IMG/VR virus record: IMGVR_UViG_3300017917_000405
Span: 1 to 64,000 of that record
DNA: 64,000 nt
Origin: a virus
Direction: 5' to 3' (one strand)
In this document: positions 1 to 64,000 of the stretch, in pieces
Numbering within the stretch: the stretch's first letter is position 1
How the letters are laid out: every line of letters begins with the position of its first letter
Position numbers and translations under genes: made by a program
The notes under the pieces: model-generated
What the model was told of the DNA's origin: nothing
Database searches by the model: none
The model's input: only the letters and a program-made list of their open reading frames with translations

Positions 1-1182
1 TACTTGACCAGAGTGAGAGTTTCCAGTATTTGTAGTAAAGTTAACATCCCTCGTACCATCTGAATTTAATCGAATGATATTTTTTACAGTTGGGCTTGAT
101 GTAAATGTATAGTTATTTGCTAAAATAATTTTTCCACTATCTTGAACCTTAATAATTGTCGCATAAGTATCATTTGCTGCTGAAATTCCAGCATTCGATG
201 TAAAAGAAGAATCTAAAGTTCCATCTGAGTTTAATCTTACAATTTTATTAACAGATATTCCGTTAAAAGAAGTAAAGTTACCTGCTGCTAAAACCTTGTT
301 GTCTGACTGAACATCCATTGCTTGAGTCTGAATAGTTGCATTAAACCCAGTACCCATATTTGAAGAAAAAGTTGTATCTCTTGTTCCATCTGAATTTAAG
401 CGTACCATGCGATTTATTCCAGTTACTCCATTCCAGGATGTAAATGCTCCAGCAACAATAATTTTTCCATCTAGTTGAAGTTTTGAACATACTGAGCCAG
501 CACTTGAACTAGGACCATCTCCAATATTAGTTATAAAAGCAGAATCTTTTGTTCCGTCTGGGTTTAATCTTATTATTCCTCTAGCAGTTGTTCCATTAAA
601 AACATTTATATATCCACTAACAATAATCTTTCCATCTGGTTGTATATAAATATGGAATGCTCCATAAGAGGATGTTGTTCCAAATGCCGTTCCAATATTA
701 TTTAAAAAATTGCTATCTACTGTTCCATTTGAATTTAATCTAATAAGACCATTTGCAGTAGTTCCATTCCAACTTTTAAATAGTCCTCCGCAAATAATTT
801 TTCCATCTTCCTGACATGCAATTGTTCTTGGCTCAAGTACTGAATTTGGCCCAACTCCACCTAGATTAAAAGTTGTATCTCTTGTTCCGTTTGAATTAAG
901 TCGAACTAGATAATTAGCCGCAGATCCATTCCAATTTGTCATTCCACCAATTAAAATTTTTCCGTCTGCTTGATTTCCTAAAGAGTATGCATAATCACTA
1001 GCATTAGACCCTATATTAGTCATAAACGATTGATCTAGCACTCCTCCTCGTAAAAACCATTGTTTCCAAACTCCATCAACTTTTATCCAAACAGTTTGAG
1101 GAATTTTCCATGTCCCTCCCACTTTTATTCTAATATCTTCTGATGTTTTCCATAAATTGTTAATCTTTAATTTAATGCTCAT
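1..1182 (-). CDS. Delta-60-repeat beta-propeller protein (partial, runs off window start)
   Basis: Not in the ORF track. Manual translation gives MSIKLKINNLWKTSEDIRIKVGGTWKIPQTVWIKVDGVWKQWF then repeated Q.DGKII..G.F..NG..RLNSDGT.D..F units; TAATG overlap with the upstream gene stop. Confidence 0.85.
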   Translation of the reverse strand, partial: MSIKLKINNLWKTSEDIRIKVGGTWKIPQTVWIKVDGVWKQWFLRGGVLDQSFMTNIGSNASDYAYSLGNQADGKILIGGMTNWNGSAANYLVRLNSNGTRDTTFNLGGVGPNSVLEPRTIACQEDGKIICGGLFKSWNGTTANGLIRLNSNGTVDSNFLNNIGTAFGTTSSYGAFHIYIQPDGKIIVSGYINVFNGTTARGIIRLNPDGTKDSAFITNIGDGPSSSAGSVCSKLQLDGKIIVAGAFTSWNGVTGINRMVRLNSDGTRDTTFSSNMGTGFNATIQTQAMDVQSDNKVLAAGNFTSFNGISVNKIVRLNSDGTLDSSFTSNAGISAANDTYATIIKVQDSGKIILANNYTFTSSPTVKNIIRLNSDGTRDVNFTTNTGNSHSGQV

Positions 1183-1688
1183 TATGAATACACAATCCAA
1201 ACATCGCCATCATTGCCACCAGTCGGTGCTGATGTGCTCATAGTAATGTTTCTTACTCCATTTGATCCTGCGGAAGTCGGAGAAACCACAGATACATTTC
1301 CAGTAAATGTTGCTCCAGCGAGTGCGGCTTTGGCAGCAAGATCTGAGGTAAGTTCAGAAATCTTTGATTGAGAAATTGCAGCGCTTGCGTTAATATCTCC
1401 ATCTACGATTGTTCCATTGGCAATCATTGTGCTTGTTACAGTACCAGTATCTGCAGCAGTAATTGCTGTACCAGATATCTTTGTTTTATCAATTGCAGCA
1501 GAGGCATTAATGTCTGCGTTTACAATTGTTCCATCAAGAATTGCTGTGCTAGTAACAGTATTTACATCATCGACATGGACTACATCTCCAGTAAGGTCTG
1601 GTCCAATGATTGTCCATGCAGTACCGTTCCACCTGTATCCCTGAAATTCATCATTAATCTCTGGATCTGGTGGAAAGATGGTAGCCAT
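1182..1688 (-). CDS. Virion/tail-associated protein with internal tandem repeat
   Basis: Two copies of VTSTxIxxGTIVxxDINASAAI; C-terminal STSAPTGGNDGDVWIVY motif typical of tail fibre accessory proteins. Confidence 0.7.
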   Translation of the reverse strand: MATIFPPDPEINDEFQGYRWNGTAWTIIGPDLTGDVVHVDDVNTVTSTAILDGTIVNADINASAAIDKTKISGTAITAADTGTVTSTMIANGTIVDGDINASAAISQSKISELTSDLAAKAALAGATFTGNVSVVSPTSAGSNGVRNITMSTSAPTGGNDGDVWIVYS

Positions 1689-1709
1689 AAAATTATTATA
1701 CTATAAAAC

Positions 1710-1737
1710 AAGAGGGGCAGCCGAAGCCACCCCTCTT
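1710..1737 (-). terminator. Intrinsic terminator with UUCG tetraloop
   Basis: Minus strand AAGAGGGGTGGC-TTCG-GCTGCCCCTCTT followed by GTTTT, just after the stop of 1752..2744. Confidence 0.85.
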
Positions 1738-1751
1738 ATTATTGAGTTTTA

Positions 1752-2744
1752 TTAGCCTACTACAACAACCTTGTAAGCATTTGAACCAGGAGCAGTAGCA
1801 AAACCTAGTGTTACAGTATTTGCATCTGTTCTGGCTACGTCACACTCTACTGTGGCATATGTTGTGGTGTCATAGACATTTACAACAACGTCACGAGTAT
1901 TGAGGCTGTGTGTTACTGAAATGCTGGTAAGCGAACCGTTACCAATATTAGCAGCGTATTTCTTAGTAAATCCATCAGTAACCAACTTTGGCTCTAATGT
2001 AGTTAGATCTACGGCGAGGCCACTTGTCTTTGTTAGGTATGGATTAGAAGATGCAAGGGTAGTATCAAGTGCGAGCGTTCCAGCAGAATCTGTCCATGTA
2101 ACAGACAAAGAGTTGCTTCCAGAAACCATCGCGCCAACAATATCTTGTACATCTTCTGTAAAGTTAGTAATATCTCCAGTTGGAATATCATCTCCTGCTA
2201 ACACAAGAGCAGCAAAAGTTGAACCATCTCTTGTTGCTTCCCATGTGTCAGACGTTTCATTCCATCTCAAAGATGTGTTACTAAGAGTTCCACGCTCTAC
2301 TTCAATTCCAGCATTTTCCGTTGGACTTGAACCAGTATAGTTTGAGTTAAGAGTAATAATATTATCTGATAGATTAATTGTTTCTGTGTTTACCGTGGTA
2401 ACAAGACCATTTACAGTAAGATCACCAGTAACAGTTAGATCTCCACCTACTCCAAGATCATTAGTAATTGTTACGTCATCGGGTAACCCAATTGTCGCCA
2501 CCCCGTCAGCAACAAGTACAGTAGTTTCCCCTGGAGTATTTTGAATAGAAGTAATATTACCTACGTCAATCCATTGACCTCCAGCATAAATACGAAGTTT
2601 GTCCGTATCCGTTCTGAAGGCTATTCTTCCTTCAACGCCTGCTGGGTCGGAGGTGACGTTTTGAATTACAGCATTTCTTAACTCATTAGCATTTAGATCT
2701 AAATAAGATTTTAGATCAATCGCGGTAAGAAACTGTCTAGCCAT
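1752..2744 (-). CDS. Virion structural protein (tail fibre-like)
   Basis: Thr/Gly/Val-rich; GDLTVTGDLTVNG beta-repeat; paralogous to 2760..3629; AAGGAG RBS. Confidence 0.75.
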   Translation of the reverse strand: MARQFLTAIDLKSYLDLNANELRNAVIQNVTSDPAGVEGRIAFRTDTDKLRIYAGGQWIDVGNITSIQNTPGETTVLVADGVATIGLPDDVTITNDLGVGGDLTVTGDLTVNGLVTTVNTETINLSDNIITLNSNYTGSSPTENAGIEVERGTLSNTSLRWNETSDTWEATRDGSTFAALVLAGDDIPTGDITNFTEDVQDIVGAMVSGSNSLSVTWTDSAGTLALDTTLASSNPYLTKTSGLAVDLTTLEPKLVTDGFTKKYAANIGNGSLTSISVTHSLNTRDVVVNVYDTTTYATVECDVARTDANTVTLGFATAPGSNAYKVVVVG

Positions 2745-2759
2745 TTATCTCATCTCCTT

Positions 2760-3629
2760 TCATGATAGATATGCTTTCCCCGCAAGCGCACTAGTAAATG
2801 TAATTACTACTGTATCTGCGTCTGGATAGTCGCATTGACCTTCCACCACAGTTCCAGCAGAATCTACTACTGTTACGTTTGGGATAAAGTTTAGTGTGTG
2901 ATTGATAGTCCAAGTTGCAGATGCAGAAATTTGCTCATGCATATAACTTACTGCATCTGGATCAAGCAGGGTGCTAATAGTTACGTTGCCCATGTCGTTC
3001 ATGGTTCCCTCGCCAATAACACTACCACTTAAAGTAATTGTTGGGTCTGGCTTATTGAGAATTTTTGACCAATCAATGTTTGCGTCAATCTCGCCTACTG
3101 TTCCAGAAAAAACCTCAGAGGTGTTTGTTGTGTCTGGAATAAAAGTAAATTTACCAGTTGAGTCATCAAACCCAAAAAATCCTAGTTTTGCAGATGTTCC
3201 ATTATGCCAATGAAATTCAATTCCACGATCCTTATTGTCATCTGCTACTGGAACGGTGTCTCCACCAAGAGTTATTACTGGATCATCAACCTGTATTACT
3301 GTGCTGTTAACTATTGTTGTGTTTCCATGAACAGTTAAGTCTCCACCAACCGTTAAATCATCTGTAATGGTTACATCATCTGGCAAGCCAATTGTAAAAA
3401 CGTTTCCAACATTACTTACAGTAACCTCATTAGTTGTTCCATAAATTGAACCTACTTGGCTAGAACTACCAGCGACTACTTCAACGTCGAATACAGTTGG
3501 ATCTGCAACAGTTACATCTACTGTTTCAACGGAGTTGACGTTATTAATATCAAGTTGTGTAGCATCAGTTGTTACGGCTACCTCGTATGTGGTGGCGTCC
3601 TGATTAATAATTTCTACTTGTACGCTCAT
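2760..3629 (-). CDS. Virion structural protein (tail fibre-like)
   Basis: Shares TIGLPDDVTITxDLxVGGDLTV and a C-terminal H.L beta domain with 1752..2744. Confidence 0.75.
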   Translation of the reverse strand: MSVQVEIINQDATTYEVAVTTDATQLDINNVNSVETVDVTVADPTVFDVEVVAGSSSQVGSIYGTTNEVTVSNVGNVFTIGLPDDVTITDDLTVGGDLTVHGNTTIVNSTVIQVDDPVITLGGDTVPVADDNKDRGIEFHWHNGTSAKLGFFGFDDSTGKFTFIPDTTNTSEVFSGTVGEIDANIDWSKILNKPDPTITLSGSVIGEGTMNDMGNVTISTLLDPDAVSYMHEQISASATWTINHTLNFIPNVTVVDSAGTVVEGQCDYPDADTVVITFTSALAGKAYLS

Positions 3630-4294
3630 GCTAGTTGGCCTCTGTCGGAAGGAAGTTGACCAGTTGAGTTTGTAATATCGTCGGTAACAATAATTGTTCC
3701 CTTAAGAATTGTCATGACAGTCCAATGATCATCTGTAGCATCTAGTACGCTATCTCCAAGGAGTGACAAGTTTTGCTTTTTAGAAATCTCAACATCATAT
3801 AGGCATGAGTCTGGAAGAAGTGCGCTAACACCGTCTGTCAGAAATAGGTCGATATATCCATCATCTAGCCTGGTCGTTCCTACGACAAAGGATGCGTTCA
3901 GCGTGACTGTTCCAGTTGCTGCCGCAGAAGTAACATCTGCTGTTTCTATTGGAAGTATGTAAGAAACTGTTGTGCTTGTAATTGCAGAAACTTCCCATGT
4001 TCCATTAAATGGAGCGCCAACGCCAGCAACAGTAATACTATTTCCAACCTCAAATTTATGAGATCCTACTGTAAGTGTTGCTATCTCGCTTGTTGCTTGT
4101 TTAAGTGAAGGAACTTCTGAGTAATTAAGTGCAAGTGGTGAGACTGCAGATGTATAAATTTCAGCCTGTACTGTATATCCACTAAGATCAATTGCAACTC
4201 CATCAGAGTCCTTAACTAGTGCGCTAAAGAATAGTGTATCTCCGCGATATACGTTTAAGTCAAGTGTTCCTGGTTGCGAAGTAATAGAGGCCAT
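3626..4294 (-). CDS. Baseplate/BppU-N-like virion protein
   Basis: LDLNVYRGDT...IDLSGYTVQAEI...LYDVEI pattern with an inserted beta domain. Confidence 0.6.
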   Translation of the reverse strand: MASITSQPGTLDLNVYRGDTLFFSALVKDSDGVAIDLSGYTVQAEIYTSAVSPLALNYSEVPSLKQATSEIATLTVGSHKFEVGNSITVAGVGAPFNGTWEVSAITSTTVSYILPIETADVTSAAATGTVTLNASFVVGTTRLDDGYIDLFLTDGVSALLPDSCLYDVEISKKQNLSLLGDSVLDATDDHWTVMTILKGTIIVTDDITNSTGQLPSDRGQLA

Positions 4295-4334
4295 ACTTGT
4301 ATTTTATCACAACAAACTATAGTTTATTAGACAA

Positions 4335-4598
4335 TCATTCATCTGGGAAATCGTCGCATGAGCATTCTTGAAGATTCCCGCACTCACAATTTTCTGTCAT
4401 TGATTTAATAATCTGTAAAATTTCGTCTGCCTTTTTTGTCTGACCTTCAGATGCATAAATTGCTGCTTGTTGTGCGCGTGCAGAAGCGCGTGTCTTATGG
4501 CAGCCATGAACCTTGCCTTCACCACCTACGACTGGATAACCAGAACAACCATGTGTTCCCTTACCACCAATTGTGTAGCGTCCTTTTCCTGCTGGCAT
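4335..4598 (-). CDS. Small hypothetical protein, possible head protein
   Basis: AGGAGG RBS; GCSGYPVV...GCHKT..A.AQQAAIY motif; Cys/acidic tail. Confidence 0.75.
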   Translation of the reverse strand: MPAGKGRYTIGGKGTHGCSGYPVVGGEGKVHGCHKTRASARAQQAAIYASEGQTKKADEILQIIKSMTENCECGNLQECSCDDFPDE

Positions 4599-4625
4599 AA
4601 TTCATAACCTCCTGAATATATTATA

Positions 4626-4752
4626 GAGCAGTTTTAGTTCTTACTCAGGAACCTTCAGCGCGTTGTCCGTAACCATAATCATCCTAAGGCTTCCATCCTA
4701 CACTCATAACGCTAGAACTTCTGTCTCGTAACATGGACTCTGCACGAAGCCT
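4626..4752 (-). ncRNA. Candidate structured intergenic RNA with 3' H-type pseudoknot
   Basis: AGGCTTC...GAAGCCT closing helix, then GTTC-CTGAGTAA-GAAC-TAAAAC-TGCTC, in which loop GAGTA can pair with TGCTC. Confidence 0.4.
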
Positions 4753-5104
4753 ATTGAAATGAAAAGGGCGATCCTTCCCAGGTTTTATTTACTCTTTCTA
4801 CAATATTGCGTGACCAAGTATAACCTGAGTCTCCACCCCATGCTTCCCACATAATTCTTCCATTAGAAGGGAAGTTTGGTCCATCATAAAAGCCCTCGCC
4901 CTTCTTGTCTACTTCATGTCTTGAAAAATATGAGTACATTCTTTTTACTGTATCAAGTGAGAGTGGTTCTCTATTTGCAAGTTGTCTTGCTCTAGTCCAA
5001 CCTACAGATGTTCCAGCACCTGTTGCTTTTCCATCTTCCTTCCACTTTATTGCACGACGGCCTGCTGCCGCCATTGACTCTGTTGGCTTATATGTATCAG
5101 CCAT
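4751..5104 (-). CDS. Conserved phage hypothetical protein, possible internal head protein
   Basis: GT.VGW.RARQLAN...LS..TVKRMYSYFSRH...WGGD.G..W domain; ends VNKTWEGSPF. Confidence 0.75.
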   Translation of the reverse strand: MADTYKPTESMAAAGRRAIKWKEDGKATGAGTSVGWTRARQLANREPLSLDTVKRMYSYFSRHEVDKKGEGFYDGPNFPSNGRIMWEAWGGDSGYTWSRNIVERVNKTWEGSPFSFQ

Positions 5105-5372
5105 GTTTCATCGTCCTTGGGTCAAATGTTCCATCAAACTTTTTGACAGTTTTAAGAGTGCTCATTTTATGACCAACAAGTGTTTCAGTTGGCTTACCGT
5201 CACGGTAGATTCTAATAAGAACTGCTGGGTCTTCTTTAGTAGCACGAATACTAAACTCTGAGTTTGGAATTCCAAGTGTTCCTTCTCGCATAATATGCTC
5301 AACTCTTCCAGTAGCACGACCACCACTAGAGTTCCAAGAAACCATACTTCCAACCTTAATATTTTTATCCAT
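5097..5372 (-). CDS. Tudor/SH3-like (DUF2945/Hva1-like) protein
   Basis: KVGSMVSWNSSGGRATGRVEHI...DPAVLI...VGHK.STL pattern. Confidence 0.65.
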   Translation of the reverse strand: MDKNIKVGSMVSWNSSGGRATGRVEHIMREGTLGIPNSEFSIRATKEDPAVLIRIYRDGKPTETLVGHKMSTLKTVKKFDGTFDPRTMKHG

Positions 5373-5379
5373 ATGCCTA

Positions 5380-5751
5380 TTATGCCATCATTCTAATAAT
5401 TTCTTCAATCATCAAAAGTTGATCTTCATCAAGATCGTATTCTTTATAGTTCATTGTATTTTCATTAAGGAATATACCAAACTCTCCGTCGTCCTTGATA
5501 ACTACATCAATGAGTTCTTTTTCCCAAAGTTCTTGTACGATACTATTGGTTGTAGACATATATTCATCATATACTTCTGGATACAGTTCCATCATGAGTG
5601 GTGTCATTTTATAGATAAACTCTCCTTGTTCATCTATACCAATCATTTCCATTACGCCCTCAGAAACAAATCTATCAATGAGTTGTCTTGTAAACTCTTC
5701 ATAGTCTTCCTCTGTAAACTCTTCAAAGTTGTATAGTTCGTCGTCGCTCAT
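5380..5751 (-). CDS. Highly acidic hypothetical protein
   Basis: D/E-rich 123 aa; translationally coupled to terminase. Confidence 0.75.
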   Translation of the reverse strand: MSDDELYNFEEFTEEDYEEFTRQLIDRFVSEGVMEMIGIDEQGEFIYKMTPLMMELYPEVYDEYMSTTNSIVQELWEKELIDVVIKDDGEFGIFLNENTMNYKEYDLDEDQLLMIEEIIRMMA

Positions 5752-7541
5752 ATTACTCCCATTCTACCAAGGTAGTCAACTAAATCTTCTGGCATTTCTT
5801 CTTTTCTTTTTGGTGGATCAATTATGTCGTTGCTTAACTTTTGTCTTTCTTTTACTTTAAAATCTTTATATGTATGAACAGCAAGTTCCTTGAGTCCAAC
5901 ATCTCTCTTTGAGAGGGATATAGCATTATAGACAGCACCGCAGACAGCATCAGATAAGTCCTTACTTCCCTTTCTTGGGTGGTCAACCTTGTCTTTTATA
6001 ATACGCAATTCTAGCAGTTCGTTGATAAGCAACGGAAGGTGGGGTCCATGTACTCTTTCTTCTGCAATTAATAGGGCTAGATCTTCATAGTGCTTCTTTG
6101 CTACAGAAAGTGTTTCAGAATTCATTCCGTTCATCTTTAGTTCATTCATCATATCAAATGAGTTCCATCGGTCGAAAGTAACCATTCCAACTCTAAACCC
6201 GCGCCTTCTTACGTCTAGAATAAACTCTTTAACTTCTGTAAAGTCAACTGTCTTGTCAGAAGTTGGTGTCCAATATCTAACCATGTCAACCTTTACGATT
6301 GGCACAGCAACATCATACTCCGACATGCTCTCTACCGCAACCCATTTATCAACATGCGCCATGGCAACTACGCATCGGTCATGCTTCTGTGCAAGGTCAA
6401 CGTGTATGAAGTATGTTGTTTCATCTTCTGGCTGAAACCACTCCTGAAATCTACCATCTTCTGTAATAGCAACTAGTGGCTGATTAAAGCAAGCCTCAAT
6501 CTTTTCACGAGACCTAAAGAATGCGTCAACCGCGTCTGGTGGCATACATGCAAAACGAGATAGAGCATCTGTTGGATTAGTTAGAAATGCTACTTTAAAA
6601 TCCTCAATCTTTCTTGTTGGATTTACTTCCCATGTAGGACGACGTAATGCAAACACCTTTGGGAACTTATAAGAAATAATATGATCTTCTTCCCATTCAA
6701 CTGTGAAGTAGTTTTCCCTGTTATCTGGATCTCCCTCTTCATCAATTATTATTTCTTTGCCGCGAATAATCGTATCTTTTTCGGCAATTGCAGCATCATA
6801 TCGCTGTTGAATATAGTCCTGCTTATAACGTGGGAATGAAAGAAGGGCTACCTTGCCATAGTCTGGAAAACGTGAATCTACAGAGGCTCTATACATGTCA
6901 TAGATCGCACTCGCTGTCTTTGACTGATTACTTCCACTAGTTGAATCAATGCTGAAACCAGAAATCTCGTCAAGGATGACGCAGATAACGTTGTACCCTT
7001 CCCATGATTCTCTTTCAGAGTGACCTGAGTGGCAAGTAATATTCTTATCAAATGAGATAGATTGTGCCGTGATGCGATATTTTCCAATAAACCACGGAGA
7101 GTGTTCAATTCTTTTTGTTAGGCCAGCAAAGAATACGTTCTTTGCCTGGTCTGCGTTAATAGCAATATTAAGAATGTCAATAGCATCACCTGGCGGTTTA
7201 CCATAATATTTTGCTGGGTCTTTTAAGCAAAGCAATAGATAAACAATATATGCTACTGAGATAGTAGATAAATAGTCTTTTCCAGATCCTTTTCCAAGTT
7301 GAAGAATAACTTCTGTACAGGTTTGACGATATCTTCTTAACCCCTCTTCTTCACCGTATAGATCAATGAGGGTCTCTTTCTTGTATATCTGTGTCATTGC
7401 CCTGATTGCCTGATACTGATAATCAGATAGTAGCGGCAAGCCAAGGTAGTCCTCGCTGGTTACAAACTCTTCAATTTGTACTGGGGTTTCCTCAAAGTCT
7501 GCCCCGCCAAGGATATTAAGAAAGTCACCAAAATCTGTCAT
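5748..7541 (-). CDS. terL: Terminase large subunit
   Basis: Walker A GKGSGKD, Walker B VILDEISG, nuclease motifs HVDLAQKHD, TFDRWNS and KDLSDA. Confidence 0.92.
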   Translation of the reverse strand: MTDFGDFLNILGGADFEETPVQIEEFVTSEDYLGLPLLSDYQYQAIRAMTQIYKKETLIDLYGEEEGLRRYRQTCTEVILQLGKGSGKDYLSTISVAYIVYLLLCLKDPAKYYGKPPGDAIDILNIAINADQAKNVFFAGLTKRIEHSPWFIGKYRITAQSISFDKNITCHSGHSERESWEGYNVICVILDEISGFSIDSTSGSNQSKTASAIYDMYRASVDSRFPDYGKVALLSFPRYKQDYIQQRYDAAIAEKDTIIRGKEIIIDEEGDPDNRENYFTVEWEEDHIISYKFPKVFALRRPTWEVNPTRKIEDFKVAFLTNPTDALSRFACMPPDAVDAFFRSREKIEACFNQPLVAITEDGRFQEWFQPEDETTYFIHVDLAQKHDRCVVAMAHVDKWVAVESMSEYDVAVPIVKVDMVRYWTPTSDKTVDFTEVKEFILDVRRRGFRVGMVTFDRWNSFDMMNELKMNGMNSETLSVAKKHYEDLALLIAEERVHGPHLPLLINELLELRIIKDKVDHPRKGSKDLSDAVCGAVYNAISLSKRDVGLKELAVHTYKDFKVKERQKLSNDIIDPPKRKEEMPEDLVDYLGRMGVI

Positions 7542-8059
7542 GCGATATTCTCTGCCTGACCACTAACTCTGCTAAGTTTTGACATTACGAGTGGCTTACA
7601 GCGATCACAATCGGAAACAATATCTCTAAGGATATTAACGAGAACCTGTTGCTTCTCTTCCGTTTCAATAATGCGTTCTGCCATTTCATTGTTCTCAAGC
7701 ACGCCAGCCTTTGAAAGCATTTCAATCTGCTTCTGCTGAACGTCTGAAATAAGTTTAAGAGCAGCAGTCTTTGCTCCGATATTTCCAGCCTGATCTGCTT
7801 GCTCTACAGTCTCCCATGCACGAGCAATAAGCATTGCATAATGTTGGTCTGCTGCTCCAATTGCTTCTTTTGCACGATTCTGAATCTGTGAATCGGACTG
7901 GATAACGCTACGCCATTCTTTAAGATATTCATTTACTTGGTTACGACTAAAGCCAGTCTCTTGTGCGATGAGGGCAGTATTTGTCATACCTTTAAGGAAG
8001 CATTCGACTACCTTATTAATTCTATCCCAGCGTTCTGCTAGTTCAAGTTCCGCTGCCAA
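7538..8059 (-). CDS. HTH protein, probable terminase small subunit
   Basis: N-terminal HTH (IAQETGFSRNQVNEYL), helical body, overlaps the terL start. Confidence 0.6.
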   Translation of the reverse strand: MAAELELAERWDRINKVVECFLKGMTNTALIAQETGFSRNQVNEYLKEWRSVIQSDSQIQNRAKEAIGAADQHYAMLIARAWETVEQADQAGNIGAKTAALKLISDVQQKQIEMLSKAGVLENNEMAERIIETEEKQQVLVNILRDIVSDCDRCKPLVMSKLSRVSGQAENIA

Positions 8060-8339
8060 CCTTCTTCTTCCTCGCTCTCTTTGGCTTTACCACTCTCTTT
8101 AACTTCTCTGTATAGAATGCGCGGTACTCACCAGTCTTTACGTCCATACAGTCTATCCATTGTACACTACGCTCAGAATTCTTCACATATTTAAGAAACT
8201 TAAATTCTCCGCGAGTATTTGCAAACTTTAGTTTAGTTCCTGGAACAATAAGATCCTTGCCAAATTGATACTCGTAGTAAACAGAAATGTTTTCATTATG
8301 ACCGTAGGGAAGTCGGTCATACTTACGTTTCTTTGCCAC
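8043..8339 (-). CDS. Basic hypothetical protein (SH3-like)
   Basis: Coupled ORF in the operon; beta-rich core with basic ends. Confidence 0.7.
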   Translation of the reverse strand: MAKKRKYDRLPYGHNENISVYYEYQFGKDLIVPGTKLKFANTRGEFKFLKYVKNSERSVQWIDCMDVKTGEYRAFYTEKLKRVVKPKRARKKKVGSGT

Positions 8340-8877
8340 TTCTTGTCCTAACTAGTTGGTTTATCCAAGAGATAAAATCTTTATAGGTCATTGAATTTTT
8401 TGCTCTATTACATATAATGCAGCATGGAACAACGTTACTCATATAGTATCCCACGTTGTTGTCCAGTCTGTCAAGTCCTGAATAAAAGAAATGTCTTGTT
8501 GTAAAAGAATTTTTTCCACGATATATCATGGCGTTGCTTGGTGGAGAGCCGCAATAATGACATTCTTGCTGACATAGTTTTTTAAACTGTTCATATGGAA
8601 TATCAAAGTCTCTGCCGCCACGCTTTGCATCTCTTTTAATTCTTTTAATGGCAGACTTATATCCCCACTCTTCATCAAAGTTGCTTGCATCTCTTCTTGC
8701 ATAGCAAGTTCGACACATATAGTTTCCAGAGTTCTTAACGTGATTAGTTAATTTAATGCTGAACTTTTCTCCACAATCACAAAGTAGATTGGCATATTCA
8801 TCTTCTGTTCCCAGAAAAGTTGACTGATATATTTTATTGCCAATCGAATGACTAGCAAAGAATGTTCTTGCTATCAA
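8323..8877 (-). CDS. HNH-family endonuclease
   Basis: CHYCG...GLDRLDNNVGY...NVVPCCIICNRAK motif. Confidence 0.8.
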   Translation of the reverse strand: MIARTFFASHSIGNKIYQSTFLGTEDEYANLLCDCGEKFSIKLTNHVKNSGNYMCRTCYARRDASNFDEEWGYKSAIKRIKRDAKRGGRDFDIPYEQFKKLCQQECHYCGSPPSNAMIYRGKNSFTTRHFFYSGLDRLDNNVGYYMSNVVPCCIICNRAKNSMTYKDFISWINQLVRTRSGKET

Positions 8878-9047
8878 ACGCTGTATCCGCCATTTCTAGT
8901 TGGACTCCAGACCATTCCTGGCCTATCAATTCCACGAATTAACTTATACCCACAGGTATCACAAAATGCATCGTCACGGTGTTCCATCTTTACCATTTGC
9001 TCTACTGTTTTATCACAGTTAATGCAGGTATATGTATATGTTGGCAT
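8874..9047 (-). CDS. FmdB-like zinc ribbon protein (57 aa)
   Basis: Manual translation MPTYTYTCINC...CDTCGYKLIR; below the ORF-track size cut-off. Confidence 0.8.
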   Translation of the reverse strand: MPTYTYTCINCDKTVEQMVKMEHRDDAFCDTCGYKLIRGIDRPGMVWSPTRNGGYSV

Positions 9048-9048
9048 A

Positions 9049-9345
9049 TTATCTCCAATTGTCTCTTTTTGCTACCTTATATAATACCAAATAGCCAATC
9101 AAATCATCAATATCGTTATCGCCAAGATATTCATTTCCTCTAGCAAATCTAGATAGTTTATCGTCAATTCTAACAAGCAACTGCTCTTCATTATTTGCTT
9201 TAGAAAAGATTCTAACTGGTGCAAGTGCAGAGTTGCCGTAACTTCTATTCTTAGAAATTAAAAGTTCTGCTGTCTCATTACATACAGCAACAATTTCTTC
9301 CTCTGTTCTATTCCTTAAGCCGTTTAAAAACCCTACTTCTTCCAT
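9049..9345 (-). CDS. DUF1599/nucleotide-modification-associated helical domain protein
   Basis: KNRSYGNS...RIDDKLSR...DDLIGY motif. Confidence 0.7.
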   Translation of the reverse strand: MEEVGFLNGLRNRTEEEIVAVCNETAELLISKNRSYGNSALAPVRIFSKANNEEQLLVRIDDKLSRFARGNEYLGDNDIDDLIGYLVLYKVAKRDNWR

Positions 9346-9497
9346 GATCTACTATCCTTAATTAGTCCGAACTTTTCTAGATATCTAAAAATTGTCTGAT
9401 GAGAACAACCACACTCTTTAGCAATTTCATTTACATTCTTTTTATCAACAAGGTATCTTTTGGTCAGCCAAACCTTTGATTCGTATAGTTTAGCCAC
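9333..9497 (-). CDS. Small HTH DNA-binding protein
   Basis: GTG start; KLYESKVWL..RY...EIAKECGCSHQTIFRYL. Confidence 0.7.
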   Translation of the reverse strand: MAKLYESKVWLTKRYLVDKKNVNEIAKECGCSHQTIFRYLEKFGLIKDSRSWKK

Positions 9498-10290
9498 GAC
9501 GCAGTACCGCCATAATAAGATCATCTAGTTTAAAGATCTCTTCTTTTGTTACTGCCTCTTCCTCTCCAGAAACATTAATTTTTGTGACTACCCATGAATC
9601 AAACAGTTGCTCAATAAATTCATGTGGCGAGTATGACCCAATTTCAATTACTACAGTATCTGTTACCTCAAGAGTTTTTTGCATTCCCTTCCAGGCAACT
9701 GGTTCTGCTCCCTCAATATCCATCTTAATAAGGTCAACTTTATCTACCTTCATAAGTTTATCTACTGTATCCGTGTGAACAGTAAACTGCTTGTCCCATT
9801 CAATGTCTGGAATAGTTGATGGTAGTTCATCTCCGAGCATAATTGTTGCCCCTCCAAGAAACCTTGATGGAACATTAAGAGTAATTGAGCCAAACTTATC
9901 TGCAACAGCAACATTGTATGTCTTTACTATTGCACCATCTTCCATTGGAAAGTCAAGGATTGATTTATCTAGGAGTTCTACTAGTTCTGGGTTTGCCTCA
10001 AATGCAAATACCTGACCATCTTTGCCTGCGAGTCTTTCCATGACTCTTGTGTAGTAGCCATAGTTTGCCCCAATATCAACGCATCTGAATCCAGGCTTAA
10101 TGTTTTTTGTCATCCATGAAGTAATCCATGATTCCCAATATCCGTGCTCTGATAGCCAGCGACCTACTGATTGCTCTTCTCTATCCGTATAAAGATAAAA
10201 GTCGTCAAGGATCTTTGCTGTGTTTTCTGATGTAGCACCCTTAGACCCATTCTTTTCAAGGTCTTGTCGTGACATATTATATTTAATCAT
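9490..10290 (-). CDS. FkbM-family SAM-dependent methyltransferase
   Basis: VDIGANYGYY, FAFEANP and LIKMDIEGAE motifs. Confidence 0.9.
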   Translation of the reverse strand: MIKYNMSRQDLEKNGSKGATSENTAKILDDFYLYTDREEQSVGRWLSEHGYWESWITSWMTKNIKPGFRCVDIGANYGYYTRVMERLAGKDGQVFAFEANPELVELLDKSILDFPMEDGAIVKTYNVAVADKFGSITLNVPSRFLGGATIMLGDELPSTIPDIEWDKQFTVHTDTVDKLMKVDKVDLIKMDIEGAEPVAWKGMQKTLEVTDTVVIEIGSYSPHEFIEQLFDSWVVTKINVSGEEEAVTKEEIFKLDDLIMAVLRRG

Positions 10291-10850
10291 TGTCCACCCA
10301 TTTTACTGTATAAATAGTAAGCAATACCAAGAGCATCGCCAACGTCGTTATCTTTAATATTTGTTCCATACTTTTCATTAAAGAAGTCCATTGTATATTG
10401 CTTTCTCTGCTCTCTTGCCTTGTTTCTATACCACGCATCGCCGTAGCCAGGATGGTCTAGTTTTAGTTTATCTTTTTGTGCTTTCGTAAGGTTTTTATTT
10501 CCTATAAAGTTTTGCCATTCAGATGGCTTTACCTCAGAGATGCTGCAGCCGTTTGTAGCAAGAGATGAAATGATTGTTCCAAGAGCCATTGAAATCTTAA
10601 TTGCAGTACCACTTGAACGAACCATAATTGCAGACTCTATTGCTACGTTTTCTATTCCAAAGTGTACAACAATTGAGTCTGTCTTTAGTCTAATATCTTT
10701 AAGTTTGTCTGGTTGATTTGCACCATTAAAAACTATCTTGCCGTACTTAACTGGCTTTCCATCGAACACGGCAAATGCTAGTGAGTTTGTTGATGCATCA
10801 ATCCCAAGGACGGGGGCGGCGTGATGTTTTCTTAACTTTGCTAGTGACAC
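10287..10850 (-). CDS. ruvC: RuvC-like Holliday junction resolvase
   Basis: VLGIDAST, VAIES and DVGDALGIA motifs. Confidence 0.8.
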   Translation of the reverse strand: MSLAKLRKHHAAPVLGIDASTNSLAFAVFDGKPVKYGKIVFNGANQPDKLKDIRLKTDSIVVHFGIENVAIESAIMVRSSGTAIKISMALGTIISSLATNGCSISEVKPSEWQNFIGNKNLTKAQKDKLKLDHPGYGDAWYRNKAREQRKQYTMDFFNEKYGTNIKDNDVGDALGIAYYLYSKMGGQ

Positions 10851-11112
10851 TCGCCAACACCTCCCTCATGTCGTCCGACTTCTTTTTTCTTTCAGAGGTC
10901 TGACACATCGCGCAAACATCTTCTGAGTTATATCTATTTAGTTTTACCCCACAGTCACAAAATCTATCTTTACCACTAAGTCTGTTTTTCTTTTCGTAAT
11001 ATTTCTGCATAATCTTTTTATTGGTTGCTTCTCTACAGCATTCCTTAGAGCAGTACTTTTGATTATGCATTTTAAACTCAAATGATTTTCCACACTCAAT
11101 GCAGTCTTTCAC
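10798..11112 (-). CDS. Zinc-finger protein
   Basis: CIEC...YCSKEC...CDC...CAMC. Confidence 0.75.
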   Translation of the reverse strand: MKDCIECGKSFEFKMHNQKYCSKECCREATNKKIMQKYYEKKNRLSGKDRFCDCGVKLNRYNSEDVCAMCQTSERKKKSDDMREVLASVTSKVKKTSRRPRPWD

Positions 11113-11885
11113 GGTATCTTTACCTCTAGTACTGGAATATTAGTTCTACCATTTGATGCCTCGTAGCATTGATCAAATACTGGACAATTCTTACAGGTAT
11201 AAGTTGACTTTGCAAATCCTCTTTTAATATTCTTCTTTTGAACCCAGGCATCGTAAACTTCCTTCATCCAGTCAAAGACATAATTGATGTACTCTTCATT
11301 TTTCTTAGACATAACTACTGGTAGTGAAACAAGTTCATTTGTGTCTTTGCTTTCGTACAGAATAAAGCCTTCGTCCATTCCCAATACCTTCATATATACA
11401 AGGATCTGTAATAGATGACTGTCTGCTGGCACGCCCTCATCTTTCTTTTGCATATATAGAGAGTGCTTTGTTGTCTTAATTTCTCCGACAACTGGTGTTC
11501 CATCTGCATCAACGATAACGTCTGCAAATCCACGAATTGGGGGATCAGAATAGAGAACTTCTTTTTCTTTCTCAATTAGCAGCCCAGTCTTCTCAATCGT
11601 GTCCTGAATTCTTTCGTGTGCAGTTGTGCCACTATTCATAGATGCGATTTGCGGTGCAGTCTGAGACTCTGAAAAGTTTGCTCCAGTAAAAGCAAAAGAC
11701 CAGTATCTTGGGCACTTGCCATGACCATATCCAATAGTGCTTGGAGAAAAACTCTTCTTAATACGATATGCATTATCTGCTCGCGTAGAAAGATACTGTT
11801 TATTGATAAGACGAACAAACTTCTTTGGGTCCAACTTTGTATTTCTTGGACGGGACGTAATCTTGCTTATTAAATTTTCTACCAT
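11109..11885 (-). CDS. Cas4-like PD-(D/E)XK exonuclease
   Basis: CPR, GT..H, GFADV...EIKT, QI.VY and CKNCP...C Fe-S pattern. Confidence 0.85.
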   Translation of the reverse strand: MVENLISKITSRPRNTKLDPKKFVRLINKQYLSTRADNAYRIKKSFSPSTIGYGHGKCPRYWSFAFTGANFSESQTAPQIASMNSGTTAHERIQDTIEKTGLLIEKEKEVLYSDPPIRGFADVIVDADGTPVVGEIKTTKHSLYMQKKDEGVPADSHLLQILVYMKVLGMDEGFILYESKDTNELVSLPVVMSKKNEEYINYVFDWMKEVYDAWVQKKNIKRGFAKSTYTCKNCPVFDQCYEASNGRTNIPVLEVKIP

Positions 11886-12217
11886 TAGTAAGTTACCTTC
11901 GCAATATATTTTAGTGCAGAGGCAAGTTTATCACATTGATCAGACATTGTGTAGTACACATTTTTCTTTGTGTGGTTTGCAGATCCGCTTGGCCCCTTTG
12001 CAACTGTTGCATACCATGTAGCAAGAATTCCAAACTTAGCAGACATTGCCTGCATTTTAGCAACAAGAATAGATGCAGAACTAACTGGAATATCTGGTTT
12101 AGTCATAATCTTTACAATAAGACCAAGGGCCTCGTCAAGATCTGAGTCTCCCATAAATTCATGTAGGTCATTAAACTCTGTTATAGAATCAATAAGTTCT
12201 AGTGGTGATTCAGCCAT
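11885..12217 (-). CDS. Hypothetical protein
   Basis: Coupled helical ORF in the recombination operon. Confidence 0.7.
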   Translation of the reverse strand: MAESPLELIDSITEFNDLHEFMGDSDLDEALGLIVKIMTKPDIPVSSASILVAKMQAMSAKFGILATWYATVAKGPSGSANHTKKNVYYTMSDQCDKLASALKYIAKVTY

Positions 12218-12506
12218 TTATCTGCTCCTCCATTTGCTCTAATACTTCCCATTCAATTATTGCTAAACGAACCTTCTTTGTTTCTCCAATTACTACACAT
12301 AGTGCTGGATTCTTCTCTCGTGAAGTCTTGAGACAATCAGTAACTACCTTTGCCCATACGTCCTGGCTTAAAGTAAATGTCTTGTTAGCCTCTTTAATGT
12401 CTACTACAAAATTCTTCCATGTAGCATCACCTTTTTGATACTGACCACGACCAGAGTTTTTGTGTGCCTTTGCACCCATACGCTTTATCTCTGATCGTTC
12501 ACTCAC
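12210..12506 (-). CDS. Small PD-(D/E)XK nuclease (resolvase-like)
   Basis: E...NSGRG...KGDA...VDIKE motif; GTG start overlapping the upstream stop. Confidence 0.65.
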   Translation of the reverse strand: MSERSEIKRMGAKAHKNSGRGQYQKGDATWKNFVVDIKEANKTFTLSQDVWAKVVTDCLKTSREKNPALCVVIGETKKVRLAIIEWEVLEQMEEQING

Positions 12507-12694
12507 AGGGTTCCTTCCGATACATGGTCGTTTGAACACTTCCACATCATATGTTTTTCTTCCATGCTTAGAAGGGCATTTGAAACTTCTTCACGGCATT
12601 GATCACATACAAACGTTCCAGTAATTTCCATGTAGGTGTCTTCAGCAGAATCTTCTTCCTGCTTGTTTCCAATAAATGTTCTTGGATCTATCAT
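12503..12694 (-). CDS. Zinc ribbon protein
   Basis: CDQC...WKCSNDH. Confidence 0.7.
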   Translation of the reverse strand: MIDPRTFIGNKQEEDSAEDTYMEITGTFVCDQCREEVSNALLSMEEKHMMWKCSNDHVSEGTL

Positions 12695-13716
12695 GTTAAC
12701 TTCCCATAAACTAGCGACTCAATGGTGTCGCATACAGCCTGATTTTCTCTCACATAATCAATGACCTTTGCTCTACCCTGGATTCTCTCATCAAGGACTG
12801 TGTACCAGGCTCCACCGCGTTCAATAACACCCATCATTTCTGCTGTGTCAACTAGATCTGCTACCTTATCTACTCCAACGTGTTCTCCCTGGAAGTAGAA
12901 GTCGTATGCTCCACCGATAAATTGTGGTCCAGTCTTGTTGTAGTCAATCGTCCAGTTTACTGGTCGTCCAACCTTTTGTTCAATTAGTTTATCTCCAATA
13001 GAAACTTTATCTTTAATAGAATTTGCCTCTGCCTCACTTGACCACAATTTAATAATTGTGCTTGAGAAAAACTTTACAGCCATTCCTCCAGTTGGAATAT
13101 GGCTTGCGTGCATAGAACCAAACTGATTACGTTGCTGTGAGATAAGAATAAGTAGCGTTGGCTTTGTCTTATTGTTAGCATAGTTAAGCATCTTTACAGC
13201 ATGTGTCATATCTTTTGCCTCTGCACCAATTTGTTTAGTGTTCTCTAGACTCTTAAGTTCTTCACCATCCTTCTCAAAATAGATGGCTGGTAGGAGTGCT
13301 GAGATACTATCAACAACAATGACATCGACGCCAGCATTCATTAGTTCTACGCCAATATCCACCATGTCGTTGACAGTCTTTGCTGATGAATAAATAAGTT
13401 TTTCTGAATCTACTCCAAGTTTCTCTGCCCATTCAGCAGAGTATGATTGCTCTGAGTCGATCCACGCACAGACCTTTCCTTCCTTCTGTGCATCACCGAT
13501 CATCTGTAGGCAAAATGAAGACTTACCAGCAGACTTGTTGCCCCAGATAAGAACCTGGCGACCATAAGCAAGTCCACCCTTTAGAGCAACGTTAAGACCT
13601 AGACTTGGCGTTTGCTGCTTTTCAATACTTACCTCTGACGCAGCCTGTACTCGCTTTCTTGTTTTTGGACTGAGGTTTGCGAGAATATCCTCAATTGAGA
13701 TTTCTTCAGTTGTCAT
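12691..13716 (-). CDS. recA: RecA/UvsX-like recombinase
   Basis: GNKSAGKSS Walker A, WIDSE, IVVDSI, PTGG.A.KF and GGAWY. Confidence 0.93.
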   Translation of the reverse strand: MTTEEISIEDILANLSPKTRKRVQAASEVSIEKQQTPSLGLNVALKGGLAYGRQVLIWGNKSAGKSSFCLQMIGDAQKEGKVCAWIDSEQSYSAEWAEKLGVDSEKLIYSSAKTVNDMVDIGVELMNAGVDVIVVDSISALLPAIYFEKDGEELKSLENTKQIGAEAKDMTHAVKMLNYANNKTKPTLLILISQQRNQFGSMHASHIPTGGMAVKFFSSTIIKLWSSEAEANSIKDKVSIGDKLIEQKVGRPVNWTIDYNKTGPQFIGGAYDFYFQGEHVGVDKVADLVDTAEMMGVIERGGAWYTVLDERIQGRAKVIDYVRENQAVCDTIESLVYGKLT

Positions 13717-13781
13717 TAAAGACCTTTCTTTTTCGACAATTATACACTATGCCAACTTGCTGTTTTTTGTAATTTTTATTT

Positions 13782-14117
13782 TTACATTAACCTATTATGC
13801 TTTGCTGGTCGTGTTTTATTGAACTCTACTTTTTTAACCAATGTTTCAAGAATTGAACCGCTAATTATTTCATATCTATTCATTGCTGCAAGAAGATCTA
13901 AAAGGCGAATAATAATATCTGCTGCTTCATTTTTAATTTCCTCAGACCCCTTCTGCTTAACATATGCATCTGCTAATTCACTTACTTCTGTATCTATAAG
14001 CATCATTTTTGCTAGAATCTGATTTACCTGATCTTCTTTATATTTAGGTTCCCAAAAACCCTTTTCTACTGCATTATTATGAATCTGAAAAGCAAACTCG
14101 TCAATGTCGATTGCCAC
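13782..14117 (-). CDS. MazG-like nucleotide pyrophosphohydrolase
   Basis: LIDTEVSEL...EAADIIIRLLD...N..R. Confidence 0.8.
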   Translation of the reverse strand: MAIDIDEFAFQIHNNAVEKGFWEPKYKEDQVNQILAKMMLIDTEVSELADAYVKQKGSEEIKNEAADIIIRLLDLLAAMNRYEIISGSILETLVKKVEFNKTRPAKHNRLM

Positions 14118-17100
14118 TATATACTCCTTATTGTTAATGTTCCGTCTGGCATTTCGCCAAGAACTGGTTTTACTACGCTACCTGGCTTCATCTTTGCCAG
14201 GGCCAAACTATAATACTTTGGGAATACGATAATTGGAAGCAGGCTCTTATCCTCTTCTGCAATGACATAGGTTGCCATCTTATCGCCCTTCTTTGTCTTT
14301 CTGCTGGCTGCGCTAATTACATAATATTCATCAGACGCGATTGGAAGGTTGCTTGCAAGAACATATTTTGTAAATGCAGTTCCCTCCTTCTTAAGATTCT
14401 CTGGAAGTACATATTCCATAATCCTATTACTTGCAACAAGAATCATATACATCTTACCTGGCTCAATCATAGTATTCTCGCTATCGAATACGCCAACGCT
14501 TCCAGTCTTATCAACAATTTCCACCCTTGACCATCCGCTGCCACGCTTAATGCTTTTTACCATCGCTAGAACAATAAAAGCGCCAGTCTCTTCATACTCA
14601 TCTAGTGGCTTAATATATGCGTCCATCCAGCGTGGAAGATCGTTAGTAAACTCTGGAATGTTTAGATACTCATAGAAATATTCGTTCTCGCTACCTGTCC
14701 GTGGATTGTCTTTAAATGCAGCAGCACCGATCTTATTAAGAGCCTGAACTGCACGACTATTAATACCAGAACCTTTCTTACCAGCAAACTCTGTCAGTTC
14801 TTGATAGGAGTGGAACGGTCTGCCAGCAAGCAATTTACTAGCAATTCCTTCAGAGATATACTTAACGTTTCCAAGACCAAATCTAATTGAGTCTCCGTCT
14901 AACGCAAAGTCAGCCTCTGATTCGTTGACATGTGGGAGTAGAATTTTTACGCCCATGCGCTTTGCCTCAATCAGATACTCTGTACGAGCATCCTTATCCT
15001 TCTCATTCTTTAGCAAAGAATACATAAACTCTACTGGATAGTAGCGCTTTAGCCATGCTGTCCAATATGACAACAGCGAGTAAGCAACCGCATGTGACTT
15101 GTTAAATGAGTATCCTGCGTGAGCCTCAAAGTCGTGCCATAGTCTCTCAGCCTTGTCCTCGCCAAGATATTCTTTTGCACCCTGCACAAATCGATCCTTG
15201 AATACATCAAACTCCCTAGCGTCCTTTTTCTTTCCAATAATTTTACGAACCTTATCTGCTTCCTGCATTGTCATTCCACCAAGAGTAGTACATGCAAGCA
15301 TGACCTGCTCCTGATAAAGAATGCACCCATAAGTATCTTTTGTGTACTCAATCATGTTGTCATGAATGTATGATACAGAACGCTTGCCCTTCTTTCTAGC
15401 AATATAGTCCTCTCCAATAGTATTCATGGCTCCTGGTCGAACTAGTGCATTTGAAGCAGCAAGTTCATCAAAATTTCTTACACCCATCTTTACGAGTAGA
15501 TTTGTATATGGAGTTGCTTCACATTGAAATACTCCCTTTGTATATCCAGCAGTCAAATCGTCATATACGTCACGATCATCTAGCGGCAGAGTGTCTAGGT
15601 CAACTACCTTCTTGTGCCTGCTCTTTACTGCTTCAAGGCAGTCTTTAATAACTGTTAGAGTCTTTAGACCAAGAGCATCAATCTTGATAAGACCAATGTC
15701 TGCCGCTTGCTCCATATCTACTGCTACGACAGGAATTCTTTCATCGCTCTGCGCGTCCTTACGAGTTTCTAGTGGCGCGAACTTTGAAATAGAGTCCTTT
15801 GCAGTAACGATACCAGCAGCGTGTACTCCAGTTCCGCGAATGCGACCGCGCAACTGCTCTGCATAAACAGTTACCTCTGGATACTTCTTTCTAAACTCCT
15901 CAGTTGATTTTGATTCAAGAAACTCGTCCCATGTATCAATGTTCTTTAAAGCCTTATTTACATCTACTAGTGGAATACAGAATGCTCTTGCAACATCTCG
16001 TACAACGCCCTTATCCTTGAAGGTAAGATACGTTGCAATTGAGGCAACGTTTTTATACTCTTCTTTTAGATATTCCTTAACTTCTCCGCGACGGCGGTCC
16101 TCGTAATCAACGTCAACGTCTGGGAAGTCATTTCTTTCTGGATTGATAAACCTAAAGAATAGTAGATGGTATTTAATTGGATCTACGCCAGTAATATCCA
16201 ATGCGTAGCAAACTAAAGATCCTGCTGCAGATCCTCGCCCTGGCCCAACCATGATTCCATTGTCTTTAGCCCAATTAACCATGTTTGATACTACGAGGAA
16301 GTAGGGAGAGAAGTTCTTATCCTTAATTACATTTAGTTCTTCTACAAGCCTGTCGCGGTATTCTTGCTTGTCATGCAGACCCTTCCGACGTAGACCCTTA
16401 AGGCACATCTCTTCAAGTTCTGCGTGTGGATCTTTGTATTCTACTGGAAGCAAGTCTAGGTTGCTTGGAACGTCGTAGTCTCCTACTTTATCACTAATCT
16501 CCATGGTATTTTCATAAATATCCTGCCTATCAATACCCTGAGCCTTCATTCGTTCTAGTGTTTCCTGGTATGACATTAGCCAGATATCAAGATCCTTGAA
16601 CGACATTTGGCGATCACCATATAGATAGTCAAGCCTTTCAATGAGGTCTGCTTTCTTTCGACTATCGTCAAATATTGCGTCTGGTCGTGACTTTGGGTGT
16701 GTGCCAAGAATAAGCATGATTTCTTCAGCGACACGATCATCTGGGCTTGCATAGTGGCAGTCAAGCGTTACAACACTTTTTACATCGTGCTTATCAGCAA
16801 GGTCAAGCATTTTCTTATTGAGTTCGTATGGATTATGTGGTTGAAGTTCCATATAAAAGTCGTCCTTGAAAACATCCTTAAACCACATTAAGTGCTTTGT
16901 TGCTGCATCTACGTTATCTGCTTCAAGTGCCTTTGCAATAATTCCATTCATACATCCAGAAATAATAATAAGACCTTCGCTGTGCTCTTCTAGAACCTCA
17001 AAGTCCATGCGTGGTTTAACAAAGAATCCCTCGTCCCATGCAATTTCTGAAAGCCTAGATACGTTCTCTAAGCCTTTCTGGTTTTTAGCAACAACGATTA

Positions 17101-17371
17101 GGTGATTATAAATTTGATCGTCTGGCGTGCGATCTTTCTTAGAACGCTTATCTAGTCTATCAATTGTGAAATATGCTTCAATCCCTAGGATTGGCTTTAC
17201 GGATGTTTCCTTTGCAGCCTTGTAAAATTCACGATGACCGCTAAGTGTTCCGTGATCTGTGATTGACATTGCGCCCATACCGATTTCATCGGCACGTTTT
17301 AAAAGTTCTGTTGGTGATGAGTACCCGTCCAACAAACTATAGTATGAATGAGAATGATGATTATGAAACAT
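14117..17371 (-). CDS. dnaE: DNA polymerase III alpha subunit
   Basis: PHP HSHSYYSLLDG/TDHG, GRGSAAGS, FPDVDVD, GVFQ and YSFNKSHA; start reassigned to MFHNHHSH, downstream of a hairpin. Confidence 0.95.
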   Translation of the reverse strand: MFHNHHSHSYYSLLDGYSSPTELLKRADEIGMGAMSITDHGTLSGHREFYKAAKETSVKPILGIEAYFTIDRLDKRSKKDRTPDDQIYNHLIVVAKNQKGLENVSRLSEIAWDEGFFVKPRMDFEVLEEHSEGLIIISGCMNGIIAKALEADNVDAATKHLMWFKDVFKDDFYMELQPHNPYELNKKMLDLADKHDVKSVVTLDCHYASPDDRVAEEIMLILGTHPKSRPDAIFDDSRKKADLIERLDYLYGDRQMSFKDLDIWLMSYQETLERMKAQGIDRQDIYENTMEISDKVGDYDVPSNLDLLPVEYKDPHAELEEMCLKGLRRKGLHDKQEYRDRLVEELNVIKDKNFSPYFLVVSNMVNWAKDNGIMVGPGRGSAAGSLVCYALDITGVDPIKYHLLFFRFINPERNDFPDVDVDYEDRRRGEVKEYLKEEYKNVASIATYLTFKDKGVVRDVARAFCIPLVDVNKALKNIDTWDEFLESKSTEEFRKKYPEVTVYAEQLRGRIRGTGVHAAGIVTAKDSISKFAPLETRKDAQSDERIPVVAVDMEQAADIGLIKIDALGLKTLTVIKDCLEAVKSRHKKVVDLDTLPLDDRDVYDDLTAGYTKGVFQCEATPYTNLLVKMGVRNFDELAASNALVRPGAMNTIGEDYIARKKGKRSVSYIHDNMIEYTKDTYGCILYQEQVMLACTTLGGMTMQEADKVRKIIGKKKDAREFDVFKDRFVQGAKEYLGEDKAERLWHDFEAHAGYSFNKSHAVAYSLLSYWTAWLKRYYPVEFMYSLLKNEKDKDARTEYLIEAKRMGVKILLPHVNESEADFALDGDSIRFGLGNVKYISEGIASKLLAGRPFHSYQELTEFAGKKGSGINSRAVQALNKIGAAAFKDNPRTGSENEYFYEYLNIPEFTNDLPRWMDAYIKPLDEYEETGAFIVLAMVKSIKRGSGWSRVEIVDKTGSVGVFDSENTMIEPGKMYMILVASNRIMEYVLPENLKKEGTAFTKYVLASNLPIASDEYYVISAASRKTKKGDKMATYVIAEEDKSLLPIIVFPKYYSLALAKMKPGSVVKPVLGEMPDGTLTIRSI

Positions 17372-17391
17372 GACCTTCCAAAGAATGATGT

Positions 17392-17417
17392 GGTGGGGCA
17401 GCGATTGCTGCCCCACC
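17392..17417 (-). terminator. GC-rich hairpin between ssb and dnaE
   Basis: GGTGGGGCAGC-N4-GCTGCCCCACC perfect 11-bp stem; weak U-tract, so possibly an attenuating terminator. Confidence 0.7.
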
Positions 17418-17422
17418 GAATA

Positions 17423-18085
17423 TTACCATGCAGCAGATGAAGTAACTTCTTCGTCCTGCTCAAGGCCCATGAAGAAGGCCTCCTGATCGGCATAAGGGAT
17501 CTGACGAATTGCAGATCGCTCTAGATCATATGGTTCGATGTTTGACCAATCGAACTCTGTATCGTCTGTTGACAAGGGGAACAGCGGATACGTTGTTGAC
17601 GTTCCTGTTCCTGAACGCTTGAGCCTCCACACAAGATTACTGATAGAGCCAGTATCTGCTGCGTACTCAATGAGGGTCTTTGTCGTTAGTGACTTTGGAC
17701 CAACGCCCTGTGACCAAATAGCCACATACTCTTCGTTTCCATCATTTACCCAAAGGTTTGTGTAGTAACGCAACTTTGCACGCCACCCTGCCTTTGGCTC
17801 ACGGCGGTCCATATCACAGCCGTAGCATTGGCCTTCGTCCTGCCGTGTACAAACAGCCTTACGACGATAGTCCTTTGGATTTGTATGTTCTGCTACAACA
17901 ATAGCGAGACCGCGATCCTTGTTGTAGTTTGGTGAGTCTGCGTCAATTTCATTAATAAATCGGACCTTAACGCTCTGTCCGTCCTCTAACTTAAGCCAGC
18001 GAACCTTTGGTCCACCATCTGAGGAACCACCCGATGGGTAGTCGATCTTGTTTTGGATTGCCTTCAATCCTGTAATAATAGCCAT
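17423..18085 (-). CDS. Phage single-stranded DNA-binding protein (gp32-like, Zn)
   Basis: H...C...CYGC zinc site, acidic tail ending in W, AAGGAG RBS, replication context. Confidence 0.7.
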   Translation of the reverse strand: MAIITGLKAIQNKIDYPSGGSSDGGPKVRWLKLEDGQSVKVRFINEIDADSPNYNKDRGLAIVVAEHTNPKDYRRKAVCTRQDEGQCYGCDMDRREPKAGWRAKLRYYTNLWVNDGNEEYVAIWSQGVGPKSLTTKTLIEYAADTGSISNLVWRLKRSGTGTSTTYPLFPLSTDDTEFDWSNIEPYDLERSAIRQIPYADQEAFFMGLEQDEEVTSSAAW

Positions 18086-18136
18086 ATACTTCTCCTTAAT
18101 ATTTGGCGCGATAGGTGCGCCTTTCGTATTATTGTA

Positions 18137-19087
18137 TCAGATGCCTAGGGGAAGCGCAAGTACGTTTATACCCTCAAGGCATTCTTTAATTTGTGAGTCT
18201 GACATATCTCCAATATCCTTTATGCCGTCTGGTAAGGTTACGATTGTCATTGGCTTATAGCAATGCTTTTGTATCTTTTCTATCATTGTGTTTCCAGCGT
18301 CATCTGCATCTGGGATAACAAAAATACCGTCAGTCCACTTATTTAATAGTTCAATCTGCTGCATTGTGATTGTTGCACCAAGCGTTGCAACAGAAGGAAT
18401 TCCAAGTTGCCAAAGTCTAATGGCATCAAACGATGATTCTACTACGGCTACGACATTGTACTTAGACCTATTAAGATTAAATAAATTGTACTTTCTTGGT
18501 AGTCCGTGAGAGTTCTTAAATCTCTTTTCTGTAATTGATCTACCAACGTGTCCAACATATTCACCACTCACAGACTGTACTGGAACGGTAACCATATCTT
18601 TGACATTTGAATAGCCAAGTTTAAATTCTGCAATTGCTTCGTGACTTATTCCTCTGCTATGGAAGTAGTCAACCGCGTCCTGTGTGTTTAGTAGCGTATT
18701 GTGTAAACGATACACAATAGATTCATCGTACTCATTCTCCTGGCTTTCAGATACCCTATTTGTTATTTCATCTGAAATATCTGTATCTACATGCAGTTTA
18801 GCAATAAACCTGCTTGCTTCAAAGTAGTTACGAGATGTTGTGTGCATTACGATATCGTAAATGCTTCCGCGTTCTCCGCAAGAAAAGCAAATAAACAAGC
18901 CGTTTCCTTTATCCACTTCACAGGCTGGACTATTTACGTTATAGTGAAATGGACAATAAATTAGATAGTGTGTGTCTAGTTCTGTTCCTACTGTGATTCC
19001 ACACTCTTGCAGGATTCTCCCGATCTCTCGCGGTCCATAGACTTGGGTATTGGAATTAGTTTGTTCCCAGAGACCCCTTGATAGCAT
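18137..19087 (-). CDS. dnaG: DNA primase
   Basis: CPFH...CFSC zinc finger; TOPRIM VVESSFD and PDADDAG, KDIGD. Confidence 0.9.
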   Translation of the reverse strand: MLSRGLWEQTNSNTQVYGPREIGRILQECGITVGTELDTHYLIYCPFHYNVNSPACEVDKGNGLFICFSCGERGSIYDIVMHTTSRNYFEASRFIAKLHVDTDISDEITNRVSESQENEYDESIVYRLHNTLLNTQDAVDYFHSRGISHEAIAEFKLGYSNVKDMVTVPVQSVSGEYVGHVGRSITEKRFKNSHGLPRKYNLFNLNRSKYNVVAVVESSFDAIRLWQLGIPSVATLGATITMQQIELLNKWTDGIFVIPDADDAGNTMIEKIQKHCYKPMTIVTLPDGIKDIGDMSDSQIKECLEGINVLALPLGI

Positions 19088-19326
19088 TTAGCCTTTGCCC
19101 TTCCTACATATACACCATAAATGGTAAGTTTAAATTCGTATCGGTTCTTATTGTACTTTAAATTAAAGATTGGGTCAAGATCGTAGTGTGGAATATATCC
19201 CTTAGATCTCATGCAGTCAAGTAGGATGTTTTCGTACCGTTCCCGCATATTTGGTATATTTGAGTCATCGGTAATAGCGCCTGAAAAATAAAAATTATGA
19301 ATTTTTTTTCCACCAGCGTATTCCAT
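18988..19326 (-). CDS. Hypothetical protein
   Basis: Leaderless-type start (TGATATAAT-7 nt-ATG); lies between helicase and primase. Confidence 0.7.
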   Translation of the reverse strand: MEYAGGKKIHNFYFSGAITDDSNIPNMRERYENILLDCMRSKGYIPHYDLDPIFNLKYNKNRYEFKLTIYGVYVGRAKAKCYQGVSGNKLIPIPKSMDRERSGESCKSVESQ

Positions 19327-19344
19327 AATACAAATTATATCAAC

Positions 19345-20562
19345 TTACAGATCATCGTATACTTCAGAAAACTTTCCCTTATCAAAGTCTGCAATAATTG
19401 AAAAATCTCCAAGGAATCCATTACGATTCTTTCTAAAAGCAATCTCAATTAGGTCGCTATTTGTTTTTCTTCCTAGTGCAAGCACAAAGTCTGCATCATA
19501 TGCAATCTGTCGTGACCATGCTACCTGTCCAAGTTGTGGAACAGACTCTAAATCTGTTGCATCGTCTGGCGTAGCAGAAGCAATAGCGATTACTGGAATC
19601 TGTTCTGAAATTGCAAGCAACTTTAGTTCTCGTGAAAGATTCTTAATCTTAACAGTCTCGTTATCGCTATGACCATTGTCAACCATCAATTGCAGATAAT
19701 CAATAAATACGATATCTGGTTTGTACTGATCAATCTTTGCACGAATAACATTTGGCGTTACCTCATTCATTCCGTCATTTGAAATGATTTTAAATGGCTG
19801 CTTGCCAACTAGATTCTTTTCTGCCCATGGAGCAAACTGCTCATCTGAGATCTTTCCAGATGAGATTGCTCTATGCGAGAACGTTCCATCTCCAAGAATT
19901 GTATAAATGCGGTTACGAACCTCGTGCTCAGTCATTTCTAGGCTTAGAATCATTGGAACCTTTCCGTCCTTCCAGGCCTGAATAGCAAAGAATAGGCTCA
20001 TCCACGACTTACCAATTGCAGGATATGCAAGAAGAATTCCAAGTTGACCAGGAGAAATTCCCATTGGAAGACAAGCATCAAAAGAAACCAGGCCAGTCTT
20101 AATTCCACGAACACCCTGTTCGTTATCCTTACGAACCTTATCAAAGTGTGCGATGGCATCATCAACATCTGTTACATCAATGTCTCTGACACGGGACGTT
20201 ACACGACTAAGCGTAGACACCTCACGATTAATAAAGTCTAGTGCTTTTGCAGTCTCGTTTGACTGAACCAGATCTGCTGATTTTCTCAGGGTGTTTCTTA
20301 GAGACTCGTCCATAAATGTTTCTTTTAGACGGTTGACTTGGTAGATTGTTGGACCGTGGTCAATTGGGTCAAAGTCTCTGAACCTTGTTGCTAGTAGATC
20401 TGAGTCTGGAACCTGCTTTGTTTCTGAATAGTAGTCCTTGATAAACTCCCAGATATCTGCACAGTCTTTCATCATGAAGTCCATGTTGTTCTCAAAAAGA
20501 ACATGAATATCTTTATTATCTGCTACCGCTGAGATGACGGCAACTTCCTCACGCATTCCCAT
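19345..20562 (-). CDS. dnaB: DnaB-like replicative helicase
   Basis: AYPAIGKS, SLEM, FIDYLQL, IAYDAD and KNRNG. Confidence 0.93.
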   Translation of the reverse strand: MGMREEVAVISAVADNKDIHVLFENNMDFMMKDCADIWEFIKDYYSETKQVPDSDLLATRFRDFDPIDHGPTIYQVNRLKETFMDESLRNTLRKSADLVQSNETAKALDFINREVSTLSRVTSRVRDIDVTDVDDAIAHFDKVRKDNEQGVRGIKTGLVSFDACLPMGISPGQLGILLAYPAIGKSWMSLFFAIQAWKDGKVPMILSLEMTEHEVRNRIYTILGDGTFSHRAISSGKISDEQFAPWAEKNLVGKQPFKIISNDGMNEVTPNVIRAKIDQYKPDIVFIDYLQLMVDNGHSDNETVKIKNLSRELKLLAISEQIPVIAIASATPDDATDLESVPQLGQVAWSRQIAYDADFVLALGRKTNSDLIEIAFRKNRNGFLGDFSIIADFDKGKFSEVYDDL

Positions 20563-20890
20563 TTAAATACTCCTGCCTAATCTTTTCCATCTCTATTCTA
20601 CGCTGCATACGAAACATTTCGTCTTTTTCGGCATCCATTTTACGTTTCAATATGGTATCAAAGTTGTTATAGAACCATGATAATGGGTGCTTATCTTTAT
20701 CCAAATGAGAAAAGTAGTACTCAAGAACCTTAGTAACGTCTAGTACCCCAAAGTCTTCGATGAGCGATTTCATTGCCCACTTCTCTTTATGCTTGTTAAC
20801 TATTGGAGCAGAGTTATACTTTTCTTTATATAAAGACGAGTATTTGCTAAGTAGTGAATAACTGGCTTTGTCTAAATCCTGCTTGTTCAC
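20549..20890 (-). CDS. Hypothetical protein (possible helicase loader)
   Basis: Coupled upstream of dnaB; function inferred from position only. Confidence 0.6.
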   Translation of the reverse strand: MNKQDLDKASYSLLSKYSSLYKEKYNSAPIVNKHKEKWAMKSLIEDFGVLDVTKVLEYYFSHLDKDKHPLSWFYNNFDTILKRKMDAEKDEMFRMQRRIEMEKIRQEYLNGNA

Positions 20891-21096
20891 TTTAACTCTT
20901 TCTCAATCTCCTGCACCTTTTCGATAAGTTTAGATTCCACAAACTTATAAACCCTATCCATAGCACCGTCTACGCCAGAATCTGACTCACGCACCCAGTC
21001 TTCAATTCCTAGTTCAACGTGAACAGTCTCAAAGTTTCCTAGATTTCTGACGTACTTTAACGCGACTTTGACTGTCGTTTGGTTGTTCTGGTTCAT
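20887..21096 (-). CDS. Hypothetical protein
   Basis: VRNLGNFE.V.V motif typical of actinophage small proteins. Confidence 0.7.
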   Translation of the reverse strand: MNQNNQTTVKVALKYVRNLGNFETVHVELGIEDWVRESDSGVDGAMDRVYKFVESKLIEKVQEIEKELK

Positions 21097-21427
21097 TCTC
21101 TAACCGATCCTCTTCTTCGCTTGGACTGAGAAACCCTACTGGCATTTTAAACTCTAGTCCATCTTCTTCATCTTGATCATCTGTATTCTGACCAAGAACC
21201 TGACTAATTGCAATCCATCTATCAGCAATGTCTATCATAGTGGACTCATCGTGTTTTTGCAAGGCAACATCAAACGCTGCCATAAGAACTTGTGCTGCTG
21301 CTAAGATAGCACTTTCTTCTGAAACTATTGGTCCAATAAATTGTTCAATTTTATTATCAAATTTATTATACGGAGAAGTTTTCGGCTTTCCAGGTTGGGA
21401 CGTATCTTCCGTCTTTTGTTTTGACAT
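21029..21427 (-). CDS. Hypothetical protein
   Basis: Helical core plus acidic tail; overlaps both neighbours. Confidence 0.6.
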   Translation of the reverse strand: MSKQKTEDTSQPGKPKTSPYNKFDNKIEQFIGPIVSEESAILAAAQVLMAAFDVALQKHDESTMIDIADRWIAISQVLGQNTDDQDEEDGLEFKMPVGFLSPSEEEDRLENEPEQPNDSQSRVKVRQKSRKL

Positions 21428-21959
21428 ATGTCATTTGCCTCTTTCCTATCCTGTATTCGAATTCTTCTAGCGTTGGAACGTCACTCCCAGGAGTAACTAG
21501 ACCATCCAATCGCGGCCTTCCACGATGTAGTGTAGCATAGTACTCTCGCATTGTATATAGGTCTTTTTCACTTAGGTAATAAACACCTACGCCATTTTTC
21601 CTGAAAACCCTTTTAGGGTTAATATTACACTTCTTATGATAAATAAGATCACGAATCATTGTGTGGTGTCTATTAAATATTTTACATACTTCATAAATCC
21701 TATATGCACGACCAGCATATTTTTTAAAATCTGAATATGTATATGTACACATCTCGTCGGTATCATAATTGTAGGCATAGACGATTCCCGCTGGACGATT
21801 AACCTTAATCTTTCTATGAAGCATATCGTTGAGAAAAAACATTTTCCCAATCTTATATGCTGCTATCTTCCTAGGGTTATCTTCTTCGATTGCTGCATCT
21901 CTTGCCTCAATATCCACTTCCCGAATGTGCCATGGTTTTGAGGATACTGCATCGACCAT
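21366..21959 (-). CDS. MerR-like HTH DNA-binding protein
   Basis: YRIYEVCKIFNRH...YYLSEKDL and GRPR motif. Confidence 0.6.
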   Translation of the reverse strand: MVDAVSSKPWHIREVDIEARDAAIEEDNPRKIAAYKIGKMFFLNDMLHRKIKVNRPAGIVYAYNYDTDEMCTYTYSDFKKYAGRAYRIYEVCKIFNRHHTMIRDLIYHKKCNINPKRVFRKNGVGVYYLSEKDLYTMREYYATLHRGRPRLDGLVTPGSDVPTLEEFEYRIGKRQMTYVKTKDGRYVPTWKAENFSV

Positions 21960-22058
21960 CTTTTACCACACCTTAAACAATATAACTCAACATGTATGTC
22001 TGAATTGAAAGCACGATCTGAAAGAACCCTGCCTCCCTTACAGCGTCTACACCACATA
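21863..22058 (-). CDS. Zinc ribbon protein
   Basis: MWCRRCKGGRV...LYCLRCGKRW; start coordinate approximate. Confidence 0.65.
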
Positions 22059-22829
22059 TTACGCCGAAAAGACCTTCCCGTCAACGACGCAACTCATCTC
22101 ATTCTCATTGATCTGAATGATTTGAATATGTGGATAATCATTGACAATATGTGCGATGGCAAATCCTGCTTGCCAGTCGTGATTAATTGTATAGTCCATC
22201 TGCTTAGGGTCGCAAAGGTGTCCAATTTCAAACCCTCGCAACTTCTGACCAGTTAGATCATACGTCTTATAAAAAGATCCAATTCTATGTGAGTGTCCTC
22301 GCACAAGACTAACACCCCAGTTAATAACATCATTACGAACGGATTCTCCAGCGTGCTTTGAAATAGACTCACCATGATGGCAGTACATATCTCCAAAACG
22401 TTTTACTGGCGGTTCGCTGTATTCGTGCCATACAAACCCGTACTTGTCGTATTCATATAAACTCTTAGATGTAATTACGTCAAGGAACTGTGGAGCCTTC
22501 TTTGCTAGATATGCGCCATGCCTTGTCCATCCATGATTTCCATCATGAAAGTGGCAGTCTGCCTTTGGAACTAGTGATCTAATATCTGACATAAATTCTT
22601 TAGTTCCTGAAACACCGCCATCTCCTACTGGCGTCCAGGCATCTGGAGTTCCATCCGCCCATCGACTTGTTGAATCTGCGTCATCAATGTCTCCAAGCAG
22701 GTCTACTGCGTCTGGCTTAAACCATTTCATTACCTTAAGAAATAGTTCTACCTTGCGAGGGTCATGTCGTGGGAAATGCACATCTGATACGAGCATCCAC
22801 TTTAGATCACTCTTTGCTTGCGTAGCCAT
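22059..22829 (-). CDS. Calcineurin-like metallophosphoesterase
   Basis: SDVH, GDIDD, GNH, HHG and GHSH motifs. Confidence 0.9.
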   Translation of the reverse strand: MATQAKSDLKWMLVSDVHFPRHDPRKVELFLKVMKWFKPDAVDLLGDIDDADSTSRWADGTPDAWTPVGDGGVSGTKEFMSDIRSLVPKADCHFHDGNHGWTRHGAYLAKKAPQFLDVITSKSLYEYDKYGFVWHEYSEPPVKRFGDMYCHHGESISKHAGESVRNDVINWGVSLVRGHSHRIGSFYKTYDLTGQKLRGFEIGHLCDPKQMDYTINHDWQAGFAIAHIVNDYPHIQIIQINENEMSCVVDGKVFSA

Positions 22830-22867
22830 TCTTCTCCAATGTTAGTTGAGTAGACAGTATACACCGC

Positions 22868-23572
22868 CTATAGTTCTATTCCTGACTTATGATACCAAAG
22901 TTGCTTGTGTTTGGCAATAAGGTCTTTGATCATTAAATCTTTTTTATTTTCATTACATAGCAAATGTGCAGGGGCAACATTGTCCCATGTGTGAGTACCA
23001 TCTTCACCAAGTGGAACAATATGCTCAAGCGTTACAGACATTTTATCAGGCCACTTTAGTTCTTTGTCAATATACTCATCACAAATAATACACTTCCATT
23101 CATAGAAATCGAATACGTCGTTTTTATCTATGAAGTCACCATTAATTATTTTAGATTTTCTATTTCCAGTATATTTATCAACTGGTATGTGTAGTCCTGG
23201 TTTTATTACATCTACATTTCCATACACATTTTCTGCCAGCCACTTTGACCTACATCTATCTGTACAGAATTTTCCATTACCAAAACATCTTGGACGAACC
23301 ACAGTTCTAGTACAAATAATGCAATCGTATTCTACATATAGTGCTGGGCAGGTTTTCATACAGATTACCTGTCTACTTGTTTTGGGGACAACAAAATCTA
23401 TTTCGCAGTAGATGCATCTTCTTTGTTCTTTTTTAGTTTGGCAGTATCTACTACAATACTTTTTTGTTTTCTTATTACTCGCTATATAGAAAAACTTCCC
23501 GCACGCTATGCAATTTCTTCTTGTTTTTTGTATTTGTTCGGGCTGTTTTCTGCGGTACTCTTTGCCCCTCAT
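22868..23572 (-). CDS. HNH endonuclease with repeated N-terminal zinc fingers
   Basis: Three CxxC...CxxxC units, then CIIC...EHIVPL...G.HTWDNV...HLLCN. Confidence 0.85.
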   Translation of the reverse strand: MRGKEYRRKQPEQIQKTRRNCIACGKFFYIASNKKTKKYCSRYCQTKKEQRRCIYCEIDFVVPKTSRQVICMKTCPALYVEYDCIICTRTVVRPRCFGNGKFCTDRCRSKWLAENVYGNVDVIKPGLHIPVDKYTGNRKSKIINGDFIDKNDVFDFYEWKCIICDEYIDKELKWPDKMSVTLEHIVPLGEDGTHTWDNVAPAHLLCNENKKDLMIKDLIAKHKQLWYHKSGIEL

Positions 23573-23582
23573 ATATTAAATT

Positions 23583-24002
23583 TTACTTTTGCCCTACGGC
23601 TATATATCCTATTCTACAATTTACACGCTTTCTATCTGCAGCATCGTTACCTGAATCATTTCTCCAGATAGTCACATCAAAGGTTGATGCAGTAATGTTA
23701 TGAACAACGCATGATAAGTTAAAGTCATTAGTTGTTTGATATACGCTTGCTACAACAATTGGAGGACTTGAAAACCCGTCGCAACGAATATCACGAATTG
23801 TTATATCGTTATCGTTCTTTTTTAATACAGCATCTACTGTATCTGCACGAATTACAAGGTTTGGGTAGCCAAATTCTCTTCCGCGCACGCTAAGGTTATT
23901 CGTGATATCTGTTGCAATAGGTTTAATTGCATTTACTTCATTGACTAGAGAATTATAGATTTCTCTGGTCAGCGGTGATCCTGGATTAAGAGGACTCGCC
24001 AT
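23583..24002 (-). CDS. Minor tail protein (H-type lectin/gp53-like)
   Basis: FSSPPIVVAS...ITASTF...YIAVG. Confidence 0.65.
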   Translation of the reverse strand: MASPLNPGSPLTREIYNSLVNEVNAIKPIATDITNNLSVRGREFGYPNLVIRADTVDAVLKKNDNDITIRDIRCDGFSSPPIVVASVYQTTNDFNLSCVVHNITASTFDVTIWRNDSGNDAADRKRVNCRIGYIAVGQK

Positions 24003-24162
24003 TCTTTTCCTCCTTTAGCCTCGCAATTTCTGCATCCTTCTCGGCGAGGGCTTCTGTGATTTGTGCCTTAAGAACTGCCATCTGTGCCTCATAATTTGAG
24101 GTAATCTGACCAATACGGCTCTGAAGTTCTTGGGCTACTAGTTCCATTGTCTTGTCGCTCAT
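23986..24162 (-). CDS. Small coiled-coil protein (58 aa)
   Basis: Manual translation MSDKTMELVAQELQSRIGQITSNYEAQMAVLKAQIT...; TAATG coupling. Confidence 0.75.
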   Translation of the reverse strand: MSDKTMELVAQELQSRIGQITSNYEAQMAVLKAQITEALAEKDAEIARLKEEKNGESS

Positions 24163-27100
24163 TATGCTCCTATCTTAGACTCCAATTGTATCAGACGGTT
24201 TTTAAGATCGTCAATTTCTTTTTGTTGATCTTGAATAAGCGCAATAGCACATGGAATAAACTCTATTTCATTCCAACCTTCTGGATTTCCATCTTCATCT
24301 AAATATGCCAATGCTGGAATTTTTTCATATACATCTTCTGCAATAAATCCATAAACTTTATTTCCAGGGTTTCTAATATATTCGAATCTTGTAGGAATTA
24401 TATTTAAAAGATTTCTATATTCTTTATCTATATTAGAAATTTTTTCTTTTGGAATTTTTTCAGAAAAAACATTATAGTTATTGGTTGGACTAACATTTGT
24501 TTTAACTCGTATTGTTGAGTCTGCTGTTCCAAGAACGTTAGTATCTTGAATTCTAACAACTCTCGTATTTGTTCCAGTTCCAATGGAGTTTCCCCAAACA
24601 TTTGCTGTGTAAATTCTTGCCGTTCCGCCTGGATTTAATGTAATTGTTCCAGAACTTGTTGTTGTAATTGAAAGGTTTCCATTATTTGTTACTGTATTAA
24701 CATCTATCGTTCCAACGTTATTTATATTTGTAAAGTATCCGTCTGTAGCAGTAACAGATGAGGCATTAACACTACCTGTAAGTGAAATTCTTCCAGCATA
24801 TATGATTGATTGGCTTTCATATGAACTATAGTACCAACCTCCAACATCGGTTAATCCTGAGTATAAAGACATTCCTCCATTTTTTCCAGACGGGCTTAAT
24901 TGAAAGTCTGCTATTCTTCCGGCAGAAGCCGTAATTGTTCCACTAATATTTGCTCCGTCTGCTGTTAAATATCCATTTACATCTACTGAAAAATGTCCAG
25001 CAATAATTCTTCCATCAGAATATAAAGATGTTTTTGAGTTATATAGCCTATCTGTTGCAAGTGACCATCCACCAATTGTTCCAGACGATGCGGTTACTGC
25101 TCCATTAATGGTTAAGGCTGATCCATTCCAAACAAGTTTATCTCCAAGAGAAAAACTAGTTTGTCCTCCTACTAGTCCAACAAAAAATGGCGTGTTTGAA
25201 ACTCCGTGTTGTCCAACACCAGAATACATTGCGCTTGCTGTTACTGTAAGATCAGATACTTTAAATGTTGTTCCGTCGTAGTGGAGACCACTACCAATTG
25301 AAAACTTATTTTCGTTATCTATATAAAAAGCAGTTGAAGCAGATTTCCATGCTGGAATTGTTCCAGATGCTGCAATGTACATTTTTGCAGTAGTAGCACT
25401 CTGTAGAAATGTAATTGCCTTACTAGATGTTCCATTAAACTGAGATCTAATATATGCACCATCAAGACTCGTTCCAACTTCCCACCCTGCCGTGAGAGAT
25501 CCTATACGACCAGAGGTAAAGTTAAACACACCGCCGCTAGAAAGTGACATTGTTTGTGTGCCAGAAGTATTATATCCAGAAATGCCAGTCTTATTAAAGA
25601 CCAATCTTTCTCCAGAAGAAACTGAAGATCCAGCATATAGAGACCCATCTGTTAAGTGTACGTTTCCAGAAAACTCTCCACTTTCTGCATTTATATCACC
25701 CTGAACATATAGCGATGATGAAAAAGAATCCCAAACAAGTTTATCTTTTAATGAAAATTTACCATCTGAATCTAGATAAAATCCAGTATTTGAATTCATA
25801 AACGTGCCAGTTCCAGAATAAATTTTTCCTATTGGCGTTCCAAATTCTGGAGTATCTGACTTAATAGTAATCTGACTTGCTAAATCTGTACCAACATAAA
25901 TAGCCTGATTTGCAGCGAGTGTTCCTGTACGAATTCTGTCTGCTGTAATATCGCCAATGTATGCATTATCAATATATGTGATCAAAGACGCTTGTGATGT
26001 TGCAGAGGCATCTGATGCGTTGCCTGCTCCGTCAACTACCTTCGTGTAAAAGTATTTAGATCCCACCGTTGATGAGTTAAAGTTATATGTAATTGTTCCA
26101 GTAGAACCATACCCAGTATTGTTTGTTGTAGATGGGCTAGTTGCTGGAATTGTTCCAATATATGTTCCACCACTATTTGTATTCGTGCTAGACACATAAA
26201 CATCGAACCTAGCAATATCGTCTTCTAGAAAATCTGTATTATTTGCTTTTTTATTGCTATGCTTTATAACAATATTTTGATTGCCAGTCTGTGATGTATT
26301 TTGTACAAGAACCTGAATTGCTGCTGGAGTGCTTGGCTTGTCAATATCTTGTGGAGTAGCAAATGATACTACTGATGTATAAGAACTTAAGTTAAACACA
26401 CTATCATATGCTGCTACCTTTATATAGTAAGTCGTAAATGGCAGCAGGTTATATATAGTATAAGATCTTCCTGGGGTTGAATAATAGGTCCAAGTAGATT
26501 GATCTGTACTTACCGCTAATTTGTATCCAAAAGGACTACCAGTTGCCGAAACATTCCAGGTTATTTCAGCGGTTTTATCAGTACTAGTTGTTGCAGTCAG
26601 ACCAGTAGGAACAGACGGTGCTGTTGTGTCAACGTCTTCCACCGCATTTACTGTAATAAGGTTTGATTGCTTAATAGATGATTCGTTTTCAGATTCGTCA
26701 AATGCTGATACTCCAATATAGTAGTTACCCTCATCTCCAAGAGCAACAACTCCAGTATAAGACCTATCAGTTGCTCCTAGACCAGCGAACTCTTGGGTCC
26801 ATGAACTTTCTGATTCTTTCCTTGAATATACAATAAATCCATCTATAATATTCGGAGTAGTCTGAACATATGTCCATGAAACTAAAAATGAATTTACTGC
26901 TCCAGATGCAACAACAATATCTGGCGGCCTAAGTTCTAATTCATCAATGTATGAGTACCTACGGTATGTGGAAGGTATCGTAGACGACCCAGTTGCACTT
27001 ACTGATAGAACACGAATATAAATAACATTTAAAGATACGCCAAATGTTGCAAGAAGCATCTCGTTACTAAAATAGGTAGATGTTTCTGTTGCATCAATTG

Positions 27101-27389
27101 ATGTTTTATTGATAAAGTCTGATGTATCTGCTATTTCTACAACGTATCTTACAGCCTCTGGCTTTTGTAGATTTGTTGCTGGTGGATTCCAGCGAATAAT
27201 AATTCCAGAACTATTTGATGCAGTTACAACAGAAATAGTATCTTGATCTACTTGTTCTGGGGCTGGAGTATCATTTACAGTAAACTCATATACTACAGAG
27301 TTGCCACTTTCTGTTCCGTTTGCATCTACTGATCTATAGCGTAGTTTATATGTTTTTCCTGGAATAAGATTAGGTACAATTTTATCCAT
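24162..27389 (-). CDS. Tail fibre/spike with FN3 domains and C-terminal S74 intramolecular chaperone
   Basis: FN3 repeats (DTTAPSVPTGL...YYIKVAAYD); STIRVKTN...YGFIAEDV...coiled coil. Confidence 0.85.
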   Translation of the reverse strand: MDKIVPNLIPGKTYKLRYRSVDANGTESGNSVVYEFTVNDTPAPEQVDQDTISVVTASNSSGIIIRWNPPATNLQKPEAVRYVVEIADTSDFINKTSIDATETSTYFSNEMLLATFGVSLNVIYIRVLSVSATGSSTIPSTYRRYSYIDELELRPPDIVVASGAVNSFLVSWTYVQTTPNIIDGFIVYSRKESESSWTQEFAGLGATDRSYTGVVALGDEGNYYIGVSAFDESENESSIKQSNLITVNAVEDVDTTAPSVPTGLTATTSTDKTAEITWNVSATGSPFGYKLAVSTDQSTWTYYSTPGRSYTIYNLLPFTTYYIKVAAYDSVFNLSSYTSVVSFATPQDIDKPSTPAAIQVLVQNTSQTGNQNIVIKHSNKKANNTDFLEDDIARFDVYVSSTNTNSGGTYIGTIPATSPSTTNNTGYGSTGTITYNFNSSTVGSKYFYTKVVDGAGNASDASATSQASLITYIDNAYIGDITADRIRTGTLAANQAIYVGTDLASQITIKSDTPEFGTPIGKIYSGTGTFMNSNTGFYLDSDGKFSLKDKLVWDSFSSSLYVQGDINAESGEFSGNVHLTDGSLYAGSSVSSGERLVFNKTGISGYNTSGTQTMSLSSGGVFNFTSGRIGSLTAGWEVGTSLDGAYIRSQFNGTSSKAITFLQSATTAKMYIAASGTIPAWKSASTAFYIDNENKFSIGSGLHYDGTTFKVSDLTVTASAMYSGVGQHGVSNTPFFVGLVGGQTSFSLGDKLVWNGSALTINGAVTASSGTIGGWSLATDRLYNSKTSLYSDGRIIAGHFSVDVNGYLTADGANISGTITASAGRIADFQLSPSGKNGGMSLYSGLTDVGGWYYSSYESQSIIYAGRISLTGSVNASSVTATDGYFTNINNVGTIDVNTVTNNGNLSITTTSSGTITLNPGGTARIYTANVWGNSIGTGTNTRVVRIQDTNVLGTADSTIRVKTNVSPTNNYNVFSEKIPKEKISNIDKEYRNLLNIIPTRFEYIRNPGNKVYGFIAEDVYEKIPALAYLDEDGNPEGWNEIEFIPCAIALIQDQQKEIDDLKNRLIQLESKIGA

Positions 27390-28261
27390 TAAAAGTTCAC
27401 CGTCAATCTATACTCTACATCTACTGTAAATCCAGAGGACTTTTCTCTTACAGTTGCTGGAACAGTTCTAGCCACCATTGAGTTAAGTGGATTAATTGAA
27501 TCCGCGTCGTCCATTCTTAGTCCATCCATTTTTAACCAATTACTTGATGAATTATTGGTTATCTTTACATAAGATAAAGATGCAAGATTAGATGATACAG
27601 AAGTCATTGGCTTTTGGAAGATTACATATTTAGTTGAGCCGCTTGCAGATGCTACAACCATTTTTCCACCACTTGGTGTACTTGTTCCATTTGTAATTCC
27701 AGTTTCAGAGAATGTAACGCTAGTTGAATTTCCAGATGTGTCATATAGTTCGACGGTAAAATTAAAACTGTTTCCAGCAGTAATAAAAGCACAGTTAATA
27801 TAATCTGATACATTAAATCTTGAATAGTCTCCAGCGGAGGGGATTGAACATGTTCCACCACTAGTATCAATTTTTGCACCAGTACTACCAATTCTAAAGT
27901 CAGCGCTTGAGTCTAGTCCAGAGGTAGCGCCAGTAAATGTAGCACCGTCACCCTGACTAAATGTTGCTAATAGTAAACCATCTATAGTGTTTCCAGATAC
28001 AGTAGATTGTTTTGGAAAAATTCCAATTTCATAAATCTTATATTCATCATTAATTGGCGCTGATCCTTGGAACACTACCTGCTCATCTACACCGCTAATT
28101 GTTGAAGCAACTACTGGAAATCTGCCAACCTCAAAGTTAAGTCTAGTATCTGATGCTGTTGTTGCAGCATTTCCAATTCCAACTGCAATTTCACTTACAA
28201 GTGATGGCTGTACTCCAGCAAGGTAGCGCAAAGCGATGGCTTTTCCATTAGTAGTAATCAT
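27389..28261 (-). CDS. Minor tail protein
   Basis: MITTNGK...IAVGIG...L.FE..R and YEIGIF baseplate-type motifs. Confidence 0.75.
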   Translation of the reverse strand: MITTNGKAIALRYLAGVQPSLVSEIAVGIGNAATTASDTRLNFEVGRFPVVASTISGVDEQVVFQGSAPINDEYKIYEIGIFPKQSTVSGNTIDGLLLATFSQGDGATFTGATSGLDSSADFRIGSTGAKIDTSGGTCSIPSAGDYSRFNVSDYINCAFITAGNSFNFTVELYDTSGNSTSVTFSETGITNGTSTPSGGKMVVASASGSTKYVIFQKPMTSVSSNLASLSYVKITNNSSSNWLKMDGLRMDDADSINPLNSMVARTVPATVREKSSGFTVDVEYRLTVNF

Positions 28262-29001
28262 TGTACCTCTAGTATATCAACTCTATAGTCTACTACACCA
28301 TTTACATCTGGTAGCGATAGTTTCATATCATATCTTGCAGTACCATCTGGATTAGATCTCACCTGATTTTCAACAAATCCAGTAGGAGTTGCTGCACCAA
28401 ACAAATATGATGTGTTAAATTCTGATTCTGAACGATTTCTTGGAGGAGCAACAATAATATCATCAATGTCCTGTATACCAACAAGGCTATCATAGTCAAC
28501 TCTCTTATCGTCATCTTGATATAAAACAGAAACTGCAAGTGTAGTTGGTATTTGGTCAATTTCTCCAATATTATTATTTGCTACTAAAGAGTCTACTGAT
28601 GCTTCAAAGTTACGGTAAAGATTAATCGCGTATTGCTCTTGCTCTTTTGAGCCAACCTCGTCCATTCCAAGACCATAAAGTTCTTGAATATATGAATTTC
28701 CCCAGACTCGTGAGTTAGACACAACATCTGATGCGTCTGATTCGTTAAATGGGTCGGAGCCTATTGGCTTCTTAGGGTATCGCTTATTGTATTCTTCTTT
28801 TGCTTCCTTAACAGCACCCTTGCCATACTTTTGTTTTAGATCTTTACGGGCCTCTTTAAATTCTTTTTTCTCTTTACGAATATCTTTACGTTCTTGTTTA
28901 GTTACCTTACCGTCTTCCTTTGCCGCTGCTTTTGTTACAGCAACATCACGCTTTTCACTAACAAATCTTTCAATAGCCTTTTCTTTACCCTTTTTAGCCA
29001 T
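28258..29001 (-). CDS. Tail-module hypothetical protein with Lys-rich N-terminus
   Basis: Coupled between minor tail genes. Confidence 0.7.
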   Translation of the reverse strand: MAKKGKEKAIERFVSEKRDVAVTKAAAKEDGKVTKQERKDIRKEKKEFKEARKDLKQKYGKGAVKEAKEEYNKRYPKKPIGSDPFNESDASDVVSNSRVWGNSYIQELYGLGMDEVGSKEQEQYAINLYRNFEASVDSLVANNNIGEIDQIPTTLAVSVLYQDDDKRVDYDSLVGIQDIDDIIVAPPRNRSESEFNTSYLFGAATPTGFVENQVRSNPDGTARYDMKLSLPDVNGVVDYRVDILEVQ

Positions 29002-32000
29002 TATAATATCTCCCTTACAGAAATTGTCATCTTTGGACCATCTCCATCAATATTATATTGAATTCCAGTAACAGTATAGTTTTTATCAGAAATATTATTT
29101 CTTGGGCTGTAGACCTTTACTAGATCTGTAATTTCATGGAATGGATTTGGAAAAATATCAATATTTGCAATAGTTGAACGCTCTACTGAATTTTTCATGA
29201 TCCAGTTAAGAATTCTATTTGCATCAGATAGTCTTTGAACATATTCATTGTCTATCTTTATTGACTTTCTTCCATACTTTCTCCGTGACTCAAGAACGTT
29301 GTTTTTTAAATCTGAGTTATCATCTAGGTTATTTAAGAAAGTGTCTACTGATACCTTTTCGTTTGTTATGTCAAGTAGTGGGATACCGAAAACCTGTAAT
29401 CCATATGAAGTATCTGAACTCATTACTATAGGATATCCGCGATTGCTAGAGACAACAATGTATCCGCCGAATGAATCTGAATAAAAATCTTCGACTGTGT
29501 ATGCGCCAGTTATTCTTCCAAGATCTGCAAGAATTGTGCTAATAACTGGGAAGGCGTCATAGCGGAATTTTATCTTTTTCAATTGATAATAGTTTGATCC
29601 AAAGTTGTCAATGTCTACTGATCCGATGGCATTCTTAACAATATTATTTTCTATTTGAACGAGATCTTTGTCTGTACTATTTGCTGCAATTGCATCTGCA
29701 TATCCTTTAACTTGATTAAGGTATTCTGCATTATCTGCTGGTAAAACAACTGCACTAAACTTATCAAAGATTGCTCCAGTATCTCCACGGACATACAAGA
29801 AGGCTTTTTGTGTTTCTTGTAGTGGATCTTTATCAGATGCACTAAAAACATATTTATTATTATAGTAGACCTCAAAGTCTCCACGGGTCTTATTTACAAT
29901 TGATAGTTTTTGCATATTGCCAGTTTCTGCACTAAGCATTTTATCTAATGACATTCCTGCTTCTCTTGGCATTACTGGCTTATCTAAATCCTGATATCTA
30001 AGAATTTTAATTCTATTATTGTTTCCATAAACTTTATATAAAATAATACTTGTTGGTGCGCTGTCGTTTTTTTGATTCTTTAAGTCTGTGCAAAATTCAA
30101 GGTAGTATCCATTTCCATTACTTTCGTTAAAATCTATCGCAAGCCCAGCCGCCGCTGAATACCCAGTTAAAACATTTCCCAAACGCCCTCTTGATCTTAC
30201 GGTTGTAAATGTTGCAGAGTACATGTTTCTTTTTGCTGGTAGTGTTCTGCATATTCCCTGGAATACTAAGTCTCCAGCGTAACTCATTTGAAGGATATCC
30301 TCAAAGTTCTTATCGTCTGCTACATCGGCAAGGTCACTCTGCATGAGAGCATATGCGCTTCCAGCACTTCCAGTTGCTCCATCATCAAGGGCTTGTCCTT
30401 TTAGGCTTCCCTTTAGTGCAACTCCACCCCACTCAATCATTCCAATATTTTGTAAAGTCTTCTTTTCATGTGTACCGCTAATTTGGAATTTTACTCCATT
30501 TGGTGGATTAAATCCATATGCTGTAATAATCTTTTCTCTATATTTATCTGGCACTCCTTCTTGTGCGCCAGCAGAATGTCTAGATACCTCAGTATTAAAC
30601 ATTCCTCTTCCATCGCTTTTTACGGCATATGCCTTGGTCTGTGTCCATGATGAAAGCGATGAATTTTCTGGAAATCCTGTTGTATCAAATTCCATAAAGA
30701 TTCCCACATTTCCAGTTGGATGCGTAGAAACTCTTGGGCCAGACTCTTTAACAAAGTTTATATATTCTGCCTCAGAGAAGATCCATCTCTTTTGAGTTGT
30801 TGTTGCTCCAGTAGAGTCTACCGCTACCTTTTGGTACTCTATTCCATTATATTGAATAACCTCGTTATCTATTTTAAGAAATCCATTATATGGTCTAAGA
30901 GTTGCAGCAGCAATAAAACCAATACGAATAAACTTTACTTTTCCATCAATCGCGTTATTTGAAAGAACAACGCTTGAAAGATAGTTGTTTAGACTTGCGT
31001 AGCCAGAAGATCCGAATGCAGATCCAGTTGTTGACGCAGAGTATGAAGTAAGCCTAGTTTCATAGATGTCTTGTAGATATACTCCACCAGCCAAAACCTT
31101 TTCATTAGAGTCTTGATTACCACTTCTGTCAATGCTCCATACAGATTGAACAGCCAATGGGGATGAGAATCTTACTAGATCCTCTGGATTTATTACGCCA
31201 CTTTGTTGTTTAAGAACAGCAATTGCTGGTGAGTCTGGAGCAACATCCCTCTTCCTAATTGACTTTACTTTATATGAAACCTCGCCGTCATTTACTGGCT
31301 CAGTTACGTCTTTTGATACCGCCATAATATTGGATAGATATGATGGTTCGGAGTACGAGTATGATGAGTCTTCTGGTGAAGATGATCTTGTAACCTCTGT
31401 TACTTCTCCAGTTGAGGTGTTAACATTAATATCTTCTGTGGTGAGCCACCATGAAACTGTTGGATCTGTTCTATTAATAATTTTGTCTTTAGTTGCAATA
31501 ACTAAATATCCAAATGCGTCTATGTACATAGCGCTTTGAGTTGCCTCACAAATCTTATCAAGTACCTCTGCAGCGGTCTTTCCTTCTCCTGCATAAAAAT
31601 ACTGAATTGTTTCGTTATCTGTTCCTGCGTCCTTAAATTTAATATTTGTGTATCCAAGTGCGTGCATTACTGTTTGAACAGCAAACGATACTGGAGAGTC
31701 TGTAAATGTCTGATGAACTAGGAATGGTGGAATTGTTTGTGATTGCAACACCTTCATAAAGTCATATAGGTCTGCGGTAACGGTATATTCTCTATCCTCA
31801 TTCCAGTTTTCTGTATACATTTTCTTAATTGGAATCTGATAATTTCTTTCAGATGGTAGCCCTTCATCAAGTAGGAATGTTTGATAGGCAGAGATTTCTA
31901 TTCCCTTGCCAATTGCCCCATAAAGCATTGATAGCGGATTGTCATTAAAGAATCCACCGTCTGTATTTGATAGAGTAATTGAACCAGTACCCATAACGGT

Positions 32001-33119
32001 GTTTGCAGTTGGCAAGCCAGTAGTTTGATCTCCAATAGTAGTTGAAGCATTATAACTTTCTACATAATCAGTAAGGTCTACTGCAAGCCGTGGAGATAGT
32101 TCAATGAGTTCAAATGGTATCCCAGAGGCAGTCATTGTGTCTACTCTAAGACGAATTCCAATAATTTTATCTGCTTCCTGTTGGAATTCAGATAGTGAAC
32201 TTTCACCAGTTGCCTTGTCAAACTTGGTTTGTCCTTCTACCAAGAAGTCTGCTAGTTGTGTTGGGTATTCATATCCCTCCAGCACACTCCATGAACCAAC
32301 GCCGCTTGAGTTTGGAGATCCAGTCTGACGGTAAATCCTTAGTTCTCCATCACTATTCTTTGCTGGAATATTTGTTTTTCCTGTGCTGTCAAAAATGTTT
32401 ATCCAGTTATATGCTGTTCCATTCTTTTTTAGAACATCAATATAGAATCTTGATGGAACGCCAAGGTGTGTTTGATATTTAACTGTAATGACATTACACC
32501 AAAATTCTTGAGAGTATACGGCGAATGGGTACGGCCTTCCAATAGTTGCACCATTTATGTCTGTGGTGATAAAACTATTATCTGATGCCGTTGTACCTGG
32601 CACTACCCCATTTACTTCGCCGTATGTCGCAGAACACCAATATTTATAAACCATATCCTCGCCAGCAAGATATGGCTTAACCGTAGGTGATGCGGAGCCT
32701 CCAGGAATATTGTCAAGTTCGTTGACACTAGGAAGATAATCTACAATATTTCCGTTGCCTCCAGAGAATAAATATGCAACACCTGCAGTTGGTCTAAATT
32801 GGCTAAAGCAATCGTATAAAGAGTAATACTTATCTATAGTTAAGTTACTCTTTTCAAGAGTTTGAATGTCTGTTGGAGCAGCAAACTCATCGTCAATAAC
32901 GGTGTCATAAAATACTTTATTTCTTCCATCGACATAGTTGTTGTCTTTTATGTACGTCGGAGAACTTGATCTATAAACACCAAATTCTGATATATCTAAA
33001 ATTGAATTATAATTCCACTCGCCAATAATTCTGTGCGATGATTTTACTGAGTATGACTTTTTTAATAAATTATTAAGAGTTGTTGTATCTCCAGAAACAA
33101 CTTCTGCAATTTCAATCAT
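29001..33119 (-). CDS. Large minor tail/baseplate hub protein
   Basis: 1372 aa downstream of the tape measure; hub-type C-terminus (NPFHEITDLV...YTVTGIQY). Confidence 0.8.
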   Translation of the reverse strand: MIEIAEVVSGDTTTLNNLLKKSYSVKSSHRIIGEWNYNSILDISEFGVYRSSSPTYIKDNNYVDGRNKVFYDTVIDDEFAAPTDIQTLEKSNLTIDKYYSLYDCFSQFRPTAGVAYLFSGGNGNIVDYLPSVNELDNIPGGSASPTVKPYLAGEDMVYKYWCSATYGEVNGVVPGTTASDNSFITTDINGATIGRPYPFAVYSQEFWCNVITVKYQTHLGVPSRFYIDVLKKNGTAYNWINIFDSTGKTNIPAKNSDGELRIYRQTGSPNSSGVGSWSVLEGYEYPTQLADFLVEGQTKFDKATGESSLSEFQQEADKIIGIRLRVDTMTASGIPFELIELSPRLAVDLTDYVESYNASTTIGDQTTGLPTANTVMGTGSITLSNTDGGFFNDNPLSMLYGAIGKGIEISAYQTFLLDEGLPSERNYQIPIKKMYTENWNEDREYTVTADLYDFMKVLQSQTIPPFLVHQTFTDSPVSFAVQTVMHALGYTNIKFKDAGTDNETIQYFYAGEGKTAAEVLDKICEATQSAMYIDAFGYLVIATKDKIINRTDPTVSWWLTTEDINVNTSTGEVTEVTRSSSPEDSSYSYSEPSYLSNIMAVSKDVTEPVNDGEVSYKVKSIRKRDVAPDSPAIAVLKQQSGVINPEDLVRFSSPLAVQSVWSIDRSGNQDSNEKVLAGGVYLQDIYETRLTSYSASTTGSAFGSSGYASLNNYLSSVVLSNNAIDGKVKFIRIGFIAAATLRPYNGFLKIDNEVIQYNGIEYQKVAVDSTGATTTQKRWIFSEAEYINFVKESGPRVSTHPTGNVGIFMEFDTTGFPENSSLSSWTQTKAYAVKSDGRGMFNTEVSRHSAGAQEGVPDKYREKIITAYGFNPPNGVKFQISGTHEKKTLQNIGMIEWGGVALKGSLKGQALDDGATGSAGSAYALMQSDLADVADDKNFEDILQMSYAGDLVFQGICRTLPAKRNMYSATFTTVRSRGRLGNVLTGYSAAAGLAIDFNESNGNGYYLEFCTDLKNQKNDSAPTSIILYKVYGNNNRIKILRYQDLDKPVMPREAGMSLDKMLSAETGNMQKLSIVNKTRGDFEVYYNNKYVFSASDKDPLQETQKAFLYVRGDTGAIFDKFSAVVLPADNAEYLNQVKGYADAIAANSTDKDLVQIENNIVKNAIGSVDIDNFGSNYYQLKKIKFRYDAFPVISTILADLGRITGAYTVEDFYSDSFGGYIVVSSNRGYPIVMSSDTSYGLQVFGIPLLDITNEKVSVDTFLNNLDDNSDLKNNVLESRRKYGRKSIKIDNEYVQRLSDANRILNWIMKNSVERSTIANIDIFPNPFHEITDLVKVYSPRNNISDKNYTVTGIQYNIDGDGPKMTISVREIL

Positions 33120-33679
33120 GCTTCCACCAACGACATTGATACTGACCAGAGATCATTATACTGACCGCGCTTAATTACTGAATATGAAAAGTCCTGAAAG
33201 AATACTGGAACAACTTCCGATGCTCTTGTGAGTTTCTGATATCTATCATTACCAGTTCCCATTGCGTGAACGCGGTCGTAACAAAGAATAAGGTAGAACT
33301 CTCCAGTATGATCTTCATACCATTCAAGCATGTCATCTGCTGCTAAGTAGTTTGGATTAACCTCTGTTGATCCGTTATAGTATCTTTCTGAAATAAAGTC
33401 TAGTGATGTTGTGTTTGGATTAATGGCCCTTGATGGAATGCTTGACCAATCTAGTGAATATGTATTCTTATCTGCAATATGATAAGAACGCATTCTTCCA
33501 TTAATCATTCTTTGACGATACTCAATTCTTTCTGGACTAATCTCAATAGGCGATCTGTTGTCGTCGGTGAGATATTTAAAATCTCCTGTTAAGTCTGTAC
33601 CACTCAAAACTGGTGGCTCTGCACAAAATGCGGCTATTGCTGGACGAATATACTTCTTCTCTGCACCATAATTAGCCAT
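33116..33679 (-). CDS. Distal-tail-like minor tail protein
   Basis: First gene after the tape measure; RQRMINGRMRSY...WSVSMSLVEA. Confidence 0.7.
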   Translation of the reverse strand: MANYGAEKKYIRPAIAAFCAEPPVLSGTDLTGDFKYLTDDNRSPIEISPERIEYRQRMINGRMRSYHIADKNTYSLDWSSIPSRAINPNTTSLDFISERYYNGSTEVNPNYLAADDMLEWYEDHTGEFYLILCYDRVHAMGTGNDRYQKLTRASEVVPVFFQDFSYSVIKRGQYNDLWSVSMSLVEA

Positions 33680-36600
33680 TATCTCTTCAAACTCCTAGCG
33701 TTTTCGCGTTGGCGAGCCTTTGCAAAAACCTTATTAGCAATTTCGTCTGCGCCTGCATTTGTACCATTGACAGTAACATTAATATTATACACCGCGCCAG
33801 AGCCTGATCCAGAAACATTTGCGCTTGGAGCAGATGGAGCAGTAAATGCTGGTCCGATCTGACCGCCCATTGCAAATCCTGGCATTTTTCCACGCTGATT
33901 CATGTAGTCAAGTGTATTTGTTCCTAATGACGCGGCGCTTGAAGCCTTAATGACATACTCGCCATTTGAAAGCATTGCTGGAATCGAATCTGAGGTTCCG
34001 CTACCGCGACCAGAAACCCTTCCTCCAACTGCAAATCCGATAGAGAATGGACTTCCTTGCCCTGGCGCATCTCCTCCTTCGCCACCACCAGTAATTGGAA
34101 GATATGCTGGAATGTCTTTTCCTGCCATGGGCCAATTTGGACGGCGTGCTCCTAGGTAGTACTTCTTATACCAACCGTCTGTCCAAGGGGAAACTTGAAC
34201 GCCTCCACCAGTTGAGTGAAGAATTCTATTGTTTCCATAGTAGAATCCAACGTGGTTAGGTTGTCCAGGTGAACGTGCTAGTCTTCCACTAAGGGTTGGA
34301 TCTCCCCAGAAAAGAAGGTCTCCAACCTGTAGTTGTTGTCCAGGCTTAATAGTTCCAAATTTAGAGTCTGCCATTTGTGATGGAGAGTATGCTGCAGTTT
34401 TAATTCCAGCCTTTGAAAGTACATATGATGTAAATCCAGAGCAGTCAAATCCTTTTAGTGGGTCGCTACTGCCTGCAATATATGGAAGTGGATCAAGTTT
34501 ATCAAACATTGACTTAAGGAATGATGAAATTGATGAGGCTCCTTCTTTACCAAGTATTGGGAAGTTTGCCTCTATTCCCTTTGCATCAATATTAGACCTA
34601 TTGATTCTTCTTGCAAAGTTGCCTGCAGCAGACCCAAAGAATGAATAGAATGGGTTGCTAGTTGCAAGGCCACCGTTTGCGAATCTTGGCATTCTACTAT
34701 TTGGAGTAATCATTCCACTTTGGAATGGTTGGAAATATTCTGGACCTCTTTCTCCAACTATATATCCTTGACCTCTTGCAACATATCCACCAGATGCTCT
34801 TGCTCCATAACGATTTGCAAGCATTCTTTCTTCTTCTTTGCTATAGGCATTCATTGTTTGTGCTGAAGAAATTCTTCTAAATTCACTTCGTAATACACGC
34901 TCTGCCACGTCTTTATCAATTCCTAGCGTGTCTGCCATTTGTTGGAATATCGCATCAAGGAGTTTTCCATATTCTGTTGTGAGAGAGTTTCCTACTGTTT
35001 GCATAGCAGACGCAAGTTGAGTCTTAAGACTATCAAATCCTGGTCCAAGGGCATCTCCTGCTTTAATCAAAGCGTCTTGAATTGACTTAGAGAATTGTTT
35101 TTGTTCTTCTTCTGTAATCATGCCGTCTTGCATAATCTGATCAAAGAGTTTTTGTGGTCCAGAAAGAATGTCGTTAATTTGAGCCTTTCTTCTTTCTAGA
35201 TTAAAGATTTGCTTTTCAATTGCTTTCTGTGATGCCTTAACGCCATCTTGAATTGACTGTGAAAGTTTATCATTTGCATCGATCTGATCCTGAATAGCCT
35301 TGACCCGAGCGTCTGACTCTTCTTGAATTGCTTTCTTTCTATCTTCTAGAGCCTGAATTGCAAGGTCTTTATTTCTCTGCTCAGACTCTGCAGCCATTTG
35401 TGATTGAGCAGTAATGAATCCTGCAATATCGCCTTGAGCAAGAGCGCTTAGCGCTCCAATTCCTCTTTGACGTTGCTGCTCATCAAAACTTGCCTGTTCT
35501 TTTGCCTTTTGTAATGATTCAATTTGTTTATCAATAAGTTTAGTGCGAGCGTCTGTATTCTCCTGAATATCTTTTTGCTGTTCTTGAAGGGCATCATTTT
35601 CTTTAGCAATAGCATCTGCAGATTCTTGTGCATTCTCTTGGACAGCCTTTGATTGCTCATTTAGTTTAGTAATTCTACTATCTATACCTTGAGTTACCAT
35701 GCCCTGAACTTGCTGTAATTCTTGAAGTTCTGTTTTTGCAAGTTGTCCATAAGCATTTGCTAGATTAGATATTTCTAATGCAGCCATGTTTGAAGCAGTA
35801 GCATTCTTAATAATGAAAAGTTCTGTTTCACTTAATCCGTCTGCTGCCATTTTTGCAATTCCAGGAACGCTCATTAGAGTTGCATTAAAGACAGTCATTG
35901 CTTGTTCTGCTGTTTCAGACTTTGAAGCAAGGTTTGTAAATACTTGAATAGTTGCTGGATCTGCACCAATTGAAACTAGTTGTGCTTGCATCTCTGTTGA
36001 TGCTGCCTGAAGTTTTCTGAATCGCTCATCATTATCTGTAACAGCAACAATTGAATCTACTAGAGAATTCATTCCCTGAATAGCAAGAGATGGATCTGTG
36101 GCAAATGCACCCATAATATTTTTAATTGCTGGAGCAATAAGTTCTTCTGAATATGTTGCAGACTTTCTTAAAGAATTCATTTCTTGTGTCAGTCTTTCTG
36201 ACTGATTTGCAAGATCGCCATATACTTTTACATCTTGTGCAAACTGATCTGTTGGAAGACCTTCTTTAACTGCTTTTCTATATTCTTCTGCAGCAGTTGT
36301 AAATCCAAAGATATCAAAGCCCTCTTTGCCCTTGATAATTTCCTGCATCTTGCTGCTAACTTGACTTTCTTGTTTTTGAAGTTCTCCAATAATATTTGGA
36401 ATGTTAGCCTGCGCTTTAATATATTCTTCCTGGGCCTTCATTGCTTGTTCTGGAGTATTTATTCCAGTAAGTTCTGCCTTGATTGATAGAACAACCTCAG
36501 TTTTTTGTGCTTGACGAGCAATCTCTTCAACAATTGCCTTTGCCTGATCTGGTCCAAAACCTCTCATAATCATTGATGAATATGCAGCAACTAATTCATT

Positions 36601-39600
36601 TCCAGCGGTTTCTGTTCCCAGAACTTTAAGTTTTTCAATAAGCGTTTGATAGTCTTCTGTTACCTGAGACTTCATTTGATCGGATAGCGTTACAGCATTC
36701 TGAACCGAGGTATCTCCTCTTAAGGCATCAAGCGATGCCTTTATTCTATCTACACCTTCTGCTGCACTCTTTGCCTCTATGCCAAATGATTCTGCAAGTT
36801 TTTGTGATGTTTCTAGAGCAGCCCTAGTTGAAGCCTTGGCATTTTCAACGGACTCTTGATATTTACCCCACGCAATAACTGCTGCTGTAATTCCTAGGCC
36901 TACTGCAATACCGACTGGACCGCCAAGCATACTGATGAATCTTCCTCCAGTAAGCAATGCTGAAGATCCTACCCTTGCCCCAAGACCAATCCTAGATGCA
37001 TTTGCAGCAGTTTTAGATGCTGCTAATGCTTGTGTTGGATTCATTATTCCATATTGTGAAGATCTTGCTGCTAGTCCTGCAGCAGCAGCCTTAGACTGAC
37101 CACTAAGAAAAACGTTTCTTCCGCCTCTTTGAAGTGCATTTCCTGCTGCTTTAAGGCCAAGGAAGCCTCTTCCAGCGCCCCCAAGTCTCGGCATTCCACT
37201 CATGAGTTGCATTGCCATGCCAGCCATAGAAGCAGCGGCAGCGAGCATTGTAAGTTTATCTGTTGCCTCTGCCATTCCATCATTCATCTGACCAAGCATT
37301 GGAAGTGCCATCATAGCCATGAATCCAGCATTCATCATTGTTCCGCTACGGCGCATCATTCCTTGCTTTAGAGATGAAACTCTTCCATTTTTATCAACAT
37401 ATGCTCCATTGTCTGCAAGATATGCCTGAGGAATCATTGTCTCTGCTGTTCCTCGTCCGACTGCTATTGGAGTAGTTCCCTCTGGAATTCCTGCTAGTTT
37501 TTTTCTAGTCTTTCGATCTAAAACATCCATTCCAGTAATACTTCCAGTTGTTGCATGAAGAGGAACCGCTGGATTTCTTACTCCTGCACTTGAAGATGTT
37601 TCTTTTGAAACTCCATATTCAATAAGTGGCCTGTCACCGACTATTGTTGTCCTTGCTCTTTCATATAGAGCATCCCTTATTGCCCCTGGATCTTTTGCAG
37701 CATATATTCTTTGAAAAATATCTTCTGCAGCAGCGCGAGCATACTTTTCTTTATCATATACTGATCCAAATAGAGAATTTGGTAATAATGTAAGTTCTGT
37801 TAGTGCTGCTCTTTGTGCAAGCCTTCTTTGATATGTAGCATTTCTTCCTTCTTTATTTGGTGTTTGTTGTACAACAGCCTTAATTTCTCTTTTAAGATAT
37901 TCTGCTGCTGGACCTGGCTTTACTTTCTTTTCTGCGGCATCATCTAGCATTTTTCTATATGCGCCTGTTAGTTCATCAAAGGTTACTGGTCCTTTTATTC
38001 CAAGTGTTTTATACATTTGGTTAAGATCTTGTGACTCTGCCTGTGAAATTCCAGCAAATGGTTTTCTTTCTCCTAATTTAAAGTCTGGTCCAGCAAAGTG
38101 GGAGCGTGCCCAATAATCTTCTTTTGCACCAGGAATTGTGCGTGGATCAAAAAATAGATCTTTAGAAAATCCAAGTCTATTTGGATCAAATGGCGTAACA
38201 AAATCTCCATCTACATATCCACGAACACTACCACTATTTATTGATCGTAGAAGAGGCGCATATTTCTTTGCTTGTTCTTTCCTAACAACAAACTCGCCTG
38301 GTTCAAGTAGTGCTGGAACAATATCTCCGCCACCGTATCCAGAAATTCCACCGCCGTTAGCCTTTTTAATTCTTGGAACTGGTGGAATTGTTGCGCCCTT
38401 TGTAATAAAGTTTGGATTTTGTGCAGCAATTTGACCAAGCCTTCTTTGATATTGAGCAAGAAGGGTATTAAGTTCTGACAATGAAGTCTTTTGTCTATCA
38501 AAACTATTTGATAGAATATCTGTTGCTTGAGCAGCAGCAACCTGCTCTGCGTCAAGTAGTTCAAATTTTTCTGTTGGTAGGCCGAGTATTTTTCTTGAAA
38601 GGTTAACTATTCCCATGACACCCTTTTGAGTATATCCAAGGAAGTTACCCATAATACCAGCCATCATAATAAGTGGACCAGCGACTGCTACTAGCGTCCC
38701 TATAAGTTTAATTCCGCTTTTAAGTCCTTCTGGCATATTATTAAAAGCATCTGTAATTGTAGTTATTGCATCTGCGCCTTTTTGAAGAACTGGAATAAGC
38801 ATATTAGTTAGAATTTCTCCAACTGGAAGCAAGGCAACCTTAATGCTTTCCATTGCTCTTTGCCATCTCATTGATGCAGACTCTGTAAGAGTCTTAATTT
38901 CGCTATTTGCAATGTCAGCAAGGTCTTTTGACGACTTGCCCATGAGTTCAAAAACTTTTTCTGTTTGAGATCCAGACTTTCCAATATTATCGAATAGGGC
39001 AGAGATTCTTGCAAACTGGTATTTGCCAAAAATTTCTTCAATAATTTGTGCTCTGCCAAATGAATCAATCTTTTCTAAAGCACCTTGTAGGCTTTGTAGC
39101 GTTGGCATAAGTTGTCCACGATTAGCAGCAACAATTCCTTCTAGGTCTACTCCAAACTTCTTGGCAACATCAGAGGCCTTCTGTGTTGGGTTAATCATTG
39201 ATGCCAGACCAGACTTAATTGCGTTTGCTGCTTCTGCTGCAGGAATACCACCCTCGCGCATAGCGGTAAGCATTGCTGCAAGATCTTTAATATCTCCGCC
39301 AAGTGCGCGTACTACTGGTCCAGCCTTTGGAATTGCTGTTGTAAGGTCATCAAGGCTGGTTGTAGTTTGGTTTTCTACTGCGTTAAGGAAGTTAATTGAG
39401 TCAGCGAGTTCTTCTGTGTTTAGTTTAAATGCTGATTGAATAGATAGTGTTGCTTGCATTGCCTGTTGGCGATCAACTTCACCAAGAACTGCAAGCCTTG
39501 TTGTCTGTGATACGGAATCAATTAATTTCTGACCCTCTAGGCCAGTTGCAGCCAAATCTGCTGCAAGTGCTGCCGTTTCTTTAGCAGCAATTCCGTAGTT

Positions 39601-40341
39601 CTGTGCAAAAGCAGTTGCAACTTCTTCTACCTGCTGTCTAATCTTTGCAGTAGCCTGTGCATTTGATGTAACAAGATCTGATCCATAAACCTTTTGAAGC
39701 CTAGTAAGTTCTTTATCAACATCGCGGAAGGCCTTTGATGCAGTTGCAGCAAAAATTGTAAGTGGAACAGTAAGACCAACAGTTAACTGACGACCAGCCC
39801 ATTGAGTATTTTTACCCCAGTCAATAAGTTTCTGTGCTCCACCCTGCACAAGAGCATTAAAAATTGACCATTGCTTTGAGGCCAATTGCATTTTTGTTGT
39901 AACGTTATCATCAATCCACTTTGGAGTGATAACCATTCCCTGACCTCTGCCACCCTGACCACCAAGACCGATAGTAGTAGACTGCATAAGTTTAACTTGC
40001 TCATAAGCCAGTCTCTTAGCCAAAGATGCTTGTTTGGTATATGCTCTTCCTGCTTCTCTGTAATATTCTCTAAGAGTAAGTTTATTTCTAGCGAGTGCTT
40101 TACCAAATTGATCTGTTGCAGTAGCAAGTTCTACAAACGATGTTCTATATCCACCAATTGTTCCTAAAGATGCAACAAAATCTTTTGTTGCCGCCATTTT
40201 TGCACGTTGAGCAGCAACGCTCATGCTATTAAATGCAGCAGCAGTTAGATTAACATTTTTTGATAATACTCTTAGTGATGAGTTAGCATTAGTAAAGTCT
40301 GCATCTAGCGAAAGCCTAGTCTTAATATTTGCGTCTGCCAT
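33679..40341 (-). CDS. Tape measure protein with NlpC/P60 peptidase domain
   Basis: TP901-type TMP core, coiled coils; FDCSGF...HVG.Y.G...H at about 34140-34490. Confidence 0.93.
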   Translation of the reverse strand: MADANIKTRLSLDADFTNANSSLRVLSKNVNLTAAAFNSMSVAAQRAKMAATKDFVASLGTIGGYRTSFVELATATDQFGKALARNKLTLREYYREAGRAYTKQASLAKRLAYEQVKLMQSTTIGLGGQGGRGQGMVITPKWIDDNVTTKMQLASKQWSIFNALVQGGAQKLIDWGKNTQWAGRQLTVGLTVPLTIFAATASKAFRDVDKELTRLQKVYGSDLVTSNAQATAKIRQQVEEVATAFAQNYGIAAKETAALAADLAATGLEGQKLIDSVSQTTRLAVLGEVDRQQAMQATLSIQSAFKLNTEELADSINFLNAVENQTTTSLDDLTTAIPKAGPVVRALGGDIKDLAAMLTAMREGGIPAAEAANAIKSGLASMINPTQKASDVAKKFGVDLEGIVAANRGQLMPTLQSLQGALEKIDSFGRAQIIEEIFGKYQFARISALFDNIGKSGSQTEKVFELMGKSSKDLADIANSEIKTLTESASMRWQRAMESIKVALLPVGEILTNMLIPVLQKGADAITTITDAFNNMPEGLKSGIKLIGTLVAVAGPLIMMAGIMGNFLGYTQKGVMGIVNLSRKILGLPTEKFELLDAEQVAAAQATDILSNSFDRQKTSLSELNTLLAQYQRRLGQIAAQNPNFITKGATIPPVPRIKKANGGGISGYGGGDIVPALLEPGEFVVRKEQAKKYAPLLRSINSGSVRGYVDGDFVTPFDPNRLGFSKDLFFDPRTIPGAKEDYWARSHFAGPDFKLGERKPFAGISQAESQDLNQMYKTLGIKGPVTFDELTGAYRKMLDDAAEKKVKPGPAAEYLKREIKAVVQQTPNKEGRNATYQRRLAQRAALTELTLLPNSLFGSVYDKEKYARAAAEDIFQRIYAAKDPGAIRDALYERARTTIVGDRPLIEYGVSKETSSSAGVRNPAVPLHATTGSITGMDVLDRKTRKKLAGIPEGTTPIAVGRGTAETMIPQAYLADNGAYVDKNGRVSSLKQGMMRRSGTMMNAGFMAMMALPMLGQMNDGMAEATDKLTMLAAAASMAGMAMQLMSGMPRLGGAGRGFLGLKAAGNALQRGGRNVFLSGQSKAAAAGLAARSSQYGIMNPTQALAASKTAANASRIGLGARVGSSALLTGGRFISMLGGPVGIAVGLGITAAVIAWGKYQESVENAKASTRAALETSQKLAESFGIEAKSAAEGVDRIKASLDALRGDTSVQNAVTLSDQMKSQVTEDYQTLIEKLKVLGTETAGNELVAAYSSMIMRGFGPDQAKAIVEEIARQAQKTEVVLSIKAELTGINTPEQAMKAQEEYIKAQANIPNIIGELQKQESQVSSKMQEIIKGKEGFDIFGFTTAAEEYRKAVKEGLPTDQFAQDVKVYGDLANQSERLTQEMNSLRKSATYSEELIAPAIKNIMGAFATDPSLAIQGMNSLVDSIVAVTDNDERFRKLQAASTEMQAQLVSIGADPATIQVFTNLASKSETAEQAMTVFNATLMSVPGIAKMAADGLSETELFIIKNATASNMAALEISNLANAYGQLAKTELQELQQVQGMVTQGIDSRITKLNEQSKAVQENAQESADAIAKENDALQEQQKDIQENTDARTKLIDKQIESLQKAKEQASFDEQQRQRGIGALSALAQGDIAGFITAQSQMAAESEQRNKDLAIQALEDRKKAIQEESDARVKAIQDQIDANDKLSQSIQDGVKASQKAIEKQIFNLERRKAQINDILSGPQKLFDQIMQDGMITEEEQKQFSKSIQDALIKAGDALGPGFDSLKTQLASAMQTVGNSLTTEYGKLLDAIFQQMADTLGIDKDVAERVLRSEFRRISSAQTMNAYSKEEERMLANRYGARASGGYVARGQGYIVGERGPEYFQPFQSGMITPNSRMPRFANGGLATSNPFYSFFGSAAGNFARRINRSNIDAKGIEANFPILGKEGASSISSFLKSMFDKLDPLPYIAGSSDPLKGFDCSGFTSYVLSKAGIKTAAYSPSQMADSKFGTIKPGQQLQVGDLLFWGDPTLSGRLARSPGQPNHVGFYYGNNRILHSTGGGVQVSPWTDGWYKKYYLGARRPNWPMAGKDIPAYLPITGGGEGGDAPGQGSPFSIGFAVGGRVSGRGSGTSDSIPAMLSNGEYVIKASSAASLGTNTLDYMNQRGKMPGFAMGGQIGPAFTAPSAPSANVSGSGSGAVYNINVTVNGTNAGADEIANKVFAKARQRENARSLKR

Positions 40342-40706
40342 TACTCACCACCCACAATTTCATAACCAAGTCCAAGTTGAGCCATTTCAATAGACTCTGA
40401 GGATACGTTTTTACCACTTGCGCGTGCGGCAACACGAGCATAAATATCATTTAGTGTGGCTGGCGCTTGGTCATTTTCTTCTGGTGCGTTATCAAGGTCT
40501 ACGCCTTGCATGGCAGCAGAAAATCTATTATGTCGCTCTTCGCGCTTATAAATTGCATTGAGGGTGGTCGTTAATTCTTGCATTGATAGACTTGATTCAA
40601 GTTCTTCGTAGTCTCTCCAATGACCCAGAAGAAAAACTTCTGCTTCGTATGCGGCTAGGTCTAGATCTGACCAACTAGTTCCGTCACCGCCGCTTGAAGA
40701 TTTGGG
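40341..40706 (-). CDS. Tail assembly chaperone, -1 frameshift extension
   Basis: The -1 frame is open from the CCCAAAT heptamer: PKSSSGGDGTSWSDLDLAAYEAEVFLLGHWRDYEELESSLSMQEL... Confidence 0.75.
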   Translation of the reverse strand, partial: PKSSSGGDGTSWSDLDLAAYEAEVFLLGHWRDYEELESSLSMQELTTTLNAIYKREERHNRFSAAMQGVDLDNAPEENDQAPATLNDIYARVAARASGKNVSSESIEMAQLGLGYEIVGGE

Positions 40707-40996
40707 TCATTCAACTTGATATCAGCAGCCACCTCCAGTACTTTATACATTGTTTGAAGATCAATAGCGTCTTCAAAAACATCTTTATTTTCTGCTAAGT
40801 CTGGGGCAAATTGACGGAATGCAATTCTCGCACACTCAGATACTACGTCAAGGAATGCGATTTCATTCTCTGCTTCCTGGGCCTTTTCCCAGACCTTCAT
40901 CAGTTCACGCAAGTTCTTAATGCTGAGTGGCTTAATTGTAATGTTTCTGCCATCTAGTAATTCGATTTCGATTGTTTCATAAATTTTTGTTGCCAA
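40661..40996 (-). CDS. Tail assembly chaperone
   Basis: Lies between tail tube and TMP; TTG start with AGGAGG. Confidence 0.85.
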   Translation of the reverse strand: MATKIYETIEIELLDGRNITIKPLSIKNLRELMKVWEKAQEAENEIAFLDVVSECARIAFRQFAPDLAENKDVFEDAIDLQTMYKVLEVAADIKLNDPNLQAAVTELVGQI

Positions 40997-41042
40997 GATT
41001 ATCCTCCTAGTGTCTGTAATAATTATATACTAATAACATGCA

Positions 41043-41071
41043 TAATGGCAGGGCTAAAAGCCCTGCCATTA
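41043..41071 (-). terminator. Intrinsic terminator after major tail gene
   Basis: TAATGGCAGGGCT / AGCCCTGCCATTA 13-bp inverted repeat. Confidence 0.85.
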
Positions 41072-41091
41072 CACAAAACAATATTTAATTA

Positions 41092-41778
41092 TTAAGCATA
41101 AACTCTGTCGATGATCTTTCCATATGTTGCTGAAACGCCATCGGCTGCTACCTTTGTGCTGTCTGGAAGTAGACGGAAGTTAACTGGGAATACAGTTGCC
41201 TCATTTCTACGAATACCAACTTCAACGGTTTCCATAGAAAGAGCACGGTATCCAATGTAAACTCTTTCTGCCTTTGTCTTACCAGATACAACTGTCTTAA
41301 GGCTATCTGGGGCTGGACCAACGATTGCAATGGAACGCTCAATTGGTGAGTAACCAAGTGAACCACCGTTAACAATCATTTCCTGGCTGTTTGTACCAGA
41401 TGCTACTGCGCTACCCAAGTCCTCATCTACACCACCAAGGGTAATGAGAAGGTTCTCTAGGGTTGCCTCTGTGAGAGTTGTTGCTACCATAACTTGCTGA
41501 CCCTGCTTGAAGATCTTAGCAACGTCAAGCAACTGGTCTACCTGTACTTCACCATAGTCTGGGGTAAAGGTAATTGATGCACCATCGCTGGTGTATCCAA
41601 CGTTTCTCCACTTTGTATCGTCAACGTTGTCTGGGTCTTGGAATGTACCAGAAGCATCGAATGTTGTTGGTGACTTTGGAAGATCTGTTTCATCATATAC
41701 TGATGTCTGTGATGTACCAATGTAAAGTACACCAGCACCTACAACGATGTTCTTAGCGTTATTCTGAACTGCTGCCAT
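41092..41778 (-). CDS. Major tail (tube) protein
   Basis: NIVVGAG.LY...VGYTSDG...VDQ...TL.EATLENL; strong AAGGAGGT RBS; terminator downstream. Confidence 0.88.
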   Translation of the reverse strand: MAAVQNNAKNIVVGAGVLYIGTSQTSVYDETDLPKSPTTFDASGTFQDPDNVDDTKWRNVGYTSDGASITFTPDYGEVQVDQLLDVAKIFKQGQQVMVATTLTEATLENLLITLGGVDEDLGSAVASGTNSQEMIVNGGSLGYSPIERSIAIVGPAPDSLKTVVSGKTKAERVYIGYRALSMETVEVGIRRNEATVFPVNFRLLPDSTKVAADGVSATYGKIIDRVYA

Positions 41779-41848
41779 GTTTTATTTTGCACCTCCTTTT
41801 TCTTTTAAAATAGGGTGCTTCCTCATGATAATTTTATCATGCAGATGC

Positions 41849-42439
41849 TTATGATTTAGCGTATTCATACATCAGAACGATAGATGATGAGTTTCTAGTG
41901 TAATCATAGCCTTCATTATCGCTGATATATGATCCTTGAACACATTTTATGCTTTTAAATGAGATACCTACAAGTTCATCTACGCCACCAGTATTTATAC
42001 CGTTAGCAATCCACTCGTTTACACGCTCTGCGGTAGTATCAAATCTATTGAGCAAATCAAAAACAAAGTTCTTGATTTCATTAATTCGATATGTCTCTCC
42101 AATAATCTCAAGTTTGCCCTGCTCTTTTGTAATAGGCCAAAACGTTCCAGATGTTTGCGAGAATATATAATCATATACTACATATGCTGGACCTGTTGGA
42201 TTAGTTGTTGGGCTATACCAACCAGTAGAATCTGTCTGCACCTTAGCAAAGAATGGACAGTCGTCAAAAGTTGGAGATGCTATTCCCCAAAGAGTTGCCT
42301 TGTCTTGTCTTAATGCCTCTGCCCACACATACTGAGAAATAATATAAATTGGAATATATTCTAAATCCCATATTCTAGAAGATGTTTCTCCACGAATAAC
42401 ACCGTCATATCTTGTGTCTATCCAATTGTTATAACTCAT
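41849..42439 (-). CDS. Tail terminator/completion-like protein
   Basis: Position immediately upstream of the tail tube gene. Confidence 0.55.
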   Translation of the reverse strand: MSYNNWIDTRYDGVIRGETSSRIWDLEYIPIYIISQYVWAEALRQDKATLWGIASPTFDDCPFFAKVQTDSTGWYSPTTNPTGPAYVVYDYIFSQTSGTFWPITKEQGKLEIIGETYRINEIKNFVFDLLNRFDTTAERVNEWIANGINTGGVDELVGISFKSIKCVQGSYISDNEGYDYTRNSSSIVLMYEYAKS

Positions 42440-43173
42440 ACGTCAATCCTTTCTACTGACTTTACAATATCTTCTGCTGCTCTTGAAGCATCTCCTAGAA
42501 CACCTGAAATATTTTTCTTTGTTACTCGTGGAACGATAACTCTTGATTTTCTTTCCATTCCTTTAGTAATCTTATCAAAGAATCCTAAAGTAGTTAGAGA
42601 TTTTGTAAAGTGATACTGCATAAAGTTTGATGTCTCATTTTCAAATGATCCTGCAACGTAGTCGCCACCAGGGTTTGGAACGAAACTTGGCTTGCTAGTA
42701 AAGACAGTATTTCCTTTATATTGATATTTTAGTTTTTGTACATTTTTTGGATAAATAGTTACAGGCTCTCCAATTTCCATTACGAAAGCCTTATTGTAAA
42801 ACATATATCCATCTCTATTTGGCTCTGTAGATTGTAAAAGATTAAAATTAATGGTTACTGGATCTGTGTCAGACAGGCTGTATTCAAAGAGTCTTGCATT
42901 TGGATCTCCAGTTTTATCCCATTCATAAATATGATGAAAACTTTTGTGATCTGATCTCGCCTTAGCGTCTAGCATTTTAAAATAGTATTCTGTAGCGCCT
43001 CGCGCACCTGACCTTAAAATTCTTCTTCTTAAGTTTCCCTGTGTAAGTTGATTTACCATTTCGGCGTCAAATGCCACAACGTTTCTAATTTTATTTACTA
43101 GACCACCAGTATTAAAGGATAACAGTTGTGTTTTGCCGTTTATTCTAGTTATTGGGGAGGTATTTAGTCTCAT
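42436..43173 (-). CDS. Neck/tail completion protein
   Basis: Head-tail block; HHIYEW...ARLF motif. Confidence 0.55.
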   Translation of the reverse strand: MRLNTSPITRINGKTQLLSFNTGGLVNKIRNVVAFDAEMVNQLTQGNLRRRILRSGARGATEYYFKMLDAKARSDHKSFHHIYEWDKTGDPNARLFEYSLSDTDPVTINFNLLQSTEPNRDGYMFYNKAFVMEIGEPVTIYPKNVQKLKYQYKGNTVFTSKPSFVPNPGGDYVAGSFENETSNFMQYHFTKSLTTLGFFDKITKGMERKSRVIVPRVTKKNISGVLGDASRAAEDIVKSVERIDV

Positions 43174-43622
43174 ACCTCTTCATCCAATACAAGAGATTGA
43201 ATATCTTGTCTTTTAAGTATTGTTTCGTATCCAAGAACAGTTCCATCAAAGTCTACTAGTGGTGTAGATCCATTGACCTCAAAAATGGTTGCTCCAGCAA
43301 TCCCAGCAGAAGTATTTTCTTCTTTCCATACAAGTATGCTGCTTGAGTTTCTAATATTTGATACGCGATATGTTGATGGAATTGGATCTGATGACCTTAG
43401 TTTAACTTCTTCTTTAGTAAGAATAATTGATTGATTTGATGATACTTCTGTTGAGTTTGTCCCACTAGACTTTGTTACATATCCTTTTGCAAGACAGTCG
43501 ATAGTATCTACCACAGACCACTTCTTCTCTATCTCACCATTTTTCATATTATTTACAGTAGAAGTAACATCGTATAAATCTGCTTTCATTGAATACATCG
43601 AAGATGTTGTACATCTAAACAT
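43170..43622 (-). CDS. Head-to-tail stopper-like protein
   Basis: Beta-rich 150 aa in the head-tail block. Confidence 0.55.
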   Translation of the reverse strand: MFRCTTSSMYSMKADLYDVTSTVNNMKNGEIEKKWSVVDTIDCLAKGYVTKSSGTNSTEVSSNQSIILTKEEVKLRSSDPIPSTYRVSNIRNSSSILVWKEENTSAGIAGATIFEVNGSTPLVDFDGTVLGYETILKRQDIQSLVLDEEV

Positions 43623-44515
43623 TAGATTGCCCTAAAGTTAAACTTCTTATATTGAGCAAGCAATGAATCAACGAAGATGTTTCCACTACCAAGACTAATT
43701 GAGTCTGCAAACGATAGGCTGAATGCATCATTTGAAATAGACTTAATACCCTTTGAGCGATACCCAAAGTCTTGACAAAGAAATTGTTCTACTAGAAGTA
43801 CGGTTGCAAGATATACGTTATGCGGAACAAATTTTTCTCCAAATTCTCCATAAAACATATATCTTGAACCCTTTTTAAATATTGGAGATGATCCAATTAC
43901 CGTAGTCTCTGCCCATTCTAGAATATCTTCACCTTCATTAGCAAAGCGCAATTGATATCCACTTGGAGAGATTGCTAAAACCCTGTCCCAATAGTTTAGA
44001 GTTGGATCTGCGGTAGTGTCATATAGAAGTTCATCGTTCTGATAAATTTTTGATACTGATACTACTTTATCGTTTAGATTAATTGCATCAGATCCTTGAC
44101 CAAATGACTCAGACTTTGTATTCTTAAAAGCAAATGATGCAATATTACTGTCTATCCATGATCTTGCCATTCTTTCTAAATCTATAATTTTTGCATCTGG
44201 GTATTCAGTTGAGTCTAGTGATAGTTCTGATCTGATCTGAGAAGCAGTTGCGTATGGCCTTACAATGGCAATCTCATAGTTTGTAGATGCTCCTCCATTA
44301 TAAGAAACAGAAAGAATTGCATGTCTGTCATATGCCGCCTGAGCCTTTGTAAGAACAATATTAAACGTTGTTCCAGATACTAGCGTTCCGTTTCCACTAG
44401 CAAATTGAGATCCTGTGTCAATATCCGTGAGAGTATACGCAAGCGTTGTTGTTCCAGATGGAGCAATTATGGATATTGTTAGTGTAGAGTCATACTCTCT
44501 TAGATATTCTTTCAT
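43622..44515 (-). CDS. Head-to-tail adaptor
   Basis: PYAT...VPHNVYLA...L.E...VDSLLAQY pattern. Confidence 0.65.
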   Translation of the reverse strand: MKEYLREYDSTLTISIIAPSGTTTLAYTLTDIDTGSQFASGNGTLVSGTTFNIVLTKAQAAYDRHAILSVSYNGGASTNYEIAIVRPYATASQIRSELSLDSTEYPDAKIIDLERMARSWIDSNIASFAFKNTKSESFGQGSDAINLNDKVVSVSKIYQNDELLYDTTADPTLNYWDRVLAISPSGYQLRFANEGEDILEWAETTVIGSSPIFKKGSRYMFYGEFGEKFVPHNVYLATVLLVEQFLCQDFGYRSKGIKSISNDAFSLSFADSISLGSGNIFVDSLLAQYKKFNFRAI

Positions 44516-44913
44516 TATTCACCGCTATAAAAAGCGGAGACCTCCTTTGGCGTTGCTTCTCTAATACGATGACTAGATCTGCTAAGTATTTCTTCTGCAA
44601 TTTGTCTATCTACTACTTTATATGGCTCATCCTTTGTAAAAAGAATTCCTTTTACTAGGTACGCCGCCTGTGGATATATTGTTGTTAAGATTACCTCTGA
44701 TTTAGTGTGATCTGTTACTTTTATTGAATCTTCTTTCTTTTCAACATTTCCACCGTCAATTGAATTAATACTGTTTAAATAATCTTGTTCTGTAAAATTA
44801 TTATCTTTAAATATTTTTAATATTTCTGCTTTCTTTTTAGCGTCACCAATATCAATTCCGCTAATTCTAGCAATCTTCTTTAGTTCTGCAACTGTTTTAT
44901 CTGAAAAAGACAT
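44515..44913 (-). CDS. Rho-N/HeH-domain protein
   Basis: KTVAELKKIA...GI......KKAEIL. Confidence 0.65.
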   Translation of the reverse strand: MSFSDKTVAELKKIARISGIDIGDAKKKAEILKIFKDNNFTEQDYLNSINSIDGGNVEKKEDSIKVTDHTKSEVILTTIYPQAAYLVKGILFTKDEPYKVVDRQIAEEILSRSSHRIREATPKEVSAFYSGE

Positions 44914-44953
44914 TATTCCTCCTTTTTATATTTTACTATAAAAAAATGATGAA

Positions 44954-44975
44954 GCCCCGCCATTTCTGACGGGGC
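44954..44975 (-). terminator. Intrinsic terminator after major capsid gene
   Basis: Minus strand GCCCCGTCA-GAAA-TGGCGGGGC then TTCATCATTTTTTT. Confidence 0.85.
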
Positions 44976-44995
44976 AACATCTATGTTTAGAACAA

Positions 44996-46027
44996 TTATG
45001 CCTGCTCTGCGTATGCAACTGCTGACTTCTCTTCAACCATAACGCCGAAACGAACGTATACGGTGTACTCAATCGTGTCCTTCTTTGGCTTAAACTCGCG
45101 GTGTACTGTAACATCGCGCTGGAAGCCCCAAACACGGTTGCTTGGAAGAGTGATATCTGCGTAGTTGTCTGGGTAGAGAGGAACCTCAAGAACTGGAATG
45201 CCGAAGACGCGGTATTGTGCGCCTGAAGCACCGCCGAGGCGGGGAACCTGTCCGTCAATTACACGGACTGCTACTTCCTCAGGTACAGAACCCAACTTGC
45301 GTAGGTCTGCAACTAGTTCTGTGATGTGCTTGCTATTGGTGTAGAACTTAAGACCATCACGACGCGCCTTGAACTTACGGGGAAGTGCGTTGTAAAGAGC
45401 CTCAAGTGCGTCTAGGCCAAACTTCTCTGTTGAAGCAGAAGCGTTGTCCCAGATACCAGCCATATCAGCAATCGCTGCTGCTGCCTCATGACCCTCATCT
45501 GAAGTGTCACGAATCTGCTTAACGAAGCCGTTTAGTGTGTTCTGGTAGTAACCTGATGTTGAACCAGATGCACCATTGATAGCAATATCTTCAAGGTCAT
45601 TACCAAACTGAGCAGCCATCAAGCGTACAACGTGATCCTCAAGAGCATCACCCTCAATGTTATCCTCAAGGGACTCTGTTGAGAGTTCGTAGTCTAGACG
45701 GAACTTGGTTGTTGTGATTTCCAACTTGGTGAACTGTGCAGTTGAGTTAGTGCCTGTGTTATCTGCCTGAGTTGCCTTTGCAACTAGACGAGTACCAACT
45801 CTTACCTTATCAATTTCTGCTGTGTTGCCGCGCATGGTAATTCTACGACCATCTTGTGCGAGTACCATCTCATCGAACATGTAGTCGATGAACTGACGGG
45901 ACTGCTCTGGGCTAAGAACACCGCCAGTATCGCCTGCAGGTGCATTGGCTGTTGTCATTGCGCCTGGTGATTCTAGTGGTGAAATAAAAGTACCTGAAGC
46001 GGCAGCCTTATTGATTACATCACTCAT
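44996..46027 (-). CDS. Major capsid protein (HK97 fold)
   Basis: GGVLSPEQSRQFID, LSTESLEDNIEG and FGNDLED; start reassigned to MSDVINK after an AGGTGA RBS. Confidence 0.92.
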   Translation of the reverse strand: MSDVINKAAASGTFISPLESPGAMTTANAPAGDTGGVLSPEQSRQFIDYMFDEMVLAQDGRRITMRGNTAEIDKVRVGTRLVAKATQADNTGTNSTAQFTKLEITTTKFRLDYELSTESLEDNIEGDALEDHVVRLMAAQFGNDLEDIAINGASGSTSGYYQNTLNGFVKQIRDTSDEGHEAAAAIADMAGIWDNASASTEKFGLDALEALYNALPRKFKARRDGLKFYTNSKHITELVADLRKLGSVPEEVAVRVIDGQVPRLGGASGAQYRVFGIPVLEVPLYPDNYADITLPSNRVWGFQRDVTVHREFKPKKDTIEYTVYVRFGVMVEEKSAVAYAEQA

Positions 46028-46055
46028 TATTAACTTTTCACCTACCTTTCTTTTA

Positions 46056-47489
46056 TTAGTTAAATAGTTCGGTGGAACCGAGGAAGCGCCCACCCCACTT
46101 AGACTTTCGAATAGTGGTTTCTTCTGGAGCAGTTGTGAACTCTCCAGACTTCTTTACTGCTGAATCATCCTCAAGTGAGTTAACACGAGAGTTAACTTCA
46201 CCGATAACAGAATTAATATCAGCAAGAGCCTTTGATAGTTCGTCGTACTTGCCTGTAAGAGCCTTTGTAACGTCTGCTACTGCGGAAGCAAGAGTATTAA
46301 TTGCTTCTGCTGTGCGCTCGTTATGCTCTGTAACATTAACGACAAATTCATTGAAAGACTTATTGATTTCGTCAGCCGCCTCACCGTTTTCGGTGGAAGC
46401 GTCTGCGGCCTCACCAGCATCAGCCTTTTCGACTGATTCCTCTTCTGGTGTTGATGTATCGTCAGAAGTCTCAGTCTCGTCGGACTTTTCTACAACTTCT
46501 GCTGTCTCATCGACAATATCATCTGTCTTAGCAACTTCAACATCTTCTACAGTTTCTTCTACTGTTTCGTTTTCAGCCACTTCAACACCTCCTTTTGTAA
46601 TTTGGTCGGCAACTGACTGACTTTCAATTGCCTGTTCTGCTACATCGCTGTGTAGCAAGTCTGATTTTCTAGTGCGCTTTACGCCACTCTTAAACTTTCC
46701 CTGCTCAGGGTACTCATCAATAACGTCTTCACTAGTAATTGTATTTACATTTTCTACTTTTTCGAATGAATCTACTATGATAGAAATTGACTTTGTAAGA
46801 TCATCTGAGTCAAGAACGTCTATCCAGCCAATATTTTCAAGTGACTTCTCGCAAAGAAGGCAGTCTTTTGTTTCTGCAATATCTGTAAATGCCATTTGGT
46901 CTGTCTCGCACCAAAAAACGTTTTGAATGTCTGACTTATTAAAGATACCGTCTGCTATGGCAGTACCAGATTCAGTCTTTTGGATTGAGAAAATATTTGC
47001 TAGTTGATTTGCTGGGCTATCTACTAGAGAAAGTTCTACGAGATCATAATCTTTAATAATTCTAACGTTCTTGTCGATAGACTTATCAAAAACCATTTCT
47101 GAGTCCTTAATGTTTCCTCCAATAGAAAATCCTGTGAGTGTTCCGTCAAGTACCATTTCCCAGACATTATCTGCGCCCTTTGAAATATATGTATCTACAA
47201 ATACTCCAGAATATTGCTTGTTATCTTCTTTATTAAAAAATGATTCCTGTCTAAAGTTAACAACTTTGCCAGCAGGAATTGGCTGATGCATTAGTCTTAC
47301 ATTGCCACGGAAGTTTTCAAAAGCCTTTCTAGAAGCCTCTGATGTTACTGTATCGCCTTGACGATCAATATTGTCTAATGTAGCAAAGCCAGAAACAATT
47401 CTCTTTTCCTTGTCAACCTTTGAGATTGGCATGGTGAGAGTTACATTGTCGCCGTCGCTTGAGAAGTGTGCTTTTTGAAAATCTACCAT
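46056..47489 (-). CDS. Prohead protease fused to scaffold
   Basis: RIVSGFAT..DRQGD, RLMHQ, GFSIGG, ELSLVDSPAN; acidic coiled-coil C-terminal half. Confidence 0.9.
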   Translation of the reverse strand: MVDFQKAHFSSDGDNVTLTMPISKVDKEKRIVSGFATLDNIDRQGDTVTSEASRKAFENFRGNVRLMHQPIPAGKVVNFRQESFFNKEDNKQYSGVFVDTYISKGADNVWEMVLDGTLTGFSIGGNIKDSEMVFDKSIDKNVRIIKDYDLVELSLVDSPANQLANIFSIQKTESGTAIADGIFNKSDIQNVFWCETDQMAFTDIAETKDCLLCEKSLENIGWIDVLDSDDLTKSISIIVDSFEKVENVNTITSEDVIDEYPEQGKFKSGVKRTRKSDLLHSDVAEQAIESQSVADQITKGGVEVAENETVEETVEDVEVAKTDDIVDETAEVVEKSDETETSDDTSTPEEESVEKADAGEAADASTENGEAADEINKSFNEFVVNVTEHNERTAEAINTLASAVADVTKALTGKYDELSKALADINSVIGEVNSRVNSLEDDSAVKKSGEFTTAPEETTIRKSKWGGRFLGSTELFN

Positions 47490-47519
47490 AGCAATATAAT
47501 TATATAACTTTATTCTTTA

Positions 47520-49073
47520 TTACGCTTGCTGTCTACCGTCACCTTGTGTTGCGCGACCAGTTTCATTAACATCTGGAGCATTTGATTGACGCTGTTGGTC
47601 TCTTAAACGATTTCCATTTGCTTGCGTTCTTTGCTCTGCTGCTCCTTGTGCTGTAAGTTGAACTGGTTCATCGCCGCCTGGAATACTAGACATACCCATT
47701 CTTGTTCTTACTTCATTTGGAACAACAACCTTCATTCTTAAGTAAATTTCATCAATCTTACTTTGAGTTGCTTCATCTGTAAGAGTTAATTCATTAAACT
47801 CAAGTCTGAATACGTTTGTTTTTTCTGCAACAATACGATTAATTTTCTTTTCTAATGTATCTTGTGCAGGTCTTGTAACCTGTTCCTTGAATGTTCTGTC
47901 TGCTTCACGAGCAGCGGCTAGACCAACATTTTCTGTCATTCCAACCTTTGACCCTGGAACGCGGTGTGACATAAGAACTTCTCTATCATTTGCCTTTCTA
48001 TAGTTTTCAAATGATGAGTCTTGAACCTTTGTTTCAATTGGCTCCATCTTAACTTCAACTTTATTATTTCCATCATCTGGTGGAAGTGGAACAATAACAG
48101 TTCTATGTGATTGACCACGGAGATTGTTTGAGAAGAATTCAAAAAGTTTTTCTTCTGATTGTGGAGAAATCTTTGCTCCCTTAATCCAAAGAATGTATCT
48201 TGGAACAGCCTTATTCTCAAAGTATTCAAGATTGAACCTTGACGCAAACTCTGTTCCAGCCATTGCATTCTTTGCTGCAACAATTGCTGGTACACCATAA
48301 TATGTGCTTGTTGGGCTATAGGTCTTTAGATGAATAATCTCATTTGGCCTTGGGTCATTTCCTATTGGGTTTCCTGTAGATTCGTCCTGATAGTTTTTGA
48401 AGAATACTGCTTTGCCATTAACAATTTGTACAAAGCCGTCGCGCAAACGTCGCACGCGGATTGTTGCTGCAGGTATATGACCGATATAGCCAATTTCTCC
48501 AGTTGTTTTACGTCCAATTTCAATGTACCCATTTCCAGTTGATTCCTGATCAATTAGTGCCTTTGTTAGAACAGCAACGAATGTCTCTTCATCGTTTCTT
48601 GATTCTAGCCACTCAATTGTCTGATTCTTCATTCTTGCAAGTTTTCTACGAGCGCGAGCAACTTGATCTGGATCTGTCATCTCTTCAAGTGTTTGAATAA
48701 CATCTAGTGTTGGTTTAAGATCGTATCCAAGCCCAACAATATTTGCGACCTTTGCATTAATTGCAGAATAGTTTGGAGATGAAATTTCATAAATCTTTGC
48801 GAGGGCAGCAAGATTATATGGAGGTTCGATAACATCAAAAATTCCATAGCCCATCTTCTCTGGCTGAATTTGTTTTGATGAACTTCCGTCGCCTGACTGC
48901 TCGTTATTATCAGCCTTTTCAAGTTTTCTTTTTGCGGATCGCTTAAAGTTGGTGCTTAGACCAGCAAACTTTAGCAGGTCTTCGCTTTCTAATTTAAAAT
49001 CATCTTTATCTCCAAAGTTAACCCCAGTATTTGAAGTTGCCTTTGATATTTTAACGCCCTCAATTTCTTGCAT
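47520..49073 (-). CDS. Portal protein
   Basis: GNGYIE, EIIHLK, YYGVP, HRVP and PNEVR motifs; upstream of the protease. Confidence 0.92.
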   Translation of the reverse strand: MQEIEGVKISKATSNTGVNFGDKDDFKLESEDLLKFAGLSTNFKRSAKRKLEKADNNEQSGDGSSSKQIQPEKMGYGIFDVIEPPYNLAALAKIYEISSPNYSAINAKVANIVGLGYDLKPTLDVIQTLEEMTDPDQVARARRKLARMKNQTIEWLESRNDEETFVAVLTKALIDQESTGNGYIEIGRKTTGEIGYIGHIPAATIRVRRLRDGFVQIVNGKAVFFKNYQDESTGNPIGNDPRPNEIIHLKTYSPTSTYYGVPAIVAAKNAMAGTEFASRFNLEYFENKAVPRYILWIKGAKISPQSEEKLFEFFSNNLRGQSHRTVIVPLPPDDGNNKVEVKMEPIETKVQDSSFENYRKANDREVLMSHRVPGSKVGMTENVGLAAAREADRTFKEQVTRPAQDTLEKKINRIVAEKTNVFRLEFNELTLTDEATQSKIDEIYLRMKVVVPNEVRTRMGMSSIPGGDEPVQLTAQGAAEQRTQANGNRLRDQQRQSNAPDVNETGRATQGDGRQQA

Positions 49074-49392
49074 TTTTAAAAGTTTCCCTCCATGCGCCAG
49101 TATCACCATATGGCGTAAGACCGCTTAACATTCTTTCTTTTTCAGACTCAAATTCTGATTCTGTTAGTCTTCCAACACCTGGAAGAAACTTTGCGGTTCC
49201 TTCTGGGCATCCCCAATATGCTGCTGCTTCTGCAATAATTTTCATTTTTTGAATATCATAGTTCCTTGATGGAATATTTAGGGTATTTCCATCATCATCC
49301 TGAAATGGATTTCCAGCCTTATCTAGCCAAATATATACACCAAAGTCTTCTGGATTTTCTACAGGAACAATTTTTTGTTGATGCTTTGACAT
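49060..49392 (-). CDS. Hypothetical protein
   Basis: Leaderless-type start; coupled to the portal gene. Confidence 0.7.
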   Translation of the reverse strand: MSKHQQKIVPVENPEDFGVYIWLDKAGNPFQDDDGNTLNIPSRNYDIQKMKIIAEAAAYWGCPEGTAKFLPGVGRLTESEFESEKERMLSGLTPYGDTGAWRETFKNARN

Positions 49393-49431
49393 GACACAAT
49401 AATACCATTTTAGACATTAAAATGTCACTTG

Positions 49432-51936
49432 CTATGCAACAGTTATCCAGTTATCTGCATAAACCTGCACGTTACCTTCAATAATTTGAGGAATATCGTC
49501 TTCAGTTATGCTAATAATGTTTTCTCCAGAGTAAGAGTTTGATATTGCAAGTATTTGATTTGGAGATAATTCTTCTTCTACAATTCCTAAATATTGAATT
49601 GATACATTGCTTCCTCCTGTAGAATCTCCAAAATATATTCTTGGTGACTGTGCTGCTTTTACAATTAGCGGATTATCTAATACGATAGCAATGTGTGTCC
49701 AGGTGTCTAGAGGAATATCTATATCTAACCAATCAATGCCAGACGAAACGCTGCTAGTTGAATCAAGCACTCCGTTGATATATATGTCAGCAGATGATGG
49801 AGGTGTTGTAGACGCTACTGGGGTCCAGCCAATAATCTTTTTTGATGTATCTGTAGAGTTTCTTTTAATTAACATTGACATGCTTTTAACTCCACGATCC
49901 TCATCATTATCAAGTGAGGATACTGAGTAGTCTATATACCCACCGTTTCCAAAAAACTTTACTCCACTATGGTCTCCAAGATATATAGCACTTATTGTTT
50001 CATCTTGTATTGTCATTTTATTATCTGATGCAACAATCTGAACATTCTTTAAGTTATCTGATGCAATATATTGAACTGAAGACCCAGATGTAATCATTTT
50101 GCCAAATGACATAATTTTAAATTGACCAATAATTGGTGGAGTGTATAGACAGTCTTGTGAATCAAAAACTGTAGAAACAATAAACATGTTGTCTGCAATA
50201 TTTGTTGTGCTGTTTATACTTAAGACATTTTCTTTTTCAAGGGACATGGTTTGTGATGCGATTAATGATGTTTCTCCGTAGTGGTTAATCGTTACTTCTG
50301 CCTCTGGATTTACAACTTTTGGGTATCCATTTTCTACTGTTATTGCACCTATAAACTTTTTATTTAATGAAGATGAGTATGCGTCAAGTGCGAATTGCTC
50401 AATTGGCATTATTACATTTAATGTGCCCTTCTTGTGCATTCGAATATATTGATTATATGTAATAGTAAAGTCTTCATAGAACGTATTAAAAATAGTAGTG
50501 CTGTTTGCTGCACCCATTGTTGAGTTATATTTTATGTATGACTTGAATAGAGTAATTCTAGAAAAGTATCCATTGCTAATTGAAAATACATTATCTACTG
50601 TTCCAGCAACATCGTCTACTATCTCTCCGCCAAATGTAATTGTTGAGTCATTTGAAAATATTGTTTTATCTACATTTGTGATGTATGTTCTGTTTCCATT
50701 TAAATGAATAACATATCTTTTATTAAGTTGATCGTATGACATTCCAAATAAGTTTGATGAATCTTCAGTTACTGAGCCAATATTTGTTTCTACATAGTTT
50801 ACTGTTAGATGAGATAGTGAGTCTTTATACATTCTTACTAAAATATTTGCATTGTCTAAGACAACAGTTATTTTATTTTTTAATGTTTTATATGTTGAAA
50901 ATAGGACAAACTCGTTTGATGTGTCAAGTGTAGTAGGAGTAAACGAGAAACCAATTCCAAATGTTTCTGCAAAATACTTTGATGCTTTTCTAATCTTCAA
51001 AATATTTGATGAGTTAAATTCAAATCTGGTGGCTGATGGTGATGGATTAATATATTCGATTAGATCTGAGTTATCAAGTTGGTATCCATATCTTCCATAT
51101 ATAACGTTTTCATATATTGGCTTTGCCTGAACGTTTTCTGATGGAACTATAAGTTCTAATACCTTGTTGCTTGTATTTCCGCTGAACTTTGTATATGAAC
51201 CAGACAGGTTATCAAATATTTCTCCAGCGTAATCATATCCAAGCCCATAAACAATATGTCTTTTTGAATTTACCTCTGTGAGAATATATGGGTATAGAGC
51301 AATTGCATCTATTGTAGTTGTACCTAATTCATCATTTCCATAAAAATTAAAGTTTGTTGATGATGATGAGTGAGTATATGATGATGGTACGTTTCTGTTT
51401 GCCTTTTCATGCCTTATGCCATCTACTATAAGGTTAAAGTTTGATTTATAGCATGTAATAACAACATGATGTTGCATATTCCAAGAAGATACTGGTGCGG
51501 CAATAAAATAGTCATTATCTATATTTAAATAAATATAGTTTTTATAAATATATAACCCAAAAGACTCATCCGATCCAGCATCTAAAACTTTAAATTTTCC
51601 AGAAGAATCTGATTGATGTATTTTAATCCAAAACTCTAAAGACCAGGACTCTCCTATAGTATCTCCAGATAGTGTATTAAGCCTTGGAATAGTAAGTGAT
51701 GGATTAGATCCATTATCTAAAATGATTGAAGAGTTTCCTCCACCTAAAACTAGTGGAATTCCAGTATTTATTACTTTCATTCCAGAGTTATATACATACT
51801 CTCCGCTATGTTCTCCCGATCCGCTTGTATCTAAAAAAGATGAACATGCAACATTCTCTGTAGCACTAGTAAGGTCATCGTCAAGCGTCCATACAGCAAC
51901 AGGGTAATCTTTTAGTATAAGATCGGAATATTTCAT
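49432..51936 (-). CDS. LamG/concanavalin-like virion protein
   Basis: PVAVWTLDD, WSLEFWIK, HHVVIT, IDAIALY and WTHIAIV. Confidence 0.75.
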   Translation of the reverse strand: MKYSDLILKDYPVAVWTLDDDLTSATENVACSSFLDTSGSGEHSGEYVYNSGMKVINTGIPLVLGGGNSSIILDNGSNPSLTIPRLNTLSGDTIGESWSLEFWIKIHQSDSSGKFKVLDAGSDESFGLYIYKNYIYLNIDNDYFIAAPVSSWNMQHHVVITCYKSNFNLIVDGIRHEKANRNVPSSYTHSSSSTNFNFYGNDELGTTTIDAIALYPYILTEVNSKRHIVYGLGYDYAGEIFDNLSGSYTKFSGNTSNKVLELIVPSENVQAKPIYENVIYGRYGYQLDNSDLIEYINPSPSATRFEFNSSNILKIRKASKYFAETFGIGFSFTPTTLDTSNEFVLFSTYKTLKNKITVVLDNANILVRMYKDSLSHLTVNYVETNIGSVTEDSSNLFGMSYDQLNKRYVIHLNGNRTYITNVDKTIFSNDSTITFGGEIVDDVAGTVDNVFSISNGYFSRITLFKSYIKYNSTMGAANSTTIFNTFYEDFTITYNQYIRMHKKGTLNVIMPIEQFALDAYSSSLNKKFIGAITVENGYPKVVNPEAEVTINHYGETSLIASQTMSLEKENVLSINSTTNIADNMFIVSTVFDSQDCLYTPPIIGQFKIMSFGKMITSGSSVQYIASDNLKNVQIVASDNKMTIQDETISAIYLGDHSGVKFFGNGGYIDYSVSSLDNDEDRGVKSMSMLIKRNSTDTSKKIIGWTPVASTTPPSSADIYINGVLDSTSSVSSGIDWLDIDIPLDTWTHIAIVLDNPLIVKAAQSPRIYFGDSTGGSNVSIQYLGIVEEELSPNQILAISNSYSGENIISITEDDIPQIIEGNVQVYADNWITVA

Positions 51937-51963
51937 GAGGCCTCTTATAAATTATAACGCAAT

Positions 51964-53889
51964 TTAGACAGAGACTATATCACAAGATCCAGCAACACAT
52001 GCAAGATCCTGAGTTCCAGTAGTTGTATCTGATTGCTCATAGTATGAAAGCCATACCCAATCAATTGTTTCTGGAGTTCTTGTTATCAATTCGTTATATT
52101 CTGACTCTGTAATTTCTTGGTATGGTGCTTGCTGATATGTGTGATCTGAGTGTGGAAGAAATGAAATTCCAGAGATTTCGTCCATGTGCTTAAACACCCA
52201 TGCACCAACATCCATCCATTCATCTTCACGAACAGATACTGTAATTGAAGGCTTATGTTCTGCCCAATGTCTTTGATACATCAGCCAGAGTTCTAGATGC
52301 TTAATTGCGGTAAGGTCTGATCTTGTAAGCGCATTAGATGGAGCCTTGATTGGAAACGTAAATACTGTTGTGTCCATTGGCTTCATTACATCTGGTTCTG
52401 CAATTACTCCCATGTCTTTGAGCATTGTTGTAATTGGGTCTTTATTGTCTGCTCTAACTGTGCGAGCATAGAATTCGCTATGCCATGGGTGCATACCGCT
52501 TGCGCCATTAACAAGTTGTGAGACAGTACCGGAAGGCTTTACACAGGTAATGGCAGTAGCCTGGTTAATACCAATTTTTGAAGCCCACGCCTTATTAATT
52601 TCAACTGATTTCTCGCGCATTGCTGTCAGCCATTCGATTAGTTTTTCTTCACCCTCAGATCCATTAAGAACTGGGTGGCTAAGTTGATTTGTTAGAGATA
52701 CACCAAGCAATCTTTCTTCTTCTGAGTTCTTTTGCCAAATTTTTCTAAGGTACTTAAAACGAGTAAACGTTGACTGTACAGTTCCAAGAATTGTTGCTGT
52801 CTCTACCTTTTCTAGTAGTTCTTCTAAAGTATCTGTTTCACGAACTACAACCTCTGTAAGATTACAGAATTGGTATGGTCGCAAAATAATTTCACTACAT
52901 GGGTTAGTTCCAAATTCATGCTCTGGATCTCTTCTACCATTTTTCTTTGCAACATTCTTGGCAGCATCTCTAGAAAAAATACCGCGTTCGCCAGACTTTG
53001 AATCGTACAAAGCCTTCCACTCTGCCATAAAAACTTCCATTGTTGGAGTTTGTTCGTATACTGCTGAGTTGTTTGCTAGAGCACGCTGACCGTTATATTC
53101 CCACCAAGAACCAGACTTTGCGGCTGCCATATTTCGATCCTCTAGGTCGGACAGAGAAATCATTGCTGAGCGACGTACACCGCCCACAACAACAACTTCT
53201 GCAACCTTACACATAATGTCATGTGCTTCAAGTGGGGTGATCTTACGTCCTGCAGCGTTTCTAATAAGTTCTACTGAAAACTTAAACAGTCTATCCAATG
53301 GTTCTGGGCCAGACGCCCTTCCACCAAATGTCTTAAGTCTTTCTCCTGCAGGTCGAACCTTGCTCATGTCCCATGTTGGAATTTGACCTTGCCATAGCAA
53401 CGCCAAAAGTTCCTTAAATGCTCGTGCCCAGCCAGCCTTTGAGTCCTCTACAATAATTACGGTAGAAGTCTCCTCAAAGTGCTCGTCTACTCGTGGCAAC
53501 TGATTTACATAACGTGATTCTACTGAATATCCAACACCTGTTCCACACATAAGAATATACATTGCTTCATCAAATGATCTTAGTGAATCAACTGGTAGGT
53601 ATGAGCAATTAAAAATACAAGTGTTATCTCTTTCAAGTGCTGGCCCAGCGGTCATCAAAGCACGCATTGAAGGCATTACCTTTGTAGCAATAATATCTTC
53701 ACGAATCTTTTCAATGACCTTCTTGTTCATCTCAAAATTGCTGTGTTCTTTAAGAGCATTAAAGATGTAATCAACGTACCTATCCACAGTTTCATCCCAG
53801 TTTTCTCGGCGGTTTTCTTCTTCTATCCACCTTGCGTAACGGGTCTTGTGAATTACCTGCTGATAAGCAGAAGGTAGTTGATATGTCAT
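51964..53889 (-). CDS. nrdJ: Class II (B12-dependent) ribonucleotide reductase
   Basis: PSMR, FNCSY, GTNPCSEI, CVKPSGT, HKPSIT and C-terminal CVAGSC; no small-subunit gene nearby. Confidence 0.92.
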   Translation of the reverse strand: MTYQLPSAYQQVIHKTRYARWIEEENRRENWDETVDRYVDYIFNALKEHSNFEMNKKVIEKIREDIIATKVMPSMRALMTAGPALERDNTCIFNCSYLPVDSLRSFDEAMYILMCGTGVGYSVESRYVNQLPRVDEHFEETSTVIIVEDSKAGWARAFKELLALLWQGQIPTWDMSKVRPAGERLKTFGGRASGPEPLDRLFKFSVELIRNAAGRKITPLEAHDIMCKVAEVVVVGGVRRSAMISLSDLEDRNMAAAKSGSWWEYNGQRALANNSAVYEQTPTMEVFMAEWKALYDSKSGERGIFSRDAAKNVAKKNGRRDPEHEFGTNPCSEIILRPYQFCNLTEVVVRETDTLEELLEKVETATILGTVQSTFTRFKYLRKIWQKNSEEERLLGVSLTNQLSHPVLNGSEGEEKLIEWLTAMREKSVEINKAWASKIGINQATAITCVKPSGTVSQLVNGASGMHPWHSEFYARTVRADNKDPITTMLKDMGVIAEPDVMKPMDTTVFTFPIKAPSNALTRSDLTAIKHLELWLMYQRHWAEHKPSITVSVREDEWMDVGAWVFKHMDEISGISFLPHSDHTYQQAPYQEITESEYNELITRTPETIDWVWLSYYEQSDTTTGTQDLACVAGSCDIVSV

Positions 53890-54003
53890 ATAAATCTCTC
53901 CATAAATTTTATTTTTTATATCTGCCATCAGCAGCGTATTTCTCTATTCTACGGCATGATCTATTTAGGAACAAGTTAGTCAGAGAGTGATAAACTTAAC
54001 AAC

Positions 54004-54213
54004 ATGATAACGATACAAGAATTACATAAATATTATAAATTAGCAGATCAAGGATTAGTTAAAAAGTTTAATTGTCCATCAGATCATGATCATCCTGATC
54101 TTATTCCATCAGTAGATGAAAACGATAATCCTATACTTTACTGTTTAGGATGTTCGTCAAGAATTACTTTAGGTGAAAACCTATCTTCTATTATTAAATA
54201 TTTATTATATTAA
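54004..54213 (+). CDS. Small zinc ribbon protein
   Basis: CPSDH...YCLGC; TGATAAACT-7 nt-ATG. Confidence 0.7.
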   Translation: MITIQELHKYYKLADQGLVKKFNCPSDHDHPDLIPSVDENDNPILYCLGCSSRITLGENLSSIIKYLLY

Positions 54214-54268
54214 ATAAATATATTATATATATTTATAATATTTATATTTTTTATATATATAAAAGAAA
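54214..54268. other. Nearly pure A/T tract
   Basis: ATAAATATATTATATATATTTATAATATTTATATTTTTTATATATATAAAAGAAA between convergent genes. Confidence 0.8.
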
Positions 54269-54316
54269 GTGTAGCAGACGTTTTTATGATCACTCTCTAA
54301 AAACAACTTGTTGTTA

Positions 54317-55294
54317 CTAATTTGTTATCTGATCGTAACGTTCAAGAAATTCTTTTTTCACTAGACTGAAGTGATCTCCAACTTTCTTTTTCCAATTCCA
54401 TTGATTATGAACTTCTGATGCTCTATCATAATAAACATCACACACATCTTGAGGACTATTATCAACAAAATTTTTCATTTTATTAACAACATCTTCATAG
54501 TCTGGCCTATACATCTTTCCAGGATGAATGTCTTGCCACAGAGAATAGTCTAAGTAACTATTGATTCTATGCTCTGGTAGTAAAAAGTTTGAATAATCCA
54601 TCCACTTAGTGGTTGATATAACAGGCATCCCAGTAGCAAGAGCCTGTAGTGGAAGCAGACCAAACCCCTCGCCCCATGTTGGATAAATAAAACAATGAGC
54701 ATTAGACATTAGTTTAGACATTTCTGGATACATTAAATTTTCTGTAACAACTTTTACGTTTGGCTCGTTGTATGGAATAGCAGATCCACCATATGCCTTA
54801 ATAATAAGTTCTACGTTTTTATTTCCAGCAAAGTTTTCCATAAATGCATTAAACGTGTCGTATAGATTTTTGCGATATGCAGGTGCTCCAAAATGAATAA
54901 ATGTTATTTTGTCATCTACAGTTCTCTTTGCTGGTTGCCATACATCGTCTATTCCATGACCAAATACCTTAATTGGACCACTAAAATATTCTGTAAATAC
55001 ATCTTTACAAAATTGATTTGGAACCCATAGTTCATCTATTTGTTCTAAATACTCATCCCACTTTGGCTTTAGCGACGTTGACTCCCAAGCGGTATATCCA
55101 ATCTTGTAAGAGCGTTCTCCATAAAATTTATAAAACTGTGGATGAGCAAACGTTATTTCAATATCTGCTTTTCTATCTCTTACAACGGTATAGTCAAGTT
55201 TTGGTAGGGTGCTTAGAATTTTAAATGTTGCGTGTCCGTACCCAGTCATAACTGCTGAATCACAGTTATTCATGCTTATTTTCATGTTGTCCAA
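54317..55294 (-). CDS. GT-B (GT4-like) glycosyltransferase
   Basis: TGYG, WES, RKN and EGFGLLPLQALATGMPVI. Confidence 0.9.
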   Translation of the reverse strand: MDNMKISMNNCDSAVMTGYGHATFKILSTLPKLDYTVVRDRKADIEITFAHPQFYKFYGERSYKIGYTAWESTSLKPKWDEYLEQIDELWVPNQFCKDVFTEYFSGPIKVFGHGIDDVWQPAKRTVDDKITFIHFGAPAYRKNLYDTFNAFMENFAGNKNVELIIKAYGGSAIPYNEPNVKVVTENLMYPEMSKLMSNAHCFIYPTWGEGFGLLPLQALATGMPVISTTKWMDYSNFLLPEHRINSYLDYSLWQDIHPGKMYRPDYEDVVNKMKNFVDNSPQDVCDVYYDRASEVHNQWNWKKKVGDHFSLVKKEFLERYDQITN

Positions 55295-55328
55295 TCTTTC
55301 TCACTATTCTACCTTAGAAATGAAAAAA

Positions 55329-55348
55329 GCCCCACATTATAGTGGGGC
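55329..55348. terminator. Hairpin terminator after holin
   Basis: GCCCCAC-ATTATA-GTGGGGC with A6 on the left (U-tract on the minus strand). Confidence 0.8.
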
Positions 55349-55363
55349 AATTTTCAATAAGCA

Positions 55364-55585
55364 CTATGACTGCTTCTTTGATCCCTTTCCCCAACGATTA
55401 TCAGATGGGTCAAGCGCTGTGATGATTAGTGGTAGTACAGAAGCAAGACCAGCAGCAAGCCAAGTCCTAAGTTCTGTAATATCTACTGAAAATACATCAG
55501 CGCCGTCTGCAAGGAATAGTCCAAGTACAACTGAAATGAACACCTTGACATAGGACTTTACGATTTCTAGAATCTTGTTATCCAA
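55364..55585 (-). CDS. Holin-like membrane protein
   Basis: TTG start after AGGAGGT; two hydrophobic segments, then ALDPSD.RWG and a basic tail. Confidence 0.7.
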   Translation of the reverse strand: MDNKILEIVKSYVKVFISVVLGLFLADGADVFSVDITELRTWLAAGLASVLPLIITALDPSDNRWGKGSKKQS

Positions 55586-55618
55586 GGTAAACCTCCTTCT
55601 GGAGAAATTATACCCACA

Positions 55619-55647
55619 TTGACTTCTGCGAATATCCATGATAAGGT
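55619..55647 (+). promoter_or_regulatory. Housekeeping-sigma promoter for the Rpf-like gene
   Basis: TTGACT-17 nt-TAAGGT with TG extension. Confidence 0.7.
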
Positions 55648-55675
55648 AGATAAGTTGCCGCCGCAAGGAGGAAAC

Positions 55676-56272
55676 ATGACGAAAACGAAACTGGTAGGAG
55701 GAATTATGGCAATGGGATTTGTTGCAGGTGCTGTAATGGGAGTTGCTGCTCCCAATTCCTCTCAACAGGCTTATGCTAAGTCTGTACCAACTGCGACGGA
55801 TGGGCTAACAGAGCCTACCGCCACAAATGTAGGACTTGTTCCTGCACAACAGGAGGCTACTGTAAAACGCCTACCAACTCTGCTGAGAGTTAATTCAGCA
55901 GATGACGAAAGAGGATTTGAAAAGAGTGCATATAAGGGGAAGTATTTTCACCGCGCCGATGAAACTCTACGTCGTTGCATTATCACAAGAGAGAGCCATG
56001 CGACCTATATGTTAAATGGCGGAGGGGCTTATCAATTCATGAGTTATGATAGATGGCCTATCTCACTTTCTTGGATGTTAAAGAAAGAAATACGCAAGCA
56101 CTATGGAAAACGGCTTGCAAATAAGATGCAGAAAATACTTTCTCATCATGAAGTAAACGAATGGTCCCGTTATTGGCAGGACGCAGCATTCTATACGGTT
56201 CTTAATTACAAGGGCCGTCATTCTGGAATCAAGCATTGGACTGCGACTGTTCCAGGGACAGACTGCTTTTAA
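55676..56272 (+). CDS. Secreted Rpf-like/lysozyme-fold transglycosylase
   Basis: Signal-like N-terminus; CIITRES...GAYQF...W...QD...HW; AAGGAGG RBS. Confidence 0.75.
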   Translation: MTKTKLVGGIMAMGFVAGAVMGVAAPNSSQQAYAKSVPTATDGLTEPTATNVGLVPAQQEATVKRLPTLLRVNSADDERGFEKSAYKGKYFHRADETLRRCIITRESHATYMLNGGGAYQFMSYDRWPISLSWMLKKEIRKHYGKRLANKMQKILSHHEVNEWSRYWQDAAFYTVLNYKGRHSGIKHWTATVPGTDCF

Positions 56273-56281
56273 GTAGTACAA

Positions 56282-56332
56282 TGGTGGGGGTGGTATACCC
56301 AATTTATTAGGTGGCAACAACTACCCCCACCA
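56282..56332 (+). terminator. Long GC hairpin after the Rpf-like gene
   Basis: TGGTGGGGGTGGT...ACTACCCCCACCA. Confidence 0.6.
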
Positions 56333-56351
56333 CACTTATACTAGGAGAATT

Positions 56352-57035
56352 GTGAAAAAGGTTTTAGACCATGGATATGTTCGTCTTGTAAATAACATGG
56401 GCAGCGACTTGGACGTAGTAAATGCTGCTAGGGTTTCGTTTGATAAAGAAGTCGCAAAATTAGAAAACAAAGATGAAAGGCTCATTGAGTTTCTTGTACA
56501 ACACAAGCATGATTCATGTCTACGACATTGTGTAATGACTTTTGAAGTATATGCACCACTTATGGTCGCTAGACAATGGTATAAGCACGTTGTGGCTGCA
56601 AGCGCCCTTGACGACCAACTAGGATGGAATGAATCTTCTCGTAGATATATTACTGAAAATGAAGAATTCTATGTGCCAGAAGCCTGGAGAAGCGTCCCCG
56701 AAAATAGAAAACAAGGCTCTGGAGATAACCTAGACTTAAAGACCTCACAAGTACTTTCTGGAGCGTTAGCGCAGCATATAGATACCGCATACACACTTTA
56801 CAAAAACGCGCTAGAAGTTGGTGTCGCACCAGAACAAGCGCGATTGTTTTTGCCAGCATATGCGATGTATGTGCGCTGGCGTTGGACTGCATCCTTAAAT
56901 GCTGTATTGCACTTTATTGCGTTACGCAACGCGACGGAGGCACAGGCAGAGATCCAAGAATACTCCAAAGCCATAGAAACCATTACATACGACTATTATC
57001 CAATTACAAGCAAGTATTGGAATAAATACCGATGA
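56352..57035 (+). CDS. thyX: Flavin-dependent thymidylate synthase
   Basis: VNAARVSF, VARQWYKH...WNESSRRY, EQARLFLP and AQAEIQEY. Confidence 0.93.
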   Translation: MKKVLDHGYVRLVNNMGSDLDVVNAARVSFDKEVAKLENKDERLIEFLVQHKHDSCLRHCVMTFEVYAPLMVARQWYKHVVAASALDDQLGWNESSRRYITENEEFYVPEAWRSVPENRKQGSGDNLDLKTSQVLSGALAQHIDTAYTLYKNALEVGVAPEQARLFLPAYAMYVRWRWTASLNAVLHFIALRNATEAQAEIQEYSKAIETITYDYYPITSKYWNKYR

Positions 57036-57643
57036 GATATGAACACATTGCTGATCCACCGCTACTCATCGTGCATGACACCTTCACAGATGAAGAACTA
57101 CGTCGCGTGTGGAAAGAACTAGACTTTCTTACAGAAGAAGACTATATGCTTCCACCAGAAAGAACTGGAACTGCTACAAATGAGGACGGAAGCCCCAGGA
57201 AAAATAACGCAGCAAGGTTTATAGACCCATTCTATGCAGAAGGACTATATTCTCCAGTATGTTTATATACTGAAAAACTTATTGGATCTGATGTTCTAGA
57301 GCAATTAGAAAAGGTAAGCCCAACAAACAAGTTTTTCTCAAAAATTAATCATAGGTCAGTACTGATAAGTTACTATCAGAATTCTGGATACTACCATCCA
57401 CATGAAGATTCATGTTTTTATACAATAACTACTTATCTATTCAAAGAGCCTAAAAGGTTTACTGGAGGAGATATTTCCATAGAATTTCGGGGCGCGAAAA
57501 TAGAGATCCACATACACAACAATATGTCTATAATATTCCCATCCTTCTATCTACACGAAGTGTCTGAAATTAGGATGGAAGACAGACCATTCTCAGGTAA
57601 TGGTAGATATTGTATTTCTCAATTTTTAGGAAGTAAGTCATGA
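57032..57643 (+). CDS. 2OG-Fe(II) oxygenase (prolyl-4-hydroxylase-like)
   Basis: YHPHED, FTGG, IFPS..LHEV and RYCI. Confidence 0.88.
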   Translation: MRYEHIADPPLLIVHDTFTDEELRRVWKELDFLTEEDYMLPPERTGTATNEDGSPRKNNAARFIDPFYAEGLYSPVCLYTEKLIGSDVLEQLEKVSPTNKFFSKINHRSVLISYYQNSGYYHPHEDSCFYTITTYLFKEPKRFTGGDISIEFRGAKIEIHIHNNMSIIFPSFYLHEVSEIRMEDRPFSGNGRYCISQFLGSKS

Positions 57644-57825
57644 CCGAAGATACCGATCTTATTCTTTATATTATGCTAGGACGCATATATGATGTATTGA
57701 TGATTATTGCTGATGAAATGGGAAGAGGTCAAGATGTACTTGAATTGCGTCAATTGCATGAGTCAGGAGAACTTATCTGTCCCCCGCCGTCTTTAAAACC
57801 TAGTCCTGATCCAAATGCCAATTAA
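57640..57825 (+). CDS. Hypothetical protein
   Basis: YIMLGRIYD...LH..G...PPP; ATGA coupling. Confidence 0.7.
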   Translation: MTEDTDLILYIMLGRIYDVLMIIADEMGRGQDVLELRQLHESGELICPPPSLKPSPDPNAN

Positions 57826-58102
57826 TATGATCGTCTACTTTATTACGAATATCTTTAATATCTGATGATGCTTCTGCTATATCCTTAGCAAATTGTGATT
57901 GATTGTATTCAAGACGATTAATAGCATCTCTCATTGACCCACCGCCATTTGGATGTAGTTCTTTTTTGATATCGCAAAGTTCTTCTTTTACGTCTTTGAG
58001 TAACCATTTAGAAATAATAGTAACTACAGCAACAATTGCTATAACTGCACCCGCCATCTGGCCTAAAAATATAATTAAATCGTCAACTTGCGGAGTGTCC
58101 AT
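57800..58102 (-). CDS. Membrane protein with PNGGGSMRD motif (lysis-region type)
   Basis: One TM helix then ELHPNGGGSMRDAINRLE coiled coil; start reassigned to MDTPQ. Confidence 0.7.
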   Translation of the reverse strand: MDTPQVDDLIIFLGQMAGAVIAIVAVVTIISKWLLKDVKEELCDIKKELHPNGGGSMRDAINRLEYNQSQFAKDIAEASSDIKDIRNKVDDHINWHLDQD

Positions 58103-58187
58103 ACATTCATAGTTCCTATTTAGTTTTTTACAGGCCAGCCTGTAAATTAATTTTATCACGAAAAGATTACGATGATATACTTTGCAT

Positions 58188-58340
58188 ATGGAAACAACAG
58201 TAACTTGTAAACTATGTGGAACAGAACTTAACATTACACTAGGTACATCAGAATCAATGAATATAGATGGAACAATGATTACAACAATTATTAGTGCAAT
58301 GGGTTCAGCAATTCACGATTGCCCCGCGCTTTCTGCGTAA
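58188..58340 (+). CDS. Small zinc-binding protein (50 aa)
   Basis: Manual translation METTVTCKLCG...IHDCP; TGATATACT-6 nt-ATG. Confidence 0.6.
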   Translation: METTVTCKLCGTELNITLGTSESMNIDGTMITTIISAMGSAIHDCPALSA

Positions 58341-58346
58341 CATTTT

Positions 58347-58396
58347 GTTATAAAATTTCGTTATAAATTTGTTATATATTGTTATCATTTTGTTAT
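58347..58396 (+). repeat. Five roughly helically phased GTTAT repeats
   Basis: GTTAT at 58347, 58360, 58371, 58381 and 58392. Confidence 0.75.
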
Positions 58397-58619
58397 AGTT
58401 CAAATTGAGAAAAATGTTAATAATATTTTATTTTGTATGATGTTGATATTTGTGTCCAAAATGTCCGTTTTGAGTAGTGCGCCCATAAATGTTCCTTACG
58501 ACCCCTATGTCCGTTTTGTGAGTTTTGTCATGGCGAATGGAATGCAGGCCCGTAGAATGGCGAAAGGACGGGAGGGTAGTTTCCTACCCCGCCGCCCTCT
58601 CGTGCCGCCTAGCGTCCCG

Positions 58620-59045
58620 CTAGATATCCTCGCCGCAGGTGTGGCAGTAGATCGCTGCCACTTGCTGGTCCCCGTTGTGATCTTCCTCCATGATCGCGCT
58701 GGTGAAATGATCTAGGTGTAGTGCCTTCCGTAGCCCGCGTGCCCATTCTGCGAACTCCATACCCTTGCGCTGCGCGTCGTGGGTCCATGCACCGTGGCAG
58801 GTGGCGCATAGCACCTGGCACTTAGACAGTTCCGCAAGCAGAGTGCGCGTGGAGTATCGGCGCACCATGTTCGCAGGGTGAACTACCTCGCCAGAGGCGT
58901 TGCGGTATTTGTTCGATGGATCTAGGTGGTCGAGCACTAGGCCCGCCGCGCTCGTGCGATATCCGCAGACTGTGCAACCGTGGGACAGTTTGTGCGCGTC
59001 AACTATGGCGCGATTGCGCTCCTGTGCCTGTCGTGAGATAGCCAT
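58620..59045 (-). CDS. HNH-like endonuclease
   Basis: CTVCG...LDHLDP...KCQVLCATCH; start reassigned to MAISRQ. Confidence 0.75.
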   Translation of the reverse strand: MAISRQAQERNRAIVDAHKLSHGCTVCGYRTSAAGLVLDHLDPSNKYRNASGEVVHPANMVRRYSTRTLLAELSKCQVLCATCHGAWTHDAQRKGMEFAEWARGLRKALHLDHFTSAIMEEDHNGDQQVAAIYCHTCGEDI

Positions 59046-59197
59046 CACGCACACTCCTCGCACCCGTAGGCCTGCAGGCAGTATTGGCACGCGCTGGCCT
59101 CGCAAGCCTCGCATGAGGCAAGCGGCGTCACGTTGTCGCACATATCGCAGGCGAACAGGTCGAAGTCCGAAAGGGAAAGGTGTTCTAGTTCTTGCAT
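59045..59197 (-). CDS. Four-CxxC microprotein (50 aa)
   Basis: Manual translation MQELEHLSLSDFDLFACDMCDNVTPLASCEACEASACQYCLQAYGCEECA; GGAGG RBS. Confidence 0.65.
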   Translation of the reverse strand: MQELEHLSLSDFDLFACDMCDNVTPLASCEACEASACQYCLQAYGCEECA

Positions 59198-59349
59198 GAC
59201 TGCCTCCAAGCGTTGTGAGGGGCAACGTCACAGACTGCACAACGCCGTCCCTCCTCCATAAAAATGATGTTGTGACTAGCGGCGTTAGCCTCTCGCACAC
59301 TCGGCTCCATCGCGTTGACCGCGTGGCCTAGTTCGACCATCGTGTCCAT
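59185..59349 (-). CDS. Small hypothetical protein
   Basis: MDTMVEL...H...CAVC...C; GAAAGG/AAGGA RBS. Confidence 0.6.
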   Translation of the reverse strand: MDTMVELGHAVNAMEPSVREANAASHNIIFMEEGRRCAVCDVAPHNAWRQSCKN

Positions 59350-59456
59350 TGTCCTTGCCTTTCGTGAGGTGTTTGTTCCCATGCCTTGATCCAAGCACCT
59401 TTCGATCATGTTGTCACGCCCAAACGGGAGCTTTTTTATCTTTTTTTTCAGAATGT

Positions 59457-59500
59457 TTATCCACAACCTTATCCACAGATTGTGCATAACCTGTGGAAAA
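59457..59500. promoter_or_regulatory. Cluster of four DnaA boxes
   Basis: TTATCCACA at 59457 and 59469; reverse-orientation TTATGCACA (59481-59489) and TTTTCCACA (59492-59500). Confidence 0.8.
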
Positions 59501-59516
59501 CCTGCAGTATCCCAAA

Positions 59517-59612
59517 TGTCCGATTTGTCCATTGTGTCCGATTTGTCTCAAATGTCCGTTTTGCCCTAGTTTGTCCTAGAATGTCCGAATTGCCCTAGAT
59601 TGTCCGATTTTG
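59517..59612 (+). repeat. Periodic TGTCCG(W)(W)TTG / TGYCY array
   Basis: TGTCCG at 59517, 59535, 59553, 59582 and 59601; TGYCY ten times at 9-10 bp spacing. Confidence 0.85.
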
Positions 59613-59787
59613 TTGTTTTTGTAACCTATTTACGAAAAGCCCGAAATATCACGAAAGTTCCTGGTGCTTTTGATCTAATTACGATAGGGGAAAATATCAC
59701 GGAAAGTTTATCGTTTTGTTATCAAATAGGCTTGACTTTCATGGTTATGTATGGTTAGATATTAGTAATACAAAGAAAGGTAAGGAA

Positions 59788-59889
59788 ATGCCAAAGGAAT
59801 TCAAGATCGCCATCGTTCCCGCCGTTGCATTGTTCGCGCTTTGCACCTACATCTGTATGTCAGCCCTGCGTGCTATCTTTGCTTTCTAG
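59788..59889 (+). CDS. Membrane microprotein (33 aa)
   Basis: MPKEFKIAIVPAVALFALCTYICMSALRAIFAF; GAAAGG/AAGGA RBS. Confidence 0.55.
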   Translation: MPKEFKIAIVPAVALFALCTYICMSALRAIFAF

Positions 59890-59898
59890 GAGGAAATC

Positions 59899-60030
59899 AT
59901 GATGCACATCTACTACTTAGGCCGCTACAAGAACAGCGAGCAAGACTACGACCGCGCTAGTGCGTGGGTAGCCAATGAGGTTGCGTCTAGTGGCGCGTCC
60001 TTTGCAGACTTTGAGATTGTGGAGGCATAA
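59899..60030 (+). CDS. Microprotein (43 aa)
   Basis: AGGAGG RBS; MMHIYYLGRY... Confidence 0.6.
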   Translation: MMHIYYLGRYKNSEQDYDRASAWVANEVASSGASFADFEIVEA

Positions 60031-60125
60031 TGAAACTCACTCATCGTGGCGAGGTTGCGATTGTCCTTGCTTTCATCGCTGGTTTTGCCTTTCTCTGTCA
60101 TGTCTTTGGCGAGGGGGGATTCTAA
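60030..60125 (+). CDS. Membrane microprotein (31 aa)
   Basis: MKLTHRGEVAIVLAFIAGFAFLCHVFGEGGF; GGAGG RBS and TAATG coupling. Confidence 0.6.
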   Translation: MKLTHRGEVAIVLAFIAGFAFLCHVFGEGGF

Positions 60126-60368
60126 ATGATGTACCATATCGTTCACCCATTAGCACATGGCGTTAGTGTCATCACTAAGAAAGAAGTGCCCATTGCTATG
60201 GCTACCGCAGATACTTGCGAGATTGCATTCTTTGACCAAGATGGTGAATGGGTTACTGATATCGTTTCAGAGTTTGTAGAGTATGCAGATAGCGTAGAAG
60301 GTGGCACGCTTGTCTATGGCTATGTGCCAAATGAAGATGTCGAAAACTTTTTAGAAAAATATTCGTAA
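60126..60368 (+). CDS. Acidic hypothetical protein
   Basis: CEIAFF...GEWV...VYGYVP. Confidence 0.65.
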   Translation: MMYHIVHPLAHGVSVITKKEVPIAMATADTCEIAFFDQDGEWVTDIVSEFVEYADSVEGGTLVYGYVPNEDVENFLEKYS

Positions 60369-60524
60369 TAGACTTGACAAACCCATTGATTTGGGTCCGG
60401 CCCCGAAATGTCCTATTTACGAAGTATGTACTTTTTCACAGAAAATATAACAGGTTTATAACAATATTGTTTATCATTTCGTTATAAATCAATGTCCGTT
60501 TTGTCATATCTACTCGTCAGTAAA

Positions 60525-60546
60525 TGTCAGACCCCTCTGATAGTTT
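60525..60546 (+). promoter_or_regulatory. TGTCAG-N10-TAnnnT promoter copy 1
   Basis: TGTCAG ACCCCTCTGA TAGTTT. Confidence 0.7.
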
Positions 60547-60634
60547 GTTTCTAGTAGAAAGGATTCACTTATGTTCATGTACATCATCTCCCTTGATTGT
60601 TCCCCCTGGAATGTCCCCGTCGTCTGCGATGAAA

Positions 60635-60656
60635 TGTCAGACCCCTCGGATAGACT
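60635..60656 (+). promoter_or_regulatory. TGTCAG-N10-TAnnnT promoter copy 2
   Basis: TGTCAG ACCCCTCGGA TAGACT. Confidence 0.7.
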
Positions 60657-60710
60657 TCACCCATCAATGATGAATCACATTGTCGATATCGAAACGATTG
60701 GATTGGTAGC

Positions 60711-60881
60711 ATGAGTACCCCCACCCTTCACCTTGCTGTCTGCCCGCGCTGTGCAGAAAACTTCCTCTCAACCTTTGAGGCAATCGACGATTGGGAAGAT
60801 GTTTGCGAGAAGTGCTACGAGGACTTCCTGCTTGACCTCTACCCCGACCTTGACTGGCAAGCCGAATACCACCACCTTTAG
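60711..60881 (+). CDS. Zinc-finger microprotein (56 aa)
   Basis: Manual translation with CPRC...CEKC and an acidic tail. Confidence 0.6.
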   Translation: MSTPTLHLAVCPRCAENFLSTFEAIDDWEDVCEKCYEDFLLDLYPDLDWQAEYHHL

Positions 60882-60888
60882 GAGAAAC

Positions 60889-61089
60889 ATGACTTACACA
60901 TTCACTACCCCATTCCTCCGCATTGATTGGCAGGAGGGTTCTCATACTGCTAACGTCACCACCGTTCGTGGAGATATGGACGTTTTCACGTTCGCATGGC
61001 ACAAAGACTATCCCGATGTTGTGGACTTCACCGAAGCCCTTGCATCATGGGTCAACTACTCGCTCACCGTGGAGGACGCTAATGTCTAA
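60889..61089 (+). CDS. Hypothetical protein
   Basis: AGGAGA RBS; MTYTFTTPFLRIDWQEG... Confidence 0.65.
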   Translation: MTYTFTTPFLRIDWQEGSHTANVTTVRGDMDVFTFAWHKDYPDVVDFTEALASWVNYSLTVEDANV

Positions 61090-61213
61090 CTATCTTGACT
61101 ACCTTCCCGAAGATGGCAACTTCACCGAAGATGAACTTTGGGACGCGATTGCAGAATCATTAGACGTTGATCCAGATGAGATCAGCGATGGAGATTTGGT
61201 GGACTACCTGTGA
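61082..61213 (+). CDS. Very acidic microprotein
   Basis: GGAGG RBS; MSNYLDYLPEDGNFTEDELWDAIAESLDVDPDEISDGDLVDYL. Confidence 0.65.
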   Translation: MSNYLDYLPEDGNFTEDELWDAIAESLDVDPDEISDGDLVDYL

Positions 61214-61419
61214 GCGATTACTTTATCTATCACCCAGGATCAGGAACAATGATCGCATTGTCAGATACTGTCTATGTCATTGACGCAACCTCTTTGACTG
61301 AACTAGAACTAGATGAATCAGAGGCAGGAGTGTTAGATATCTATCGCGTGATGGATATTGGTGTTCGCCTTGATAATGAATATTGGGACGAAGTACAAGA
61401 TGCAATGGAGGCAATGTAA
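61210..61419 (+). CDS. Acidic hypothetical protein
   Basis: GTGA coupling to the upstream gene. Confidence 0.6.
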   Translation: MSDYFIYHPGSGTMIALSDTVYVIDATSLTELELDESEAGVLDIYRVMDIGVRLDNEYWDEVQDAMEAM

Positions 61420-61565
61420 TGAAAACTAATAGAGAACTCAATCCAACAGAGTTTGAGATTGCATTCCAACTAAAGAATGCGTTAAACGAGTTGAGAAACT
61501 ATCAAGATATTCCCGCTGCTATTGAGCATATCGAATCAGCACTTACAAATCTGTATGAGTGGTGA
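61419..61565 (+). CDS. Small helical protein
   Basis: GGAGG RBS and TAATG coupling; MKTNRELNP... Confidence 0.6.
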   Translation: MKTNRELNPTEFEIAFQLKNALNELRNYQDIPAAIEHIESALTNLYEW

Positions 61566-61751
61566 CTTGACAAACTGAGATCTCGGGGCCGGACGGAACA
61601 AATCGGACATTTACGACAACCTAAAAAAGTCACGGAAATGTAACAATTTTTATTTTTATCGGCGTGTCAACTTGACAGACATATCGGACATATCTCCGTT
61701 ATCAAACCGTAATAAAACCTGTCCGTTTTGTATGTTTTTAGAATTAGGTAA

Positions 61752-61773
61752 TGTCAGACCCCTAGTGTAGAGT
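61752..61773 (+). promoter_or_regulatory. TGTCAG-N10-TAnnnT promoter copy 3
   Basis: TGTCAG ACCCCTAGTG TAGAGT. Confidence 0.7.
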
Positions 61774-61800
61774 GAGGGTACTAGTTAGAAAGGCTACAAA

Positions 61801-62070
61801 ATGATTCACGGTATTTACACTCCAATTTCAATGACTGCCGCCGATATTATTGGCGAGGAAACTATCATGGGAAGTGGCGGTGCGCCTGTCGTTATCCGTC
61901 GCGTGTCTAATGATTCTAAGACTGTCACTTTCATGGACGTGTACCGTGGAAAATTGTTCCGATTCCGCAAAGATCAAGCGGTCACAGTCCTTATCCGAGA
62001 GGACGAAAATGACCCTATCGTGCAAGCGGAATTGGCTTGTGCATTAGCAGATAAGGGGGTACAATTCTAA
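61801..62070 (+). CDS. Hypothetical protein (SH3-like beta barrel)
   Basis: GAAAGG RBS downstream of promoter copy 3. Confidence 0.65.
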   Translation: MIHGIYTPISMTAADIIGEETIMGSGGAPVVIRRVSNDSKTVTFMDVYRGKLFRFRKDQAVTVLIREDENDPIVQAELACALADKGVQF

Positions 62071-62071
62071 T

Positions 62072-62209
62072 ATGATAAAGAATCGTAAGCGTACCCGTGA
62101 GGAAATTACCCGCGTGCAGGAATTGCGTCGTAGTAATGCTGCCATGCCTCACAAGAACAAGTCACGTTACACCCGCAAGGTGAAGCATAAGGGGCAAGCG
62201 TATGCTTGA
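62072..62209 (+). CDS. Basic microprotein (45 aa)
   Basis: MIKNRKRTREEITRVQELRRSNAAMPHKNKSRYTRKVKHKGQAYA. Confidence 0.65.
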   Translation: MIKNRKRTREEITRVQELRRSNAAMPHKNKSRYTRKVKHKGQAYA

Positions 62210-62278
62210 GTTTATTCTAATCCTCGCCTGCTCTATTATCGGTGCTATCATTCTCGCCCTAGAACTCTAAGGAATAAA

Positions 62279-62383
62279 ATGAAAATTGATCTAGACTATG
62301 ACGCGCAATGCTATTGCGTAGATTGCTGCCCCGAAGGGTGTTGCCCTTGTGAGGACTGTAATGAGCCTTGCGACTGTCCATAA
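62279..62383 (+). CDS. Cys-rich metallothionein-like microprotein (34 aa)
   Basis: MKIDLDYDAQCYCVDCCPEGCCPCEDCNEPCDCP; TAAGGA RBS. Confidence 0.55.
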   Translation: MKIDLDYDAQCYCVDCCPEGCCPCEDCNEPCDCP

Positions 62384-62460
62384 CCTAATTCCATTCTATT
62401 GCGAACCCTGCCAGGAAATAGAGTTTTTCTGTGATACCTGCGGGGAAAACCTAATCGACT

Positions 62461-62482
62461 TGTCAGACCCCCATGCTAAGGT
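62461..62482 (+). promoter_or_regulatory. TGTCAG-N10-TAnnnT promoter copy 4 (leaderless)
   Basis: TGTCAG ACCCCCATGC TAAGGT, then 6 nt and the ATG at 62489. Confidence 0.72.
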
Positions 62483-62488
62483 GAACCC

Positions 62489-63040
62489 ATGATTAAAGAA
62501 ATTATCGCTGCCAATACTGTCACCCTCTACACGGAACGCTTTCGCTTCCTCGCCCTTCAAGCCACTATGTCACAGATTGAGTCTGCTGCAACGTGGTACT
62601 ATGACGCGCAGGAGGTTGCGGAGGACGTTGCGGAAAACTTAGGCGTATCGCTTGAGATCGGTGCTTCCATCGTTGCCGCATTCTCACCTCGTGAGCGTTG
62701 GGCAAGCAATGTTGCTAAGGCTCTCGCATTCTCATTAGGCAAGCCCGTTGCAGGATTGCAGAATAACTACCGTATGGCAGAACGTTCGATGGAATTGGGC
62801 TTTGACGCGCTCAACGGACTAAAGACTAATGCGTTCGCTCGTGCTATTGCAGGCGATAATGACGCGGTAGTTATTGACGTATGGATGTGCCGCGCTGCTG
62901 CTATTGGCACAGATTCACCTAACAAAACACAGTACAACGATCTGTCGCAAGCGGTTCGCAATGTTGCGGAAGAAATGGGAGTAACACCGCGCACCATGCA
63001 AGCACTAATTTGGATTATCATTAGAGGGAGTGCAAACTAA
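62489..63040 (+). CDS. Conserved phage protein, HhH-glycosylase-like
   Basis: WY...AAFSP...W..N, K..AF, VVIDVWMCR and QALIW. Confidence 0.6.
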   Translation: MIKEIIAANTVTLYTERFRFLALQATMSQIESAATWYYDAQEVAEDVAENLGVSLEIGASIVAAFSPRERWASNVAKALAFSLGKPVAGLQNNYRMAERSMELGFDALNGLKTNAFARAIAGDNDAVVIDVWMCRAAAIGTDSPNKTQYNDLSQAVRNVAEEMGVTPRTMQALIWIIIRGSAN

Positions 63041-63180
63041 TGCCTAAAGTAAAATTGCCCAGGGGAGAATGGGAAAGTATTCTCGTCACGTTAGAACTCG
63101 CACAACAACATAATATCGTTGCTTATTTAGATCCACTTATCAAAGAAATAGAAGATCAAGTCTACGCGCAGGAGTACTAA
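63040..63180 (+). CDS. Microprotein (46 aa)
   Basis: TAATG coupling; MPKVKLPRGEW... Confidence 0.6.
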   Translation: MPKVKLPRGEWESILVTLELAQQHNIVAYLDPLIKEIEDQVYAQEY

Positions 63181-63389
63181 AAATGCTAGATGATATCGCC
63201 GTCATGTTCATCACCGTGTTCGGTGTAATTATTTTATTTTTTTGGATTGCATCGCTAATTTTTTAGTGCGTTGCACTTGACAAATGCGATAAGCGGGGCC
63301 GGATCGGTTGTTACCTAACTGTTACGAAACTAACTTGATTTTCACAGAAATTTTTGCTAGGCTTTAGCCATCAACCACTAGGAGGACTC

Positions 63390-63509
63390 ATGGACCCGAT
63401 TTTCGAATTCTCAGACGGCTTTGACGCTGTTGGCTGGTACACGGAGCAGTTGTCCAAGCGCGACCACGACGACTATGGCTGGGACTACATAGAAGAATAC
63501 CCCTACTAG
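63390..63509 (+). CDS. Acidic aromatic microprotein (39 aa)
   Basis: AGGAGG RBS after a TTGATT-17-TAGGCT promoter. Confidence 0.6.
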   Translation: MDPIFEFSDGFDAVGWYTEQLSKRDHDDYGWDYIEEYPY

Positions 63510-63583
63510 AAAGGGGCCGGACTTTTCTAAACCTCTTTTACGATAGTGCTTGACTTTCACAGGAATTATGGTAAGTTTGACTT

Positions 63584-63808
63584 ATGAGCGAATCTACTGA
63601 AACCATCGAAACCGCATATCAACTCAATGCAAATGATAGGTGTGATAAGTGTCAAGCACAAGCATATTTCTGGGTGAATGGAGTAGCAGGGGATCTTCTT
63701 TTCTGCCGCCATCATTTCTTGGAAAATGAAGAAAAAATTCGTGCTTATGCCTTTGAAATTGTAGATGAATCTGATAAGATCAACGAAAGGTCTGAATCAA
63801 GTGCTTAG
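63584..63808 (+). CDS. Small zinc-binding protein of an actinobacterial family
   Basis: LNANDRCDKCQAQAY...LLFCRHH; leaderless start. Confidence 0.7.
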   Translation: MSESTETIETAYQLNANDRCDKCQAQAYFWVNGVAGDLLFCRHHFLENEEKIRAYAFEIVDESDKINERSESSA

Positions 63809-64000
63809 GTCAAAGAAGAACGTTGGCAAGAACCACATGCGCTGCCCCTACGGTTGCTGCACAGGAATGAGCAAGAAGCAGGAAAAGCGTATCATCAAGC
63901 GCAAGGAAACGAGGGAGTGGAAGAATGACAACTGATTCATGTCACCCAATGTCATTGGAAGTAGGAGATCAAGTCCTAATAAATGGAGAGACATTTACTC

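Follow-up and report, generated by a model that had tools for sequence, protein, structure and literature searches.

What do the short, motif-rich gaps between tiny genes at positions 58340-63584 of this phage genome do, and do they act as one device? The window analysed is a stretch of 64,000 nucleotides, and a preliminary description had taken this region for a non-coding switchboard of host-regulator sites, a single system that reads or titrates host cell-cycle and damage regulators or gates two-step injection. The observation is partly confirmed here and the interpretation partly supported. Judged from sequence comparison, the stretch is probably an origin-like control hub followed by the first third of an early-gene arm, organized as cassette-headed mini-operons with PafBC-type promoters.

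Phage type and layout of the region

The genome measures 94.6 kb (roughly 95 kb) at 39% GC. The record was assembled as a circle whose ends overlap by 99 bp, which leaves the region unplaced with respect to the physical end of the genome; synteny and gene order shared with isolated relatives weakly suggest an end near 58.2-58.6 kb. The best explanation includes an uncultured, lytic siphovirus of roughly 95 kb that would infect an actinobacterium. The phage carries a WhiB gene (a pointer to host type), its portal has 54% identity to Streptomyces BE2 phages, and DUF7178 relatives are found in Mycobacterium and Gordonia phages. DnaB, DnaG, SSB and DnaE are encoded. Among the phage proteins we found no recognisable replication initiator, DnaA domain IV, WYL domain or sigma region 2, and no OmpR-type or other recognisable DNA-binding domain.

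The region is not non-coding as first described: about 77% of it is ORF and about 23% is non-coding, and for at least eight of its tiny ORFs relatives have homologues at the protein level. The region has some 20 tiny genes on the plus strand, an HNH island rich in GC, and gaps, six in all, that measure 74-269 bp. The remaining window is indeed almost without intergenic DNA (about 4% non-coding in 1-55.3 kb). The putative early arm (59.8-70.2 kb, 10.4 kb) holds about 45 tiny genes, with dozens of products of no known function.

The packing of motif families into this region is real and far above chance by shuffles and expected counts, and the families are conserved in about 15 related uncultured phages. 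GACACGCCG occurs once here (61660, minus strand), though relatives conserve it as GGCGTGTC-N3-TTGACA. No publication describing this cassette architecture was found.

Cassettes and mini-operons

All elements in this section are on the plus strand unless given as inverted. Two TTACGA-N12/13-TCACGRAAG units (59630-59705) and a possible sigma-A promoter, with TTGACT as -35 (59732-59737) and a weak -10, lie ahead of the first early genes. These form a mini-operon (59789-60368) of four tiny ORFs with ribosome-binding sites (33, 43, 31 and 80 aa), the 80-aa product being conserved in five related loci.

Motif searches delineated the cassettes that follow. Cassette 2 (60369-60570) starts with TTGACAAA (60374) and an inverted TCCGGCCCC (60394-60403), continues with TTACGA-N13-TCACAGAAA (60417-60444) and GTTAT pairs (60447-60490), and ends with ATGTCCGTTTTG (60492) and a PafBC-type promoter (60525-60546). 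Behind it lies a second mini-operon of about six tiny genes (60571-61565), in which a second PafBC-type promoter, TGTCAGACCCCTCGGATAGACT, was matched at 60635-60656; three of its genes (60889-61089, 61082-61213 and 61210-61419) have products conserved across three to four related loci. Cassette 3 (61566-61800) runs from TTGACAAA (61567), GGGGCCGGAC (61585) and inverted ATGTCCGATTTG (61599-61610) through TTACGA-N13-TCACGGAAA (61611-61638), GGCGTGTC-N3-TTGACA (61661-61677), inverted ATGTCCG (61680-61691) and GTTAT/GTAAT (61698-61713) to CTGTCCGTTTTG (61719) and a PafBC-type promoter (61752-61773). In both cassettes an ATGTCCG site stands 33 nt ahead of TGTCAG. The third mini-operon (61801-63266, about eight genes) encodes a basic 45-aa protein (62072-62209) conserved in 10 loci and DUF7178 (62489-63040; Pfam, 6e-34), and contains an internal PafBC-type pattern match (62461-62482). 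Cassette 4 (63267-63389) comprises TTGACAAA (63277), GGGGCCGGAT (63295) and TTACGA-N14-TCACAGAAA (63322-63350); this third element overlaps TTGATT-N17-TAGGCT (63335-63363), a promoter of sigma-A type. Cassette 5 (63510-63583), with GGGGCCGGAC (63513) and TTACGA-N13-TCACAGGAA (63538-63565) overlapped by the sigma-A-type promoter TTGACT-N16-TAAGTT (63550-63577), directly precedes the DUF7455 gene (63584-63808). The similar order noted initially is borne out across these cassettes: it occurs at least seven times in this genome and recurs in relatives L007, L008, L009, L010, L012, L018 and L020.

In the favored reading, the cassettes would divide the about 45 tiny genes of the early arm into at least eight mini-operons on one shared plan. 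A boundary element, TTGACAAA-N10-GGGGCCGGAC, would head the cassette and would correspond in relatives to a terminator hairpin with the same GC word; the terminator part is weak in this genome, since hairpins are significant in only one or two cassettes. Helically phased direct repeats, TTACGA and then TCACnGRAA, would form an operator or upstream activating site, followed by a promoter of either the ordinary sigma-A type or the AATGTCAGACCC-N-TGnTAnnnT type.

TTACGA-N13-TCAC occurs four times in the window against 0.03 expected, and all 12 oriented copies with N12-14 spacing fall within 59.6-69.5 kb. A search of 151 actinobacterial genomes gave two matches against two control matches, that is, no enrichment, and TTACGA becomes TTAAGA in some relatives. 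By these counts the element is specific to the phage clade and no general host site, and its reader would be a clade-specific regulator, probably phage-encoded. The label of host-regulator sites suits the DnaA box and the PafBC-type promoter, which match well-defined host sites by consensus and by geometry, respectively, in a phage with no DnaA domain IV or WYL protein of its own, but not TTACGA/TCAC, while ATGTCCG, GGGGCCGGAC and GTTAT have no assigned binder.

PafBC-type promoters

TGTCAG-N10-TAnnnT was found five times in the window against 0.74 expected, a count reached in no shuffle. Four window copies (60525, 60635, 61752 and 62461) share an identical TGTCAGACCCC, and three further copies lie at 64046, 65490 and 66677, for a genome total of seven. 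This genome and 15 relatives together have 134 unique sites, with up to 26 copies in one relative, and of the sites matching a looser pattern, 168 are on the gene strand and 17 on the opposite one. The consensus is AA-TGTCAGACCC..TGnTAnnnT-N6-YA. When the start is placed at the conserved YA seven nucleotides downstream of the -10, that of the 62461 promoter coincides with the DUF7178 ATG (62489), which predicts a leaderless mRNA.

The geometry is exactly that of the PafBC 'sigma adaptation' promoters (RecA-NDp) of mycobacteria and other Actinobacteria, tGTCgg-N10-tAnnnT (PMC8635444). The GTC triplet is invariant in both, most copies have no -35, and starts are leaderless or short-leader (here predicted). 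The present promoters differ in being viral, in preceding tiny genes of no known function, in a longer and nearly invariant -26 word (AATGTCAGACCC) with an added extended -10 TG, and in the TTGACA that two copies additionally carry; their PafBC dependence is putative. The extended word is also present on host chromosomes: TGTCAGACC-N7-TAnnnT gave about 200 matches against about 25 for the reversed control in 401 actinobacterial genomes, and sampled sites lie 6-36 nt ahead of repair and defence genes (SbcD-like, DUF2779, Cas9 and HNH/DUF222). WYL genes stand in tandem pairs in small actinobacterial genomes, one of them an Aquiluna MAG with a related ThyX. We propose that host RNA polymerase would use the AATGTCAGACCC-type promoter only when PafBC bridges sigma-A to the -26 element, and that PafBC would be switched on by single-stranded DNA, which is known to activate it (PMC11804915). 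If so, the phage owns a promoter class triggered by DNA damage or replication of its own making.

Alternatively, the circuit could be run purely by the phage, with every repeated word, including AATGTCAGACCC, read by phage proteins, for instance an early activator or, in the manner of T4 MotA/AsiA, a factor that appropriates sigma, and with the PafBC likeness due to convergence or mimicry. The -26 word keeps 12 nearly invariant bases across phages of 36-48% GC and is far more uniform than mycobacterial PafBC sites, so a conserved phage factor could be its reader instead. The absence of TTACGA/TCAC from host chromosomes and its change to TTAAGA are what co-evolving phage factors predict, and the arm encodes dozens of proteins of no known function. 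We nevertheless regard this circuit as unlikely: TGTCAGACC(C), at equal spacing, is enriched ahead of actinobacterial repair and defence genes, and therefore a host reader for the word exists; the phage proteins show none of the domains sought; and promoters used at the onset of infection cannot need phage proteins not yet made, unless these are carried in the virion.

An origin-like hub

The proposed hub lies at a strand switch with divergent transcription. At 59429-59456 (plus strand), AGCT and a T-rich tract directly precede four DnaA boxes with 11-12 bp spacing (59457-59500): perfect direct TTATCCACA boxes at 59457 and 59469, and inverted one-mismatch boxes at 59481 and 59492. Four boxes thus fall within 44 bp, whereas the biggest cluster in shuffles was three. 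AGCT has its sole copy in the 94.6-kb genome here, against 271 expected, and AGCTTTTTT with its DnaA-box context is also present in relative L012. Next come five iteron-like ATGTCCGWTTTG repeats with an 18-19 bp period (59512-59611, plus strand, repeat search); the seven exact copies of ATGTCCGWTTTG all lie within 58461-61610. DnaA-box clusters exceed shuffles in nine related loci and in Streptomyces phage BillNye, where AAATCGGACAT, the reverse complement of the ATGTCCGWTTTG iteron, abuts the boxes.

With its T-rich tract, its five 18-bp iterons and four DnaA boxes in phase, the hub (59.43-59.62 kb) resembles a replication origin. This would be a DnaA-dependent origin of iteron type, opened by host DnaA for a phage replisome of DnaB, DnaG and DnaE, and the ATGTCCG iterons, like their single-copy satellites at two promoters further downstream, would be bound by a phage protein. 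Against this, no Rep-like protein for the iterons was found in the phage, and an AT-rich GTTAT array is set apart from the boxes by the intervening HNH island. This phased TTTGTTATAAA array (58344-58397, plus strand; Tandem Repeats Finder, 4.8 copies, 11-bp period), at which GC drops to 15%, may serve in unwinding or as a terminal element. It is followed on the plus strand (58461-58518) by a TTACGA (58496) between two exact ATGTCCGTTTTG sites (58461 and 58507). More GTTAT pairs are found at 59709, 60447-60490 and 61698, with similar pairs in L007 and L012. In relatives, moreover, DnaA boxes occur in several separate promoter cassettes (three clusters each in L018 and L005), which is unusual for a single origin and which transcriptional control or titration fits at least equally.

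The reading first proposed, a single device for titrating or reading host DnaA and damage regulators or for halting DNA entry as in T5, deserves still less credence than the phage-run circuit. In its injection-stop form, membrane-bound DnaA would keep hold of the box cluster until early proteins free it. The precedent was correctly cited: in T5-like phages the injection-stop region, where first-step-transfer DNA has its inner edge, contains many repeats and eight DnaA boxes (bioRxiv 10.1101/866236), and as here, a block of small early genes borders on an untranslated stretch that is rich in repeats and contains phased boxes. The genomes of isolated relatives are linear and end in direct repeats, which measure about 11 kb in BE1 relatives (PMC5764925). 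Among isolated BE2 Streptomyces phages whose linear ends are mapped, at least 32 conserve the DnaA-box/ATGTCCG-iteron pairing as a non-coding element, at a constant distance of 6.5-7.7 kb from the right end. By gene-order topology, this phage would have a candidate end near 58.2-58.6 kb, and L008, with about 20 boxes in 250 bp, has a datA-like load. Conversely, the assembly is circular with unplaced ends, apparent common contig ends of relatives turned out to be assembly breaks, and this genome has only four boxes, with untranslated stretches of 74-269 bp rather than kilobases. A1/A2-like genes were not recognised in the phage, and the T5 DnaA model is itself only a proposal. The motifs are ordered, recurring, clade-conserved and beyond chance, in partial support of that reading, but the boxes of relatives are split among individual promoters, and this appears to suit control of transcription or of an origin more than a lone device for titration or for stopping injection.

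The HNH island and conserved CCGG words

The GC profile delimits a minus-strand island at 58500-59400 (about 60% GC against 39% for the genome). It contains an HNH endonuclease gene (58620-59300; PHROG HNH match, 1e-16), with one or two small minus-strand genes within or after it, up to 59532. Homologues in relatives have another location and the opposite orientation, and the island is probably a mobile insertion dividing the control region. CCGG is purged genome-wide (nine observed against 65 expected); seven of the nine sites fall in the GGGGCCGGAC word, and relatives keep CCGG in the equivalent slot.

That the cassettes are chiefly mobile recombination modules shuffling small genes, with secondary regulatory content, is very improbable: flanking ORFan genes evolve fast and vary in content between relatives, the HNH island is inverted within the hub, and PeSLs are early promoter and stem-loop cassettes of hyperplastic regions (PMC2839356), but the motifs are conserved and the spacers between them are not, so the cassettes are not simple repeats of one sequence with the length that homologous exchange needs, blocks shared within this genome reach 22-31 nt at most, and CCGG kept despite purging argues for site-specific function.

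Relation to known systems

The hub and cassettes of the favored reading have several further counterparts. Like the PeSL cassettes of T4-type phages (PMC2839356), those described here place short repeated terminators and strong early promoters among small, non-essential-looking genes. They differ in their extra, ordered operator-like words (DnaA boxes, TTACGA/TCAC, GGGGCCGGAC and ATGTCCG), in a second, activator-type promoter class and in the weakness of their stem-loops in this genome.

P1 oriR, F oriS and pSC101 are iteron origins that also use host DnaA, with DnaA boxes beside arrayed direct repeats of 18-19 bp and an A+T-rich tract, and with lone extra iterons elsewhere. The hub shares each of these features; unlike them, it is a putative origin with no Rep gene recognised beside the array, and it belongs to a lytic phage with its own DnaB, DnaG and DnaE. 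SPO1 has a host-takeover module in which very small early genes fill about 10 kb, with many close promoters and terminators, and the early arm resembles it in size, gene length and promoter spacing. The SPO1 promoters are plain sigma-A early promoters within a mapped terminal redundancy. To our knowledge that module has neither host-activator-type promoters nor DnaA boxes, both of which are present here.

Phage, host and gene layout

The early control region of this phage contains a class of activator-type promoters that seem copied from a host damage regulon, and its cassettes hold DnaA boxes among other ordered words. Both features are new here; in papers on actinophages we came across neither PafBC-type promoters nor DnaA-box cassettes. 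A cassette is an ordered control block of boundary words, TTACGA/TCAC repeats and a promoter that heads a mini-operon of the early arm.

The IMG/VR virus record, whose bases 1-64000 form the window, is 94,728 bp long and its two ends overlap by 99 bp, which indicates a circular assembly. The phage is a siphovirus, with genes for a tape measure protein, portal, protease, DnaE-type polymerase, DnaB, DnaG, SSB, a UvsX-like recombinase, RNR and ThyX. An actinobacterial host is predicted from sequence: there is a WhiB gene, the portal shares 54% identity with those of Streptomyces BE2-cluster phages such as BillNye, and DUF7178 has relatives in phages of Mycobacterium, Gordonia and Rhodococcus. A ThyX with 66% identity to that of the phage sits on a contig assigned to an Aquiluna MAG, a likeness that is at most a hint at the host. 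Beyond the window, the WhiB gene lies on the minus strand at 78964-79137 and is followed closely downstream by an isolated TGTCAG-N10-TAnnnT (78859); at 71.8-73.1 kb, five tRNA genes (Asn, Thr, Ile, Arg, Gly) are interspersed with genes for endonucleases.

Minus-strand genes occupy 1-55.3 kb and 70.3-94.6 kb. The plus strand carries the ThyX cluster (55.2-57.8 kb) and the early arm, a 10.4 kb run of about 45 tiny genes at 59.8-70.2 kb, whose head is covered by the studied stretch (58340-63584). Between an array of GTTAT repeats and the DnaA boxes lies a GC-rich island (58500-59400; ~60% GC in a 39% GC genome) with an HNH endonuclease operon. Homologues of this HNH protein in relatives occur in a different place and in the opposite orientation, so the island has the look of a mobile element inserted into the control region, which it divides in two.

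The preliminary description read the stretch as a non-coding switchboard of host-regulator sites, with T5-like injection among its ideas. Its observations stand except for the label "non-coding": about 77% of the stretch is ORF, and for at least eight of the tiny ORFs relatives encode homologous proteins. Elsewhere the window is indeed nearly gap-free, with ~4% non-coding DNA versus 23% in the stretch. The interpretation is supported in part. No informative Pfam or PHROG family matches were obtained for the early-arm proteins. The most conserved tiny early gene encodes a very basic 45-aa protein (62072-62209) with homologues in 10 related loci and weak similarity to DUF7230, and it is a candidate nucleic-acid binder.

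Motif content and cassette order

Every motif class claimed for the stretch is present, far above chance. TTACGA-N13-TCAC was observed four times versus 0.03 expected, and relaxing the spacing to N12-14 raises the count to 12, every copy oriented and none outside 59.6-69.5 kb. Seven exact copies of ATGTCCGWTTTG, including an array with an 18-bp period, all fall in 58.46-61.61 kb, and TTTGTTATAAA forms 4.8 repeats with an 11-bp period. Simple sigma-70 and terminator scans gave no overall enrichment, and the WhiA word GACAC was not enriched in the gaps. The similar order in which the motifs were said to recur was also borne out: TTGACAAA is followed after 10-11 nt by the CCGG-bearing GC word GGGGCCGGAC, then by TTACGA-N13-TCACnGRAA, in some cases by GTTAT pairs and one ATGTCCG, and finally by the promoter. 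Candidate binding-site words of the region are ATGTCCGATTTG, TTACGA-N13-TCACAGAAA and GGGGCCGGAC.

GACACGCCG has one copy in this genome and recurs in relatives as GGCGTGTC-N3-TTGACA. The latter is an inverted repeat, GTGTC-N5-GACA(C), seen at 61661-61677 and in six related loci (L007, L009, L012, L013, L019 and L021), with a perfect palindrome in L013. In effect it holds two GACAC half-sites of WhiA type, which in most cases immediately precede DnaA boxes.

A megablast search with the region as query matched none of 50,697 phage records. Eighteen related loci were fetched via DUF7178 (45-76% amino-acid identity, 36-60% GC), and the motifs proved to be conserved among them: the TGTCAG promoter class occurs on the gene strand in most of the 18, with up to 26 copies in a single locus (L017), and the cassette plan is shared. 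In L008, L018 and L020 the plan consists of a hairpin with a T-run, the GC word, TGTCAA, TTACGA-N13-TCACnGAAA (in many cases a pair with a 10-bp period) and a promoter with the extended -26 word TGTCAGACC. The same plan is found in L007, L009, L010 and L012, where TTAAGA direct repeats may fill the TTACGA slot.

Two tetranucleotides are strongly avoided. AGCT was observed once versus 271 expected in 94.6 kb, and the sole copy (59429-59432) lies directly before the DnaA boxes. CCGG was observed nine times versus 65 expected, with seven of the nine copies inside GGGGCCGGAC. Relatives keep CCGG almost only in the same slot, and several have zero AGCT in 14-20 kb. These words have therefore been retained against strong genome-wide counter-selection, with survivors in control sites. 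The pattern suggests a purge by AluI-like and HpaII-like host restriction, with survivors that would mark indispensable sites and could serve as an internal marker of functionally essential words.

Clear hairpin and T-run structures occur in L010, L018 and L020. When six promoter-bearing cassette heads of this genome were RNA-folded, only the hairpin at 69.35 kb was significant (z = -3.9) and five were not; an RNA-element or RNase III-site reading was therefore dropped for this genome. An Rfam search of 58-70.6 kb returned nothing at E <= 0.1.

PafBC-type promoters

The published PafBC consensus is tGTCgg-N10-tAnnnT, in which the invariant GTC is read by PafB and a -35 is lacking; PafBC itself is lodged between the DNA and region 4 of sigma-A (PMC8635444). 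The phage TGTCAG sites match the bipartite geometry of these PafBC-dependent (RecA-NDp) promoters exactly, invariant GTC included. TGTCAG-N10-TAnnnT was observed five times versus 0.74 expected, and TGTCAGACCCC is common to four of these copies. Sites with exact N10 spacing number seven in this genome and 134 (unique) across the clade. The profile of the 134, AA-TGTCAGACCC-ct-n-TGn-TAnnnT-N6-YA, is that of a predicted -26 element, extended -10 and start site. It has no conserved -35, as in the PafBC-dependent class, where the -26 element replaces the -35. TTGACA stands 2 nt upstream at two of the seven sites of this genome (65482 and 66669); the other five lack it.

The extended word of the phage sites also occurs on actinobacterial chromosomes. 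Across 401 genomes sampled from Actinomycetota, TGTCAGACC-N7-TAnnnT gave ~200 matches versus ~25 for the reversed control; the chromosomal TGTCAGACC tally includes 68 genomes, one of them G344, on which no claim rests. Nine sampled sites lie 6-36 nt ahead of ORFs, which encode an SbcD-like phosphoesterase, a LysM protein, DUF2779 (two genomes), Cas9 (two genomes), an HNH/DUF222 protein and two products without a family match. By predicted function these genes serve repair and defence, which is what a PafBC regulon would be expected to contain. The two cas9 cases, in actinobacterial genomes G221 (locus L058) and G273 (L060), have the motif 8-22 nt upstream of the gene, which suggests PafBC-type control of CRISPR-Cas in some actinobacteria.

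Searches of the phage found neither a WYL domain nor sigma region 2, and tandem WYL gene pairs are present in all four small actinobacterial genomes checked, the Aquiluna MAG included. From these two results we infer that the promoters use host PafBC, which is the most economical reading. If PafBC does drive them, a host ssDNA alarm would have been turned into a trigger of phage gene expression. PafBC would then be a host factor on which phages depend, with a bearing on host range and on the regulation of defence by WYL proteins.

The TTACGA/TCAC repeats

The binder of the TTACGA/TCAC repeats is likelier to be clade-specific, and probably phage-encoded, than a universal host factor, given the variation between relatives and the lack of chromosomal enrichment: on 151 actinobacterial chromosomes, TTACGA-N13-TCACnGnAA gave two matches versus two for the control, and a role as a general host regulator site was rejected. 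As a lead, the ~10-bp phasing of the direct repeats resembles sites of OmpR-family response regulators such as MtrA, whose box consists of direct repeats GTnAC-N5/6-GTnAC (PMC13189361, PMC4285127). The likeness extends to GTnA(C/T)-N5-7-GTnA(C/T) direct repeats, which are 15-fold enriched in the six gene-free gaps of the stretch (10 observed, 0.67 expected). A search of the phage for an OmpR winged helix found none, and the conserved tiny proteins yielded no DNA-binding candidate in Pfam and PHROG. Comparing the presence or absence of early proteins with that of TTACGA sites across relatives singled out no regulator. The CRP/GlxR site TGTGA-N6-TCACA has no exact copy in the genome, and its cassette-linked copies with up to two mismatches are not beyond chance.

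The DnaA-box and iteron hub

A T-tract, four DnaA boxes and five iterons are grouped at the strand switch at 59.43-59.62 kb. The four boxes fall within 44 bp (59457-59500), versus a maximum of three in shuffled sequences, and are preceded by 28 bp of T-rich DNA (59429-59456). The strongly AT-rich phased array (58344-58440) lies ~1 kb away, across the HNH island. A turn in GC skew coincides with the hub and is confounded with gene orientation. The phage replisome is of bacterial type, and a search of the phage for DnaA domain IV found neither this domain nor a recognisable initiator; an iteron array is present, but a Rep-like protein was not recognised among the phage proteins. We see an even chance that the hub is an origin using host DnaA. 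A transcriptional or titration role could also apply, since some relatives carry several DnaA clusters. Nine related loci have clusters that exceed those of shuffled sequences, usually 180-430 bp ahead of a TGTCAG promoter. In this genome, ATGTCCG stands 33 nt ahead of TGTCAG at two promoters, so the putative iteron binder probably tunes those promoters too.

The same pairing is found in BillNye, where CGGACAT repeats, including AAATCGGACAT, abut three TTATCCACA boxes. This element (BillNye 119.3-119.7 kb; L028:14300-14720) is conserved, unannotated non-coding DNA in at least 32 BE2 Streptomyces phages, and its distance to the right-hand end of the linear record is always 6.5-7.7 kb. A hub of DnaA boxes and ATGTCCG iterons common to culturable Streptomyces phages offers a bench system for distinguishing an origin from a DnaA sink or an entry checkpoint. 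A 96-bp piece of the BillNye element has matches in two 18-kb Streptomyces phages as well, Forthebois and RickRoss. A hammerhead-like sequence suspected in this element, CUGAUGAG, was not supported.

Host state and the early programme

Early regions served by many promoters are familiar from other phages, and the takeover module of SPO1 is one to which the stretch can be likened in function. The T5 pre-early region is another multi-promoter early region that it resembles in function. The same holds for the T4-type PeSL cassettes, in which a stem-loop terminator is coupled to an early promoter (PMC2839356). Four features are particular to this genome: the putative TTACGA/TCAC direct-repeat operator, ATGTCCG iterons in common with Streptomyces phages, the AGCT/CCGG survivors and the HNH island inside the hub.

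Taken jointly, these features allow a tentative and rather doubtful proposal that a phage clade reaching from uncultured lake phages to Streptomyces BE2 phages couples early gene expression to the state of the host by means of a single conserved cassette. The PafBC of the host, a sensor of ssDNA and damage, would fire the cassette promoters, while host DnaA boxes and a putative direct-repeat reader would gate them. The DnaA/iteron hub would be both an origin and a checkpoint near the entering genome end. Host alarm and cell-cycle regulators would in this way serve as a developmental clock for the phage.

Genome ends and the far end of the early arm

Viewed along the minus strand, the genome agrees in topology with circularised BillNye and Blueeyedbeauty, with a shared order of iterons, DnaA boxes, small genes toward the end, an opposed ThyX cluster, GT, RNR and onward to the portal. 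This synteny weakly predicts a physical end in the 58.2-58.6 kb gap, which contains the GTTAT array. The terminal sequences of BillNye and Blueeyedbeauty have no motif in common with that array. The terminal repeat of BillNye is 2,262 bp, and those of BE1 relatives are ~11 kb (PMC5764925). A contig end common to the seemingly linear related genomes G402 and G403 was considered as a terminus; the two ends of G402 share a 14-nt low-complexity overlap and the break in G403 is at another place, so both are assembly breaks. For a T5-type injection-stop signal, which in T5 lies in a long terminal repeat at a set distance from the end that enters first and is released by the pre-early A1/A2 genes, the evidence therefore tips neither way, the synteny with BillNye and Blueeyedbeauty giving it weak backing. 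A physical end at 69.5-69.9 kb was dropped in view of how the iterons are oriented with respect to the DnaA boxes.

At its far end, beyond the window, the early arm has ~600 bp of AT-rich, gene-free DNA (genome 69.34-69.95 kb; L023:11340-11950). Here a strong hairpin (z = -3.9) that ends in GGGGCCGGAC is accompanied by three units of TTACGA-N13-TCA, by pairs of GTTAT on each strand and by ATAGGTTTTTCCTAT in two copies, and by this content the stretch looks like a second control or boundary region.

Follow-up and report, generated by a model that had tools for sequence, protein, structure and literature searches.

Residual CCGG sites in a lake-water phage depleted of type II-like palindromes cluster in a repeated intergenic GC box

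Avoidance of restriction sites by phages is textbook knowledge and is usually given as a single genome-wide number. Classical cases include Staphylococcus phage K, which is free of GATC, and Bacillus phages that are poor in GGCC. In phage T5, the first-step-transfer region represents early DNA that has to escape restriction until anti-restriction functions have been produced. With respect to spacers, T4-type phages reportedly contain promoter-early stem-loop (PeSL) cassettes, which Arbiol et al. are said to have described in 2010. Lytic dsDNA phages as a group avoid the recognition sites of restriction enzymes (Rusinov et al. 2018, PMC6286503).

The phage described here resembles known avoidance cases (PMC6286503) in that short palindromes typical of orthodox type II enzymes are lost entirely or almost entirely, that no methylase is detectable by family search, and that the set of avoided words depends on lineage. 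It differs from them in purging several words at once and in the position of what remains of one word, which is limited to the unvarying center of a repeated regulatory box, a pattern seen in at least five related genomes; a limited literature search returned no description of such a placement. A repeated spacer with a hairpin and a promoter separates its small early genes, as is reported for PeSL cassettes, and gene content between the spacers is patchy among its relatives. Unlike PeSL cassettes, the spacer adds a GC box, TTACGA/TCACRG repeats, and DnaA boxes. With the T5 first-step-transfer region it shares the idea of early DNA surviving restriction, but here the purge extends genome-wide beyond the early block, early-first entry of that block has no supporting sign, and neither a terminal-repeat location nor an injection-stop signal was found in the phage genome.

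The window, which is the whole stretch of 64,000 nucleotides that we analyzed, makes up two thirds of a 94,629-bp (94.6-kb) tailed phage genome from lake water. The ends of the record overlap by 99 nt, as is typical of a circular assembly. A 2220-aa protein is the tape measure, and its long gene predicts a long-tailed virion. The DnaE-like polymerase is nearest to Streptomyces phages, with about 55% identity, and the host is probably an actinobacterium. A first guess of a crAss-like phage, made from the giant ORFs, was ruled out by the tape measure and the DnaE-like polymerase. Two stretches of the window, compared by megablast with a phage collection, showed no DNA similarity to known phages, and the only Rfam matches were tRNAs, none of the spacers matching a known RNA family. 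When cellular genomes were searched with a DUF7178 protein and its alignment, a single match was obtained, a 7-kb contig in a Phycisphaerales MAG from Lake Mendota that is probably a mis-binned phage contig. No integrase occurs among the ORFs scanned, and the phage appears to be lytic. Pfam matches indicate that it encodes RecA, a RuvC-like nuclease, a PD-(D/E)XK nuclease, and HNH nucleases; many ORFs in the genome have no assigned function. The small early-type genes form a plus-strand block that occupies 55619-64000 in the window and extends to about 70.3 kb of the genome.

Markov-corrected 4-mer counts placed AGCT and CCGG far below expectation, a depletion stronger than the initial annotation had stated, and these two palindromes have the lowest observed-to-expected ratios among 4-mers. 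Using maximal-order Markov expectations for the window, AGCT occurs once against 189 expected, at 59429-59432 beside the DnaA boxes as originally reported, and CCGG occurs six times against 40 expected (24919, 52529, 60397, 61589, 63299, and 63517). For the whole genome, Markov expectations are about 271 for AGCT and about 65 for CCGG, and the observed counts are 1 and 9, with three further CCGG outside the window (genome positions 65418, 66605, and 69390). Synonymous-codon shuffling of 81 long genes (200 replicates) yielded 302 ± 14 AGCT and 54 ± 6.5 CCGG, compared with 0 and 3 observed. The two coding CCGG noted initially were both confirmed: 24919 lies in a tail-protein gene (1075 aa; 24162-27389, minus strand) and 52529 in the ribonucleotide reductase gene (51964-53928, minus strand). 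One of the three CCGG counted in the codon shuffle is the box site at 65418, which falls within a spurious ORF extension. A separate, crude coding mask, built from ORFs of at least 45 aa, mislabels early spacers as coding and was used only for a rough contrast of coding and non-coding DNA.

Several longer words are also missing. CASTG is absent, with 102 expected by the whole-genome Markov model and 71 by codon shuffle, as are GGATCC, GGTACC, and TGGCCA (15, 8, and 7 expected) and CTCGAG (5 expected by codon shuffle), and GACATC and GATGTC together are reduced to 7 of 45 expected. AGCT, CCGG, and the five absent words are all palindromic, like type II recognition sites, and nearly all purged words are palindromes of this kind. 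Restriction of the purge to symmetric hexamers (RCCGGY, YCCGGR) was rejected, as asymmetric classes are purged as well.

The view that this palindrome avoidance reflects host restriction is well supported by both null models, the type of word, the lack of any detected DNA methylase family, and the differences among relatives, and we infer that restriction enzymes are the purging agent. A six-frame search of this genome and four relatives detected no DNA methylase of families PF00145, PF01555, or PF02086 (C5, N4/N6, and Dam-type), and in Pfam scans of about 80 ORFs the only methyltransferase found was of the FkbM type (9490-10290). Because no DNA methylase family was found, the depletion corresponds to classical restriction-site avoidance. 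The avoided set differs among related phages. AGCT is seen 0 times with 277 expected in G003 and 250 times with 378 expected in G001, and it is absent from L123, L124, L126, L128, L133, L135, and L140. CCGG is absent from L129, L131-134, and L136-138, and both GGCC and GCGC are absent from L133 and L136. The purge of CASTG is complete in the present phage only and near-complete in L129 (1 of 20 expected).

Of the nine CCGG in the genome, seven provide the core of a 10-bp GC box, GGGGCCGGAC, and the other two are those in genes. The box is present in seven of eight repeated spacers between early transcription units. The residual sites are not distributed at random: all seven box sites follow a stop codon, and all seven lie within 35 nt upstream of a TTACGA element, as do 1.3% of genome positions (binomial P = 2.5e-12 for 7 of 9). 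Shuffled sequences are expected to contain 0.4 matches to GGGGCCGGAC with one mismatch allowed. The four copies recognized earlier in the window hold up with at most one mismatch. The box at 60395-60404 is inverted (minus strand); the stop of ORF 60126-60368 precedes it by 27 nt, and TTACGA (60417) follows it by 13 nt. That at 61585-61594 (plus strand) follows the stop of ORF 61383-61565 by 20 nt, and the variant GGGGCCGGAT at 63295-63304 (plus strand) follows the stop of ORF 63040-63180 by 115 nt. In the fourth, at 63513-63522 (plus strand), GGGG closes a CCCCT...AGGGG hairpin directly 3' of ORF 63354-63509. Beyond the window, boxes occur at genome positions 65415-65424 (inverted; L121:1415-1424), 66601-66610 (L121:2601-2610), and 69386-69395 (L121:5386-5395).

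The box is part of a module with the order (TTGACAAA)-N10-box-N15-18-TTACGA-N13-TCACRGRAA, followed by a promoter of the form TTGACA/TGTCAG-N10-TANNNT. The upstream element TTGACAAA is found on the plus strand at 60374-60381, with copies at 61567 and 63277, 18-21 nt before the box from start to start. The TTACGA-N13-TCACRG site 3' of the box occupies 60417-60441 (plus strand), with copies starting at 61611, 63322, and 63538. Promoter-like TGTCAG-N10-TANNNT sites lie at 60525-60546, after the module, and at 59858, 60635, 61752, and 62461; these five matches, compared with 0.74 expected, are all on the plus strand in the early block. TGTCAG-type promoters follow the box at a distance of 60-140 nt in the five cases, out of seven, in which it was measured.

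Several candidate identities for the box were rejected. Pairing with TTGACA or TTACGA as a −10/−35 promoter gives regular spacings, but two boxes are inverted unlike the elements that flank them, and the occurrence of both orientations is awkward for any reading of the box as a promoter element. A hairpin would fold inconsistently across the seven copies. In this genome three boxes each close a hairpin with their GGGG, most copies are hairpin-free, and few boxes adjoin canonical terminators. An AdpA-like site (consensus TGGCSNGWWY) is a good fit in one box only. The early ORFs tested contain no DNA-binding domain and yielded no box-reading protein, and a scan of viral contigs for the box-to-TTACGA pattern returned only single chance matches.

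Related phages show a similar arrangement. We compared four relatives with CCGG boxes, three covered over their full length of about 100 kb and one represented by the 18.8-kb L130 locus. CCGG is observed 12, 7, and 6 times in the three full records, with 106, 55, and 49 expected, and 6 times with 15 expected in the L130 locus. In the four relatives, 31 of 37 residual CCGG are inside module boxes with variable flanks; 29 of these were assigned by a 60-nt rule in the three whole records and L130, and two were identified in G003 by visual inspection. When modules were delimited independently of CCGG, 20 of 21 in these relatives contained it, again with varying flanks, and pooling eight relatives places 52 of 75 residual CCGG no more than 60 nt upstream of module anchors, compared with 5.9 expected. 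In relatives, the box lies directly 3' of a hairpin and T run.

CCGG-free relatives have similarly built spacers that contain GGGGCCGAC, GGGGCCGCGCCCC, or TCGGGCCGCCCCGA, and in L129 a CCGG-free variant of the box is placed before TTACGA. Conversely, CCGG is not purged in L135 and L126, and their boxes still contain it. Because zero-CCGG relatives keep CCGG-free box variants, the word is replaceable and the purge is independent of the box; together with the CCGG boxes of unpurged L135 and L126, this indicates that purge and box are separate and vary independently. The initial proposal that the retained CCGG sites are functional holds only in a weaker form, in which CCGG is the unchanging center of an intergenic box conserved here and in four relatives, with flanks that vary.

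A function had likewise been proposed for the sole AGCT of the genome. This site, which is probably non-coding, is not conserved; two perfect TTATCCACA DnaA boxes follow it after about 25 nt, at 59457 and 59469 (59457-59477, plus strand). Clusters of TTATCCACA boxes occur in most relatives, and those of G003, L123, and L126 are found in genomes without any AGCT, which speaks against the proposal. The lone AGCT would be a tolerated leftover that carries no signal.

We favor, with moderate confidence, an explanation in which restriction sites were lost genome-wide and CCGG was kept at the boxes by purifying selection on the box. A phage without a methylase would escape host type II enzymes through a lack of target sites. 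AGCT, CASTG, GGATCC, GGTACC, TGGCCA, and CTCGAG would have been removed wholly or nearly so, and CCGG from all but two gene positions. The box would resist the purge because it is constrained, with purifying selection on it exceeding the per-site gain from losing a restriction target, and a partial purge would still pay if each site adds an independent risk of cutting. In lineages under heavier CCGG pressure, the box may have changed to CCGG-free forms. The box may be read by a DNA-binding factor, or it may act as a boundary element with the preceding terminator-like hairpin. A point against selection on the box as the full explanation is that, with seven to nine sites left, a CCGG-cutting host should still exact a cost; the purge stopping at boxes in five diverged genomes could also mean that the enzyme does not see the box sites.

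Retention could instead be passive, with the spacer requiring a GC-rich segment, as a terminator hairpin foot or downstream clamp, and with CCGG kept by descent and copying between modules while the word itself has no role. The hairpin and T run preceding the boxes of relatives, the hairpins closed by three boxes here, and the relatives whose boxes work without CCGG are consistent with this possibility. In addition, CCGG is about as frequent in G/C runs as GGCC, GCGC, and CGCG; since it is no commoner there than other G/C-only palindromes, part of the retention could be passive. However, by a rough, uncomputed estimate only about one random 10-nt G/C run in three would contain CCGG, compared with nearly all modules in the four relatives and seven of eight spacers here despite changing flanks, and the whole 10-mer is conserved in this genome in copies that mostly lack a hairpin. 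Overall, we consider passive retention rather unlikely.

It is more doubtful still that the boxes are deliberate targets of a CCGG-reading enzyme, acting as methylation sensors before early promoters or as harmless cut or nick points between units. The sites are indeed confined to the gaps between transcription units, where they follow terminator-like hairpins and precede promoters, the pattern of purged genes and kept boxes is stable across five diverged genomes, and the phage encodes RecA together with RuvC-like, PD-(D/E)XK, and HNH nucleases. Against this, zero-CCGG relatives keep such spacers without CCGG, searches of the phages detected no methylase family, and box orientation is mixed. 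Equally questionable is the idea that the boxes are kept on purpose as the sole CCGG, in untranscribed gaps between self-contained early units, with a host methylase or nuclease or a phage factor acting only there; they would then report the methylation state that the last host imposed or serve as break points at which all early genes stay intact. The distance of the box from promoters and the lack of a methylase family are unlike a Dam-type methylation-sensitive promoter, and the sensor, decoy, and nick roles suggested by the initial annotation find no support.

A phage-encoded nuclease or binding factor specific for CCGG, with the word removed elsewhere against off-target action on the phage's own DNA, would explain box conservation and the purge elsewhere without a methylase, and the many ORFs of unassigned function leave room for one. 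We regard it as highly improbable, since the full CCGG purge is also seen in relatives with CCGG-free boxes and L135 shows no purge despite its CCGG boxes. Three Pfam families of CCGG-cutting enzymes, those of Cfr10I/Bse634I, HpaII, and MspI, were unmatched in five records; these are weak negatives, and the controls were silent for Cfr10I/Bse634I and below the family cut-off for MspI. Finally, depletion as a by-product of mutation or codon usage, such as deamination of host-methylated cytosines without selection, would fit the slight excess of CTGG and CCAG (1.15-1.18 times expectation) but is close to refuted, as the codon-usage-preserving shuffle still expects 302 AGCT and 54 CCGG, AGTT and AACT show no excess, and one mutational bias is excluded because five unrelated palindromes are at zero and the word sets of close relatives differ.

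In this family of abundant lake phages, purge-resistant sites fall precisely on a single conserved regulatory box. For phages that cannot so far be cultured, the retained sites mark a functional non-coding element at no extra cost, and the family offers a natural series of box rewriting under rising restriction pressure, from CCGG to one-base variants to none. The purged words, including AGCT, CCGG, CASTG, GGATCC, and others, represent a fingerprint of the hosts' restriction repertoire that could aid the pairing of phages with hosts in metagenomes.

Computed Markov-corrected counts upheld the depletion of AGCT and CCGG that the initial annotation had claimed, and all of its coordinates were correct on recomputation. 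Against a maximal-order Markov expectation over the whole genome, observed and expected counts were 1/271 for AGCT, 9/65 for CCGG, 0/102 for CACTG + CAGTG (CASTG), 0/15 for GGATCC, 0/8 for GGTACC, 0/7 for TGGCCA, 0/5 for GGCGCC, 1/19 for CTCGA, 1/14 for TCGAG, and 7/45 for GACATC + GATGTC; GATC, GANTC, and GCNGC occurred at expectation. The depletion survived a second null, in which only synonymous codons were shuffled, leaving all protein sequences and the codon usage of individual genes intact: AGCT was observed 0 times (302 ± 14 expected, mean ± sd), CCGG 3 times (54 ± 6.5), and CASTG, GGATCC, GGTACC, TGGCCA, and CTCGAG not at all (means of 71, 8.7, 8.6, 11, and 5). Codon usage therefore cannot account for the gaps. 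A large excess of single-base neighbors of AGCT and CCGG, the sign of one mutational route, was not found. Under a crude coding mask, non-coding DNA holds approximately 6–7 CCGG (10 expected) and 0–1 AGCT (19 expected), indicating that the AGCT purge is general and that the CCGG purge is general except in a short spacer box.

The virus is a long-tailed phage. The window (39% GC) covers the first 64 kb of its 94,728-bp record, whose two ends share a 99-nt overlap of the kind seen in circular assemblies; IMG/VR assigns the record to the class with direct terminal repeats. The phage codes for a 2220-aa tape measure, portal, capsid protein, prohead protease, and terminase; its own DnaE-type polymerase, DnaB helicase, and DnaG primase; RecA, a RuvC-like nuclease, and a PD-(D/E)XK nuclease; and ribonucleotide reductase, ThyX, and dCMP deaminase. 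All genes lie on the minus strand except a plus-strand block of small ORFs (~55.6 to 70.3 kb). This block carries TGTCAG-N10-TANNNT sites, 5 in the window (0.74 expected) and 10 in the whole genome, all on the plus strand; their shape is that of the RecA-NDp/PafBC promoter motif of actinobacteria. Because of these promoter-like sites and the polymerase, whose nearest relatives are from Streptomyces phages (~55% identity), we infer that the host is probably an actinobacterium. The RecA-NDp/PafBC motif is named in PMC6789036.

Six further genes, three in the window (54317–55294(−), 57032–57643(+), 9490–10290(−)) and three in L121, the part of the genome beyond it (L121:16102–17004(−), 10517–11284(−), 18643–19365(−)), encode possible members of a shared modification pathway: two GT4 glycosyltransferases (one of which fits a "conflict system" GT4 model), a 2OG-Fe(II) oxygenase, an FkbM-type methyltransferase, and two DUF6065 proteins. 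Five tRNA genes alternate with small nuclease-like ORFs near a HAD_PNKP (polynucleotide kinase-phosphatase) domain protein (L121:7834–9656 and 11819–12259), an arrangement that suggests RNA repair or an anti-anticodon-nuclease function.

We mapped the nine remaining CCGG sites. Two lie in genes, those of a 1075-aa tail protein and ribonucleotide reductase. The other seven form the core of GGGGCCGGAC, five copies forward and two inverted, starting at 60395, 61585, 63295, and 63513 in the window and at genome positions 65415, 66601, and 69386. All seven boxes sit in spacers of the early block. At six of them a stop codon lies 4 to 115 nt before the box; at the remaining one (65415), the box overlaps the end of a questionable ORF (65208–65447). 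Every forward copy starts 25–28 nt ahead of a TTACGA-N13-TCACRGRAA site, four boxes have TTGACAAA upstream of them (18–21 nt start to start), and five of seven have a TGTCAG-N10-TANNNT promoter-like site 60–140 nt downstream. The box is present in seven of the eight spacers with TTACGA/TCACRG sites, and 7/9 CCGG fall within 35 nt upstream of TTACGA, as compared with 1.3% of genome positions (P = 2.5e-12).

The TCACRGRAA words frequently form direct repeats 10–11 nt apart (window 60417–63562 and L121:1439–5610; for example, ATCACAGAAATCACAGAAA at genome 66645), as they do in the related loci L126, L136, and L138. They look like putative binding sites of an OmpR-type response regulator, resembling the mycobacterial MtrA box, GTCACAgcg.

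We compared 18 related IMG/VR loci, found by the DUF7178 protein (62489–63040; 44–76% identity), and read three related records of ~100 kb in full (G001, G002, G003); G002 is the record to which locus L127 belongs. CCGG is depleted over these genomes (7/55, 6/49, and 12/106) and in the 18.8-kb L130 locus (6/15), and early spacers hold 29 of these 31 residual sites. These 29 lie inside a short GC-rich box, with a hairpin and T run before it and TGTCAAG/TTACGA repeats or DnaA boxes after it. When modules were defined by TTACGA/TGTCAAG/TTAAGA anchors only, 20 of 21 (L125, L127, L128, L130) had CCGG within 50 nt upstream of the anchor; the sole exception also lacked every other module feature. Of the 75 residual CCGG pooled from eight relatives, 52 have an anchor no more than 60 nt downstream (5.9 expected), a comparison whose P-level is indicative only, as the anchors were picked after the data had been seen. 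In at least five genomes, residual CCGG picks out the unvarying core of a spacer box that is conserved among them. Spacers of L125, L126, L127, and L130 carry a second repeated word upstream of the box, the imperfect palindrome AAAACCCTT...AAGGGTTTT, which is absent from the spacers of this genome.

The proposal that the retained CCGG is functional stands as far as constraint is concerned, family-wide: the flanks vary by copy (ggcCCGGccc, gggCCGGgcc, atcCCGGccc, cgaCCGGccc, gggCCGGtcg, and others) and the tetramer is constant. The specific roles proposed for it, as methylation sensor, decoy, or nick site, were not supported. A passive reading, in which GC-richness is needed and CCGG is a passenger, keeps some weight, as CCGG is no commoner within G/C runs than GGCC, GCGC, or CGCG.

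Relatives free of CCGG have spacers of like build in which the box differs at one to a few positions: GGGGCCGAC(C) in L132 and L134, GGGGCCGCGCCCC in L129, and GCTCGGGGC in L136. L123 carries TCGGGCCGCCCCGA, with one of its seven boxes still CCGGGCCGCCCCG. L135 and L126 show little or no CCGG purge, yet have CCGG in their boxes. Purge and box therefore vary independently, which argues against a causal link and favors two separate forces: host restriction would remove the word, and box function would hold it. This independence speaks against a phage CCGG nuclease with self-sparing, which would tie purge to box; CCGG-cutting enzyme families had no match in the phage genomes, a search whose weak controls give it little weight. 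An obligatory methylation sensor is disfavored by the same independent variation.

The single AGCT, suggested to be another retained functional site, is probably non-coding and lies ~25 nt ahead of two perfect DnaA boxes. Relatives that lack AGCT altogether, among them the complete G003, have DnaA-box clusters too, so the site is not conserved; we read it as a tolerated leftover. A separate element, CCTGGGCATGA...AAACTGCC, just after the DUF932 stop codon (L121:2537–2590; genome 66537–66590), is kept in most relatives and is directly followed by a tRNA-like sequence in several. Its version in L127 and L130 is CCTGAGCATG...AAACTGCTC, where both GGCA/TGCC stem arms change together, and it may be an RNA hairpin.

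Our best guess is that the box is a putative element of the spacer module that binds a protein or acts as a boundary, and it may work together with the preceding terminator-like hairpin. Its mixed orientation is awkward for a promoter element, and the box matches no Rfam family. The box as a consistent hairpin was ruled out, as its fold is inconsistent in this genome. The complete module is reminiscent of the promoter-plus-stem-loop cassettes known from T4-type phages, in line with the patchy occurrence among relatives of the small early genes between modules; the core genes include those for DUF7178 and DUF932.

Which words are avoided varies as a mosaic among relatives. AGCT is absent from L123, L124, L126, L128 (0/277 over the whole genome), L133, L135, and L140 and reaches 250/378 in G001 and 106/327 in G002. 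CCGG is absent from L129, L131–134, and L136–138 and unpurged in L135 and L140. Complete CASTG purge is found only in this genome (0/~102), with L129 near (1/20), and GGATCC occurs in none of the four complete genomes. The most extreme purges among the relatives compared are those of L133 (14 kb; AGCT 0/51, CCGG 0/12, GGCC 0/25, GCGC 0/21) and L136 (14.7 kb), which lacks GGCC, GCGC, and CCGG. Over most of the 101-kb G002, AGCT occurs 0–8 times per 5 kb; its 30–45 kb stretch is unpurged (28, 21, and 10 per 5 kb) and may be a recently acquired segment with the purge still to come. A 7-kb contig with a 67%-identical DUF7178 gene, L157 (JBIKTI010000524.1), was assigned to a Phycisphaerales MAG from Lake Mendota; it is probably of phage origin and was binned there in error, and it ties the phage family to fresh water.

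Six-frame search of this genome and four relatives found no member of the three main DNA methylase families, so the strategy is avoidance, not self-methylation. The depletion clearly exemplifies restriction-site avoidance of several words at once, a known phenomenon, and fits the pattern of Rusinov et al. 2018 (PMC6286503), in which non-temperate dsDNA phages avoid orthodox type II sites. Shifting restriction repertoires of the hosts would be expected to produce this kind of word-set turnover between related phages. Beyond known avoidance, the CCGG residue marks the box core and CCGG-free relatives carry a rewritten box; this placement is a modest but real variant of restriction-site avoidance.

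Follow-up and report, generated by a model that had tools for sequence, protein, structure and literature searches.

Which transcription factor, one of the phage's own or one borrowed from the host, reads the promoter-like element that recurs before the small genes of this uncultured virus? The question is raised by the window analyzed here, the whole stretch of 64,000 nucleotides from IMG/VR record IMGVR_UViG_3300017917_000405, in which TGTCAGACCCC occurs in four exact copies against the 0.01 expected from dinucleotide-preserving shuffles. A preliminary description had reported these copies, each with ten nucleotides between TGTCAG and a TAnnnT hexamer. The copies, all on the + strand, and the exact N10 gap in four of four were recovered (Table 1), as was the placement claimed for the fourth, whose hexamer ends 6 nt before an ATG such that the predicted transcription start is the A of that codon. 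A pyrimidine and an A form the sixth and seventh bases after the hexamer in all four. The pattern TGTCAG-N10-TAnnnT as such is found five times in the window (0.74 expected; five reached in no shuffle), the additional instance being the weaker site at 59858, which lacks the pyrimidine-A at +6/+7 and is the least certain of the set.

The full record measures 94,728 bp, and a position weight matrix (PWM) scan of these 94.7 kb yields eight + strand sites, all within 59.8–66.7 kb and including further ones at 64046, 65490 and 66677, with a single site on the - strand at 78859; the best score in shuffled sequence is 8.0. The matrix was trained on sites chosen by a regular expression, and only positions outside that expression are independent evidence. 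TGTCAG is present in all eight + strand sites, the N10 gap is exact at every site in this genome, and a tolerance of N9–11 adds only two + strand matches (52624 and 75779), both unrelated and outside the block. A -35-like hexamer is missing from six of the eight; the sites at 65490 and 66677 are hybrid promoters with a perfect TTGACA 2 nt upstream of the box and an 18-nt spacer, and ordinary -35/-10 promoters, such as TTGACA-N17-TATGAT at about 69075, lie in the right half of the block, at 64.4–69.1 kb. Thus, the phage does not rely on promoters of the TGTCAG type alone. This qualifies the interpretation offered in the preliminary description—that the phage wires its microgene operons to the host damage sensor, such that injected or replicating DNA would switch on takeover or anti-defense genes—the sequence-testable parts of which otherwise stand. 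The record also contains a 99-bp repeat that resembles an assembly overlap, so that the physical ends of the genome are undetermined.

Table 1. Candidate promoters, predicted operons and proteins of the small-gene block
Feature	Position	Strand	Score or basis	Context
Weak candidate site, TGTCAGCCC-N7-TATCTT	59858..59879	+	PWM 9.5, just above best shuffle	20 nt 5' of ATG 59899, which has an AGGAGG ribosome-binding site
Promoter 1, TGTCAG(ACCCC)-N10-TAGTTT, TGn before hexamer	60525..60546	+	PWM 28.3	Predicted start A 60553; predicted to drive 47-aa ORF 60571-60714
Promoter 2, TGTCAG(ACCCC)-N10-TAGACT	60635..60656	+	PWM 35.5	Inside the 47-aa ORF; predicted start A 60663; predicted to drive the small ORFs 60711 to 61565
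Promoter 3, TGTCAG(ACCCC)-N10-TAGAGT	61752..61773	+	PWM 31.7	Predicted start A 61780; GAAAGG ribosome-binding site in leader, before ATG 61801
Promoter 4, TGTCAG(ACCCC)-N10-TAAGGT, TGn	62461..62482	+	PWM 35.8	Predicted leaderless mRNA starting at A of ATG 62489
Operon of six small ORFs: 47, 56, 66, 43, 56-69, 48 aa	60571..61565	+	ORF calls	Second ORF (56 aa) Cys4 zinc-ribbon-like
Operon: 89, 45 (p45), ~22 (hydrophobic peptide), 34, 43 aa	61801..62492	+	ORF calls	
p45, basic protein, 45 aa	62072-62209	+		In operon 61801..62492
DUF7178 protein, 183 aa	62489..63040	+	PF23802, E 6e-34	
DUF7455 protein, 74 aa	63584..63808	+	69 bits	Same block

The small genes of the block are probably early genes. 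Pfam returns only weak zinc-ribbon matches for the first operon of Table 1, while homologues of the DUF7178 protein are known mainly from phages of Mycobacterium, Gordonia, Rhodococcus and Microbacterium; at the level of DNA similarity, no match to the region was found among cultured phages. The host is probably an actinobacterium, as inferred from a WhiB-like gene in the phage (78964-79137) and from its nearest cultured relatives being Streptomyces phages, to whose counterparts its portal and DUF932 proteins are ~54% identical. Besides the WhiB-like gene, no other recognizable transcription factor was found in the phage. The preliminary description had recognized no phage sigma factor or WYL gene in the window, and this extends to the whole record, in which neither a WYL nor a sigma-70 region 2 domain is detected; more broadly, none of the called ORFs belongs to a sigma, WYL, helix-turn-helix (HTH) or MotA/AsiA-like family in Pfam, PHROG or NCBIfam. 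No integrase or resolvase was found in the phage either, and it is apparently lytic. A temperate, damage-induced prophage switch is unlikely, since no WYL, sigma factor, HTH_11, integrase or resolvase was found.

A search based on DUF7178 recovered 18 loci, 17 of which have 2–19 co-oriented sites each, and the strict pattern matched more than 120 IMG/VR contigs at the least, with reversed controls giving about zero. Among the matches listed, 893 unique sites were gathered from 137 related or motif-bearing IMG/VR loci. The collection pattern fixes N10, so the spacing is not independently tested by these sites; conserved outside it are an A at -30 (91%), the ACCCC, a TG at -15/-14 (about 80%) and the pyrimidine-A at -1/+1 (88% A). 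The sites of the clade, 8–26 per genome (per roughly 10 kb), run in the same direction as the genes and at promoter distance from them. An extended -10 (TGn) is seen in 71%, an ATG or GTG of the leaderless type 6–7 nt past the hexamer in about 12%, and a -35, making a hybrid, in about 5–8%. After the box, ACC follows in 42% and TGG in 24% of phage sites, and some relatives, for example locus L017, use the form TGTCGGTGGC-N6-TAnnnT. The predicted mode of expression is either leaderless or by way of a leader of 20–35 nt with a GAAAGG-type ribosome-binding site, and the arrangement of promoter 4 before its start codon is kept in relatives, the codon fitting the DUF7178 start in locus L007. The motif is not a general feature of actinophages: TGTCRG is missing from seven cultured ones (BillNye, NootNoot, Yvonnetastic, Bachita, Francesca, Big4 and Sheen), the hosts of which do have PafBC.

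The promoters for which a likeness had been claimed are the LexA-independent DNA-damage promoters of actinobacteria (RecA-NDp), given as TGTCRG-N10-TAnnnT. The published PafBC consensus, tGTCgg(N10)tA(N3)T, has its box at -23 to -28, lacks a -35 and includes a GTC triplet read by R46 and R50 of the PafB helix-turn-helix (PMC8635444), and the phage geometry agrees with it, the box being placed at -28 to -23 by the conserved pyrimidine-A start 7 nt beyond the hexamer. The same position, the N10 gap and TAnnnT recur in recA P1 of M. tuberculosis and M. smegmatis and in recA of S. rimosus, the last reported as TTGTCAGTGGC-N6-TAGggT (PMC2375139), which is the form shared by locus L017; in both groups a -35 is usually absent, the hybrids among the phage sites aside, and the start, in the phages a predicted one, lies 7 nt after the hexamer. 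The likeness extends to chromosomal sites of actinobacteria. A 31-nt pattern derived from the phage has 34 matches in 185,579 prokaryote species genomes, about 24 of which fall in Actinomycetota chromosomes, with DUF222+HNH, WGR-domain and SF1-helicase genes downstream. The recA promoter of Lentzea alba reads TGTCAGACCCC-N5-TAGCGT, of the ACCCC subtype, and its TGTCAGACCCCGCCAGTAGCGT adjoins a LexA box; that of Planktophila reads TGTCGGTGGC-N6-TAGTGT. For TGTCRG-N10-TAnnnT, Lentzea alba has 85 copies against 10 in the control and Rhodococcus rhodnii 145 against 34, and the ACC and TGG subtypes are enriched in the Lentzea and Rhodococcus genomes, the phage sites having the same spectrum. Variants with ACC, TGG and TCC after the box are found in host chromosomes and phages alike. 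Two 1-Mb Planktophila genomes have about a dozen motifs each, at or below the control count, and thus no genome-wide enrichment. Ca. Planktophila, a freshwater lineage and candidate host, has tandem WYL ORFs, one of which matches the PafBC chain of PDB 7P5X (E 7e-41) with R46 and R50 kept. That its motif-bearing contigs might be phage DNA in single-cell genomes was considered and rejected: they have recA and pafBC-like genes and no portal homologue, and are therefore chromosome.

Since geometry and motif are shared with the promoters of host damage genes, the sites are, as far as sequence can tell, RecA-NDp-type promoters, indistinguishable at that level from the LexA-independent DNA-damage promoters of the host, and the extended motif with its ACCCC is by the same measure a native actinobacterial promoter. 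The phage sites differ from those of hosts in their setting, being viral, dense (8–26 per roughly 10 kb) and placed before small genes of unknown function. They differ also in their AT-rich context, the very high frequency of TGn, the strongly conserved A at -30, the fusion of some to a -35 and the lack of PafBC binding data. The second mycobacterial WYL activator, SiwR, was set aside as a reader, its 19-bp palindrome (PMC10693628) being unlike the asymmetric phage box.

The best inference from these patterns is that the phage promoters depend on PafBC, to which a probability of roughly 0.6 may be given; the binding itself is likewise inferred. Under this reading, the host housekeeping RNA polymerase would read promoters made up of a -26 box (A-n-TGTCAG-ACCCC, spanning -30 to -18), in most cases a TGn, a TAnnnT and an A start 7 nt on, most of them without a -35. 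The host's WYL-domain PafBC, constitutively present, would bind the box through the PafB helix-turn-helix, with arginines 46 and 50 reading its GTC triplet, and, once activated by single-stranded DNA, would bridge to region 4 of sigma-A ("sigma adaptation"). The small genes would thus fire once single-stranded DNA appears in the infected cell, whether it comes from resected phage ends, from intermediates of replication or recombination, from host DNA under nuclease attack or from UV damage, while the ordinary -35/-10 set and the two hybrids would probably give PafBC-independent expression. The single-stranded DNA trigger, the early timing and a takeover or anti-defense role of the small genes are, like the dependence on PafBC, inferences only. 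More tentative, at somewhat less than even odds, is the wider proposition that lytic actinophages of a large clade, mostly from freshwater, have co-opted PafBC as their own early/middle transcription factor by copying a recA-type promoter before nearly every pre-early gene. Infection (through DNA ends, replication or nuclease attack) or prior UV would then switch the program on, and hundreds of boxes would compete for PafBC with the damage/defense regulon of the host.

Several points weigh against PafBC. There are no binding, transcription-start or expression data, and an extended -10, present in 71% of sites, can work without an activator, such that PafBC may not be needed or may do no more than modulate. 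The TTGACA at 65490 and 66677 also counts against it, for the published PafBC complex uses no -35 (PMC8635444), as do the missing enrichment in the two Planktophila genomes and the missing TGTCRG in the seven cultured actinophages. An unlikely alternative, though not an excluded one given the many unannotated early proteins, is that a phage-encoded activator unknown to databases occupies the TGTCAG box and brings in the RNA polymerase of the host, in the manner of MotA/AsiA at T4 middle promoters. Such a factor would first be made from the -35/-10 promoters, and the host likeness would reflect mimicry or capture of a PafB-like specificity. The two promoter classes of the block would suit an early-to-middle cascade, most of the small early proteins lack annotation, and the ACCCC is conserved beyond the GTC that PafB is known to read, which may point to another reader of the box; cultured actinophages that infect PafBC-positive hosts without the motif fit here too. 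The protein p45 might appear a candidate, as 51 of 120 loci (among the matches listed) have both it and the motif, and cultured phages offer no homologue, but it is itself made from -26-type promoters. DUF932, also entertained as the motif-specific factor, was rejected, being common in cultured phages (621 records), of which the scanned ones lack TGTCRG. Against a phage activator stand the absence of any HTH, WYL, sigma or MotA/AsiA-like domain from the called ORFs and the constancy of the promoter across loci despite an extremely variable early gene content. Moreover, the full motif in its ACCCC, TGG and TCC subtypes is abundant at host damage-regulon genes, recA included, so that a host reader of the box already exists.

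It is similarly improbable that these are self-sufficient extended -10 promoters for host RNAP-SigA, the box serving as an operator for a repressor or another host factor, or as a strength-tuning spacer, without PafBC. The frequent TGn and the consensus -35 with an 18-nt spacer at two sites would permit this, and Streptomyces phage NootNoot (BE2, Stanwilliamsviridae) offers some support. It has a homologous small-gene block, including DUF932, with seven co-oriented TGTCYY-N10-TAGACT sites per roughly 10-kb terminal repeat and the same GTC position and spacing, a set not found in BillNye (BE1); unlike the present box, that of NootNoot is TGTC(C/T)(C/T) rather than TGTCRG and lies within the spacer of promoters, the majority of them with a TTGnnn -35 two nt upstream. 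However, a correctly spaced TGn is seen in only three of the seven strong + strand sites of the phage studied here (PWM >=11.7), whereas the box is kept in all seven. Its position, exactly -28 to -23, and its invariant spacing are like those of the PafBC element, and identical boxes precede host recA and other genes of the damage-regulon type. Least plausible is that the boxes, dozens to thousands on replicating phage DNA, act chiefly as decoys that titrate PafBC off ~100 host promoters and blunt the damage response or damage-induced defenses, with transcription secondary: the 8–26 sites per genome against roughly 85–145 in large host genomes, the dozen or so in Planktophila and the nucleases and helicases among the host genes behind such promoters would allow it, but gene co-orientation, promoter distance, the -10, the start nucleotide and the leaderless codons or ribosome-binding sites would all be superfluous for a decoy, a role that is in any case not exclusive of that of promoter.

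Returning to a PafBC-read promoter, a parallel might be struck with the middle promoters of T4 (MotA box at -30, sigma-70 -10; sigma appropriation by AsiA/MotA), where an activator box likewise replaces the -35 some 12 bp before a normal -10, in many copies in a prereplicative region and beside ordinary early promoters; the same parallel has been drawn for PafBC (PMC8635444). The difference is that T4 brings an activator and a co-activator of its own, whereas none is recognizable here and the box is the motif of a host regulon. Phage genes under LexA control are known from SOS-inducible prophage switches such as coliphage 186 tum and CTX-phi rstA, and these too wire phage transcription to the sensing of host DNA damage. 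They are, however, repressor operators that control temperate induction, in contrast to an activator-type promoter serving a whole gene block in a phage without an integrase. The pre-early genes of T5 lie in a terminal repeat, on the first-step-transfer DNA, under strong ordinary sigma-70 promoters. They resemble the present block in being many, small and each with its own promoter, and in the BE relative the block does sit in a long terminal repeat; the differences are the ordinary sigma-70 class of the T5 promoters and the undetermined ends of the present genome.

No earlier description emerged from literature searches on PafBC in combination with phage promoters and on the motif strings. 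We know of no described precedent for a virulent phage that takes over a stress activator of its host rather than supplying one itself, and, to our knowledge, sigma adaptation of the PafBC type has so far been known only as a host DNA-damage response. With its roughly 900 natural promoter variants, the collection can serve to dissect the requirements of the -26 element, and it marks ACCCC as a major subtype among the native ones. As a signature, the motif could link uncultured viral contigs to actinobacterial hosts and reveal phage contigs mis-binned into MAGs. If the proposed reading is true, it would offer a reason for the reported effect of PafBC on phage infection in mycobacteria, the subject of an ACS Infect Dis 2025 paper cited in PMC12848934. 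The patterns as a whole suggest that part of the program of these phages is run by a stress activator borrowed from the host. This would provide a mechanism for the timing of early genes in large actinophages that lack a sigma factor or RNA polymerase of their own, and would tie phage development to DNA damage and to UV exposure in lakes.

The window covers positions 1–64,000 of an IMG/VR viral record 94,728 bp long. The ends of the record have 99 bp in common, probably an assembly overlap, and G+C varies from 32 to 47% along the window. Minus-strand genes, including those for portal, protease, terminase, DnaB, DnaE, primase, RecA, RuvC and ribonucleotide reductase, occupy 0.3–55.3 and 69.9–94.5 kb, and a plus-strand block of mainly small genes lies at 55.6–69.7 kb. 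Counterparts in Streptomyces cluster BE phages (Stanwilliamsviridae) share ~54% identity with the portal and with a DUF932 protein, and a WhiB-like gene is present, masked by a longer spurious plus-strand ORF (78922–79272). The five tRNAs have anticodons suited to A/T-rich codons, four of them reading codons that end in A, as would suit a low-G+C phage whose host has a higher G+C. Integrase and resolvase genes were looked for in the phage and not found; it is most likely virulent and infects an actinobacterium, the host itself being unidentified. Its set of DNA-repair genes is notable, with RecA, RuvC and a pyrimidine-dimer glycosylase (Pyr_excise) all encoded. Some phages of Gordonia, Mycobacterium, Rhodococcus and Microbacterium have homologues of its DUF7178 protein that are labelled "glycosylase" or "N-glycosylase".

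The preliminary description had reported four copies of TGTCAGACCCC, each with 10 nt between TGTCAG and a TAnnnT hexamer; copies, gap and hexamers are all present exactly where it placed them. Chance would give 0.01 exact copies, not four, and 0.74 instances of TGTCAG-N10-TAnnnT, of which the window has five. In all four, the sixth and seventh bases past the hexamer are pyrimidine-A, from which transcription starts can be predicted, the last being the A of the DUF7178 gene's ATG. Further sites of this "−26" architecture (box, N10, hexamer) recur in the full genome, two of them hybrids with TTGACA two bases 5' of the box, and ordinary boxless promoters occupy the right half of the block (64.4–69.1 kb), which suggests two promoter classes within it. 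Paralogous regulatory modules upstream of several −26 promoters have in common CTTGACAAAC, GTCCGTTTTGT and the 11-nt CGGGGCCGGAC in opposite orientations, as well as TTTACGA followed 12–20 nt later by TCACRGRAA; across the clade, only 32 of 893 sites have TCACRG in the 45 nt that precede them.

Promoter sites and associated features of the phage
Feature	Coordinates	Strand	Remarks
TGTCAGACCCC site	window 60525	+	TAGTTT; predicted start 60553
TGTCAGACCCC site	window 60635	+	TAGACT; predicted start 60663
TGTCAGACCCC site	window 61752	+	TAGAGT; predicted start 61780
TGTCAGACCCC site	window 62461	+	TAAGGT; predicted start 62489
Further −26 site	genome 59858	+	weak
Further −26 site	genome 64046	+	
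Further −26 sites	genome 65490, 66677	+	hybrid
Sole minus-strand site of the family	genome 78859	-	TGTCAGAGG type; just downstream of whiB-like gene
TTGACA-N17/18-TAnnnT promoter-like run	genome 64390-69103 (L005, a stretch of this genome, 8390-13103)	+	canonical; no TGTCAG box
Upstream modules	window 60369-60520, 61566-61750; genome 65440-65480, 66630-66665		paralogous
p45	window 62072-62209	+	45 aa, highly basic; ELRRSNAAqPvRNKKkYtRKiKHK
DUF7178	window 62489-63040	+	
WhiB-like gene	genome 78964-79137 (L028), outside window	-	PF02467, 44.6 bits
tRNA cluster: Asn-GTT, Thr-TGT, Ile-TAT, Arg-TCT, Gly-TCC	genome 71834-73132 (L005 15834-17132)	-	five genes

Searching IMG/VR with the DUF7178 protein brought up 18 related loci (45–76% identity), of which 17 carry 2–19 sites co-oriented with the genes; in three near-complete relatives (97–102 kb) nearly all sites fall on one strand inside a single ~8–10 kb block. 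A strict pattern derived from the consensus matched more than 120 additional viral contigs, most with many relaxed sites and a strong strand bias, and the same pattern read backwards gave ~0 matches. Among the matches listed, 71 of 120 such contigs have at least one early gene in common with this phage; that the block genes are early is itself inferred from gene content and synteny. In all, there are at least 893 unique sites. As the position weight matrix was built on sites picked by a regular expression, the positions outside the search pattern that are conserved in a 148-site subset are instructive: A at −30 (91%), ACCCC after the box, TG at −15/−14 (~80%) and pyrimidine-A at −1/+1 (A 88%). 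At ~12% of sites a start codon follows the hexamer by 6–7 nt, indicating leaderless mRNAs, a hallmark of Actinobacteria, and a leader bearing a ribosome-binding site of the GAAAGG type is present at ~70%. These features together mark the sites as real promoters of fixed geometry, a prediction made without expression data.

The published PafBC motif, tGTCgg(N10)tA(N3)T, has its box at −23 to −28, with the GTC triplet read by PafB R46/R50, no −35 and a canonical SigA hexamer as −10 (PMC8635444). One related viral locus (L017) uses TGTCGGTGGC-N6-TAnnnT throughout; TGTCAG-ACCCC is the form in most other phages, this one included. A 31-nt degenerate pattern built from phage sites alone, run against 185,579 prokaryote species, each represented by a single genome, gave 34 matches, ~24 of them in Actinomycetota chromosomes: nine in Lentzea, others in Kibdelosporangium, Rhodococcus rhodnii, Rothia, Ca. 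Planktophila, Pedococcus, Phycicoccus, Kitasatospora, Actinosynnema and an Acidimicrobiaceae MAG, among others. Eight of the ~10 remaining matches are short low-G+C MAG contigs with 2–12 sites each (L165, L166, L168, L170, L171, L172, L175, L181; labelled Methylococcus, Bacteroidia, Rhodobacteraceae, Phycisphaerales, Bacteroidetes, cyanobacterium and Legionella), evidently mis-binned phage and probably actinophage DNA. Lentzea alba has 85 copies of TGTCRG-N10-TAnnnT against 10 for the control and R. rhodnii has 145 against 34, and these sites split into ACC(CC), TGG and TCC subtypes, the same spectrum as in the phages (ACC 42%, TGG 24%, TCC 8%). Upstream of recA, L. alba has aaaatTGTCAGACCCCGCCAGTAGCGT adjoining a LexA box and Planktophila has TGTCGGTGGCCTCCTATAGTGT plus a LexA box; on this most telling evidence, the phage motif, ACCCC extension included, is a native recA-type damage promoter. 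The genes behind chromosomal sites include a WGR-domain protein, a 1247-aa SF1 helicase with an RNase-H-like domain, and DUF222+HNH proteins, which are of the REP13E12 type, a type that in M. tuberculosis is damage-inducible without RecA. Separately, in Ca. Planktophila chromosomes an ACCCC-type damage promoter (L153, ~181 and 2323; L163, 6407; all minus strand) precedes a conserved ~45-nt sequence, ctagctcaagaagtaagtcataagccctccggctgacttgctgc, which could be a small RNA or conserved leader; one genome has two copies and a second species has one.

Who reads the box may be considered in this light. PafBC is constitutively present and activated by ssDNA (PMC8635444; PMC11804915), and reading by the host's PafBC is the simplest mechanism, to which, lacking expression data, we give a probability of about 0.6. 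Lake MAG sets are the source of many related contigs, which makes the streamlined freshwater actinobacterium Planktophila one of the candidates for the host lineage; it has tandem WYL ORFs, one matching the PafBC chain of the RNAP–PafBC structure 7P5X (E 7e-41) with the SRMFERDK arginines kept. An unrecognised phage activator, comparable to T4 MotA, is an improbable reader: as the preliminary description noted of sigma factor and WYL genes in the window, the called ORFs of the phage include no recognisable WYL, sigma, HTH_11, MotA/AsiA or other regulator. A lead for a phage cofactor is p45, which among the matches listed is conserved at 51 of 120 viral loci with the motif; none of 50,697 cultured-phage records contains a homologue, and it has no assigned family. 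However, p45 is itself predicted to be expressed from these −26 promoters. Similarly doubtful is that the sites are self-sufficient extended −10 promoters, as the TG at −15/−14 might allow, the conserved box having another purpose. That the copies act as a sponge for PafBC is the least probable, and compatible with reading by host PafBC.

The TGTCRG form is absent from all seven cultured actinophages scanned. The Streptomyces phage NootNoot (BE2) nevertheless has, in a homologous block of each ~10-kb terminal repeat (record 1.3–9.3 and 121.6–129.6 kb), seven TGTCYY-N10-TAGA(C/G)T sites, all on one strand 5' of small genes and mostly with a TTGnnn −35 two bases upstream of TGTCYY; BillNye (BE1), unlike NootNoot, has no TGTCYY sites. 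By inference from NootNoot, this suggests that the block studied here may correspond to the terminal-repeat, first-injected region and that GTC at −27 may predate the clade. No description of phage genomes with PafBC or RecA-NDp promoters emerged from full-text literature searches; PMC12848934 cites a paper from 2025 on PafBC and resistance to mycobacteriophages. The promoter type is already known, what appears to be new is that a clade of virulent phages uses it wholesale, and NootNoot provides a culturable system.
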